From Haplodiscus bocki (lineage: Eukaryota): a DNA stretch of 64,000 nt. Made by a program: the position numbers and the translations under genes. The stretch is taken from NCBI GenBank assembly GCA_965655095.1, contig OZ296659.1, positions 38,936,001-39,000,000 of the forward strand. The letters are read 5' to 3'. Shown here piece by piece: positions 1 through 64,000 of this stretch. Numbering within the stretch: the first letter of the stretch is position 1; every line of letters begins with the position of its first letter. The notes beneath the pieces are model-generated. The model searched no databases. It was not told the DNA's origin and was given only the letters and a program-made list of their open reading frames with translations.

Positions 1-811
1 CTTTCTTTTGAGACCTCGATGGAATAAATCAAAACTGTAGTTAGGCATGAAAATTAGATGCCAAATTGAGAAAAATCAATCAAATTGGCACTTATTTGAA
101 TTTACTGAAGAGCTGGAATCTGATGCAGAAGAAAGCGACACATTTTCATTGAAGTGTTTCGCCGTATGTTGGATGCTTTCGATTGTGCCTTTTGTGCAAA
201 AATCAGGGCAGTAGTTATGGACAGGTAAACGGTTTAGAAGACGAGACTTTTCGAAATAAATAGTACTATTTTTGTTCTACCTCTCCAATAGAAATCTTAC
301 GCAAAGACCAAAGCCAATGACCCTTCATTGGAACATTAATGTGCAACAAAAGGCTCTCGATTAAGACGTTGATGAGAGGATTGAATCTCTTTTGTTTTAC
401 TGAGCTGGAACGTCAACAAAAATCAAATCAGAGTGCGCATTTGCTGCTTTTCTTCAAAAGTGGGGATCACAGCCCGATGTGTTTCCGCTAAAATGTTCTC
501 AAAATGAAATTTCCATTCCGGACGACGAAGTAACTAAGATAGCTAAAAAAGGCTACCAAAAAACTGTAAAAAGTTTGTTTTTTCACATTGATAATAATTA
601 TTTTCACCAGATTTAAAATTTGAAAACCTCATAACTCTTTTTGCGCTTTTTTAAGGATGACAATATTTCTTCCACGTCGAAAAACGGATAGTGTTTGAGA
701 ACAAATTAGCCCGCCAATCAAAAACATTAAGTTTTGCAGAAAAAGCTCTGTTTTTATGCTCTCACTTTTTAAGGAATTCCTACAGATAATCTAAAAAACG
801 TAAATAAAAAA

Positions 812-870
812 GACCGACAGCGGGATTTCAACCAACTACCTGCGGGTTACTAACCGCGGGGCCACCTCAC
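812..870 (-). repeat. tRNA-derived SINE head or tRNA pseudogene fragment
   Basis: Minus strand reads GGTGGCCCCGCGGTTAG...GGTTGAAATCCCG (Pol III A-box-like and B-box-like) followed by T-runs; too short for a full cloverleaf. Confidence 0.35.
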
Positions 871-3410
871 ATAGGTAATATGCAAGTCACAAACAATTCC
901 GCAAACGAGTTTGCGCGACTGACGTGAGCTAAAACAGGAAAAGGAAAAAAGCTACAACTAAGGAATTGATAACCCCCGTCCCGATTCTTTTCCTTTGAAA
1001 AAAAGAAAACTTTTAAACTTTGTACCTGATCACCCCTGCTTTTTGATGTTTTGATGTGAAAAAAAATCATCTCAGCTGGAAAATCCTTTTCGGCTATTTG
1101 CTACAGTCAAAACTCGCTAAAAAGTAGTATTGCTCATTCTCATTGATCAATCTCGTTTTCCCTCAAAACTACTGGCTTTTTTTCTTCTATTCACTGTCTC
1201 AATCCATATTGTTGATTTTTAGATGAGCCTTCAACTCTAAAGACTGCATTTTTCTTCCTTTTTTTGGAACCCTGAATGGCTGCGTGCCAACCACTGCCAG
1301 TACAATTGATTTTGCTGATTTCCAAACTCGGTTTAATCTCAAAACAACGCCTTGGTTTTATGCATCAGCCCTCCAAAACCAATTTTTTTCATTGAAGTCA
1401 GGAATTCAACAAAGTGATTACAGCAATGGAAAATTAGGAAGCTGAACATTCAACTTGATACGTTAGTTCAAAAATACGTTAGCTTTGACAAACTTCAAAA
1501 GTTCAAATTGATTTGCAACACAACTACCGGTTTGCTTCTTTCGTCGAGGCCTCTACCGACAGTTTGCTACATTTGACGTAGCATTTAGTTCATAATTTTT
1601 TTGTTCCGATTGTTGCTTTTGAATCTTGATAAGCCGAAGAGCCCAGAGTTGCCATGAACCCTAATTTCTTCCAATAATCGATCTCAACATTCTCCAAAAA
1701 TAACAAATTGATTTCTTCTATCGGTGTCTAAATCCAGAATTTTCAAAGTTCAAAAAGGCGGTCAACACTGAAAACTTGGATTTTATTTTTTAAACTGCAT
1801 TTCTCAAATGCCAAAAATTTTTCGTATTTACTTACCTCAGCATTGGAACAAGGAGTCCTCCAGAACTACTGGCTTGGTTGCTTCCTTAAAAGCGTCAATG
1901 AAGAGAAAATTATTTGCTGAGGAGCACTCAACAACAATATTTTTGTTTTTGCTCGTTTCAATGGAAACCTGACAGTGCGAGAAAGCCTATAGTTGACACC
2001 AACCTTGACTATTCGCGATCTTCAAGTCAAACAATATCCAACACAAATAGTTAATTTCTTCTACCCAGTGTTAAATCATCAGCTTCCAACCTGTAAGAGA
2101 GCATTCGACACCGAAAATTGTTATTTTGTTTCTCGGATCTCAATTCTCAGACACCGAAAAACCCAAACTCCATTAACTTTTTGATCTTGCGTTTCAAAGT
2201 CATCTTTCACCAAAACCTCCAGATTGATTCATTCCATCAAGTCCCCAAATGCTTTTTGTGCTTGCTGGAAGGTATACTGCAACATACGTTTAGTTTTGTT
2301 GAAAGCACCAAATATTTAAGGAGCTGATGAACCCCAAAAATTGGCTTTAGTTTTAATTTTGTTAGTTTTTCATTTAAAAAAGTTGTCAGTTGGACATCTT
2401 CAGAAGGCGGCATTTTACTGGTAAAGTTCGTTGGACAGCATATATAATTTGGTTTTCTTTTCAGTAGCAACTCTGATAGGTTGCAAAAGTCTAACAAGGA
2501 AACAACTAATTGTTTTCTCGAAAATCAAAAGCGTTTCACCTCAAAACTGTCCGCTGCAATGTTCGCATCAGGGATCAGCCCGACAATTCATTTCCGTGGA
2601 AAATCTGTTGGAAGAGTTTTTGGAATCCTTCCATCGGCTTACTGCTAGGCCGGAAAATCCGAAAACAAATGAGCAATTCGCATTTAAGGATTTTGGTTGA
2701 CCTTTTCGTCACCTCGTCGATGGATGAAACTAGGTGTGCCAAAACTTTTCTGCTAGAAGTCTCTCGAAAGGGTCTCTAACTGTCTAAGCAACTGAGCAAG
2801 GATCACTTTCCGTGCCATGATTTTTCTTATAGCAATCAGTAAAACTTTGTCATACTTTTATCCTGCTTCCTAAGCAGTTGTGCCATTGTGCCACTGTTTA
2901 ACTACTGGATCAGTGTGTTCATTTTCCTAAGGAATTTTTGTTGATCGATTGGTACTCTCGGCTTATCTTTTCTCTCAATCTTCCCTCCATTTTTGAAAAA
3001 CAGACACTATCCCCTATTAACTGTCACGTTTCGACCAGTTGCATCATCCTCTAACTGTAGTGTGCGTTACAATCAACGATTGCACCTCAAACGGAGAAGC
3101 ACCCTTTAATTTGCAATAATTTAGCTTGGTTGGAAAATTTGAGGACAAGGTTGTTTTTATGTCACGATTCCCAACTGAATCTGCTGCGATTGAGCGTCAT
3201 TTTTTTTTACTTTTCGTCACCTCTTGACGTACGTTAACGTAGGTATTTCTTACCGTGAGAGATCGCAGAACAATTATTTTTTTCGTCTGAAACTGATGAC
3301 AATGAATTTATTTTTAATAAACTGCCATGTTGAAGTTGAATACGCTTTTTCAATAATCTTTAAACTGGATTATCACCTAGACAGTAAACATTCTCAATAT
3401 TTATAGCTGG

Positions 3411-3771
3411 TTTAACAATCGCTTCTTTTCATTGTTTTACTTTAGTTTTTAATAGCTCTCGAAATGCGCGCGGCGATTGTTGGCAAATTTTAAAGTTGCT
3501 ATTTTTTGGTGTTGTGAGTGGGAAATCTCCCTTGAAAAACAAAGTTGCAAAAAGAAGAAACGGCTTTAATTATTTTGTAAAATGTAAAGCAAAAGACAAC
3601 AAAATTTACAGCAAGAGAGTCACTTAAAGTTGGCTGGTTTCCTGTTGATCATTCAGCTCGTCTACTTTACTACTCATATTACGTAGACGAATTACTCATA
3701 TAACTCAGCTGAAAGTCTTTCAGTTATTGTAACGCAAATGTTTTTTTTTCTTTTTTTGTTTGTTTGTTATG
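3411..3771 (-). repeat. 3' LTR of copy B (~360 bp)
   Basis: Aligns with 13641-13928 joined to 26551-26620. Same TTTAAC...GTTAT termini as the copy A LTR. Possible ATTAAA poly(A) variant on the minus strand at ~3565-3570. Confidence 0.85.
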
Positions 3772-3817
3772 ACGGCCCGGCTCATCTGGATTGTGCGCTT
3801 ACAGAAAAAAAAACGAT

Positions 3818-4790
3818 TTATGAATAGGTGTCATGCGTCCACGATAAATATATGTCACAGTCCATGCAAGTTCTGAGGTTTCGTTGAATACGGCTGACGC
3901 CGTCGGTTTTACAACAATTATGCACCTCTCGTACGTGCGGAGTCTGAGGAATAACTGTTGCCTCGCTAGCCACTGAACCAAGAGATGTAACATAAATAGG
4001 GACGTCGGGATTTTTTTCGGGGTGTATAAGTTTGAAGGTATGGTGCGCATGGAGGTTGATTTGTTCAGAAGTAGCATCGCGGGAGCAAACAAGGATGTCA
4101 TACAGCATGAACTCTGCTGCAAATTCGAGGGTGTTGGGATAAGTAGAACTTTGATGAAGGAGCATTGTTTTATGTACGTTATAAGATTCAGAGCTGATAG
4201 CGGACGCTTTCAAAGAAAAATACGTCTTCCGAGAGTTCCATGGTCCTTGCTAGGAGGGTGACATTTTCTTCATTGAGAACTTGGAGTCGTTGTTGGAGTT
4301 CCCAGATTTTTTCTACTTCGATACGCATTTCAGCCAGGGTTTCTTCAGGGACAGCAAAGGTTTTATTCGAGATGTTCGAGCCTCTTCGAAACCTTGTTGT
4401 AATTTATGAACATTGCAGCACTCACTTTCTAACAAGTCCAAAGCCTCGTCCGAGTCTGAGGTTTCCTCGACGCTCAAATCAATACCATCAGGAAGAACAG
4501 AAGGGTCAAGAGCGGGGATAAAAAGCAATTGGGCGTCGGTTCATCGACATGAACACTCATGTTAGAAGCGAGAGGAGGAGTGACCCAGATCTGGTTGGCG
4601 ATACGTACACAGGCACGGTTGTTGGGTGCATTTATCTTATAAGGGTAACATTCGGACAGGTCGCATTGATACGGAGAACTCGATACTCGTTGGGGTCCAG
4701 GAGTTGAACCAAACACCAGGCGCCAGATCAACCACGCGACCCTTGCCGGTGAAGAAGGGGGCTTTTCCAAAAGAAAACTGCACTGTTGAG
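3818..4790 (-). pseudogene. Copy B 3' accessory ORFs (beta-rich ORF and coiled-coil/J-domain ORF), frameshifted
   Basis: Fragments GRVVDLAPG, KINAPNNRACVRIANQIW, LQQGFEEAR and MLYDIL...LIHPEKNP...NCC...RTCMDC match copy A ORFs 15272-15575 and 14602-15333. Confidence 0.8.
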
Positions 4791-5240
4791 AACATGAAAC
4801 AGAACAAAAGATCATTCCTACCTGTGCACAAAAGGAAAAAAAACGGAAAGAAGGAAACGAAACACAAAAAAGGTGACACAGAAACATGTCTCAAGAGCTC
4901 TGATTTAGAAAACTGAAACAAGAATCTTAGGCGATGGGCGGCAGCGTGCGGAAACGCACATAGAAAGATACTAGCAAAGCTAGATCAAAAACACCAACGG
5001 GGTTGCAAAAGTAGCTCGCAAACGTGTTTAAAGACACCAAAAAAGTTGGTTAAAAAAGCGCACGAGCAATAACTCATATTTTTCGGAAAATTTGCGCGGA
5101 CACGTACGAAAAGAAGACGTCAACTGAAGTTGAGTGAAAGCGTGAGCAAGCTGAAAATGAAAGATGACTTAAGTGACAGTATGTGAAAATTAAATGAATG
5201 CATGAATCAAAAAATTGTGTTTTCAAGTGAAACTCTGCGC

Positions 5241-6922
5241 ATACTGCGGAAAAACGATGTCGGGGTAGGCTCGAAGTGGCAAAGAAGGAGCGCAGGGAGT
5301 AGTATATTTCGATGTTGGCGCGTCCGTTTGAAGCATAGTGTCACGTGCGATAGCGACCAGTGCTCGGAACTCACTTCACGTGAAGTTCAAAAACGAGGTG
5401 TCGACGTTTCCGTAGTCAGCTGGTATTGATTCTACGATGTGTATAAGCCGTCAGGAAGTTCCACGGATAAACTTTTGCGGTTGCCTAAAAAAGTGTTGCC
5501 ACTGTTGGCGAAAGAGATTAAATCTCCGCGAGAATGTAAGTGAAGACATTGTTATGGACAAAGTGGACAAGAGAAAAGCGGTACTAGTGGGTAGGTATGA
5601 TTGCAACAGGGCTGATGAGGCGAGCATATTGCAAGAGTGGTATCCGGCAATCGGTTTTGTGAGCTGATCGAGGGTTGTCTGCAACATGTGTTGAACAAAT
5701 GGAAGCTCAACTATTTCCGTTCTGAGTCTACCCAGAACGGATTGTCGCGTCTCTCCTGCAGAGTATGCATGACATTCTGTTGCACCTATGTCGGGGACGT
5801 GGAAAAAGTCGTTTTGAAGCGATGGGGTGAGTTGAACGCAAACCAAAAAAAACTCCGGCTGTGTTTCACAGAAGTCCATGACCGGATGCAATACAAGATC
5901 TCCTTGTTCAAACGAAATGACACTGTTACAGCTGGGTCGCATCACAAAAGCCGGGCACTGGATGGAAGAAAGGCCATGTGTTTGGTTCTCATTTCTGATT
6001 TGAGATTATGTGAGACAAGCCATCTGCGAGATAGATGGCTCACGGAGCGTCAGGAAGCAGAACTGAAACAATTTGACAGTTGCGGAGGGCTGGGATATCG
6101 TAATTGTAAAAGAGTGAACTCAAACAAATAAGTGTTTCGTCTGTTGTTCTGGAAAAAACGTTTTCGGCAGATTTTCATTTGGTTGTCCCCAGAAAACTGT
6201 AGCAAAGTGTGCGCTCCAATCTCAGCAAACCTCGTGTTATCAATGGATTTTGCGAGAATAGGATTTGTGAATGAGTACATGTAGGCTGTTCTCCCGTCAT
6301 TATTGGCTGATATAACTGTGTTGAATGGTATATATCAAATGTTCAAGAATTTGAATTCATTAGTGTGCCCAAAATAACGGATATGGCACAAGGAATGAAC
6401 GGGACTTCTAAGACATGGTGCTTTTTGTAATATATTGAGTCAAATCCAGGGCGTATTGTCGGTGACAACTTTGTTCCGTGGGTCATTGCCTCCTCCGCTA
6501 ACCTTTTGTAATTTTCTGTATTTTGTTGGGGTAAGAAGAATTGTGGCGTGATTAATCCAGCTAACGACGACACTGTGGAAAAGAGTGATATCCTGTAGGC
6601 GAAAAATGCTGCGCGGTATACTTTTAAATACGTGTATAGTGATCCCATTTGGTACACATGACTCCTGATTGATTGCAAAAGGTGCGTGTGTCGTACAATA
6701 ACATGGTAACAGTCGAGACTAGAGCTACGAATATTGTTGCGTTCACGAGGTAAGACTCCATTTGTTTCAATCGTACGCCTCCTACTTTCTCAATTTGCGA
6801 ACACTTTCTTGTGTTCCTTTAATGTCGTTCTCTAGTACGAGGAAATTCTTATCATTTCTCGTAGTCACCGTTCCAAAGTTTTCACAATTGCATTGAGTGC
6901 GCATGATGTGGTCCACTTCTTG
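5241..6922 (-). pseudogene. Copy B env remnant (C-terminal part only; N-terminus deleted)
   Basis: ORFs 6343-6678, 6050-6280 and 5451-5945 match copy A env, including the TM segment. At ~6922 the sequence jumps directly to the integrase tail. Confidence 0.85.
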
Positions 6923-9900
6923 TCATGATTGACGACATTGACGTGATTGCGATGGTTTATTCTGAGTTATGGGCATACGAGAGTGTCGAAGCAGGCAAGA
7001 GCGGAATTGTGGGTTTCCTATCGGAGGTGTTGCTACCTCAGGTGTAGGACATGGTATTGGGAGGTTGCTACAGGAAGAAGGTGTTGCTGTGGAAGGCAGA
7101 AAGTGTTGAAGTTTTGGCAAAGATGGCCACTCGGTGCAGTGGGTAAAATCGATTTCATTTTGAGGAGTGTGAGAACTAACCGTTCGATTTCGAATAGGTA
7201 CATTAGAGGTTGGAGCTGCAGTGTCAGAAGTTTTCTCTCCGGTTGGGACGTCCGTAGCACTGGGCTTCCTTCGGAACGGTCTCAAACAGTCGTAATACAC
7301 CACAGATTTTTTCGTGTGCTGACTTCTTTGATTTGCTAGTTTACGTCATTCAAACATTTCAGTATGGTGCAAGGACCACGCCCTGGGTTAAAAAAACTTG
7401 GCGTTTCGGCCAAGCGGTACCACTGGCGTATGTAAGAGCACTTCTTGTCCGTCTCTGTAGGTGGGGCCAAGTACCTTGTGATTATATATGGCGTTACACC
7501 GTCGCTGATTGTTGTTAAGATTGTCGCGGACCAACTGAAATGCTGGCTCGATAGGTTGTTTTCACTTATGGACAAATTCATGGACATTAGTTGGACATTC
7601 GGATTCTGGGCTGAGGAACATGAGATCCAAACGTAACGAAGTTTCTTGTCCGTACACCAACAATTGTGGGGTGTATACTGTGGATTCATGTACAGAGGGG
7701 CGATGACCCTCATAACGTAAGGAAGTTGTGACCAATTGCTTCGCTTTGCATTTATGCACTTGGCCAGCATGTTTTGGAAGTTGCGGTTCATACGCTCAAT
7801 GAACGCATTAGATTGAGGGTGGAAGGCTGTACTACGAGACATGTCTATCTCAAGAACAGAGAGTAGGTTCTTGAAGAGTCGACATTCAGAACCCTAATCA
7901 CTGTGTATACTATGTGGACAACCGAAACAGCTAATCCATTGTTCCATCAATGCATTGGTAGTTGTCGATGCTTTCTGGTTCTTTAGTGGTACAGCTTCAT
8001 GCCATTTAGTGAAGTGGTCGCCAATCAACAGGAATAATTTGCGTCCGTTGGATTCCAGTAACGGTTCCATGAAATGAATGCCAATGTGGCGGAATGGATA
8101 GTTAGTTTTCCAATCTACAAGAGCATCGCGATGTATTTTTGGGAGGTAACTTCGTTTCTCACATTCGAGACAACGACTGATCAAAAGTCTCTCATCTTCT
8201 TGGAACCCGGGCCAATAAAATCTCTGCTTGATATTGTCGGTGACTTTTGCCTCACCTAAGTGTCCACCAGTTCAGAAAGAGTGAATGGATTCCCAAAAGT
8301 TCCTCTACCAAAGTCTGAGGGACTATTTGTTGAAGAAAAGAAACGCGACCGTCTGTGGGGTTAAGTTTGCGATAAAGTAATCCGTCTGAAAATCAAACAC
8401 TAATAAAATGATTGTAAAGTTGCCAAGTTAACCGTGGACAACCCTAGAGGTCCTTTTTTCTGAGCGCAAGTGACTGTCGGAACCAATCTTTGACCAACTT
8501 CAATGATTCGTCTGCATCTTGGTTAATTCGGATTTTCTGGTGATCGAGGGGTCTGCATGATCAGTCAGGCTGCTTTTGGATGCGTTTTCTAACTCCGTTG
8601 AGCCCAAAATATACACTGTGAGGCGTAAGTGCGATGTTGCGAATTCCTTTTGTAACATTTTACAGACAAGGCGCCATTCTAGTTGGTCGATACCACAACC
8701 AAGTTTGGGCATACTGATTGCTCTGACATCACTGTCTTCTGAATGACGTCAGAGAGCCGCTAGAGATGTTCGCTAAGAGCATTATTTTAGAATGTGGAGA
8801 AATTGAACTTTGATGATGAGATGGTGGATGTATCTCTAACTTGACTCCAAAAATTGTGGTCAAAGTGATTTTTGGTGCAGAGTGCCATTTTTCGAGTAGC
8901 TTGTTGGATATTTTCCTTGAATGGTACGGGCGTTTCTAGCACTCATCTTGAAGTCCGAGGAGACACAATGAACAAGAGAATCGTTGGAGCTGATTATATC
9001 GCCAAATTTTTCATGGTACTCGAAGGTTCCAACTTCAGTGTTCGGGTTAGCAAGGAAGACGGGTGCAGTGGCTGCAAAGCTTGATGCGGGGTAATGAAAA
9101 GTTCAGTTGATAGCGTGTTCGGGTCAATTCATCGTTGAGCTTTGGGCCATTCTTCTTCTACTTTTGGCTTGCCTTCTGAAAGGTCAGTTACTTTGGGATC
9201 GTGGTGAAAAATCTGAATTTTAGCTTGAGGAATGCGGGACAAGCCATTGGCATGTGCAATTGATTTTCCGGGTTTGTTTCGAACCTCGTAGTTGAAGGCA
9301 TCCAATTTTTCGGGCCACCGTGCGGTTAAGCCATCGGGGTCTTTGACGTTGTACAGCCACTGAAGTGCTCGGTGATCCGTAACGATGGTAAACTTGCGAC
9401 CCAAAAGATAATGTCGAAAATGGCGTGTGAAGTGGACAATTGCCAAAAGCTCCCGCTTGGTTGCAGAATATCTGGTTTGAGCTTTCGAGAAAGCGTTAGA
9501 AGCGTAGTAAATGGCACGTTTTTTGCCATTTTGAACCTGAGCGAGAACAGCGCCCATTGCAGTCAAGCTTGCGTCTGTGTTCAAAATAAAAGGTTCTTTC
9601 ATTGATGGGAAAGCTAAAATGGGAGTCGTTAGGAGGCGTGCTTGAAGAGTTTCGAAGGCTGTCTGAGGTTCCTTCGTTGATTAGAAAAATAAAATTGGAA
9701 ACGTCAGGAGGCCTGCTGGAAAGATTTTGAAGGCTGCCTGTGCCTCAAGTGTCCAGTTGAAGGAAGGACTGTTTAATTTGTGGAGTGATTGAGCAATCTC
9801 GGTAAAGTTTTCAACATAACGGCGGTAGTTTGAGCAAAAAAACAGAAACTAAGTGACGTCTGTTTGACTGGTAGGGATAGGGAACGTTTCCCCTGCAGTG

Positions 9901-11557
9901 ATTCTTTCGAAGTCTAATTGTTGACCATTGGCGCTGAGGACATGTCCCAAAAAGTGGACTTTTGTTTTGAAGAACTCGCATTTCAATGGGTTTATTTTGA
10001 GATCTGCGTCACGAAATCGTTGAAGTACCGCGCCGGGTGTTTCTAAAAGCTCTTCAGGGGATGTGGCGACGATGATACGGTCATCCAAGTAAAAAAGAGT
10101 TGTTTTCCAGGTCGTACCTACTGAAGCAAGTTCCATTGAAATTTGAAAAGTGTTGGGATAACCCGCAAGACCTATAGGCATTCGGAAGCATTTGTAAGAG
10201 CCAAAAGGGTTGCTCAACGCTGTGAACTCTTGACTCATCCATTGATAAGTGATGAAAGCCCCAGAACATATCGGTCGTCGAAAAGAAAGCACTTCCTTCT
10301 AGCGTGTCGAAGATTTCAATGGACGGTATGGACCAACAAGTCTTGATTGTTTGCTGATTCAGCAATTCAGCTGTCTGTAGTCTATTAATAATCTCAACAT
10401 GCTTTTTTCGTTGGGATCAGCATGGCTGGTGCGCTACATGCGTTTTGGCACGGCTTTGAAAGCTCTTTGTCAAGAAACGCTTCGATCTTTCCTCTTAGAT
10501 CTTGCTTCTAGTGTAGAGGCAGTCTTCGCTTCGGTATTTTGCTGGCTTTGAACCTGAGTAAACATCAATCTTGTGACTCTTGGCGCAGCATTTGCTGATG
10601 TCCCGTTGATTTTTCGAAAGAATATCTGCGAATTCTTGCTCAAGTTCAGCAAACCTCTGCCTCCTTTGGATGGGTATCGCCGGACTGATTGCGTCTATGA
10701 CTTACTTGATTTCATAGGACTCATCAACTTCAATTGTTTCCGATTTCGGTGGTGCGGAAATTCTGTGATTCAACGCTTGCTTTGGAAAAAATTCAGAGGT
10801 ACCCAATGTTGTGTTGTCAAACACCGTGATTACTTCATCCTCGGTATTTTCAATTGTGACCGGTATATTTTCTTCTACGAAGTCGAGGAAGACGTTGGGG
10901 ACCACAGCATTTTTCAAAATACTTATTCGTGCCACCGGTTCGAATAGAGCGGGCATTTCTGTCAATGGTCATTCCTATTCTTGTATCTGGGCTGGATAAA
11001 TCACGGCATGTGTAGCAGGCACAGAGACGGTTTCAGTTACTATTACCTGAAAAACTGTGTGTAGTTCATGATTGAGTTTACGGTGATACAATGGTACATG
11101 ATTCTTGGAGCAGGTGATCCAATTGAAGTAGGTCCTCGGAAAACAAAGGGTTGCATTTGTGAATTCTCAGGAATTCGAGTCCTACAAAACAATCTGCTTC
11201 CGAATCGATGAGCACGTGAAATTCGTGCTCGTAATGTATAAGACCGATGGTGATCGGTGGGCGGACTGTTTCTCATGAAGTAATTTGCAGCTTTTTTGCA
11301 GCCATGGGTTTAGTTTCTGTCGGTATATGTTTCAATTTCCCCACTTTCCCACTTTCTGCAACTTATCAAAAACATTAGAGCTCAAACAAGACACTTGTTC
11401 CACTGTCACAGACTGCTTCGACAGTTTTATCAAAAACCGCCAATCTTAGAAATACACTCATGTAATCAACCAAATAATTGAATGTTCGAATTTGTGGGCC
11501 TATCGTGGTGGTCGCGTCTGTGCTGCAATCGGTGGGCGTAGAGTTTTTTAGTTTAAG
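6923..11557 (-). pseudogene. Copy B pol (PR-RT-RNaseH-macrodomain-IN), heavily disrupted
   Basis: Fragments include AVCDSG (PR), YLDD (9849-10292), TDAS/RELLAIV (9129-9602), MPKLGCGIDQLEW (8500-8712), and IGDHFTK/HSD plus TAFHPQSN..ERMNR (7336-8184). Confidence 0.9.
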
Positions 11558-12559
11558 GAACGACTTCTTTTGGACTTGCCGTCACTTCGGAAATAACCCG
11601 GTTCCAGGCAATTGAGATGAGCCATGCAGTCTTTGTTGTCATGCTTGGCTCTTTTGCAAAACTTACATGCGCTCTTGTTAATGCCATATTCGTTTCACTT
11701 CTTGCGCGGGCTATTTTGAGCCTTTGTCCCGATTATTTTAATCAAACCTGCAAAAGTTCGTCTTTCCTCGTTCTTGAGGAGATTGGAAACTAACAGGGCG
11801 AGTGCTATTTCTAGAACCACTGCTCAGTGAACGTGACCACTTGATATTCTTGTTGCTCTTGAAGCCTGGTTGCACTTGGGTACTTTGCAACTGTGAGTTT
11901 TGCAAACTTTGACTCAGCAAGTGGACAATTTTTCCCAAAGTTTTGTTTGATGCACTCTGTGATTCTCGGTTAACACTTTGTGTAATTGTGGAGTTTCCGT
12001 TCTCAATTTATGAAAACGCGTTTAGCTCCATTGCGGCAGTTAAGGCGAGGAACGCTGCCATATCTTGCTTGGGTTGCTGCTTCACAGCTTTAAGACGTGC
12101 TTTCGAAATGTCGTCATTGTTTGTTTAATTCGGTCGGAACGCCTCATTCAGCAAGTCAAAATTTGTCTGTTGTTCAAACGAGAGTCTTGTGTAGAAGTGA
12201 AGGGCGTTTTGCTTCAGGCGGAGGGCGAACAAATGCAGTTGGTTGTCATGAGTGTTGGAGTCCACTCCTGAGAAGAGGGTGGATGTGCTGAACTGTTGCA
12301 AAATATCTTCAAAATCGCTTGTGTCTGTGAATGACTCAGGCATTAGGCACGAGGGGAGTGGTGTGACGTATGGGAAGCATCGTCTTCCTTGTGGACTGCC
12401 TGGCAAGGCAAGGAAATTTGCACCAATGGCGTTTGGAGTTTGGGTTTTCCTTGACCAGCTTGTTCGGTGATTCGTTCCGGGAGATTTACTTAGGTTCTTC
12501 TGTCAATGTTGTTGTCCTTGTTGGTTAGTGAACGTCGTTGGAGGAGGCAAACTTGACGT
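11548..12559 (-). pseudogene. Copy B gag (start codon mutated to ACG, internal deletion, frameshifts)
   Basis: ORFs 12125-12406 and 11738-11938 match copy A gag. Confidence 0.85.
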
Positions 12560-12589
12560 TTTTGCGGCAATTTTTTGTTACAAAAAGCT

Positions 12590-13262
12590 TTAGAATGGGT
12601 TCATCCTTCTTGAGGTGAAGTTTATGGGAGTATACTCAAGAAAACAGAAAGAGGACGAATTTGACACATGTAGGAGAAGAAGTTCAATATGCCAACGCCA
12701 AATATTTGCTAAGTGGGGAAAGAAATGCGCGCACCATGATTTCACACTAGAATTTTGAGTGCTGGGAAAAAAGCGGAGTTGATGTTGTCCAGTCAAATGC
12801 TTCCAATAATGTATTGCTTCCTGTCGAAGATGAACACTCAACTGGTGGGGTGTGAACAAAAAATCTGGTAGTTGCGAGAAAGGAATTTTGAAAATTTTTG
12901 CTTTACGAAAATAAGAATGTGTGTTTCAGGAACGGTATTCGAAAACACGGACACAGGGATGCAAAAAGGGAACAATTTTCGTAGTCTTTATCATTGTTCA
13001 AAAAAGTTTTTTTCATTTTCGGAGGTTGGAACGTTTTAACAAGTATCGTTTACACGGTTTACTTCGTACGCTAGACCGCAAATCGCTAGAATGATCATCA
13101 GCAGCGCGAAATTTTGGATTATTATCAAGAAAGACACAGACAAATCGAAAACAACGGTCTGGAACGGGCTTCATCGTAAGAAGGCGGCGGACCGATCGGT
13201 CGGGTGTTTTGATGCGATAAGACGTACAACGGCAGATGCGAATGAGGGTGAGAACACGGCAT
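12590..13262 (-). pseudogene. Copy B leader ORFs (PPxY membrane protein and Cys/His ORF), disrupted
   Basis: Translates to ...GPPPSYDE... and FALLMIILAICGLAYEVNRVNDTC, then FTPHQLSVHLRQEAIHYWKHLTGQ; both match copy A. Confidence 0.7.
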
Positions 13263-13622
13263 TTACAAAACTTCACGGAAACGCAATGAAAAAACCAAAA
13301 ATATCAGAAAAAGAAATTTCGTTTTGTCTAAGTACTCACGTGTGTGTCCTATTGCTTAGGGGAATGAAGGATACCGGGTCAGCTTCGCCAAGACTCGCAT
13401 AAATGCCGATGAAGTGCCAAGAACACGCCGAAGCGGTAGGAGCACAGCAAAAACTGGAAAACTAAGCACGGACTATGTCCGGAGAGAGATCTTTTCGGCG
13501 TCACTGGAAAACCAGGAACAGGCAGAAAGAAGACTTTTCAAGGGGGAATGGGTCTGGGCCGGACAACTATTTGGGGAACTAGGTGAATTTCACAATTTTA
13601 GAGAAAATTTTTCAACAGAGAT

Positions 13623-13640
13623 ATCCCTCTCCTGTCACCT
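13623..13640 (-). promoter_or_regulatory. Primer-binding site, tRNA-Leu-like (left copy)
   Basis: Plus strand ATCCCTCTCCTGTCACCT matches 15/18 the vertebrate tRNA-Leu(CAG) 3' end ATCCCACTCCTGACACCA (recalled sequence) and abuts the LTR. Confidence 0.7.
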
Positions 13641-13928
13641 TTACAACAATCGCCTATTTTCTTTGTTTTAATTTCGTTTTTAATGGGTCTTGAAACGAGC
13701 GGGGCAATTGTTGGGAAATTCAAAGTTGCTATTTCTTGGTGCTGTGAATGGGAAATCTCCAGTGAAAAACAAATTTGCAGAAAAGGAAACAGCTTTACTT
13801 ATTTTGTAAAGTGTTAAGCGAAACACAACAAAATTGACAGTAACAGAGTCACTTACAGTTGGGTGGTTTCTTGTTGATCATTCAGCTCTTCTATTTTTAC
13901 TACTCATATTACGTAGACGCATTACTCA
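13641..13928 (-). repeat. 5' LTR of copy B, left part (continues at 26547-26620)
   Basis: Homologous to 3411-3698; broken at CTCA by the copy A insertion. Confidence 0.85.
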
Positions 13929-14574
13929 TTTAACAATCGCTTGTTTTCGTTCTTTGGATTTTCTCTTGAACAGCTCTCGAAATGCGCGGGGCGATCGTTG
14001 GGGTTTTAAAGTTGCTATTTCCTGGCGTTAAAAAGGGGGATATCTCTATTGAAAAACAAATTTGCAAAGAGAAGAAACGGCTTTAATTAATTTTAGTTAT
14101 AGTTAAACAGAATTTTTACATTCTGTACAAGACAAATTATCAGACAAGATAGAATGAGAAAAACTACTCGACTTACATTTCAGTGGTTGAGGGTGGGTAT
14201 GAATAGCTGAGTTTTTACTTTTTTCGATATTAATTTCTCTGCAGCTGCAAGTTGCGAGTCAGGTGAAGAGCAGATGTAAACAGTCAAAATAAAACAATAA
14301 TAGCTCATGAAAAGTAATTTTTAAAATAAAGCAACAATAGATTTAAACAAAATTCACATTTGCACTTTCAATATGCAGGTGAATTTAATAATTATCACAG
14401 CGCTAAGCGCAAAGACATATGAACGTATTTATGTTATTAACGGTTATAAAATAACACAAGAAAGAATATGCAGCAGTCTTTTTTTGTATATGTAGCTGAA
14501 TCTTTCCCTTTTTTAAAAGGCTTTTGTTAAAAAAAATTGTTAGTCATCGATTTCCCTTTCTCCGCTCCGTTATA
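13929..14574 (-). repeat. 3' LTR of copy A (646 bp)
   Basis: About 98% identical to 25902-26546; element-strand termini TATAAC...GTTAAA; directly preceded by the PPT. Confidence 0.92.
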
Positions 14575-14588
14575 CTACCCCCACCCAT
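14575..14588 (-). promoter_or_regulatory. Polypurine tract (ATGGGTGGGGGTAG)
   Basis: G-rich tract immediately upstream of the 3' LTR on the element strand. Confidence 0.75.
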
Positions 14589-14601
14589 GTAGACTGTGTC
14601 C

Positions 14602-15333
14602 TCACGAGCTAACAGTCGCGGTGTAGGCTATGAAGGGGGGGTTGCAGACCATGCAGGTTCGAAGTTGTTGTTGAGCGCGCCGGACGCCGTCCACACCGCA
14701 ACAATTGTAGACTTGGCGCAGATGTCGATTTAGGAGGATAGTTTTGGCTTCTTGAACAAGGGGGACAAGCGGGGCAGTGTTGGCGGGTGCGCTGGGATTT
14801 TTGTCCGGATGAATCAATAGAAGAATGTGACGGGCACGCGAGTTAAGTGTGTCAGCGGAGGCAGTTGGTAAGCAGCATAAAAGGTCATATAACATGGACT
14901 CTGGTGCGAAGTCGAGGGTCGTGGGGTAAGTTGACATTTGATGGAGTAACATTTCCTTATACGCCTGATGGAGTTGGGGATTTACTGCAGCGGCCTTGAG
15001 AGAAGACACTTCTTCAGTTAACTCGAAGGTACGAGCAAGCAAGCTGGAGTTTTCATTCAGAGCAGTTAAACGTTGATTTAAAGCAGTAATTTTAGTTTCT
15101 TTCTCTCGCAGTTCTTGCACAGTTTTTCCAAGAACCTGGAAAGTGTTGCTAGCGGCCACGCGGGCTTCTTCAAAGCCTTTTTGGAGGCGTTGCACGGAAT
15201 CAAATTCCGTCACAAGAAGCTCCATGGCCTCTTCTGCGTCCATGGAGGCGTCTAAAGCTACATCAAAGGTGTCAGGGAGGACAGGAGGTGGTAACGGAGG
15301 AGAGCAGACAATTTTCAGTGGGCTCGTTGACAT
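14602..15333 (-). CDS. Accessory protein: Pro-rich N-terminus, coiled coil, DnaJ-type J-domain (HPDKNP) and Cys-rich tail
   Basis: Intact 243-aa ORF. MLYDLL..PTASADTLNSRARHILLLIHPDKNP...VQEAKTILLNRHLRQVYNCCG follows the J-domain pattern Y.IL....AS...I...YR.LA...HPDKNP...AY.VL.D...R..YD..G. Conserved in copy B. Confidence 0.8.
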   Translation of the reverse strand: MSTSPLKIVCSPPLPPPVLPDTFDVALDASMDAEEAMELLVTEFDSVQRLQKGFEEARVAASNTFQVLGKTVQELREKETKITALNQRLTALNENSSLLARTFELTEEVSSLKAAAVNPQLHQAYKEMLLHQMSTYPTTLDFAPESMLYDLLCCLPTASADTLNSRARHILLLIHPDKNPSAPANTAPLVPLVQEAKTILLNRHLRQVYNCCGVDGVRRAQQQLRTCMVCNPPFIAYTATVSS

Positions 15334-15575
15334 TCACACTGATGGACTGGGAAGGGGGAGGAGGAACCCAGAGCTGGTTAGCTGCACGAACAAAAGGGCG
15401 GTTCTGGGGAGCGTTGATTTTCTTGAGAGTGACATTTTGGGATGTCGGGTTGATTCGAATAACACGATACTCGAAGGGATCTAGCAGTCGCACGAGATGT
15501 CCAGGAGCCAAGTCCGCGACGCGGCCAGAGCAGGTGACGAAAGGGGCAGCGCCCGAAGAAACAGCTGAAGAGAGC
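15272..15575 (-). CDS. Accessory ORF or exon with a beta-rich (SH3/KOW-like) segment, overlapping the J-ORF start
   Basis: RVADLAPGHLVRLLDPFEYRVIRINPTSQNVTLKKINAP is conserved in copy B. It is preceded by the strong acceptor TTTTTCTTTCTGTTTCAG|G (AG at 15577-15576). Confidence 0.55.
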
Positions 15576-16038
15576 CTGAAACAGAAAGAAAAATTTGATT
15601 GACTTATGTTACGATTTAAAATGACAGACTGAACAGGACAACATGCAAACAGCAAAAAGACCGGGGGCACGGGAACGTGTCAGAAGGCACTGATTGAGGA
15701 AACTCAAACAGGAGGGAGTATCTTAGGCGGTAAGTGGCACCGTACGGAAACGCACGTTGAAAGACACTAGCAAAGCTAGGTGAAAACATCAACAGGGTTG
15801 AGAAAGTAGCACGGAAACATGCTTAGGGACACCAACAAAAATTGGGAAAATTAGTGTATGAGCATAAGTCATGTTGTTGGAGGAAATTGTACGGACACGT
15901 ACAAAAAGAAGACATCAACCGAAGTTGAGTAAAAGCGTAGGCGAGCCAAAAATGAAGGATGACTTGTGTGACAGTATGATGAAAGTTGAATGCATGCATA
16001 AAACACAGAATTAAACACTTTCATGTTGAAGTCTGGGC

Positions 16039-18353
16039 CTACTGCGGTGAGGCAATGTCGGGGTAGGCTCGCGGCGGTAGAGCGGGCGCACAAGGAGAAG
16101 TGTAGTTCGACGGTTGCGCGTTGGCTTGAGTCATAGTCTCTCGTGCGAGAGCAACCAGTGCTCGGAACTCATCCGATGTAAGGTACAAAAACGAAGTATC
16201 AGTTTTTTCGTAGTCTGCTGGGTTTGATTCGACGATGTGTATAAACCGTCCGGAAGTTCCACGGAAGAACTTTTGCGGGTGCCGAAAAAGGCGTTGCCAC
16301 TGACGACGAAAAAGGGTGAAGCTCAGTGAGAATGTAAGTAAAGACATTGTAATAGACAACGTGGACAAGAGAACAGCGATACGAGTGGATAGGTAGGATT
16401 GCAACGCGGCTGATGTGGCGGGCGTGATGGACGAGTAATACTCAGCAATCGGTTTTGTGAGCTCATCGAGAGTGGTTTGCGACATGTGTTGAACATCCGG
16501 AAGTTCAGCTAATTCTATTCTGAGACTACCTAGAACGGATTGTCGCGCCTCTCCTGTAGATTATGCTTAAAATTCGGTTGCACCTATGTCAGAGACGTGG
16601 GAAAAAACGTTTTGAAGTGATGGAGTAAGTTCGATAGAAGCCAGAAAAGGCTCCGGTTGTGTTTCGCAGAAATCTATGTCCGGATGCAAAACAAGGTCGC
16701 CTTGATTAAACGAAATGATGCTGTTACAGCTGGGTTGCATCACACATGCCTGGCACTGGATGGAAGAGATCGAAAGACCATGTGTTTGACTATCATTTTT
16801 GATTTGCAGCGTCGCGGTGCGTGAGATTATGTGATACATGCCATCCGCAAGATAGAAGGCTTGCGGAGCGTCAGGCAGCAGAACTGAAATGACTTGACAG
16901 TTGCGGAGGGCCGGAATATCGTAATTGTAAAAGAATGAACCTAAACAAAGGAGTGTTTCATCTGTTGTTGTGGGAAAACCTTTTCGGCAGAGTTTGATTC
17001 GATTGTTCCCGGAACACTGTTGTAGTGTGTGCGCTCCAAGCTCAGCAAACCTCGTGTTATCGGTGGATATTGCGAGAAAAGGATTTGTGAATGTGTACAA
17101 GGAGGCTGTTTTCTTGTCAATATTGAGCTGATATAACGGTGTGGCATGGTATACATCAAATGTTGAAGACTTCGAATTCTTTGGTATGTCCAGAATAACG
17201 GATATGCCACGAGGAATGAGCGTGACTTCTAGGACAATTTGTATTTCGTAATGTATTGCCTCATAACCAGGGCGTATTGCCGGTGACAACTTTCTTCCAC
17301 GGGTTACTTCGTCATCTGCTAACTCCTTGACAATTTCAGCGATTTGTTGGAGTAACAAGAATTGTGGTGTGATATAACCACCGGATAACGACGAGATTGT
17401 CGAGAAGAGTGAAATTTTGTAGGCAAAAATGCTGCGCGATATGCTTTCAAATGTGTGTTTAGTGTTACCATTTGGTACACATAATTCCTGACTGCTTGCA
17501 AAAGGTGCATGTGTCGTACAATGACATGGTCACATGCGAGACAAGTACGGGCCAAGAATAGCGTTGCGTTTACGAGGTGGAATTCCATTTGTTTGAATCG
17601 TACGTCTACTACTTCCTTCAATTTATGAACACTTTCCTGTGTTCCTTTGATTTCGTTTCCCACTAGGAAGAAATTTTTATCGTTTCTCGTTTGCACACGT
17701 TCCAAATTTTTAACAATTGCGTTCTGTGTTCGCATGATGTTGTCCACATCTCGTGACAGAGCATCGTTGTTTTTACAGAGGTTGAAAATTGACAGCACAT
17801 TGCATGCAGCATTTTTAATTGGTTCTCCACGAACTAATCCGGCGCCGGCTGCCACTGCTGCAATCGCTCCAATAGCTCTGCGTGATCGGCCACCCGGTTG
17901 TTGGTCCCTTCGTGCACCGGGCGGAATGAAGGAATTAGCTACGTCCAATAAACTTTTTTCCTCTTCCAACGCTGCCGTCAGCTCATATTCTAAAAAGCTA
18001 ACTCTTGTCTCAAGTTGCTGGAGAAGGAGGGCATATGTTTCATTGAAATACATATACTTGCAGTTTTTATTGATGTACATGACACCAATTGAGTCAGGGG
18101 CCCGTTTGAAAGCTTCAACCATGTATGTTGCTTGGGTCAGGTTAAATGCCGGAATCCGAGGGAACGGTGAGAAAATACGGACTTTACTCTCGCTCTCGGA
18201 GGTAACCGCTTGATATTTGAAAACAAAAGCAGCGCCTTTCTTGAAGACTGGTTTAGCCAAGTCATCACCCACATGAGTGGTAAACTGCATCTGGAGCTTG
18301 ATTATGGGCAAGAAGACACTCACTAGTAGAACCGGGAGAATCAGTTGCTTTAT
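16039..18353 (-). CDS. env: Envelope glycoprotein, class I fusion type (baculovirus F / errantivirus Env-like); one frameshift and one stop
   Basis: Signal peptide (I)KQLILPVLLVSVFLPII, with ATA at 18353 probably from ATG. Furin site RSRR followed by fusion peptide AIGAIAAVAAGAGLV, heptad repeat, Cys-rich ectodomain, TM IAVLLSTLSITMSLLTFSLSFTLF and cytoplasmic tail. Spans ORFs 17319-18506, 16567-17358 and 16039-16485. Confidence 0.9.
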
Positions 18354-18618
18354 TGAAGCAACTCGTTTGGATTTTTGAGAAGTCCTGAAACAACAACGAC
18401 GTGGAAAGATTGCGCGGAGATCCTTGAAAGTAGAAAGGAAAACAAAAGCTATAAAAATGCGAACAAAAAAAACATTTAAAAAAGTTGATCGAACCTCTTC
18501 GTTCAAAGTTGTGGCTTTGTTTTGCCCTCACGATTGGGGGAATTGAAATCAGTAAGATTTGTCGGCAAGTTTGACATAGATAGGGGTTGTGCTCGACGCT
18601 GTTGCAGCGTCAATGCTC

Positions 18619-21600
18619 TCAACGTTCGATGTTCCTGTGGTGTTTGTGAACCAACGCGAAGCTTCGCGGCGGCTTAATCGATGATTTTTCCTTTGCGAGA
18701 ACGTCCACCAGGTCGGCTTGTTGGGGTGCTGGGGGAAAACATTTTGTTGGACAGTCTTCCAGAAACAGGTGAACTGGAAGGAATACTAGTTCGATTTTCG
18801 TTGGATGTTGAAGTCGACGTTGGCGTGATTGGTGTGGTTTGTGCTGATTTTTGGCCGTACGGGAGCGTCGAGACAGGTGTGTGTGGGACTGTGACTGTCC
18901 CCATCGGGGGTGTTGGTATCGCAGGTATAGGACAAGGTTTTGCGAGGTTGCCACCTGAAGAAGACGTTGCTATTGAAAGTGAAAACTGTTGAGGTAATGG
19001 TAAAGATGGCCACTCGGTGCAGTAAGCATGATCGATGTCGTTCTGACGAGTTGAAGGCCTAGGCATCCGATTTCGAGTTGGTATCATTGGAAGTTGAAGT
19101 CGCAGGCTCAGGAGTTTTCTCTCTGGTCGGGATGTTCGTAGTGGGGGGCCTCCTTCGGAATGGTTTCAAACGATCGTAATGTACCACGGATTCTTTTCCT
19201 GTACTGACTTCTTTGACTTGATAATTTACGTCATTCAAGCATTTCAGTATAGTGTAAGGACCACGCCATGGGCTGAAAAACTTGGGACTTTGGCCAACCG
19301 GTACCACTGGCGTATGTAAAAGCACTTCTTGTCCGTCTCGGTAGATGGGGCCATGTACCTTGTGATTGTATATGGCGTTACGCCGTCGCTGATTCTTGTT
19401 AAGATTGTCGCGGACCAACGCAAATGCTCGCTGAAAAGCTTGTTTTCTCTGATGGACAAACTCATGAACATTAGTTGTACAATCGGATTCTGGGCTCGGG
19501 AACATGAGATCCCAAGGTAATGAAGTTTCTCGACCATGCAGCAAGAACTGTGGGGTGTATCCTGTGGATTCATGCACAGAGGATCGATATGCCATCATGA
19601 CGTAAGGGAGTTGTTGTGACCAGTTGTTTTGCTCTGCGTTTATGCACTTCGCCAGCATGTTTTGGAGGGTGCGGTTCATACGCTCAATGACCGCATTAGA
19701 CTGAGGGTGGAAGGCTGTCGTACGAGACTTGTCTATCTCGAGAAGAGATTAGTAGGTTCTTGAAAAGTAGAGATTCAAAATTGCGTCCTTGGTCACTGTG
19801 TATGCTATGTGGACAACCGAAGTGACTAATCCAATGTTCAATCAATGCAGTGGCAGTTATTGATGCCCTCTGGTCCGGTAGTGGTACAGCTTCATACCAT
19901 TTAGTGAAGTGGTCGCCAATCAAGAGGATGACTTTGTGTACGTTGGATTCCGGTAAGGGTCCCATGAAGTCAATGCCAATGTGGTGGAAGGGATAGCTAG
20001 CTTTCCAATCTACAAGAGCATGGCGATGTGTTTTTGGTGGGTTGCTTCTTTTCTGACATTGGGGACAACAACTGATAAAAAGTTTCACATCTTCTTGGAA
20101 ACCGGGCCAATAAAATTTTTGCCTAATTTTTTCGGTAACCTTGGCTACACCCAAGTGTCCACCAGTTGAAGTCGAGTGAGTAGATCGCAAAAGTTCCTCT
20201 ACCAAACTCTGCGGAACTGTTTGTTGAAGAAAAGAAACGCGACCGTCTGTGGGGTCAAATTTACGACAAAGTACTCCGTCGGAGATACAAAGGCTGCTAA
20301 ATTGATTGTAAAGTTGCCAAGTTAGCCGTGGACTACCCTGGAGGTCATTGTTTCTTGGTACACGTGACTGTCGAACCCAATATTTGACCAACTTCAATGA
20401 TTCGTCTCCATCTTGCGCAATTCGGATATTTTTAGTGAATGAGGTGTTCGCATGATCAGTCACACTGCTATTGGGGGCTTCTTGTAACTCCGTGGAGTCC
20501 AACATATACACTGTGAGGCGTATTTGCGAAGTTGCGAACTCCTGCTTTAACATTTTGCGGACTAGGTGCCATTCTAGTTGGTCGATACCACAACCAAGTT
20601 TGGGCATGCTGATTGCTTTGACATCAATGTCTTCCGCATGACGTCGAAGAGCCGCTAGAGACGTTCGCAAGGAGCAATATGTTGGTTTGTGGAAAAATCG
20701 AACCTTGGTTAGGAGATGGTAGATGTATCGTTGGCTTGACTCTAGAAACTGTGGCCAAAGTGATTTTTGATTGAGAGTGCCAAACTTTGGGTAGTTTGTC
20801 GGGTACTTTCGTCGAAAGGTACGGGCGATTCCAGCACTCATCTTGAAGTCCGAGGAGACACAGTGAGCAAGAGAATCGCTGGAGTTGAAGATATCGCCAA
20901 CTTTTTCATGGTACTGGAAGGTTTCAACTTCAGTGTTCGGATTAGCCGAGCAAGACGGATTCCGTGGCTGCGGAGCTTGATGGGGGGTAGTAAGGACTTC
21001 AGTTGGTAGCGTTTTAGGGTCAATTCCTGGTTTGGCATTGGCACATTCATCTTACACCGTTGGCTTGACTTCTGAAAGATCAGTCACTTTGGGATCGTGG
21101 TGAACTATCTGCACTTTAGCTTGAGGAATGCGGGACAATCCAACGGCATGTCCAATTGATTTTCCCGGTTTGTGTCGGACCTCGTAGTCAAAGGTGGCCA
21201 GTTTCTTGAGCCACCGTGCGGTTAAGCCATCGGGGTCTTTGAAGTTGTGCAGCCACTGAAGTGCTCGGTGATCCGTAACGATGGTAAACTTGCGACCCAA
21301 AAGATAATGTCGAAAATGGCGTGTGAAGTGGACAATTGCCAAAAGCTCCCGCTTGGTTGCAGAATATCTGGTTTGAGCTTTCGAGAAAGCCTTAGAAGCG
21401 TAGTAAATGGCACGTTTTTTGCCATTTTGAACCTGAGCGAGAACAGCGCCCATTGCAGTCAAGCTTGCGTCTGTGTTCAAAATAAAAGGTTCTTTCATTG
21501 ATGGGAAAGCTAAAATGGGAGTCGTTAGGAGGCGTGCTTGAAGAGTTTCGAAGGCTGTCTGTGCCTCAGGTGTCCAGCCGAAGGAAGGACTGGACTCGGT

Positions 21601-23368
21601 TAATTTGTGGAGTGGTCGAGCAATCTCGGCAAAGTTTTCAATATAACGGCGGTAATATGAGCAAAGACCCAGAAACGACTTTACCTCTGTTTGACTGGTG
21701 GGGATAGGGAATTTTTTTACTGCAGCGATTTTTTCGGGATCTACTTGTAGACCATCGGCGCTGAGGACATGTTCCAAAAAGTGGACTTGTCTTTTGAAGA
21801 ACTCGCATTTCAGTGGATTTATTTTGCGATTTGCTTCACGAAAACGTTGGAGTACGGCTCGAAGTCTTTCTAAATGCTCCTCAGGGGTTGCGGCAAAGAT
21901 GATACAATCGTCCAGGTAAGGGAAAGTGCTCTTCCACGTCAGACCTACCAGGACATGTTCCATTAAACTTTGGAAAGTGTTTGGAATTCCCGTGAGACCC
22001 ATAGGCATGCGGAGCTATTTGTAAGAGCCAAAAGGGGTGCTAAACGCTGTGAAGTCTTGGCTCTTTTCATCCATTGGTAACTGATAAAAGCCCCAGGACA
22101 TATCAATTGTCGAAAAGAAAGCACTTCCTTCTAATGTGTCGAATATTTCTTCAATGGACCGTATGGGCCAACAGGACTTGATGGTTTGTTGATTCAGTTG
22201 TCTGTAGTCTATTAATAATCTCAACTTGCCATTTTTCTTTGGAACCAGCATGGCTGGTGCGCTATACGGACTGTGACACGGCGTTATAAGTTCTTTGTCA
22301 AGAAACGCGTCAATCTTTTCTCGTAGATCTTGCTTGTAGTGGAGAGGTGATCTTCGATTCGGTAGTTTGACGGGCTTTGAACCCGGGTAAACATCAATCT
22401 TGTGACTTGTGGCATCGCATTTGCCGAAGTCCCATTGATTTTTTGAAAAAACATCTGCGAATTGTTGCACAAGTTCAGCGAATTTATTCCACACTGGTAT
22501 CGCTGGACTGATTGAGTCTATAACGTGCTTGAGGTCATACGACTCATCAATTTCAATTGTTTTTGACTTCGGTGGTGGGGAAACTATGTGGTTCAATGCT
22601 TGTTTTGGAAAGAATTCAGAGGTACCCAATGTTGTGTTTTCGTACACCGTAATTACTTCATCCCCCGGTATTTTTATTTGTGACCGGTACATTTTCTTCT
22701 GCGAAGTTGAAAAGGACGCTGGGGACCACAGCGTTTTTCAAAGTACTTATTCGTTCCACCGGCTCAAATAGAGCGGGCAATTCCATCAATGGTCGTTGCC
22801 ATTTTTGTATTCTGGCTGGCAAAATCATGGCATATCCAGCCGGCACGGAGACTGCTTCCGTCGCTATCACCCGAAAAACTGTGTTCACTTCGTGATTGAG
22901 TTTACGGTTATACAATAGTACATGATTCTTGGAATCCAAGCGAAGCAGATCTTTGGAAAACAACGGGTCGCATTTGTTAGTCCTCAGGAAGTCGAGTCCC
23001 ACCAGACAATCTGCCTCCGAATCGATGAGCACGTGAAAGTTGTGCTCGTAGTGTTTAGGACCGATGTTGATCGGTAGGCGAACTGTTCCTCTTGAAGAAA
23101 TTGGCAGCTTATTTGCAGCCACGAGTTTAGTTTCCGTCGGTATAAGTTTCAATTTACCCAATTTTTGAAGCCTATCAAAAACTACTGAGCTGAGGCAAGA
23201 CACACTTGCTCGACTGTCGCAGACTGCCTCGATTGTTTTACTGAAAACAGTCAATTTTAGAAACACACTCCTGTGGTCAACCACGGAATTGAGTGTTTGA
23301 ATTTGTGGGCCTATCCTGGTGGTCTTGTCTGCGCGGCGACCCGTGGGCGTAGACTTTTCTAGTTTAAA
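18619..23368 (-). CDS. pol: Pol polyprotein (PR, dUTPase-like spacer, RT, RNase H, macrodomain, integrase with GPY and Pro/Thr-rich tail); a few stops and frameshifts
   Basis: AVCDS(R)AS; LVPKKNGKLRLLIDYRQLN; YLDD; TDAS...RELLAIV...TDHRAL; HHCC (H..GGHLG...C..C); IDFMGP / IGDHFTK / HSDQG / ERMNRTL; WRGPY...VHYDRLKPF. The 3' end is approximate. Confidence 0.96.
20505..20921 (-). other. TARG1/OARD1-type macrodomain in frame between RNase H and integrase
   Basis: GDIFNSSDSLAHCVSSDFKMSAGIARTFRRKY...RYIYHLLTK...HKPTY..L..SL......ISMPKLGCGIDQLEW..V...L...F....I.LTVY reproduces the OARD1 motifs. Confidence 0.92.
23307..23368 (-). promoter_or_regulatory. gag-pol -1 ribosomal frameshift signal (UUUAAAC plus stem-loop or pseudoknot)
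   Basis: TTTAAAC (23368-23362) lies just before the gag TAG, and pol is in the -1 frame. After a 7-nt spacer, GTCTACGC pairs with GCGCAGAC, and loop GGGTC can pair with downstream GGCCC. Confidence 0.8.
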
Positions 23369-24516
23369 GAATCATTTCTTTTGGACCTGCAGTCCCTTCG
23401 GAAATGACCGGGTTTCAGGTAATTGGAACAAGCCTTGCAGTCTTGGGAATCATGGTTTGTTCTTTTGCAATGTTTATATGCGCTCTTGTTACTGTCGTGT
23501 TCATTGCGCTTTTTGCGCTGGCTACTTGAACCATTGTCCCGATTTTGGTTATCAGACCTGCGAAAGTGAGTCCTTCCCCGTTCTTGGGGAGATTGGAACC
23601 TAACAGAGCGAGTGCTACTTCTAGAATCATTGCTCAGTGAACGTGACCGCTTCATGTTCTTAATCTCATTGGAGCCTGGTTGCACTTGGGTACTTTGCAA
23701 CTGTGAATTTTGCAAACTTTGGCTCAACAAGCGGACAAGTTCTTCCAAAGTTTCGTTTGATGTACCCTGTGCTACTCGGTTAGCACTTTGTGTGACTGCG
23801 GAATTTCCGTTCTCAATTTCTAAAAACGCGTTGAGGTCCATTGCGGCAGTTAAGGCGTCGTCCGCTGTTTGGGGTTTCGCTTTCCGCAGTTCCCACCGCT
23901 AGGTTTTGTCGTCGAGTCCTTCTACAAACGTGGTCAAGGCCATTGGGTCTATCATTTCATGAAAATCACGATAGGCGCGCCTGGCAAGGGTGCGGACATC
24001 GCAGAGGAACGCTGCGATATCCTGCTTTGGTTGCTGCTTCGCAGCTTTAAGACGTGCTTTCAAAATGTCGCCATTAGTTGTGTAATTCTGTCGGAACGCC
24101 TCAATCAACAAGTCAAAATTTGTCTGTTGTTCGCACGATAGTGTTGTGTAGAAGTGAAGGGCGTTTTCCTTCAGGCGAAGAGCAAAGTATTGCGGTCGGT
24201 TGTCATGAGTGTTGGAGTGCCATCCTGACAAGAGGGCGGCTGTGTTGAACTGTTGCAAATAATATTCAAAATCGTTTGTGCCCGTGAAGGACTCAGTCAT
24301 TAGGCATGAAGGGAGTGGAGTGACGTATGGGAAGCCTCGTCCTCCTTGTGGACTGCCTGACATTGCAAGGAAATTTGCACCGGTGGCGGTTGAATTCTGG
24401 GTGTTCGTTAACCCGCTGGCTTGGTGATTACTTCCGACAGAGTTACCTGGATTCGTCTGAGAATGTTGTTGTCCTTGTTGGTTAGTAGGAGTCGTTGGAG
24501 GAGGTGAGTTTGACAT
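23359..24516 (-). CDS. gag: Gag (capsid-like region plus two degenerate CCHC knuckles); frameshift near 23900
   Basis: ESFTGTNDFEYYLQQF...SGW...FALRLKENALHFY...; knuckles (Y)KHCKRTNHDSQDC and CSN(Y)LKPGHFRRDC. Confidence 0.92.
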
Positions 24517-24625
24517 TTTTATCTCTCTCTCTCGTTACAAAAAAGAATTTTTTTTAGAGTCGGTTCATGTTTCTTGAGGTGAAGTTTATGGGAGCACACT
24601 CAGGAAAACCCTAAAAGGATGGATT

Positions 24626-24946
24626 TTACACATGTAGAGAAAGGAATTCAATGTGCGAACGCCAAATGTTTGCTAAGTGGGGAAAGAAAAGCGCAGACGT
24701 TGATTTTACACTAGAAGTTTGAGTGCTGGGAAGAAAAGGGAGCTGAGGTTGTCCAGTGAGATGTTTCCAATGATGCATTGCTTCCAAGCGAAGATGAATG
24801 CTCATTTGATGGGGTGTGAACAGAAAATCTGGTAGTTGCGACAAAGGAATTTTGAAAAAATTTGCTTGGCAAAAGTAACACGGTATAATGTATGTTTCAG
24901 GAACGGCATTCGAAAACACGGACACAGGAATGGAGAAAGTGAACAT
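24626..24946 (-). CDS. Small Cys/His-containing accessory ORF upstream of gag (106 aa)
   Basis: ATG-initiated, CYFC plus several His residues. Against copy B, 7 synonymous and 6 nonsynonymous codon differences in a 27-codon stretch. Confidence 0.65.
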   Translation of the reverse strand: MFTFSIPVSVFSNAVPETYIIPCYFCQANFFKIPLSQLPDFLFTPHQMSIHLRLEAMHHWKHLTGQPQLPFLPSTQTSSVKSTSALFFPHLANIWRSHIEFLSLHV

Positions 24947-24968
24947 TTTTCTTGACTAATATTATTGT

Positions 24969-25235
24969 TTAAAAAAAGGTTTTATCACTTTTTGAAGTTT
25001 GAATGCTTTGACAAGTAACGTTTACACGGTTTACTTCGTACGAAAGACCGCAAAGCGATAGGACGATCATCAGCAGCGCGAAAGTTTGGACGATAAACAA
25101 AAACGTTAAAAAACAAATCGAAAACAACGGTCTGGAACGGGCTTCATCGTAAGAAGGCGGCGGACCGATCGGTCGGGTGTTTTGATGCGATAAGACGTAC
25201 AACGGCAGATGCGAATGAGGGTGAGAACACGGCAT
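24969..25235 (-). CDS. Small single-pass membrane protein with PPPSY (PPxY) motif (88 aa)
   Basis: PPPSY, then a ~25-aa hydrophobic segment, then an NVT sequon and Cys. Copy B retains the hydrophobicity, the sequon (NDT) and the Cys. Confidence 0.65.
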   Translation of the reverse strand: MPCSHPHSHLPLYVLSHQNTRPIGPPPSYDEARSRPLFSICFLTFLFIVQTFALLMIVLSLCGLSYEVNRVNVTCQSIQTSKSDKTFF

Positions 25236-25595
25236 TTACAAAACTTCACGGAAACGCAATGAAAAAACCAAAAATATCAGAAAAAGAAATTTCGTTTTGT
25301 CTAAGTACTCACGTGTGTGTCCTATTGCTTAGGGGAATGAAGGATACCGGGTCAGCTTCGCCAAGACTCGCATAAATGCCGATGAAGTGCCAAGAACACG
25401 CCGAAGCGGTAGGAGCACAGCAAAAACTGGAAAACTAAGCACGGACTATGTCCGGAGAGAGATCTTTTCGGCGTCACTGGAAAACCAGGAACAGGCAGAA
25501 AGAAGACTTTTCAAGGGGGAATGGGTCTGGGCCGGACAACTATTTGGGGAACTAGGTGAATTTCACAATTTTAGAGAAAATTTTTCAGCAGAGAT

Positions 25596-25613
25596 ATCCC
25601 TCTCCTGTCACCT
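25596..25613 (-). promoter_or_regulatory. Primer-binding site, tRNA-Leu-like (right copy)
   Basis: Same 18-mer as 13623-13640. Confidence 0.65.
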
Positions 25614-25901
25614 TTACAACAATCGCCTATTTTCGTTGTTTTAATTTCGTTTTTAATGCCTCTTGAAATGAGCGGGGCAATTGTTGGGAAATTCAAAGTT
25701 GCTATTTCTTGGTGCTGTGAATGGGAAATCTCCAGTGAAAAACAAATTTGCAGAAAAAGAAACAGCTTTACTTATTTTGTAAAGTGTTAAGCGAAACACA
25801 ACAAAATTGACAGTAACAGAGTCACTTACAGTTGGGTGGTTTCTTGTTGATCATTCAGCTCTTCTAATTTTACTACTCATATTACGTAGACGCATTACTC
25901 A

Positions 25902-26546
25902 TTTAACAATCGCTTGTTTTCGTTCTTTGGATTTTCTCTTGAACAGCTCTCGAAATGCGCAGGGCGATTGTTGGGGTTTTAAAGTTGCTATTTCCTGGCG
26001 TTAAAAAGGGGATATCTCTATTGAAAAACAAATTTGCAAAGAGAAGAAACGGCTTTAATTAATTTTAGTTATAGTTAAACAGAATTTTTACATTCTGTAC
26101 AAGACAAATTATCAGACAAGATAGAATGAGAAAAACTACTCGACTTACATTTCAGTGGTTGAGGGTGGGTATGAATAGCTGAGTTTTTACTTTTTTCGAT
26201 ATTAATTTCTCTGCAGCTGCAAGTTGCGAGTCAGGTGAAGAGCAGATGTAAACAGTCAAAATAAAACAATAATAGCTCATGAAAAGTAATATTTAAAATA
26301 AAGCAACAATAGATTTAAACAAAATTCACATTTGCACTTTCAATATGCAGGTGAATTTAATAAATATTACAGCGCTAAGCGCAAAGACATATGAACGTAT
26401 TTATGTTATTAACGGTTATAAAATAACACAAGAAAGAAATTGCAGCAGTCTTTTTTTTGTATATGTAGCTGAATCTTTCCCTTTTTTAAAAGGCTTTTGT
26501 TAAAAAAAATGTTAGTCATCGATTTCCCTTTCTCCGCTCCGTTATA
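25902..26546 (-). repeat. 5' LTR of copy A
   Basis: Direct repeat of 13929-14574, followed by TSD CTCA. Confidence 0.92.
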
Positions 26547-26620
26547 CTCATATTACTCAGCTAAAAGTCTTCCAGTTATTGTAACGCAAATGTTCTTTTC
26601 TCTTTTTTTTGTTTGTTATA
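26547..26620 (-). repeat. Remainder of copy B 5' LTR (begins with the copy A TSD)
   Basis: Matches 3695-3770 (CTCAGCT.AAAGTCTT.CAGTTATTGTAACGCAAATG...GTTTGTTAT). Confidence 0.85.
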
Positions 26621-29600
26621 CTAGCATCCGGAAATATCACAGATACTCATTACAAAACATTGCAGAAACGCAGCCGTTCAACTGCTACAATTTTCCATAA
26701 TTACGCTCTAATCGCAAATCAATTACGCATTTTTTTCGCTGAGGAACAATTCTCAGGGAAACCATCCGGAGGATAAAACCTTGAAGATCATTGTTCCCTC
26801 GATCGAAATCAATGGTTTTTACGGTTTCTTCTTGGATTTTTTTTCAGTTTCACTTTTGTAATTAACCTGTTGTTGTTGACTATTCCTCGATTTAAAAATT
26901 CCAGGGAATGTCTCCGTAAGCGTATAAATTTCGGAGAGAGCAGTTATCTTTGATCAATTTAAGCCGATTGTGCATCGATCTAAATTGAAAAAAGGTAAAT
27001 GGACATCAATCTCAAATCGATTCTCTATCGGTTGAGATCGATGGGGCATCGATTGTCCATCGATTGAAATTATTGGAAGCTACATTCATGGGGGGGTACA
27101 AGACGCTCAACATAGGTCGTCATTTTTATGGCCACTGCAACGTCAACTGGTATGACAGTAAACCCGATGTGTCGTAATTCACATGGATTTTGTCCCGATT
27201 AAATTTTCTTGTATCTTAAATGCATTTTAAATACCAGTTTTTTCCATGGAGCATTGGAAAACAAAATAGCTGACACATTGCATTTCCTTGGTTCTTCTCA
27301 TAATTCGGTCAAACAAAGTCACAAAAGTAGCAATTTTAAATACCAATCATTGTTTTTCCATTTTATATCAATTTTGAGCAATTGTTCGCAAATAATTTGT
27401 ACCAAATCAACTTATATACCTTGAGCACTGTTGAATCTAGAGTCCTCGCTAGAATCAGGTTAATGGAAAGTATTATAACCTGGCTTTAGTACTTCATATA
27501 ATCTCTAACGTTGGGTGCTTTGCGTTGACCGAATTCGGTTATTTTTCTAAACACCCCCCCTAATCTTTTTTCATTGATCTGGATCCCCTTAAGTGCAATG
27601 GGCGGGCTTATAGATTTATTAGTCTTCCAAAGTAAAACTATAAAAGTGGCATATTTTAAGGCCCGTCAAAATTCAAACATTATTTTTCCCATAATTCTCA
27701 ACTCCATAATTTCTTGAGGAATAACTCTGAGTTAAATCGTCGGGTTTGTTAGTGGAATGAAAACTCATTCAAATCAGGTCCAGAACTCGTAAACTGTTTA
27801 TTGCTTCTCACTTTATCTAATACCTATTGCAACTTGGTAAATCTTTAACAGTGCCGAGCTTTATTAACCTATTTTTACAACAGCATTTACTAACGGCGGA
27901 TTTAATAACCTTTGTTTTGATAAGAGTGAAGATAAAACCACAGCTGATTATTATTTTGCCAATAAATTCAATGCTGCAATTTCGTTGCCAAAATGACCCA
28001 TTTTGCAAAAAGTGGGCTCAGAATTGAGCAGTTTTCCGGTGTAGTAGTACGGATTCTTTATGGGACACAATTAACCTCCTTTTACAGCTAAAATCTAATA
28101 TTTTAGCCCACTGAGATGGAACAATTCTTGTTTTGCCTTCTAAGACTTCGTTCAAGTCGAATGATAAAATAATTACGATCTTCACAGACCGCAGCGAAAA
28201 GTAATTTCAAAAATGCACGTCTTCAGAATTAGGTCTGCCGCAGCTAAACGAGATTTTTAAACAGCTCTCGCCCAAGAGAATTTCACATTTTCATTTTTTT
28301 TCTCATAGCTGTTTATTTTTGCCATTTATTTCACATATTCTGAAGATTTACCCAATTTAGGAAGCTTTACATTTTTTGAAATTCTCAAATAAATTTGTTA
28401 ATTCAGAAATTCAGAATCTGAATTGGTGGTTTTACCTATTTTTGGGAGACGCCGCTCTTTGAAATTCGCGAAGAAAGTTTGTGTGTTCATCATTTACAAT
28501 ATTTGCTAATTGAGGTAAGTTAAAAAAATCGTGCAGTTAAAGTTATAAGTTCCTGACTTAAAGGTGACTGAATTGCCAAATTACGACATGAATGTGAAAT
28601 ACTTTGTTTATTTTGTGGTGTAATTAGTTAAACTCATCAACTGATCGATTAATATTAATTTTTCAAGTATGAATCTGTAAAGACTCATCATAATTTTGTC
28701 AAACAAACCAATCACAGTAAGAAGCTTTGTAGATGAATAGGCGTGAACAGACTGTAAGGTCGTTAACGTTAATCATCTTTGCTCAACTTTCTTTTACGTC
28801 AACTTCCTTCCTGATTGCTATTCCTGATTACATGTAATTTTACATTTTACATGCGTTAGCGAACTAGAACCCTCGAAACGTGAAAGCCAAAATCAGCCAG
28901 TTTTGAGAAAATTCGAATCAGACGTAAGTCAAAACTTTTCAAATTTATTTGGAATACCTTAATTTGCATTTTATACTTCAAAGCATTTTACACAAACATA
29001 AAACCTAGCCGAAAGTGTTTTCTGATTACTACAACGTCAATTGAAAAAGCCATAATAAAAATATTTAAAATACGTAGAGTACATGTACTTGAGTATTATC
29101 ACTCATACTAGGGGGAAGTAAGAAACTTGGAGCACCTGGGAGGATAAAAGAAACATGACCCGCCGTAAATTCTGGCTTGTAGTTTTATTCGAAAAAGTTT
29201 TCCTTGCGTGAAATGGAATGCACACAAACTTTTTCCAACAATTTCAAACAAAATTAAAGTCTGATTAACTTACATTGAAATGATTTTCTGTTGAACAATC
29301 ATTTTTAAAATTTTGATTAAGTTTTGATAGCCCCAAAACTGTAGACTGCAGTTCCAAACCTAAAAATTTATTGTTTTTGCAGTTTGTTGCCAATTTTCAT
29401 GCTGTTGCATCTGCCGTCTGTGACAACATTTCCTATGAATAAAAGATCAATTATGTCAAAAAGATACAATTGTGTTTTCATACCACTCTGTGCATAATAA
29501 TAGCAGCACTTGTTAAAGCAACCCACAAAAATGAATTCTGTTTCTGTGGCCCGAGTTAAACAAAACATTTTCTCTATTAATTTATGCAAATTCTTTCCAA

Positions 29601-30102
29601 AGGTGGCAACGCGTGCATTTGACTAAACAATAATCAAAGGAGAGAAAGAAAAAAGTAGAAGACATCTTAAATTCACAGTTGTTTCCGTCTGCTTGTGGAC
29701 GAAATTAATTATTGTGATCAGATCTATTGTAGATACCCGAGGTAAGTTTTTCAATTTATTCAGCTTTCAATTACGTTTCTAAATTTGATGAATCTTTGGT
29801 TTCATGGAGGTACTTGTATTCAGTTTGGTGAATTTCCATCGCGTGGAATAATCAAAGCGTCAAAACTTTCGGAGCAACCAATTTGAAGTCTGCTTTTCCG
29901 AGAATAACCAGTTTTTTTTATTTTACCTTAAAACTCCCCTTAAAATTTTACCTTAAAATTGGGAACATTTTACAAGAAAAGAATTCATTGCTCGAAATTC
30001 GCATTCTTTCTGTTAACTGTGTAAACTGTAAACTCCCCCTCCCCCCACCAGTAGTAACGAGAAGTTTAGTCCCCTTCCCACGCAGAAGCGAACGCACAGT
30101 AT

Positions 30103-30210
30103 GGTGTGTGTGTGTGTGTGTTTGTTTGTTTGTTTGTTTGTTTGTTTGTTTGTTTTGTGTTTGTTTGTGTGTGGTTGGGGGGGGGGGGGGGGGTGGAGGG
30201 GGGGAGGGGG
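30103..30210 (+). repeat. Compound microsatellite (GT)n-(GTTT)n-poly(G)
   Basis: Directly visible. Confidence 0.95.
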
Positions 30211-31226
30211 GTTTTAACATAAGACTCCGAAATTCAGCTAGTTATTAAGATTGGTGACGATTATAATTTTGAAACATTCACACGATTGTTTCATACTTCG
30301 CCATGAAAATTCACCGATATTGAGAATCTACAGATGAAATTTCACTTCAGTTCGAAAAGAAACCCATTTTTAGGCAAAGATGTTGCGTTATGCATGCCGA
30401 CCAGAGCAGCATCAATGTTGTGATTTTAAGAAAATCAAGTATGCTAAAATGTTACATTCTTTCTACGATTATATTGCATTCCAGTTACAGTTGCCAAGTT
30501 AAGCGGTTGGGTTATAGCGAGTGATCAGTTAATTGACAAATATTTACAAACACTATGATAACTTCATTAGTGCCGCCGAGGTGAAACGCTGAGTAGCTGA
30601 ACAAATTTGTTTAATTGCAATCCTTGAGATGCTTTCTGATAACAACCGCTAGGAGGTCTAAGTCCCACGACTCGTCCGCTGTCCAACAAAAGCGCCCATC
30701 ATCATCAACTTCATCTTTGGCCGGCGTCGCTGTCAAAATTTATACGGGGGTAAATTATTATCATCACTTCCGGTACTAATTCTACTTCCCCTATACATGT
30801 AGCAGAAAGCCTGCAATTATTACATCTACCCTACAAATATCAGTTACTTCTACATGTATTTGTTGTAAATACGAAAATTACAAGCTCTGGTCACAACTCG
30901 AGTTTTGTGTTCTCAAGATAAATCATTGAGAAATTTGCGATTTGCACACTTTCTGCAAAATTCTCTAACGAAAATCGGTGGTGAGTAGCTGTGATTTATT
31001 ACTTATGTTTAACTTGGAAATTATAACTTTGTAAGTGACAAATTGCATGTTTAATCTGACATCCCCAATTGATGAAACATCAACACTTCAATATGGAAAG
31101 TTACCGACTTAGTATGTGAGTTTTCCTGATTTCAGGTGATTTTCACTATCAACTCTTACAAGGACAGCTTTCCAAGCCCAAAATTCTTTTCTTCTGACAA
31201 TAAACTGCAACCTAAATTCCTCCAAG

Positions 31227-31433
31227 ATGGTATTATTCTATCACCTCCACTGCATTTTACCCAAATTATTCCTTAGCTATTGGCTGTTGCTGCTAAAAAT
31301 AAGTTATTTGGAATCGTACACCCTCTCAGCCAATCGGAATGCAGTATTTGCTCCAACCGGTGGAGGATGTCTGATGCGATTCCAAGAGTCCAAATTGAAT
31401 GAAAAAATCCATGAAGAGTACAGCAAACTTTCA
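31227..31433 (+). CDS. Predicted first coding exon (signal peptide) of the otoancorin/mesothelin-like gene
   Basis: Good ATG context (AAGATGG), hydrophobic N-terminus, upstream acceptor TTTCAG at 31135, and phase-0 donor GTCAGT at 31434. Confidence 0.45.
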
Positions 31434-34336
31434 GTCAGTATAATTTTTAGTCTCAATTCTTTACTTCTGGCTTTCAATTCTTAGGCTGCTATTTCCTCAA
31501 TTTAGCCTCAAAATCACCTCTTTCATATGAATGTCCATGTGCAATCGATGCTTGAGATGCTATACTATCCGGGACTTCACAAAAATAATTTAATATTATG
31601 GAACATGCAACATAATTAGTTGACCTTAAAATCAACAATCCCTTAATTATTGCAATAACTGCACCCGAAGAAATAAATGTGATTTTTTCGAGAAATAATT
31701 CTGACAAATGCTTTCTTACCCTAACGAAGAGAAGATGTCGACAAGGATCAAAAATTAACTCTAATTTAGGCTTCCCAAAAATTTCTCTCCTATGAGTTAG
31801 GAATTTTCAGAATACACCCCATAGGGCAATTAATTCTTGTCGTCATACGACTGTAATGACATTTTGAAAATTATGGATGAAGTCTGAAAATTAATTCCGC
31901 ATCTTGTCCCATAAATGATTGCCATAAAATTTTACCCAAATAAATAATTTTAGAGGGAAAACGGATGAGAATACTTTGTTTATGGCAATTATTTATTTTT
32001 TGCATTATTTTTGCGAAGTCCCTGTGTATCATCGATCTTCAATGTAGGAAACACGAAATTACGGTCAATTTGATAACCTTTCTAGATCGAAAATTTCACG
32101 ACAATGTCTCGAATAAACGAATCCTAATTTCCCATCATTCTGTGAAATTTGTTTATCCTTGTCAGGCCTACATGGTTTATGCGGAAAATTTGGCCAAATT
32201 TCGCGGCTACCTATATGCGCTAACACTTAGTCAGTGCTGATCAGCTGTAGCAATCAATCAGGACTTATCAGCGGTGGCCAGCTATGTTTCGTTACTTATT
32301 CAACTGTACATTGCCTGAAAATCCCTGATCGGCGCTGAAAACCGAATTTTTCAGAGAACAAAATCTTTGCTGATCAGTACTGAATCAGCACTGATTGTCT
32401 GAATTAGCTCTGATTTTCTCTGAAATAGCGCTGATCACTGCTGAAGCTCTCTGAAACAGTTCTGATGAACCTTGATCCTCTCTGGAACTGCGCTGAACAT
32501 CCCTGAGCTCGTCAAATTGTCCAGGTTATCTCTAGAGCTCTGAATTGGGGAAAAACGGACGCACCACTGAAGGATTTCTGAGTAGCAAATGTTCAGACCC
32601 TGGTGCAGTAGTTCTCTTTCGTCAAGTCCCTCGCTTCTCTAAAGTATCAGTAAGACTTAAGAGCGCTTGGGCAGGCAAATATCCAATAATTTACGGTTTT
32701 CGCAAAATATAGAGGCTTTTATCCTCTTGTGACATTGAAAACGCTCAACGCATATATTTTTTGAGAACTCTGCTTGACTTTGCAGTAGCTTTTTTTAATA
32801 GTTGCTTTCATTACTACATGATAGGCAACAGTGAATACCCCGTTTGCGGCGACCCGTTGGTTGTCCAATCTATTTTGATTTAATTTTTCAAATAGAAAAA
32901 AAGTTGAAAATATCAATATAGAGAGATTTATTTTTCTTCATCTTAAGTTCTTCTTACTTCACTTATCCTTACTGGAAACTTCGATTTTTTCTTGAAATTT
33001 TTCCACAGGTGAGTTTAGGTCTCAACTCATCTGCTTATTTAGATTTCATTCTTTTTTTAGAAGAGTTTGCTATCTTTGTTTTTGGCCAAATTAGATCTTA
33101 CAACTTGCAAAAGTTCTTATTTCTTATCGGCGAAACAATCTTCTTTTTTGATTCAATTTTTGTTCAGGAAATCGTAGATGTTGCGTTTTCAGGAAATTCA
33201 GATCTTATTCGGCAAAAATTAGATCTCATTCCACGTGAACAAATCATTGGGAAAGAAGATCGCATTCTCACTGACAAGAATTGGTCTCAGTGAAACTGAA
33301 AGGAAAGTAATAATCAGTTCTTTTTAGCGCTGTTTTAGTTTAGTTCTGATTCTCAATGATTTCCTCTAATTCAGCGCTGCTCAAGATTCACAATAATTTG
33401 GCCCAATAAAATAATAAAACAAACTTTCTTATTTAAACGCTTTTTCCTCTCGATCAGCCCATTTTTTTTGCTGAAAACCCTAAATTTTGGTTGTTTTTCT
33501 ACTGATTTTATGTGCAGTCATAGAGCAGTCAAAGAAAGTGATTAATCCAATCCCATGTTCGAAATTTTTGAAGAAATAGTTTTTCCGTCTCTGAACTGCT
33601 CCAAAATCACGTGTTTTTGATGATGATAGTATATTAAAGCACGTGTTTTTGATATGCTAATATATTCCCAAACACTTGAAAAGCAGTTCATTTTTCGCCG
33701 ATTTTCAAACTCATTTTAAGCCAGCGCTGATTGAAAGAAATTCAGCGGTGAAAATTATGAAATAACTGCAACACAGCTGTTCAGTGCTGATTTGCTCTGG
33801 GGCTTCAACCCGGGAACGAAATTAAGTACCCAATTTTTATTCCCATTTGCATGACTGCATTTTTTCGAGAGACTCAAACTTCTGCGGTGCAAATGTTCCT
33901 TTGATGTTTCTCAATTCATATGGTGGTCCATTGAACAGCAACCAATATTTTTCCAAATTACTGCTTTCATATTAGTGAGGGCTGTTGATGTCGTAGATTT
34001 ATGTATGATTTACAAACAAAAAATCATTGGTGTGATCACATTGAGGAACTTAAACATGATAAAACATGATTGACTACATTATCATGGTTTTCGTGAGTGA
34101 CAATGCCGTGAAATAGGGATTTCAATGGATGTATCATGGGTGATTTCATGGTTAAGCATCTAAAGTTCACTGGACTTCCCAGATTCATCAATTATTTTCC
34201 ATTTTTGAGTAAGATGTCCGAATAGAAATATCCGTATTTAAAACTATTCATGATCATGAATGATTTTTCATACAACAACAGTCAGATACAACCAACCTTG
34301 GTAATCTAATCACCTGCATGTGTGTCTGTTTTTCAG

Positions 34337-34616
34337 GCATCCAATAGACGGGCAATTGAGTCGTGCAATACAAAAAAGTTCTCTGTGGGTGAGAACGAGC
34401 CAATGAGCAACGAGATAATTCTGGCTTTGAGCTCTTCGTTCATTTATAACCTGGATGATATAACCGTCGCCAAGTTAGTAACACATTCCAACACGCAAGA
34501 CCTTTCCAAGAGCTACGTCATCAATTCGACAAGGTTCTCACCCTCACAACTGGCCGAATCTCTCTACCCACAGGACACTCTGGTGTCAGAACACGATTCG
34601 GCTATTCTGAAAACCT
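34337..34616 (+). CDS. Predicted internal exon of the otoancorin/mesothelin-like gene
   Basis: Acceptor TGTTTTTCAG (phase 0), open for 93 codons, donor GTTAGT in phase 1 matching the phase-1 acceptor at 52743. Confidence 0.55.
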
Positions 34617-34777
34617 GTTAGTAAACACCCGTTACTCAGAGTTTTCTGCAAAAGATGGTTGATATAGTATAAAGATTTTGGGATCTGAAAGGGCAATGTT
34701 AATACATCGTGATCCAATTCATGAGCTCCGTTTCTTCGGATCACGGAAAAGTTGGCAACTCCAGTAATGTCCATTAC

Positions 34778-35009
34778 NNNNNNNNNNNNNNNNNNNNNNN
34801 NNNNNNNNNNNNNNNNNNNNNNNNNNNNNNNNNNNNNNNNNNNNNNNNNNNNNNNNNNNNNNNNNNNNNNNNNNNNNNNNNNNNNNNNNNNNNNNNNNNN
34901 NNNNNNNNNNNNNNNNNNNNNNNNNNNNNNNNNNNNNNNNNNNNNNNNNNNNNNNNNNNNNNNNNNNNNNNNNNNNNNNNNNNNNNNNNNNNNNNNNNNN
35001 NNNNNNNNN
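34778..35009. other. Assembly gap (232 N)
   Basis: Run of N. Confidence 1.
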
Positions 35010-35226
35010 ACCAACACCAACACCAACACCAACACCAACACCAACACCAACACCAACACCAACACCAACACCAACACCAACACCAACACCAACACCAACA
35101 CCAACACCAACACCAACACCAACACCAACACCAACACCAACACCAACACCAACACCAACACCAACACCAACACCAACACCAACACCAACAACACCAACAC
35201 CACCACCACCAACACCACCACCACCA
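35010..35226 (+). repeat. (ACCAAC)n hexamer microsatellite abutting the gap
   Basis: About 30 perfect units, decaying into (ACC)n. Confidence 0.97.
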
Positions 35227-37049
35227 CGCGGGAGCGAAGTCTCTGATTGGCTAAAATTCACCCGCGCGTGAGTTAAACCATTATTATTTCGCATATCCAT
35301 TAAGCTGTATGTGTCTTGGGGGAGGTGAAGCAGAAAAATCCAGTGGGTTAAGTCTTATCGTCTTTTCTTTCAATCACTTTCCGCTGGACGAAATTTTCCT
35401 GAAATTCTCTTTAGCTATTTCTCATAAAGATTCAGCGGCTTAAAAAGTATTGGATGTTGTCATCATTGTTTTCCGCAGGACTATCTCTGAACCCATGTAC
35501 TCTTGTCACGATTTGACGATTTTTGAAAAGCGCTTATATCTCAGCTCCCATGGTACCTAGCGGGATATTTTTTTTATATTAACTCGAGAACACTTAGGTT
35601 TAAATTTTGGCCGAAAAAAGTAACTTACTTTTCATTTTTTCGCCTTCATGGTTTATTTAGACGGAACAACGTTAAAAGTCGGAAACTTTCACTACTAAAT
35701 TGGTAATTTTGCAATTCAAGTACCTCCGAGCAGTGCCTTGCAGCTTTGTAAAGTGCATGAATGAGGTCTAAGAATTTACTACTGCTTCCAAGGGATTTTT
35801 CGGAAATTGCGAAAAATTTTCCGACAACTGAAAATTTGCCCGAAACTGGACTTTTTTTGTCCGAAAATCGCGCAATACTTGTCTTCGTAGCCCACTTAGC
35901 TCCAACCACTGGGCAATTTGGCGCCAATCCATTCACGAAACTTTGTTTCATCATCGAAGTTACATATCTGTTGAAATTTTGAGAAGATTACACTTTGCGA
36001 AGAACATTAACGGCCGAAAATCGTTGAAGAGTGAACTTATTTTTTAAATGCACCTGTTTCTCTAGCCAGTACCACTCGCCAGCGCGACCAGAGAGTCCCA
36101 TGACGTATATGGAATCGTATTTTCAAGGAGCTGTCCTTATCCATACAGCATGACATGGGGCAAGACACGGAGCTTTTGTAAAAAAAGGTTTTTTACCACA
36201 TTATATATTCACATTAGGTAAGGCTGGTGTATTTCAAGTATCATATCATCGTTCCATTCCATATTATGTCAGGTCCTTTTTGGGACCACTTCAGATGTGT
36301 CCAAGTTGCTGCTGTAGCAATCTTTTCTTCGAGTGTTTCTCCGACAAAGAATGGCTACAAAAGTGTATTTTTCAACTCGAAGTTGTTCCGGTTCTTTTTG
36401 AAGATTTAATGTTTTGGGTTTTTGCTGCCAGAGATCAGTAGCTGCAGAAGCGACGCTTTTTTGCAGAGCGTTTGGAATTTTTCGACTTTCTTATGGGTCT
36501 TTTTATTTTTCACTGGTGCTTCAAATTAAAACTCAAAAATTAATCAAATTCTTGGACATACTCAAGAATTTGCTTTAGTTTTTAAGTTTTAATTTAGGAG
36601 TTTAAAAAACTATATTCAAAATGCCCAAGACTTCTTCATTTTTGCTGTGATGTCTGCTTCTTTGTATTTTTTATTTAACAAAACGTCTTTTTTGAGAGAA
36701 AAGATTGATTTTGCTAAAAGATAAGCAGGAACATAACACTGCTATTGGTTAATGTTCAATAGAAATGGGTGGAGGCTTGATTTTGCTTCTATTCTTTTTC
36801 AGTTTTTGACCTTTTATTTGTTTTCGCCTAATATTGATTTTGGAAGGGGAAGTGTTTACTCGCCGCGTACGTTTCTTACGCAAACTTGCCAATCGCACGA
36901 TTCTTGCAAAATTGCTCAATTTTGAAATTGAAAGTTGTTCACCACCAAGTTTTAGAAAAGTTGCTGTAGAATACGGATAAAATGGCATTACTTTTGAAAA
37001 ATCTTCCTTTTGTACCATATCTCCTAGAGGATATCATTCATGTATCCGT

Positions 37050-40000
37050 TCTCTTAATATTGATAGAGCACGTGGAGAAATAATCATCAAAATGTTCTCC
37101 ATTGGGTCCTCATGACAAATTGCACTACCCCCGGTGGTGATGGTCTGTAACTTCGAGGATCACCTCGCTTGTAAAGGAGTGCCAAAAGAACTAACGCGAA
37201 TTTGTCGTTGGAAAAATGTTGAAGACACCATTCTGAGTCCAAACGGAGCATAGACAGAGCTCTCTAGACAACTCCTGAGAGCCGGGAACTCCAAGATGCC
37301 GATAGTGTCACTACAATATTTTGTGCACTGGCATCCCTGTTTCGAGAGAAAAACATTTGAATGACTTTGAAAGTGTACACAGGACCAACATCGGAAAATT
37401 AAGAACTGTTTCAACCAATTTGCCCATCGACTTAGAGACATTGTGTCTGCATGAGTTGGCTTATTCTTCTTTCGGTGCGGAACTTTCCAATTTTCCCATA
37501 AAGCTGACCCCTCTGAGCAACTTCCACTTAACTACATGAGACTGAAAGTTATCTGACTGCAGACGTGATATGGCTGCGCAGTACACGGGTTATAGATTGG
37601 GTCCAATCAAAGAAGCTGACAGCTTCGAAAAAACGTTGCCTTGGAAAGACAAGATTATCCTACGAAGGAATTGTATCGTTAGTAAGTGAAGCTGTTACCG
37701 AAAGGTATGTTTTGGTCTTTTTCTGGAGTGAACTGAGCCAGAAACGATCCCAGTTTGATTGTTACACTTTGACCAGATTAAGTAAACGGAGATCATGAAT
37801 AGACGTGTCAGAATTGCCAATGTCAACAACTTATTGCATGACCTACTGAAGAAAAGTTTTTATTTGCCATGGTAAGAGCTTAAGAACACTCGCAACATCA
37901 GTGTCACGAAAATAGGCTGTCAGGCGCAGATTGGATATAGATGAAATTGTCATTCTGCTCGGATGGACTTGGGCCCGCCAAATTTATCAGAACACAGCGA
38001 ATGTCTGACAATGAGATGGCAAAGTAGGAACAGTAAAACTTAGCTGGAATATTTGCTATACGTGCCGCTTACACCAAAGATGGCTGGTTTAGAGGACCTG
38101 TGCGAATCGTGGCTACTTCAGGTTTACTGGATTGTTACTTGTCTTTTATGCTGTCTGTTTGCTAGACATCATCGCCTCATCTTTGATCTCCGGATGAAGC
38201 TCTTCGACGAACAAAGTAAAACGGATGGAGACATTCGACAACGATGTCAGGAAACTGATCAACTAATCGGCTATTGGGCATATCTTACAATGCTTTACAC
38301 CTCAAGACTGCTCGACACTGCTAAGTCAGGAGCTCCCGACGAGGCTATTCCAGGATTTCTGGTGCCCTTTTTGAAGGTTGACTTAACGAACGTCTACGCG
38401 TAGGACCTCATTATGACTTTAGTGCCAGTGATGTTGAGCATATTCAGCGCTAGAGCATCCTTGAGGTTCCTCACAAGACTCGTGAGTTCAGCAATACGAC
38501 AGAAAAAGTGCAACCTTTTTGTTCTTTGTTCAAAACAGGAAGACACGTAAAAGGGAATATCGCTGGGTGAAAGTTAGATTGACAGCCGTATTAACTATTG
38601 CAAAACCGTTGAGACTATCTAGCTAGAAAGAAAAAGAAAATCATGTTCGACACCAAAAAGACTGATACTCTGCCGAACTACACGATCGTTTAATGGATCA
38701 ATGGATCCTTCGAGATCTTAGGCGGCATGTATCGATCAACCGCGGAAACCAACGAGGAAATCAAATGCACGTTAACTCAAAACCAGTGGATATACCGAGC
38801 CTTCCCAGCTGGTCAATTGCTGCTGATTGATTTGTCATGCAGGAGCTACAGACAAATCCTGCATGAAGGGTGGGGACCAGAGAACATACAACTTGCTCGT
38901 AGGGCAAGAAAAATTTGAAATACCCCCGTTTCAGATACGGAATAAGTAATTCTAACTTTCACAGATTCAGTTTTTTTAACATTTTAAACCAAATAGTGAC
39001 AGGAAAATGGATCACAGGCAATCGATTTATTGAAAAGTTTTGAACAGAGCTCAGAAATGAATATAACGCTGGAGAATGCGGAAAGAGAAACGAGAAATTT
39101 AAGAAACAAAAGAGAGAAAGAAGCGTCACCTGTCCAAATGAAAATACTAAGTTCATAATTACAGTGAATGATTCAACGATGGGGTGTTTTTTTTGCAATG
39201 GTTGCAGCCTCTCATAATGCCCAAGGATGAACAATCTGATTGCCGAGACCAACACAACCAGCTGATCGTTCAATCAGCTCAAATTGTAAGGTTTCTCGAT
39301 ATGACTGCTCTACCCAGTCCGAATCCCCACCATCATCCAATAGTCAAATTCCGCCACCTACCTCGCTCTGAAAAGAATAACAACACCCGTAGCCATTTCC
39401 TCACCAGCTTCGCTGCACCATCCGGAAGCTGACGACCGACATCAACCATCCTCCCTGTGGACGAGGGCATCCGCGTATAGCCCGGGATCTGATGCAATGG
39501 AAACCTTGTGGCTAGGTGGAACATTGATGTTTGGATGGAAAGTCTAGATGAAACTTTCGAAGTCCGACATTTAGTACGTTTATAAAAATTAAAAAGCGTG
39601 TAAAACAGACCCGCGCCCTTTTCCTTTTGAGCAAACCCGAGTTATAAAGCAAGAAGATCTTCGTATAGAAAGACCAGAAAACTCGAATCTAATCCCTTTT
39701 GTTTAGAATGTGGGCATTAGTTATTATAGGAATTGTTCCCCGCGAAGATCAGTTTTCGGCCCTTGGTAGAATTTTACCAACGATCAGGGTTGCGCAGACA
39801 GTCGTTTTGCTTTGCAGCTTTAGGTTTTCAGGAGCAGTAGGCTAGGCCGAATTGTTGTGAGATGCCGCCAATCCTCAGAATTGTTTTCTTCCCTGTCCAC
39901 ATCCAATCACGTAAAACGGGACATCAAATTTCTGAATATGGGAGAGCAGGATTTTCCTTGTTCCAGCACTAAATCATTTGTTATCCAACATTATGCTGAC

Positions 40001-40200
40001 GAATCCTGCGGAAAGGAAAGCATCCGTTACAAGAGGAGTGTGGCCGCTTGGAAGAGTCGAAAAGACGAACATCAGACCTGGCGGCATTGCCGTCTTGTTC
40101 ACGGAAAATTGCTCTAAAAATCGTAGAGAGACCAAGCATAAGGTTAGCCCAGGTTTTGCCTGAAGCGTAACTTATTTCTTTGGGAAGGGGGGGTTGTTCC
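37050..40200 (+). mobile_element. Highly decayed BEL/Pao LTR retrotransposon relic(s)
   Basis: RGVWPLGRVEKTNIRPGG (Pao C-terminal WPLGRI motif, ORF 39978-40163) followed by PPT GGGAAGGGGGGG (40182-40193) and TG. Scattered LND..GP and GxDxxGP-like remnants lie upstream. Boundaries are approximate. Confidence 0.5.
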
Positions 40201-42612
40201 GTTCATGATTATTAACTTACTTTCATGCCTTAATTTGGTTTTGATTTGTTTGTTCACAAGTTATGTTTATTGCGGTTAAATATATTAGACTTCTTGAAAT
40301 ATAATAGGCTGCTTGTAGCAAAAGATAATGAAAATTGATGCAAGACCTGCCGCATTAAAAAAACAAAAACTACTCAAGATTTTTTTAAAACCAGAAACTG
40401 CCTTTTAGATGTTTTTCATTTCATGCAAGAAAACATCACAAAAATTCAGTGAAATGGTAACACCACAAACTTTCGTGAACTCTGAACATTTTTTGTACTT
40501 GGTTGAAAATTTCCGATTTTTGCCGCTATAATTAAAATGAAAAACATGTTGTAGTGTTATCTCAAGTCTTATTGGCATGTTTGTAATTTAATTGTTCATT
40601 ATCGATATTGCACAGCAAGAAAGATTGAAAAGTCAAATGAATGTGGGGTAAACTGAAGGTGGGGTGCATTGATTCGAAACCGATAAAAACTTTTCAATTT
40701 GAAAGTGAAAAAGACACCGGGATATTTTCCGCCCCCCAATTTTGTTAAAAATGCGTTTTTAGGAAAATAACATTTCTTTACTCGTTCTGTTATATGGGCC
40801 ATTTTTCCCAATTTCAAAAAATATTACCATTTTATCCAAATTGTACATCATATTTGCTTTTTCCCTAAATTAAAAAATTTCGTTTTCTTTTCAAAAAACC
40901 AATTTTTTACTTTAAAAAACCCTATTTTCGTACGTTCTTAAGAAATCCTACTACTTCGTTCGTATTCTACTGCAAATTTGCTTTACTTCTCATTAAAAAT
41001 TATCAAACTCAATAGCTCATAAATTGGCTAGTAAACGTTAAAAGCTTGCACACGTTAAGTGGAAAACAATAAGGCAAGAATTCTCTGTACCCATTGCATG
41101 GAATTTTGGTTTTCTGGATAAGATCTCAAAATTTAGTCGATTATCTTGCATTACTTGCCAACATCATGGATTTCATAAATTTTCATGTATTTCTTCCCAA
41201 GACTATTTTTCGATTTTTTGGTGATCTGATAATAAATGATTTCTTGACCTTGTAAAGCTGCTGAATAGAAATCCGAATCTCCATTTGAGGTCTTATCGCC
41301 GGACGCAACTTTTTAATTACACGGAAAATGAAACTTTTTAACAATTAGAATTTTATTGACAAATTCAACTTAATTTGAAAATGAAATTCATTTGAAGCGC
41401 CAAAGTTGAGAAAATTTCATTTGTCGAATGGATTATGAAACTTTGATATGAAAATTTATTAATGCAATTTGATTCAATGTAAAAGACTGCGATATTGGCG
41501 ATTCTATTATAAAATAAATTTCCATTTGTTCTTCGATAATTATTTGAGCTGGCATCGTTTTCGAATTTTTTCGCCACATTCCACACATGGTAATGAACTG
41601 GTCGAGATTGACCATTCCGTTGTATTTGCCACTCTCGGCTAAATCGATGATTCTGAGCACGTCTTCGATTCCGTTCCTATCTTATTCACGATTGTCAGCT
41701 GCGCTTGTTGCAAGTCGCCCATCGTGATGAAGTGAAACAGGAAATTCGCACATCTATGTTCTTTATCTTCTCCACAAGCTCCTTCAGACGACTCAACTGA
41801 AACACATGGTTAAAGTGTACAAAACATCGAATTTCCTTTGTAAATAAAACATACAAGAATTATTTGATTCTAAAGAAGGCAGTATTCATACTTGACTAAT
41901 GAAAGATATGGATATTAAAATTTAACGCATTCTAATTTTCACAGATATTTGATAAAGATGTTGCAACATAGTTTAATTAATAGGCACGGGTTTGACGTGA
42001 GCTTAAAAGTTCGAAATAGTTACAGTTTGAGGGATAAAAACAGTCATTTTTGGTGACAAGCCATTGAAATGGGTGCTTATATTGGTCGATACATACGTAT
42101 TTTTTTGAAAAAATGGAGAACATTTTCTCAAAAACCATAACATAGATTGGTGGTAAATCAGCATCCAAGAATTTCAACGTTAAAAAATTGAAAATTGCCG
42201 ATTTTCAAACCTTGCTTCTGCTTTTAGTTTCAATTTTGGAAAAACTGCCGAAATACTCGAAAGTTATTTCTTTTGCCGATGTTATCCATAAATATGTTGG
42301 ATTTGACCCTTTTTTGTTAGAACCGGGACTTTCTCGAAAAAAAAATGTATTTTCCACTTGAAACAGCAAAATAGCAACTGTAAGGTGTTCTAACAATTTT
42401 GTGTAGTAACCTCGAAAAGATTAGCCAGACTAAATTCGTCCAATATAGCATACTGAACAAAGTAGCGTTTAATTGAAACTACTTTCTGAGACAAATTGAA
42501 GTTTTTCGTGCTTTTGAAATGCTCATATGACACTGTTTGCAGAGCTATGAGATAGTTTACCTGACTAGCTAATACAATAATGATTTATTCGAAATTATTT
42601 TATAGTTTGCTG

Positions 42613-42882
42613 TGCGAGCCGTGGCCTAGTGGTTAAGACTTGTACTAAAGCAAGTCTGCTTGACGTTCATTGAATATAGTCAGCTTCAATCGTCTCGAAA
42701 GTATCTCAAAAAAAATTAAAAAATGAAAAAAAACTTGAAAAAAAAACAAAAAAATAAAAAAAAACAAAAAAAATAAAAAAATTTAAAAAAAAATCAAAAA
42801 AATTTAAAAAACAAAAAAACTGAGAAATTAAAAAAAAACAAAAAAAATAAAAAATGAAAAAACAAAAAAAATTTAAAAAACT
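42613..42882 (+). repeat. Possible SINE: tRNA-like A-box head plus long A-rich tract
   Basis: GCCGTGGCCTAGTGGTTAAG (A-box) at ~42617-42636 and A-rich low-complexity sequence at 42708-42882. Confidence 0.4.
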
Positions 42883-45800
42883 TCAAAGATACCGAGAGTC
42901 GAAATGAAACTAAATCTGACAAGAACTACCACAACGAATGCCAACTCGACACTCGCACATTCTTCTTTTAAGCCAGTTACACGAGTTCGAGACTACATGC
43001 AAACAATTGTACAAGAAAGTTGAAGACGGCAAAATCGCTCATAATCATGAATCAACTCGATATTTTTAGAAAAAAAACTTTTTATGAAATTCCGTAGACA
43101 AAAGTTTCTCAAACTTCAACGCAAAATTCAAACATATGTCAAGAAATTGAAAACTGATGATTATATTACAAGGTACAGCCTTTAATTTCAGGAATTTTCC
43201 CGGCATTCGCGGTAAGAAATGGTCACGGACTTAGATAATCAAAAAAAATTAGAGCTCCAACTCTCAGTCGAAATTTTTGATGCCAACATTTTGTGTTGAA
43301 AGCTCTCGCAAAAAGTTAGGGCGAATTTATGGGGGCGAACTCTTGCAAATATTAAAATACTGGATCAGAAAGCTACACTATCCCAAAGCCTTTAATCACA
43401 TTCTACGACAACTCAAATAGAGTACACTTTCTGTCAAATAGTAAATCAGCGTTACATTTCTGCCATGTAAGTCTTTAGGAAAAAAGTCCGTCAAACTCAA
43501 GTCCCAAAATATCAGGATGAACAACACAGTTTACAGCGTGAGAGTTTCAGTGAGATAAATTTCTTGGAAAAAGTTTTTCTTTACTAATGTTTCATTTGCA
43601 TTCATTGCGATGATTTATTTTTATACCGGAAGTTAAAATTATAAGTTTTGACAAGTTCTTACCAATTTAGACTTTTAGACTTTCCATTTTCAAATTTTGA
43701 CGGATAAAAGACGCGATAATTTGTAAACTCAAAAGGTGAAATCGACAGCACCCAGTGATATGATTCTATTTCAGTTGCTGGCAGACCAATTCTCTCAAGA
43801 AAAACACTTCCAGCGATCCAGGCGAGAGAAAACAACTTTGATTTTTGTTTCTAGTAATCCCTTGATTAACTGTCATTCGATTAACAGCCAAGCACCCTTA
43901 CTCTACTGCCATAATTCATCTTGCACCATTTTGTCTAAGTGTAAATAGCCACCGTACTCGATTACCCCCAGTGGAATTGATCCGTTTTGACCCAAGATAA
44001 ATCACCACCACATTTTTGAAAACTTCTGACGCGAACCTCAAATGTTTTGAACTAACTCAGAGATTTCGTAATTTCACGGAAGTATGAAACTATTTTCGCC
44101 ATATGTTTTGGCTTCAAAAAAACAATGTGCCAAACCGGTGTTAAAATGTCGTTGCTTGGCAAAACGATTCGATGCTGTTTTTTTTGAAAAAAATTGCGAA
44201 CGGTTTACTGTTGAATATTAAATACTCAACTCTCCTTGCACCACCGCCCTCACTCAAGTTGTACGACTGATGGCGAAAAATCAAGGGATTACTGTGCAAT
44301 TTACCATTTTTTTCGTATTGGAAGTACAAAATAGACCAATCTAACCAATTAGCATTAACTCGCCGCCACGAAGTGGAGAAAGAGTCTAAGATGAACGCAA
44401 TCCGGTGTTTAGTCAGAAAGAAAAACAATAATACTTAGCGAACAAGGCATGTAAAACTATAATTGATTTTTTATTCACATGTCCAGTTTATTGGCAATAA
44501 ATTTTTCAAATAGAGCCGCAAGCTAGGCAACGAGTAGTTGAATGAGCCTAGGTCGGAAGCGATTTATCCGCTGGTCGTTACGAAAAAACTTCAAGGAAAA
44601 GCGCCAGTTAAAACTTTTACTTTTCAATATCAAAACGTTTTTCGGAGAAACGTAAAACAACTCAAAGTGGCGAATAAACGAATGAGTGCTAGATGAGGCC
44701 ACTCTACCACTGATGATTCAGGGAAACAATTTTGATAAGCAGTTGAGAAAAACTATCTTTTTAATTTACAAATCAAGATTTTCGCGCAGAAAAACTCAAT
44801 AGAATTCCATTTGAAGAACACTGCTGAGTTTTCTCATTTCAGAGAATTGAGTCAGTGCTGGATAAGCCGAATTCAATCAATGATGATAGAGGAAAACAAT
44901 TTTAACGGAGGAGTCAAGGAAGGGCATGATTTATTTCCTAGTTACAAGTGGGATTTTTCTCAAAGAACCTTTAAAGTAGACGTTAACTGCTTTTCCAGAT
45001 GAACACTAGATTTCGAATTTTGCTTCAGCGCTGGATAGACTCATTCCGTTGACCAGCAAGTGAGAAAAATGTTTTGACAGACACTGAAAAAAAACATCAT
45101 TGATTTTTCTACCAGGAGTCGAAAATTCTCGTGGTACATTTCCAAAGCTGTTCGGCAAAAAAATGGACCAAGATTAGTTGATTCAGCAATAAAGGGGGCC
45201 AATTTGATGAATAGTTTGTGTGTGAGGAAAACAGTCTCAATGAAAAAGTTGTTACATTTTTGGATTACAAGTCAAAAGTTTTGGCACCACAGCCTGAAAA
45301 TAGGCCATCCAAGTTTCTGAACAGTGCCAGTAGCCACAAGCATTGGGTAGTAACAGCGGCGTTAGCTGATTTCTATCTCACGGCTAATCATTGAGAAAAA
45401 AGTTCTGGCGAACAAAGCCAGTGAAAACATCATTTAGCATCCAATTACCAGTAGTGATTTTTTGAGGAAAAGGGAAGAAAAACGCAATCCAATTGATTAA
45501 ACAACTTTGCCAACCAATCAGTTTCTATAAAATAATAAAAGCTTTGCAATACGATTGATGTTTTTCAAGAAGCACATTTTTGTAAACGTACAAAAACTTC
45601 AATTTAGAAACAAACGCGCCTATAGTATACGATTAATTGAGAAATATTGGTAATCCTGTAAGCGCGGATGGTGCAATCGGTAGACGGAACTCCTTCGAAT
45701 TCAACAGGTTGCATTTTGGATTCCCATGCCAAATGAGAAGTTTTGTCAGAACAATTGGCTGTATCGAATAAACGAAAAAATGTGAATACAAGGGCAATGC

Positions 45801-48800
45801 TGCTGGTCTCAATGATTTGCGAGAAGGTGGAAATGGCTTCGACTAAATACTGATAGTAGGAATTTTTCATAGAATATTTGGATTCTCACAGGAAACTTTT
45901 TGCTCTGAAACACACGAAAACGGAGCTAGAGCATTACAGTAGCTATCCAACTTACGAAGATTCAAGATAGGCATTTAATTGCAGCAAAGCACTCCTTCTT
46001 TGCCGGACAAACGTTCGGAGAGGCAACCGCGAGAGTTCTCGAAACTCATGGGAAACCACAAAGAAACAGGACATCACATCAGTGAAGCGTCACAGATGGT
46101 CTTTTTTCGGGCTTTTGAAATAGGATTAAATGGTGGAAACCCGCCGAATAGTCTTCGAGAAGTGCTCTGGTCGAAAACCGCAATAGTTTTCCGAAATGAT
46201 ATTAAGTCGCAATAATTAGCGTTGAAAAACAAAACTTGACATGCTTTCTATTATCCACAGATTCTCCATTCTGCGGACTTTTGACGGAGCAATAGATGGC
46301 TGCAATCTGTCCGGTAGTTTCCAGGAGAAAACAATTTTAGAAAAAGACGCTACCAATTTTCCAAGTTGAATTTCTGTATGAAAATGGAACTCTTCGCCTC
46401 TTTATGCATTAAATAGGTTTTTTACTGAGCAGTAGGTGAATGGATTTCGAGGAAAAAATGTCGAAGAAGGATAAATGAGAAGAGATACTGCAATCAAAAA
46501 TCAGTAATTTACCGACAGTAACTTCAAATAGATTGGCTGCACGGTGCACTGGTTTATCGACATTTATCCGCCCTGCTTGCGAAGCAGGCTAAGCAAACAA
46601 TCAAAGTCGATTTCCACTATAGTTCTAGTAAATAGTTGAAACGAGTTGGGATGGGAACGGTACGAAAGAGTCCCTCACGATCCTTTTCCTTAAAGTCCCT
46701 GACAGTGCTCTTCTTTAAATGCTGCTTGACCGGACTGTAACACTCATGCAAAGCTGGGCTTTACAAAGACTTCGGAAACCAAACATCAGGGAGAGGTTTT
46801 AAGAATTGCAACTCTTCTTCTTTCTTTTGCCAAAAGCGCGTGTGAAAAATTCATTTACTTTCTGACTACAAGGTGAGATCTTTCTTGTAAATTGATACAA
46901 TGTAACATCGTAGCAAAAACTGGAAAACTTCTAGATACCTTCATACTTGTTGAAAATGTGTTAGTATGTTGACGAATTTCGACCAATGTTTTTCAAATCG
47001 CTTGAGACGAAAGCTCCAAAATAAAACATCTTTCATTTTCCAAGTGCAACTACCGATGTAGTTTTATGGAGAAAAGTGCAGAGAGAGTCGCTTTCTCACT
47101 TTATAGATACTCTAGGCAATGAAAAGTCGAATTATCGCTGCGACGACCCAGCCGAACCATGAACGAGGCAAGCTGAAACATCTTTACTTTTTCCAACTCA
47201 AGTCCAAAGTTATAGCAATGTTTTTTTTCTAATCTAGAAAGATTAGAAAAAAAACATCCAAACGACGCAGGAAAAGCTGTAGGTATCGGAAAATTGAATG
47301 AGGGACCCAATCTACCCTTCAGTGGTTGAGAAAAACAGATGCAGCGAAAAGCTCAAGTCGGGACATTTTTTTTTCGGATTACGGATCAAAATTATTTGGC
47401 AGTAAAATCAAACAGGCCAAGAATGTCCAGAATGAGCGCCGCTAGAAAGGCTCAAAATACTTGTGGAGGAAGCGGTGATGTTTTGACTCGCATTGTTTTC
47501 TTTTCAAAAAGAAAATCAGTATAACGAAGGGAAGTGTGCTACCACCAGTGTTTCCACAGTGCGCCCGAAGTTGGTGAAATGGCAGATAATTGAGGGACAA
47601 ACTGAGTTGCGGATATTCGTCAGATTGATGGGTGGTATCAGAAAACATTTTGATTTATTCAAAGGGGGTTTCACGATATTTTTCTGCATTAGTGTATCCC
47701 GAGCTCTTCCGGTATACACCAAATTTGGTGTATTTGGATCATCCGACATTGTCTGAAAAAACAGTTTTGGCATAAATTTCAAAAACGGAGCTATGTCCAA
47801 ATTGGCTTAGTTAGGTGTTTGCTATGTCGTCTTCTCAGGAAGAAACTACAGTACTAGTAGTCGGCTTTTTTCTACAAAACTATAGCGCCGACTGGAACTA
47901 CACCATTCAAGCTATTGAGCGGGAGCCCTAGGCAGCGAGTACTTGGAGCATTGCTGGACACTTTGGGGTAAGTGCTGATTGAGACAATTGAGTTTCGATG
48001 AAGTAATCCAGTTAGAAACAAGCTGCTCGAATATCGAAACAAAAGAAAAAAATAATTTTGTGAGGTTACCAAATGAGAAACTATCAAACAATGGTGCAAG
48101 GAGACTCGCTTCTGCTTCCGCAAAGTACTTCCTAACAATAAATCTTGAAACCACTGCTAAAGTGGAGATTAGTAACACTAGGGTGCGCATTTTCAACCTA
48201 ATTGATTCATTTGAGGCTTGAAAATGGATTTTGAAACGAAAGCGTTTTGTCAGAAAATATGACAAAACTGGTAATTTAGGCTTGCCACATATATTTCTGT
48301 AAAATTTAGAAAAATTGACAGAGTTGGCGAAAGGCATGTGTCTTATTGTGATTGATTTGCAGCGAAAGAGATTATTTCAAGGCAGAGCATGAATTCCGGA
48401 AAACCTGCAAAACCACTAACTTTTGGTCTTAAGAGCAATAAAAAAATCTCTGTTTTGAGAGACTCACAAAGATCTACTTAATTAGGGAGAAAGGACTGTT
48501 TGTTGATTTCATACTTTTTACTTGCAAGCAAGTCGACCTAGATAATGAAAGTGCAAAAAACGCGGAAGAGTAGAGAAGTCAGCAAGTATAACTTACTTTA
48601 AGGCAATAAATTACACCGATTTTGGGTGAGAGTATCAAACTTCCGCCGAATTTCGCACAAACTCTGCTGTTTCTTTTCGTTCTGATTTGTAGCTAAAAGC
48701 TGAATTGGAAAGCTGAAGAGCAAAAATTCCACAGAAAAATTTAACTTTAGATAATTTTTTGACTAACTTTAAGGGCATTAACACTACCATTTCGGACAAA

Positions 48801-51800
48801 AGTTTCGAAGCTAAAATGAATTTTCCACATTCGTCCCTTCCTGTGGAATTGGGCTGGATGCGTAGTGGGAAGGATGATTTAAAGAGGCAAAAGATACAAA
48901 CTGTTTAGATACTATTGTGGAAGTATCTACTTTGGCTGAGTCCACAGCACTCTTTGTGACTCTCTTCTCTAAATATTCATCGATGTTCACTGAAGCTTGC
49001 CTTTATATGTCCTTTCATTGCACCTGTAGCTAAAGAGCGGAATTAGATAGCAGAGAAAGGCTCCGCAAAAAAAAGAAATTAGCTGCTTTTACCATGACGC
49101 CGGGGAAAATTATAATAATTGATATTTTCGCAGCGCATTAGTTTCGAATATACAGTAGAAGGTTCATATGGCAGGCAAGAGTGACAATTTCATACAAAAA
49201 TCACGATATTAGCTGCTTTTGCCCTACCTCAAATTGCCACAAATCCTAATTTTGGATCGAATTTTCACATTAAAAAAAATTTGAACAGGTGACGTTTCGT
49301 ATTGGTTTGTGCCGCATGTCTTTAGAAAAAGGTGTTAAAGAAAACAAAACAGCGAAAATTCCAGAAAATTAGCAAATTATAGCGACATTTGTTCACTTCC
49401 AATTTAGGAAATTATCAAAACAAAAGTCTGGTGGTCTTAAAACCACATGCAAGACTAGTTTACGTAATCCTCCAGCGGTGACCCGTGGTATCTGTCAGTA
49501 AACTGCAAAAAATATTGGTAAGATTAGAAGCAAGTGTGTTGGGCGTTTCTGATACAGTTATGTCCTGTCTGAAGAAAAGGTCAACATCGTACCTATAATA
49601 CCTTTGGCCTTCGGCTTCCATATTAAGAAAAGGCCTTCGGATCAATGCAGCAGAAGTAGACATTGAGTTTTGAAATCTGCTCCGATTGGACTCAGGTCGA
49701 CCACTAGGCATTCAGATCAGTTTTAACGAGCAACCCCAAAAACGTCTTCATGTTTAAAACTGAAAGTCATTTTTTTCGCAATGCAATGAAGAAAGACCAC
49801 CCAAGCTACTAAAATGGAGTTTACCGTCACCAGTAGTTGATTCATTTTTACATGGACCATCCGATAACTGAAAAAAAGCAGCTTCAGCTGGCAACGCAAG
49901 TGAACACATCGTCAGGTTTCCAACTACAACTGAAAATGTTTCGTGGGAAAGTTTCTGAAAATGAAATTCCTGTCAATAACCAAACTTTCCAGTTGGTTAG
50001 TTTTTGAATTAACCTCAGACAGTGGCAATGCGGTTGTTGAGTGGACAAAAAGTAAGCTATCTGTACGATATTTTCTATTTCAAAACAAACATATGTAATT
50101 TATCGATAAATACACGAGTAGTTGTAAGCTTGCCAAAGCCGAGGGTGAAATCAGTACACTGAATACTTCCAGAGTCACCCAGTTGCGGGCTTGAGGGCCA
50201 CACGCAGTGAAAATTTTTGTCGGGAACACTTTAGACTCCCGAAGCGATTGCGAGTTTTGGGTGGAGGCAGAAAAACAAATAGTTTCTGATCGACACATAT
50301 GTTTGCTTCTCTCGCTTCCTTCGACTGGCAAGTGTAACAGAGTAAGAATCCCCCGGAAACACTTTCCAAACTGATTTTATCACGAAAATTTTTTAAATCT
50401 TACAGAGAAAACCTATTTCTCATTTGAACTGACCATATTGATCGCAAGAATCGAACTTTTTTAACATTACATCACCACCAGTAGAATGTCTGATTTTCTG
50501 CAACTCAATCTAATGCAACTCCCGAATTAAGAAAAGACAAAATATTATCGAACGCTGTGCAATAGTATCGGCAGTAATTGAATAAAAATTGCGTAGTTAG
50601 AAAAAATTTCTTTCCCAGAGAGGTCGGAATGGCACAAAAATGTGCAATTAGGAACTGCCGGATGAAAGAATTAGGCAGAACTAGTAAGTAATTCAGAAAA
50701 TCAATAGTAACGCCTCAACTTGCATGGCAGTGGGTTGTCGATTAGGAAACGGTTGCCGCAGTTTGACCACTAATCATCTGGGAAGGAGTTTTCAAGAGAA
50801 GACGCAAGCAAAAAGTTCTGTATGAATTTCGAATCAGAAAACTGTAAGTTTTCCAAAATTACGAAATCAACTACCGAGTTTACCTCGAACATCTACCAAG
50901 TGATGGGAAATTGAAATACCTTCGTAATGATGATCGCCAATCACTCGTATTCAAGAAAAGAAATTTCAACGGCTGACGCGAAAAAAAAACATGAAATTTC
51001 AATTACAAAATGCGTTTTCTTTAACTCAAGTGCAAAACTCACCAATCACTGTACTCATGAGACAGTTCCGGCAACTAACGCTTGAATGAGCTCGAAGTTC
51101 ACACAGTCTGACCACAGCCGTCGAGAAAAACGGCAAGTTCCATTTAATAAGCAATGCAAAGAAAGTCATTTATGGTTTTTGACTACAATGCAGGATTTCT
51201 CGACATGGAAACGAAAAACAACCATCTAAGCTGTTTCGCAGAATTGAAACGAAACGTGTATGTGAATCAGCACTGGAGTGACCCGAAGTTATCCCTACTC
51301 AGTGAAAAGAAAAGATTTTTACAAATAACGAAGGTGAGAAGGTCTTTGAACTTTAAAATACAAGTCAAGACTTTTCTTAAGATGCATTTCTTTTGTGTTC
51401 AAAAACCACTGCTCATGAAAAAGTTATGATAACCCAATTGTTGCCCAAATTTGAGGTTCTTCAGGAAAATTTGATGACCTGCAAAAGATACACAACATTT
51501 GGGCTAAAGCGATTTCAGGAATTCATCTATCTTAATGCAGGGGAGTCGCATTTTTGGGAATTCTATTTCTAAATTTTCCAAAATATGGAAGACTTCACGA
51601 AAAGCTTGTTACCATGCCCTCTGGTCTCAATAAACTATCATGTAGACTTGATAAACTACTTAAAAAAGTAAAATGTGAAAGCATTATGATTCACTAACTC
51701 TAAAGGTAAAAAAATTTGCGGTAAAAAAGCTCTTGGCATATTGGTCAGAATTGGTCATTCAAAAGAATCCTGGTGATCCTACGAAAAATATCAGAAACTT

Positions 51801-52743
51801 TTGTCCTTACTTCTTTTTATGACCTTCTTATGTCTTAAAATTCCTTTGCACAAGTTTCAAAAGGGAAAGCGAAAACACAGGATCACATTACGGGAAAAGT
51901 AGAACAATCCTAGAAAATATGCAAGATTTGAACAGCTGTAAAAAGCAAAAAGATAAAAATCGTCCCGACAACCATAATAGACTTACATCGCTCGCTACGC
52001 TCAATTCGCGAGAGCAACACAGAGGAAAAGCAGCAGAGGTCCGGGGAGCTGGAAACCCAGAAGAACCCGACTCTTTGACATCTCTTCAAAAATACTCGGC
52101 TTCCTGCTTTTTTGTCAAAGATACTAGTGCCAACGATGTGGCGGTACCAGTACGATCATCGAGTTAATAGTTTACTACCAAGTAGCACCGCCCATTTTCT
52201 GTCCCAAAATTTCCGGCAAGAAGTTATGTATTTCTGCTAGAAAATCGAATCTTTCCCATATTTTGTCATATTGTTGTAGCAAACGTTTTCTCGAGGACTT
52301 CATTAGTAATTACGTGACGTGTTAGAAGTGTGCACTGGGCTAGCATTTCGGAGCATTGGCTGGCCCAAAATTCTGGCCGTTGATTATTTTCGGTAACCGA
52401 TCGATAATTTATTACCGCTGATAATGCTTAAACGCTGATAATTATTTTCGATAATTTATTTTTGCTCAAAAATGCGGTAAAACAGTTTTGTGCATTTGCC
52501 TCAATGATATTCGCTACTTCTGCAACCTTTCGACAAATTAGCTGTTTCGGTATATTATCGTCAAGGATTACTTATCACGTAGATCCCGTGTTAGCATTTT
52601 AATCGAAACGTAGGGGCGGCGTTTGTCGCGCCTGTTTTTTTCCGTAATTTTTCATAAAAATTTTCTTTTCTGACCTTTCTAATTTCTGCTTCGCCGTCGG
52701 AAAATTAAATACGTTCCAAAAATCAAACCAATTTTTGTTTCAG

Positions 52744-55700
52744 CTCTGTTAGAGGCAATAGCTTCTCATGCTGCGAAAGATCTCAGTATATTCATCCTGC
52801 AGGGTATCGAACCCCAAATGAAGATCAACCAATTGATTGGAGGTCTACAACTGCGACACGTGGACTCATTCTTCTCAAAGTCTTCTCTGGATCTTCCCAT
52901 TATTTCTCTAGTGACCAAAAACAAACATTTTGAAAACGACGAACTTGGAGTATGTTTCTCAATTTCGCGAAAACTGGAAACCGAGTTTTCCAACAGGCGT
53001 GACCTTTGGGTGACATTGACTAATGTATATGACCCGAACATTGAAAACAAGCTGGGAACCTTAGTCAACTGTTTTTCTCGGTCTTTTGGGAAAAGGCTCA
53101 TCAAGGATATCAAAGCGTACGATTATTCCAGGTCAACAATGGAATCCGTCTTCAAATTCATGCGCCGTGATATTCCTGTGGCTGTAGCATATCCAATCAT
53201 TTCCAACTTTTTATGGATGAAGTTTTACTCTTACGACTTTTACCTGAAAAACATTGCAAAAGTTCTGCACCTAGTTTCACCCAGTGTTTTCTTGTATGAA
53301 CTTAGAGTCGCCAGATACGATGACCTTGAACCTTTTTTGACCTCTGAGGTCATGAAGTCACGCAACGTGAACCCCATGATTCTTGACATGCTGTACCTGA
53401 AACTACGAACTGATCCCTCAACTCTGCAAGTTTCTTCTGTGAGTGAATTCAAAGAAGAGAACATACAGTTATCATCCATTGTGTCCTTTATCTCCTTATA
53501 CGGTACTAGAGTACTGAGTTCTGTTAAATGGGAAAAGTTTTCCAAACTGGTGCTTCAAAATCTGCACAAATTTGAAGTCATAGATAACTACGACCTGGCC
53601 CGGCTGATTTTCACGAAAGTTTCACCTTTATTGGAAAAGGAAAAATCTTTGCAACCCTCTCAGTTAATACCAATTTTCCGAGGAATACCTTCGTCGTTTT
53701 TCAATTCCGGGAATTTGAATGATGTGGTTTTGGATTATCTTCTGAAAGGACCTTCTTTAAACCTTCAATCATTATTACCCACAACCTTGACGGTGTTGTT
53801 TCAACGTCAGCCCATTTTGAGGCAAAACCTGGAAACGTTTGCAACAAGTGACCAATGCCACAAGTATTCGGTCCTTTCTAATATCTGGTATTCCGAATTT
53901 CAACATTTCATCGTGGGCGATGACTCCAAACTAATTTTTGACAAAAGTGAGCAAAGTTTGATTGACGGTTGCAAATACTCAGTCACCCATCTTAAGCCCT
54001 TAGATTATGCGGTTCGGCTCCGCGGTTTCATGCAAGCTAACCGTAATTTCAAGGTCACTTTCAAGTCTGTGAAATTATTAGAAAATGCTCTTTCTGGTAT
54101 TCTAATTTCCGATATCAACGAATTTCCGACTACAGATGCCCTGGATGTTATAAATCTTATAACTATTCATACCGATAGTTTTAAAGAGGATAAACAATTA
54201 GCCCGAGCTATGGCGGTCAAAGCTTATGAGGCAGTTTTTTACCTGGGCCGGTTTCAATTCGGCATTTATGAAAAGTTAAACTGGAGGACCGTCCCATCTA
54301 TTTACTTTTCCTATTTCAATTCCTACATGCTCCGCGAGCTACCGGCAAGTTTCTTCGAAATTACGGTTCCCAAGAACACACTTTCCAACAACGACTGGAC
54401 CCGATGTTCTGAAATTACTTCTAAAATTGGCTACTCCGAAAACATGAAAACGCAGTTTTCAAACGCAAAGGCTTCATTCTTTACACGCTTCTACCTATCA
54501 TGTATTCCAGACAACTTCCTAGATTCCAAAAATTTGGTCACCCTAGGTGGCCTAGTTTGCGAGTTGCCCGCATGGGCTATTAGATCTCTGCAACCTAAAG
54601 ATATCAAAGACTACGGATATTTTTTCCATGATTGTTGTCTGTCCACATCTCAAGGTCAGGCTCTTAGAGACCTTGCATTCAGAGCTGAAATGTCATACGA
54701 AGATATGTACCTCTCTTTTGGTGCAGCTTGGTTGATGACGTTGACGCCTGAAGAACAGAACTACAAAGTACCCTCTTTTATTGGACAGCACCCAGGCGAG
54801 AGACGGGTCTACTATGAACAAATAACTGGCCTGCTTTCCAGAGGTACGGAAATGTTGCACTCAGATAAGAGTTTTTGTCGTCAAAAACTTTATTCATACG
54901 ACAAGAGATATATGGATAAATCCATAACAAATCTGTTCAACGCAACCTATAACCGAATGAAAGCTTTAAACTCTTTCAAGCCCTTCATTCCAGAATGCCA
55001 CGATGACTCATACTATAAGAGCCCAAGCTGCAGTATGTTGAAAAACTTCGGCGTGTCTTTGAAATATTCCACAGTGGAACAACTCAAGGAGATTTCAGAA
55101 TGTGACTTTCAAAATTGTCTGACCCAGCTGTCCAGTTTGAAGTTTTTGGATCTGAAGCAGCGTCAAGTAATCGCAGATAGGATTTCATTCCTAAAATCTT
55201 CGCGGCAGTTTTTGCTCGATATGGGTCCTACGGTGGGAATGAACACCTCAAACGATATTCCCTTAATGAGTTTCATCAACTATACCGACAGAGACGAGGT
55301 CGCACTTCATGGGTACCTGGATATTTGGAGTCCAGGGCAGTTACACTTTGGGGTAAACTCGTACTTGAGCCAGAACGGGATCCAAAGTCTAAGTTCTCTG
55401 ACTGCCCTGGATATAAATGCTCTGGGTAATTTCATCTGTGGATTATCGTTGCCAGAGTTGGTTCGACAACCAAATCACTCAACTTTGAAATATTCCCTCA
55501 AAACATTCTCTCGGTTATCCTTATGTACCCAAGAGGCGCTGAGAGAAACTGTGATTCATTTGGAAATGATGAAGTTTGTGAAAGAGCCCAAAAACTGGAA
55601 TGAATTTGACGTTAGAGACTATGGGTACCTTTTGGCGGGTTTTATGGTACAAGACCTCAACAGCATTGCTGCTAAGAAACCCTATATTCTTCAATACGCG

Positions 55701-56153
55701 GACAAACCCTTTTTCAACATATTGCACATGAGCGACTTGAAGTCTCTCAACTGTAGTTTTTGGTTGGCTGTCAACCCTGACTTGCTGCTTTCTCTTCCTA
55801 AACCGGCATTGGTTGATCTGAGCGACCAATTACAGCGTTGCATTCTTCAAAATATCAACTCAAACTTTATACCGGAAGAAAGTTTGAACAAAATCAGAGG
55901 CACTTTCATTGAGCCAGCTGAAAACGACCGCGGCAATTTTTTTCCACGCGGCGACTCCTCGAACTTTTTGGTGCCTGAAACTAAAACTGAAAAACCAAAC
56001 TCCAAATTAAACCTTTTCAAAGACGTTAAAAATGAAACTCAATTTATAAGAATTACCTATATTTATATGAACGGCTGTCAAATGCTGAAAACAGAAGCTC
56101 TACTTTTTTCTTTCATTCTTGCTTTTTGCTTATCAAGAGTGCAATATCTTTGA
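52744..56153 (+). CDS. Large terminal exon of an otoancorin/mesothelin/stereocilin-family GPI-anchored protein
   Basis: 1135 open codons after acceptor TTTTTGTTTCAG (52743). Family-like motifs LGGLVCELP, LTALDINALGNFICGL and W...DVRDYGYLLAG. C-terminal omega-like site (NG) with hydrophobic tail; AATAAA downstream (~56442). Confidence 0.75.
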
Positions 56154-56508
56154 AGGATGCTTCAACTTTTAGCTGCAGAGAACTTTGCTTTTGTTTTTTT
56201 ATGAAATATAAATTGATAGAATATATTGTTTTGACGGCGTTCAATTACTTGTATGAACCAAAATTTTCTAAAAGTCAGAATCTTTAGCCAGAAAGAAGAG
56301 AGAGCTTATAGTAGTATAGCGACCCTGCTTTGGGTGCTATGATTTTTGTAATCTATTTTTGCGACAAAAGAAAATTTTGATACTTGCAAGAAATGAATTT
56401 AAAAGTTAAGTTAAATAACTACAAAATTAAAAATTAGGGTCAATAAAACAAAGTATTTACAGAAGTGAATAAATATAAAACACTGACATTATTTTTCTTG
56501 GTTATGTA

Positions 56509-56513
56509 GAGAG

Positions 56514-56546
<33 letters not shown>

Positions 56547-56550
56547 AGAG
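56509..56550 (+). repeat. (GATA)n/(GA)n microsatellite
   Basis: Directly visible. Confidence 0.9.
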
Positions 56551-58949
56551 AAATTCTAGATTATTTTCTTTTAGATTAGAAAAGTTTATTTTTGCTATTT
56601 AGATGAGCTGCTGTTTACTGCACGAAAGGATTGTTAAGATTTTTAAAACGGAAGCGACGGAAAAAGGCGTGATGGGAAAAGAAATTGGTAGATGGCGGCT
56701 GTTACGAAAATGTCTACTTCACTAATCGTAGCTCTTAACGAGTGATGACTGATATACTCCTTCACTCGTTTTCTACAACGAACAGCTACGAGGAACGAAT
56801 TATTTACGAATTACTCTGACTGTGATAACGAGAGGTTGACTAATACTGGCCGAGAGGGAGTGGAGAAAGTGAAGAAAAAAATTGAGTACAAGACAATTGC
56901 TTCATATGATGGGTGGAAGATATTTTTTCGGCGTTTTCTCGGTGGAGAATTTGTTTAAAAAAATATTTTTCTCGATTTTCAGAAGTTTTCGAATCTGGCG
57001 CTTTTCTCCTGTAAGCTTCCATTGTACCTCAAAGGAATTGGTCACCGTCCTTATAACAAAATGAAAGTGGTATTTCGAATAGTAAATTTATCTTTTATAC
57101 TGTACGCAGTTGCGAAAAAAAATGCCACAGCAGAAACTTTGCTTGAAATGCATCTTTTCATACAAAAAATCCAGTTTCTGAATGAAAGTTCAAGACATAA
57201 GTACTACTGCAAAATAAATGCGGCTACTATGGAGGTACCAAAAGGTTTGTCGACCCAATATTCGTCTATGTGTGATAACATGGGTTCCCACACCCGGAAA
57301 TATTGGCAAAAAATTGTCATCTGTGGCAAAAACTTTCCGAGAATCCTCCAAAATCCGAAGTTCAGCATAGAAAAAGCATTTCTACTCTTCTTTGAACAAT
57401 GGATAGCCGGGATAATTCTCACACTTCAAGGGGAACTAAATGAGGTTGTCAGCTAACGTATTGCACTTTTCTGTCAAAAAGTTGTTGTTGCTTTTGGATT
57501 TTTTCCGGCAATCATCAGGCATCGAATTTTTAGCAACTTGTAAAACTGTAAAAGTGCATGATCTATACACGGACTTCTGGTTATTTTTCAATGGGCAGCG
57601 ACTTTTAAGTGATCTGTCTGGCCAATATAATAAGAGCTGCATCATGTTTACTTTATTACCTTGGTCACGTGAAAAGTGATTATCATTCCCATGTTTTATC
57701 GAATTTATGTCGTCGAATAAAGCTTTGTCAACATGTTCTTTGAACAGCAGCGTTGGCTCAGGCGTCGGCTCTAGTCTCTGCTGCCATGGAGAAGTGGTCA
57801 TGCAGGAAACCGTCGCGCAATATGCATTGCGGGTGTGTTTTTTCCGACAGTTAGAAGGCAAAAAGTATTTCGTATATTTTTAAGAAGACGTCTTGTTTTG
57901 AATACTTTCAAGCAGACATTTCGGAGTTCAGATAAATGGACAAAAAGAATCGATAGAGATCTGGAAGTTGCATTCACCGGTCTAGGATCGATGAATAACT
58001 AAAAATTTGCGAATTTTGGCGAATATTCGAATGACAAAAATGCTGTACTTCTGTGAGAAAAGTTCTTTTTTTTGCGACGGGAATCAAATAAGACAGAATC
58101 TTTTCTGTCGTTATCCACAATTTCATGAAGCTCCCAACATTCATGACTTTTGAGAACCAAATGTTACCAAATAAAACAACACCACATTTTATATTCGACA
58201 GACTGTAGTGTTGAAAATGTATGATTCAAAGTGCATACTTGCATGATTTTTTTTTGTCTGGCTAGATATTTCCGTCTTTGCTTAAACTTCAGTATTGTAT
58301 TATCTGTTAAATAAATATTAAATATTCCGATTATAGTTACCACATGATGCCAAAATACACACTTCATTAGACACATTTAAAGCCGAGACATAGAAAAAAA
58401 ATTTGCATTGCTTTTTGCTGTTAATTGCCAACTTTCTTTACGAGGTATCAAACTTTATTTACAAGTTGTCCGTTCTCGCCCAAAATGTAAACAAAGGTTC
58501 AGTCAAATTTGAATACGTTTCGGATAGATTGTGGCCGTGTTTAAAATATGAGCTGCAATGAAGTTATTGTAACAACAAAAAAATGAAAACGAAATTTGAA
58601 ATTTATTTCATCGATTTTACACCAAACATAAGGCCAGATTCAAGTCCTTTTTGAGGGACTAGTAATCAGGATCGATACTCAGACTATTCCGATTTTTTTC
58701 GCAGAGTTGCACTGTTGACAAATGACAAAGACAGGGTTTAAGGAAAGGCATCATTCCATATTTCAACATTTTTTAAGCAAACACTATAGCGTTATAGTAT
58801 CATTACAAATACATAAAATGAAAATAATATAATACATATGATAATAAAATAATATTTGTAATAAAATACATGAAATATATGATGAAACCCAGACAACTTT
58901 CCTATTTACCGAACTACGTTCGTTCGTTAAACTATTACAGTATTCAATT

Positions 58950-59453
58950 ATGTCGCAATCACCGGATGGTAGCCCAATACTAATCGAAGATGGTAGCTCT
59001 TCTGATTGGAATTACGGGTTGTGTGAATGTCTAAAACGACCCGACTGGTGCGTCATTGGCTGGATGCTCCCAGCAGTCCTAATCATGAGGATAGGGGATT
59101 ACCTGAAGAACATATCCCAGGTGAAGACCATCTTACTGCTCCTGGCCTGTGCCCTGATTTTCTTGAGGTTATCGATATCTTTCAACAACTCATACGTGAT
59201 CCAGGAAGAAAACGCCCCGAAATATATTTTGGGCGGAATTAGTCTTGTCCTGGCTTTTATTGGTCTGGCTATCATGATTGTGTACTGTGTCCAGTTGGCG
59301 AAATTGAGGGGACATATCAGGAACAGATACGGGATCGAAGGATCAGAATACAAAGATTGTTGTGTTGTATGTTGTTGCACGGTGTGTTGTGGTCTCCATA
59401 CCTGCCAGATGTTCCAGGAAGTAGCCAGCCATGAGGACATGATCACGGAGTGA
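58950..59453 (+). CDS. PLAC8/cornifelin-family Cys-rich membrane protein (167 aa)
   Basis: SDWNYGLCEC....WC..GW..P at the N-terminus and R..IRNRYGIEGS...DCC..CCC..C....QM..E at the C-terminus are hallmark PLAC8 motifs. Two hydrophobic helices lie between them. Confidence 0.88.
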   Translation: MSQSPDGSPILIEDGSSSDWNYGLCECLKRPDWCVIGWMLPAVLIMRIGDYLKNISQVKTILLLLACALIFLRLSISFNNSYVIQEENAPKYILGGISLVLAFIGLAIMIVYCVQLAKLRGHIRNRYGIEGSEYKDCCVVCCCTVCCGLHTCQMFQEVASHEDMITE

Positions 59454-62400
59454 GAAAAAAAGAAATAGAAAGAACAAGACATAAAAACGAAATGCAAAAG
59501 ACAAAATTGTATAATCTTGGTGTGGGTGACAAAACTTATCTCAAGAAGATAATTCTGATTAGTTACTGATATTTTGGTCATGTTTTCATTCAATCTGTTG
59601 TTTGAGAAAATTTAGTCTTTGTAAAGAAATTTTAAAAGGAAATGTTTTTTTTCTCTGTTTAAGTTTTGTTTCGTGGCTACATTTTAATTATAACTTTTGA
59701 CCGAATCTTAACGCTGGCGGCTTTTGAACAGGAAGAGAGCTGAACTTTCATGGTAGATTTTTTGTTAATAAGCGACTGAAATTACGCAGCAAGGAGAACT
59801 AGGATCTTCAATTTCTACAAATGAGTGATGCTGAAAACTTTCTAGGTTGAGAATTTTGAGTTTAAAATTGAAGAATATTTGGCTTTCAAAAATTAAAATA
59901 TATTTTGTTCCACTTATTCATTTATAGTTTACATAGTAATGAGATGCTTTTAAATGAATAGTGAGCATTCAAAATTACACTTAGTGATGCTCACACTCAG
60001 TGCTTACTAATGCTTTGATGTCAATAACCATTTTAGTGTGAAAGCATAAAAAGATTACGTGGTCACAATTTTTGAACTCTGATCCGCGAAAGCAACTTTT
60101 AAAATATTTAAGCTTTGCACAGCTTCCTGACTGCGATTAGTGTTGCTTCTGCTTCTGAGAACAGTTGCTTCCTGCGTAACCAAAAAGTTTATAAAACTAA
60201 AACCAGCAGAATTCAGAACTGATAACTAACTGAAGAGGCTCTTGCTCTTATCTCAAAAATTATTTTGAAAAATCTAGTTTATTGTCAAAAATTGAGGTCA
60301 TGCAGGAGGAACCGATTTGAATCCTGAAACTTTGCTGTGTGTCGAAAACGTTGAACTTCTGAAATAAATCAGAGGTTGGAACAACTTTCAATCTAAGCGT
60401 AATTTACTGCTCCAGTCTTGATTCCACGATGTTAAAAAAAATTATGTTACTGTATGTACTTCAAGTATGGGTTACAGAATGGTTACTAAATGCTCAAGTG
60501 AATAACGGTAGGCTCCGAGGTCATTTATCCCCGAGAACGCCTATAAATCCGAGAGCGTCTACAGACATTTTTCATTAGTTTAGAGCTTGTTAGTGTTTCA
60601 TTTCACGGGCACTAATGAATCTCCTCTGCCGGACGACGTTCCCGTGCTGGATAAACTTGTACATGAACTCGTCCCTTGGGAATTCTAATTGTTGCATTGG
60701 TTAGGCGAGTTTCGAAATCTGATCAATGAAGGGTCGAAATGTACTTTAATTCGTTCTTCGACATGTTCGTAGGTCCTTCTGTCTAGACCTAGTTCAGTTT
60801 CCTCGTGATCACATTCTGCAACCTGTTATTGGGTTTTTTTGGCGGAAATTTTCGGAAGTTTTTTTTATTTTCGTACCTTTTAACATATCTCAGAGTTCAA
60901 TATTTTGAGGGAACATTCATGCAGATAATCCAGCCCTGAATTTATTGTTGTTTGGGTTACAATGGGGAAGTATGAAAAATAGTAATTTGATTCCACAATT
61001 ACTTTTGCCGAGTGTCAGCAAGTCTGTTCACTTTAAGGTATTATTGCTGCAAATGATTGATTTAAAGTGAGTCTTGCTACGGATGAATTTGCGTGGTCAC
61101 GCGTACGATGGTCAGACGCAGTTGCTGTCATTGTCAATTTCTCATTGATTTGTTAGTAGGAATACTGATTAACTGAGGTGTGAAACGCAACTCGGCCACC
61201 AGAGTGTTGAAATCTCACCGTGCAGCTAGTACAAGATGTAACTTCATGCGATTTTTTTCGCATGAAATAAATATAACGGATAGCTTTTCTACAGTACTGC
61301 GAGTGAGACTAACTCATCAAATGTAAGCAGCGAAAGTGAATCATGTTAAAAGTTTACATTTTCTATTAATTGATACAATCTATTTCTACAATGTTTCGTA
61401 TAATAAAATTCATATTATTAGAGTAATTAAATTCAAGCTGAGACATTTTTTCACGGGTTCATTAACCCGCAGACTCGAAAATGGCCATTTCATGAGAAGT
61501 ATTTGCACGTTTTTTTTACTTTAGTGGTTTTTAAAATGTCCAAAGAGCACTTTATATTGGATAAAATTGTAATGTTCAGACATCTGAAAGTCTGTGTGTT
61601 GATGAAAAATGATGTGTTTTATTCTGGGAATAATCGTTTTTTGCTCTTGTCATTCATTTTGTCTCATTCCGATGAACAATGATATTAATTTGAGTTTCGC
61701 TTCACATTTCAGTCATCATCGTCTTCCATTCATCTGGATTGAAAAGCGATGTTTGAGTTGAAAACTTTTTCAATCTATTCTGCTAGTGCTATATATGTTG
61801 TTGCGTGCCATTTGTCCCTCCTATATGGGGCTGTCGTGTTTTCTATAGCAGAAAAGATTGCTGTGAAACCAAATAAGTTGGTTGTGAAACCAAAAAGGAA
61901 GTTTTCCGATGTACTGATGTGGTGAAAATTCAGCTCGCTGGTTTATTTTACAGACTCAATGGTGATGCGGGTTGATTACAATTGGACGTTGTTTTGAATT
62001 GTGTGTGTGCGTGTGTGTACGGTCAAAACTTACAAGTGCTTTTCTTTCAAACTCAAATGATTTTTTTGCGCCTATTGAGTTTCATGAGAATTCAGCACTA
62101 TCAGGGTCGCGTTTGTTTTTTTGCTTTGTGTAGTTTTCTTTAGAGAAGCTGTGATTTGATACTATACTCAGCAAAACAATTTCATGAATAGTACATAACG
62201 TTATATACTACATGATTGCTTCCACATGGGTTAAAGAAGGAAATAATTTGGCATAAATACATTTAAGTCTTAAAGCAAGATATGGCTAATGATTTTGCAA
62301 TATGATCTTACTACAATAATAACTTCAGGTAAATGTTACAAACGCATAGTTTAGGGATATGTTGTTTTCTGACATTTCCTTTTTACGGGCATGTCCATCT

Positions 62401-63598
62401 GGTGCAATTTTTCCATTGAAATTTTCTTTCAAAACAAACAATTTTTGGAGGTTCTGAAAACGGAGCCAGTACTTCGTCAGCTTGTTGATTACATTTCTGC
62501 GCAAAAGTTGATCCGAGGTCGAGTTATTTGAAGTCCCTACTGGATCTTTTAAGCTACTTTTAAATGCCTCTATGTAACCGAAAACCTCTTCCAAAAGTCA
62601 GGAGTATGAAATCAGGACTGTTGCAGAGATATTTCCAGCAGATTTCCGTATAGATCATACAAAACGAGGCTTCACTTTCAAATTTTCCTGATTTTCAACC
62701 TTTATTGTTGCATTGTTGCAAGCGGGATAAAGAGTTTAAGCGGGTTTCGTGCAATCAGAGTTAAATCCTTTTGGTAGAGCATTCACTCAGATGGTAAATT
62801 ACCATCATGAAGAATTTTTGAATTACAAGTTCAAGCATAAGAGAGCTAATAAATCTGTTAGTGACGCCGATCGGGTAGATCAGTGGTTTACAGCTGCTGA
62901 GTATCAAAGTATTCAGATTGCAATCAAAACGGATTGTGGGGTCGCAACCCACATCGGTTCCAATATTTTTTGTCACTATAGAAATTGGCATTGAATCAAA
63001 AAATAGAGCTCACATAGCTTCGATACCTTTCTACAGTGAACCCATTCCACGGTATCAACAAGTTTGGTGTCAGTAAATTAAAATGGCGCCATTTGAACCA
63101 CTTTTCACGTAACTATTATAGCGCAGAACATTTAAATTCCCGGGTCGAACTTTTTTGGGAAAACGCCGCTATTTTTCCGGTTAATAACGGCTCCTGTGGC
63201 TAATTGTGACCGCCGTTAACGCCCTTATACCGGAAAAATTTCGGCCATTATTTCCACCCTGGTTAGAGTGAAACTTTTTGACCGACATTGATCAAGGTTG
63301 AAAATACTGCTTTCGTATGAATTCTTTGTACGATTCTGCGTTATCCCCACCGAATGTTCCATGAAATTTTCGTACGTTGTATTCACGTGTGCACACAATT
63401 TTTTTGAATATGAAATACTCAGAGATTAGACATACTTCCAATAAAAGCAAATCGTGTAATAAATTCACTTGCAAGCGTTTATTAGCAACGATGCAAACAT
63501 TGGCATCGGTGCATACTCGAAAACCTGAAAAACCTTTTAATGCAACAGTGAAAACTTCTGTAATTTATGTGGAGTAGCTGAATATCAACTAACTTTAA

Positions 63599-63928
63599 CT
63601 ACTGAAGCCCAAAAATTGATGTAGAAGTGGCAAGTAGCAAGAGATTGCGTCGATCAAGTGGAGGGGAGGGGGGTTTGAAGACCCTATGTATTAGGATAGG
63701 CAAGAGCAAGCCGAGAGGAGCCGAGAGCCGAGAATGATCTTCAACCCTAACCGAGAGCTCTCGGGTGTTTTTGGCTGACGTAATACTCGATTCTGATTGA
63801 CTGAAGAAGTCTTCCGTGCTCGAATCTGATTGGTTGCCGACTTGAATTTGGGCAAAATCAGACGGTAATGTATAAAGATAGGGAATGAAAATCAGCAATG
63901 TATTATAATAGGCTACAGGGTTTCGCAT
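63599..63928 (-). CDS. Hypothetical ORF or exon (109 aa) with signal-peptide-like start
   Basis: ATG start, locally higher GC, hydrophobic N-terminus; no recognisable family. Confidence 0.25.
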   Translation of the reverse strand: MRNPVAYYNTLLIFIPYLYTLPSDFAQIQVGNQSDSSTEDFFSQSESSITSAKNTRELSVRVEDHSRLSAPLGLLLPILIHRVFKPPSPPLDRRNLLLLATSTSIFGLQ

Positions 63929-64000
63929 TGTATAAAGATAGGGAGTGGGTTCATTTTTGGCACTCTGAGATTTTTTCGAGAATTTTTTTTTGTGGGCCCC

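Follow-up and report, generated by a model that had tools for sequence, protein, structure and literature searches.

Human TARG1 (also known as OARD1 or C6orf130) reverses both Glu/Asp-linked and thymidine-linked ADP-ribose through K84, according to PMC8501950. Two further papers describe how TARG1 reverses marks set by PARP3 on DNA ends (PMC5725667) and, at unligated Okazaki fragments, marks set by PARP1 on single-stranded DNA (PMC11102865), and the physiological or defensive role of DNA ADP-ribosylation in animals is an open question in PMC11102865 and PMC8501950. Macrodomains have some precedent in retroelements, as the original prediction for the locus described here had noted: a review reports that fish epsilon-like endogenous retroviruses carry ORFs with a macro domain (Basta et al. 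2009, cited in PMC4977317). Captured enzymes in LTR retrotransposons include AlkB in an orchid gypsy element (PMC9289625) and GDSL and DEDDy ORFs in rotifers (PMC5408684). Env-bearing Ty3/gypsy elements with an F-type env are widespread in animals, as described by Chary and Hayashi (PMC13524379), so the pairing of a macrodomain with env is not the newer part that the original prediction had taken it to be. The newer part is that TARG1-type domains, as judged from their sequences, turn up again and again in Ty3/gypsy Pols that are not related to one another, and that their place in Pol varies. For the domain in the present locus, we prefer an integration-linked role, in which a hydrolase tethered to integrase would clear ADP-ribose, and we give this reading a probability of roughly 0.45.

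The window, the whole stretch of 64,000 nucleotides of Haplodiscus bocki DNA that was analysed, contains a Ty3/gypsy element, copy A, which runs on the reverse strand in the order gag, protease, reverse transcriptase (RT), RNase H, macrodomain, integrase, env-like gene, unnamed ORF, and J-domain ORF (Table 1). The closest solved relative of this element is Ty3. Copy A is flanked by 1.44 kb repeats that are ~99% identical, and copies A and B are 77-84% identical over the coding regions. A purine tract was found in copy A, while its inner LTR boundary and primer-binding site were not located. Both copies in the window are decayed, and neither yields an intact Pol; besides the lesions listed in Table 1, copy A has a stop near 18676 and a second integrase frameshift near 19085. 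The DNA just outside the 5′ repeat of copy A (26549-26620) resembles the end of copy B (3700-3780), which suggests that copy A inserted into a B-type LTR or underwent recombination with one.

Table 1. Positions of the features in the window
Feature	Position	Strand	Remarks
TARG1/OARD1-type macrodomain, copy A	20497..20919	-	uninterrupted; K84 and D125 equivalents present
gag (Retrotrans_gag)	23359..24534	-	split by stop
aspartic protease	22970..23269	-	
reverse transcriptase and connection	21505..22245	-	stop near 22017
RNase H	21130..21504	-	
linker between RNase H and macrodomain	20920..21129	-	low conservation; in-frame stop 21052-21054
integrase N-terminal extension (putative) and zinc finger	20020..20430	-	directly after macrodomain
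integrase core and C-terminal domain	19086..20019	-	frameshift near 19749
env-like gene	16024..18290	-	broken in copy A; RxRR site, then hydrophobic peptide
unnamed ORF after env	15272..15679	-	dN/dS 0.27 between copies
accessory ORF with J-domain	14602..15333	-	HPD motif kept; just inside 3′ repeat
LTR-like repeat 5′ of copy A	25113..26548	-	~99% identical to 13140-14576
LTR-like repeat between copies A and B	13140..14576	-	purine-rich tract before repeat
copy B	3411..13139	-	older, heavily broken, in tandem with A; own J-domain ORF 3818-4249
decayed macrodomain, copy B	~8602..9024	-	five stops, frameshift each side; Lys and Asp kept
1156-codon open frame	52683..56153	+	no Pfam match; may resemble mesothelin/otoancorin-type repeat proteins
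PLAC8-family ORF	58848..59453	+	
assembly gap	~34770..35250		adjoins six-base tandem repeat
A-rich low-complexity tract	42677..42908		

The env-like gene and the J-domain ORF lie 3′ of Pol in both copies, and the linkage of the macrodomain-bearing Pol with these genes was seen in the two window copies only. Among 4328 candidates, 20 unbroken relatives of env (754-798 aa) were found, in clusters of up to 141 members, and all five relatives shown have the RxRR site and the hydrophobic peptide. The gene probably encodes a class I/F-type fusion protein, with the F-type assignment resting on the Atlas leads (Fusion_gly, Baculo_F, and haemagglutinin at 0.91-0.95); the env fold model has low confidence (pLDDT 50), and neither its structure matches nor its profile matches are reliable enough to establish the type. 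The J-domain ORF is under purifying selection, with a dN/dS of ~0.19 between the copies, and its motif is HPD in copy A and HPE in copy B. Its dS between the copies exceeds 2, as compared to ~0.35 in Pol and env, and the synonymous sites are thus near saturation. This excess suggests a recombinational exchange of the accessory region at the 3′ end.

The stop-free stretch 19696-21051 of copy A comprises the linker, the macrodomain, and the integrase zinc finger and core, and the frame is shared by the RT and RNase H further upstream. The original prediction of a complete macrodomain that follows RNase H and precedes the zinc finger of integrase is thereby borne out for copy A. Its end coordinate, 20921, belongs to another frame that gives stops, and the right frame starts at 20919. 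The domain had also been described as complete and in frame in both copies, which is not the case: the linker stop lies upstream of it in copy A, and the domain of copy B is read in one frame with the five stops, between frameshifts near 9052 and 8533. The catalytic motifs had been given as the Lys of LLTK and the Asp of GCGID. Both are found in copy A, as the equivalents of K84 and D125; in copy B, GCGID is kept and the Lys is in LIIK instead of LLTK.

Where does the fusion exist in an unbroken Pol? The long-candidate search gave five matches among 68, and three of them are Pol polyproteins: P0001 (1189 aa, 22 members), P0002 (1593 aa, seven members), and the distant P0003, whose macrodomains are 95%, 60%, and 44% identical to the window domain, respectively. 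In P0001 and P0002, RNase H, the macrodomain, and integrase are fused within a single open frame, while the domain of P0003 follows RNase H. An Atlas search with the RNase H-macro-integrase segment returned no usable match. Two unrelated unbroken Pols, P0106 and P0144, have the macrodomain C-terminal to integrase, and the domain adjoins integrase in four of the five unbroken Pols (P0001, P0002, P0106, and P0144). In P0028/P0034 and P0143/P0169, it lies near gag or protease, away from integrase. The Pol of P0003, which its motifs suggest to be errantivirus-like, has a possible cleavage-like motif after the domain, as judged by eye, which would leave the domain on RT.

Residues 1353-1513 of P0144, directly after the macrodomain, form a Tpt1/KptA-like (RNA 2′-phosphotransferase) domain (Pfam E=3e-6). 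Tpt1, CNPase, and macro enzyme types belong to one tRNA-splicing pathway, and this arrangement counts for a role in RNA-end or tRNA-primer metabolism, in which the macrodomain would act during reverse transcription and free the primer or the genomic RNA of ADP-ribose caps or of ADP-ribose-1''-phosphate-type products. The CNPase or macro ORFs of fish endogenous retroviruses (PMC4977317) point in the same direction. However, the catalytic motifs of the Tpt1-like domain in P0144 look degenerate by eye, the domain has no match to the solved Tpt1 structures, and the window element contains nothing Tpt1-like. We therefore regard such a role as very unlikely.

The identity of the domain was assessed by several comparisons. 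In a PDB sequence search with 15 matches, the best five are human TARG1/C6orf130 (E 3-4e-29, 104-105 bits), and the other 10 score at most 28.5 bits, with DarG at 28.5 and 23.4 bits. The Pfam Macro model matches the copy A domain weakly (E=0.004, below the cut-off). In the TARG1 alignment, K84 stands opposite the Lys of LLTK, and D125 opposite the Asp of GCGID, as numbered by the offset from the 152-residue length of human TARG1. This numbering agrees with PMC6397177, which gives the TARG1 pattern as TKx(30,35)Px[IL]GxGxD with the catalytic K84 and D125. The pattern is present in copy A, P0001, and P0002; of the rows labelled as elements, 12 of 24 have it, as do 107 of the 136 remaining rows. 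All 15 of the tallied TARG1 site positions are kept in copy A and P0001, as are the ADP-ribose pocket residues D20, H32, C33, S35, T83, P118, G123, and Y150; the Y150 equivalent is His in P0002. The AlphaFold model of the copy A domain, built on 85 relatives, has a pLDDT of 96, and TARG1 takes the first eight places among its Foldseek matches, with a best TM of 0.90; DarG comes next (0.83). Because the alignment behind the model was built from TARG1-like matches, this fold result is not independent of the sequence. Judged from its sequence and its model, the copy A domain belongs to the TARG1/OARD1 subclass that had been predicted for it, and it shows every TARG1 feature that could be tested. 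A MacroD identity was ruled out by the ranking in the PDB sequence search and by the fold search.

The macrodomain evolved under purifying selection. Between copies A and B, its dN/dS is 0.32 (26.5 of 90 synonymous versus 35.5 of 318 non-synonymous sites; Fisher P=9e-5), whereas the same DNA read in two wrong frames gives 1.15 and 1.07. The other Pol regions give 0.38-0.53 (linker 0.45), and the C-terminal tail 0.92. Since other Pol regions, including the linker, score like the macrodomain, this test detects coding constraint rather than catalytic constraint. Between P0001 and P0002, the domain is 63% identical, as compared to 76-89% for RT and RNase H, 64% for the integrase N-terminus, 41% for the linker, 35% for the tail, and 14% for the spacer.

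The catalytic residues were then considered by position. The original prediction had named a lack of constraint on them across the family as grounds against it; K84 and D125 are, together with K90 and G123, invariant in all seven family representatives, which have a mean identity of 49% and share 32 of 142 columns invariant in all. The 160-row tree places the window domain in a 22-row clade (SH-aLRT 99), in which D125 is kept in 22 of 22 rows, only five of 136 columns are invariant, and K84 is kept in 18 rows. The four exceptions (P0006, P0023, P0053, and P0065) all have Asn at this position and are short pieces, representing either decay or a variant. Outside the clade, both the catalytic Lys and the Asp are kept in 11 of 11 rows.

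These patterns bear on two alternatives. The domain could be a passenger or a structural spacer, that is, an exon taken from the host that does no harm in the Pol bridge and is kept just folded and in frame. A dN/dS below 1 is expected of any folded in-frame insert, and the bridge region tolerates varied inserts (PMC13524379). In contrast, families that are 45-60% identical retain the active-site residues in particular, and the invariance of D125 amid so few invariant columns likewise argues against a mere spacer, which we find most improbable. Alternatively, the domain could be a reader, a chromodomain-like tether that would recognise ADP-ribosylated chromatin, or the poly(ADP-ribose) found at breaks, and direct integration to such sites. 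The placement in P0106 and P0144 corresponds to the chromodomain position given in PMC13524379, and TARG1 moves to damage sites PAR-dependently, as PMC8501950 states. A pure reader, however, needs neither the catalytic Lys nor the Asp, and the retention of both in the seven clade representatives and the 11 outside rows makes this alternative unlikely. The retention of the catalytic pair speaks for hydrolysis rather than for reading only, and the macrodomain is probably an active hydrolase in the unbroken members.

How widely has the domain spread? We sampled the best 150 of 3446 relatives. The 160-row tree was built after 16 rows with fewer than 100 aligned positions had been dropped, including P0005, a thrips gene model with gag-like, Ig, and partial macrodomain segments that is possibly chimeric. 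In the clade of the window domain, 13 rows have recognisable Pol flanks and nine are too short to tell. Among the best 150 of 3446 relatives, nine have a retroelement Pfam domain, and three more have Pol-like flanks. In unrelated Ty3/gypsy Pols, TARG1-type domains occur after integrase, after protease, or near gag, and the RT-RNase H identity among the macrodomain-bearing lineages is 27-46%. The domains of P0106 and P0144 are 54-55% identical to non-element TARG1-like proteins, versus 46-47% to other element-borne domains. In our 55-row tree, the window domain is apart from the two DarG outgroups. This tree requires six changes for 14 element rows, and the element rows come together in 0 of 200 bootstrap trees; a single element clade is not rejected by the AU test (p=0.154). 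Repeated capture of the TARG1-type domain is thus likely from its position and sequence similarity, though unproven by the tree.

Several further occurrences were observed among the relatives. P0063, P0070, P0014, P0016, and P0147 form a second, separate TARG1-type clade, and the domain of P0063 follows an apparent integrase C-terminal tail, by eye. Fusions of TARG1-type domains involve ligase III-type, PNKP, NADAR, TatD with Ulp1, SLOG, and HMG box partners (P0073, P0085, P0107, P0119, P0133, P0062, P0145, P0166, P0157, P0068, and P0112). The phages L001 and L002 (Fusobacterium and Lactobacillus) have stand-alone TARG1-like genes that are 33-39% identical. The domain of P0003 groups with that of Hubei virga-like virus 22 (P0004) with support of 98/94 on a long branch, and an exchange between an element and an RNA virus is possible.

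The viral occurrences bring in a further alternative, cytoplasmic counter-defence, for which the alphavirus and coronavirus macrodomains are the model. Here the hydrolase would strip antiviral mono-ADP-ribosylation from element proteins or RNA, or from host signalling proteins, independently of integration. Selection on the catalytic pair, the use of several Gag-Pol positions, and an element that bears an env with many unbroken relatives would all be consistent with such a role. In addition, P0004, a virga-like RNA virus without a DNA stage, has a domain of the same subclass, 207 phage records match the domain, and TARG1-like genes are present in many viral genomes, according to PMC4245714. 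On the other hand, the macrodomains with which viruses counter PARPs are of the MacroD type, and the fold search places them lower than both TARG1 and DarG, and the domain adjoins integrase in all of the unbroken Pols except P0003. We consider cytoplasmic counter-defence rather unlikely.

We now return to the integration-linked role. In the solved RT chain of Ty3, which has 478 aa, the motif ending RNase H aligns up to residue 475-477, and the chain ends about three residues further on. The macrodomain starts 70-95 residues downstream of this Ty3-homologous RT boundary. Since the RT chain ends just after the RNase H motif, the macrodomain falls beyond the corresponding boundary, towards integrase, and the linker probably holds the RT/integrase cleavage site. 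It is plausible that the macrodomain travels with the RT/integrase complex, and its position points to the integrase side.

We propose that the protease would first cut Pol just after RNase H, as in Ty3. The macrodomain would then stay at the N-terminus of mature integrase and travel with the cDNA. The element DNA may be recognised by the host PARPs that respond to DNA ends, nicks, and single-stranded gaps, and these would then modify the ends of the cDNA, the integration intermediate with its gaps, and the acidic residues of nearby proteins with ADP-ribose. Finally, the tethered domain would strip these marks locally via its Lys/Asp pair, which would allow strand transfer and host gap repair to finish.

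Retroelement cDNA ends and gapped integration products are substrates of the sort on which TARG1 acts. Among the best 150 of 3446 relatives, five are fused to a ligase III-type ligase or BRCT domains and one to PNKP, and these fusion partners are DNA-end enzymes. The integration-linked role is favoured because TARG1 acts on DNA ends and gaps and because six relatives are fused to DNA-end enzymes. Several points count against it. To our knowledge, most Ty3/gypsy elements do without a macrodomain. K84 is replaced by Asn in four of the 22 clade rows, the domain is far from integrase in some elements, the RNA virus P0004 has one as well, and both window copies are dead. Moreover, DNA-end marks are removed by several host hydrolases, according to PMC5725667, which counts against the need for a private copy.

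A selfish element keeps only an enzyme that pays, and a selected TARG1 domain on integrase would therefore imply that ADP-ribose marks act on retroelement integration or replication. An eraser domain on the integrase side thus suggests that ADP-ribose tags matter when such elements insert. A broader proposal, possible but in our view doubtful, is that Ty3/gypsy elements of several animal lineages repeatedly and independently captured a working TARG1 at either end of integrase, because the ADP-ribose that host PARPs place on DNA ends would hinder retroelement integration in a way not recognised so far. If this is true, then the fusions would be to eukaryotic mobile elements what anti-DarT defence is elsewhere, and they would make it possible to test directly if integration is restricted by ADP-ribosylation of DNA.

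In the literature searched, which excluded most subscription journals, Repbase, and bioRxiv supplements, we found no report of a TARG1-type domain in a Ty3/gypsy Pol. Term searches of the texts of PMC13524379, PMC8672886, PMC5210030, PMC9289625, PMC7729036, PMC10221186, PMC5408684, PMC4245714, and PMC10499221 gave the same null result. The word “macro” is absent from the main text of PMC13524379, and so is used there for no bridge domain. It occurs 10 times in its seven supplementary files, and the four occurrences shown are species names; this paper also has unnamed “pseudo” or “mini” outlier domains.

Among the known systems, the DarG macrodomain of DarTG shares the subclass fold (TM 0.83-0.86) and the catalytic Lys, and the NCBIfam and PADLOC DarG models match the macrodomain part (E 1.5e-13 and 4.7e-16). 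The window domain, however, scores 50.8 bits against a cut-off of 250 and covers only profile positions 14-147 of 338. It lacks the C-terminal DarG domain and a DarT partner, and its neighbours are RNase H and integrase. A DarG identity was therefore ruled out by the bit scores, the profile cut-off, the missing DarT, and the fold ranking, and the tree likewise separates the two. The alphavirus and coronavirus macrodomains (MacroD type) share the macro fold (TM ~0.7) and possibly a common counter-PARP logic, but they differ in subclass and mechanism and are 13-19% identical. The fish epsilon-like endogenous retroviruses are, like the present element, reverse-transcribing elements with an env that carry a macrodomain; they belong to Retroviridae rather than Ty3/gypsy, and the review describes their macro domains as additional ORFs. 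The orchid gypsy AlkB is likewise a captured host enzyme and an eraser of a host mark. Chromodomains and dUTPases are also captured domains in LTR retrotransposons. AlkB, GDSL, and DEDDy are separate ORFs, whereas the window domain is fused within Pol and, by its sequence, would target ADP-ribose. The closest system is TARG1 itself, with which the window domain shares ~40% identity (E=3e-29), the fold, the sequence pattern, and the equivalents of K84, D125, H32, C33, S35, T83, P118, and Y150. While human TARG1 is a free protein, the window domain sits in a retroelement polyprotein and belongs to a long-branch clade of its own.
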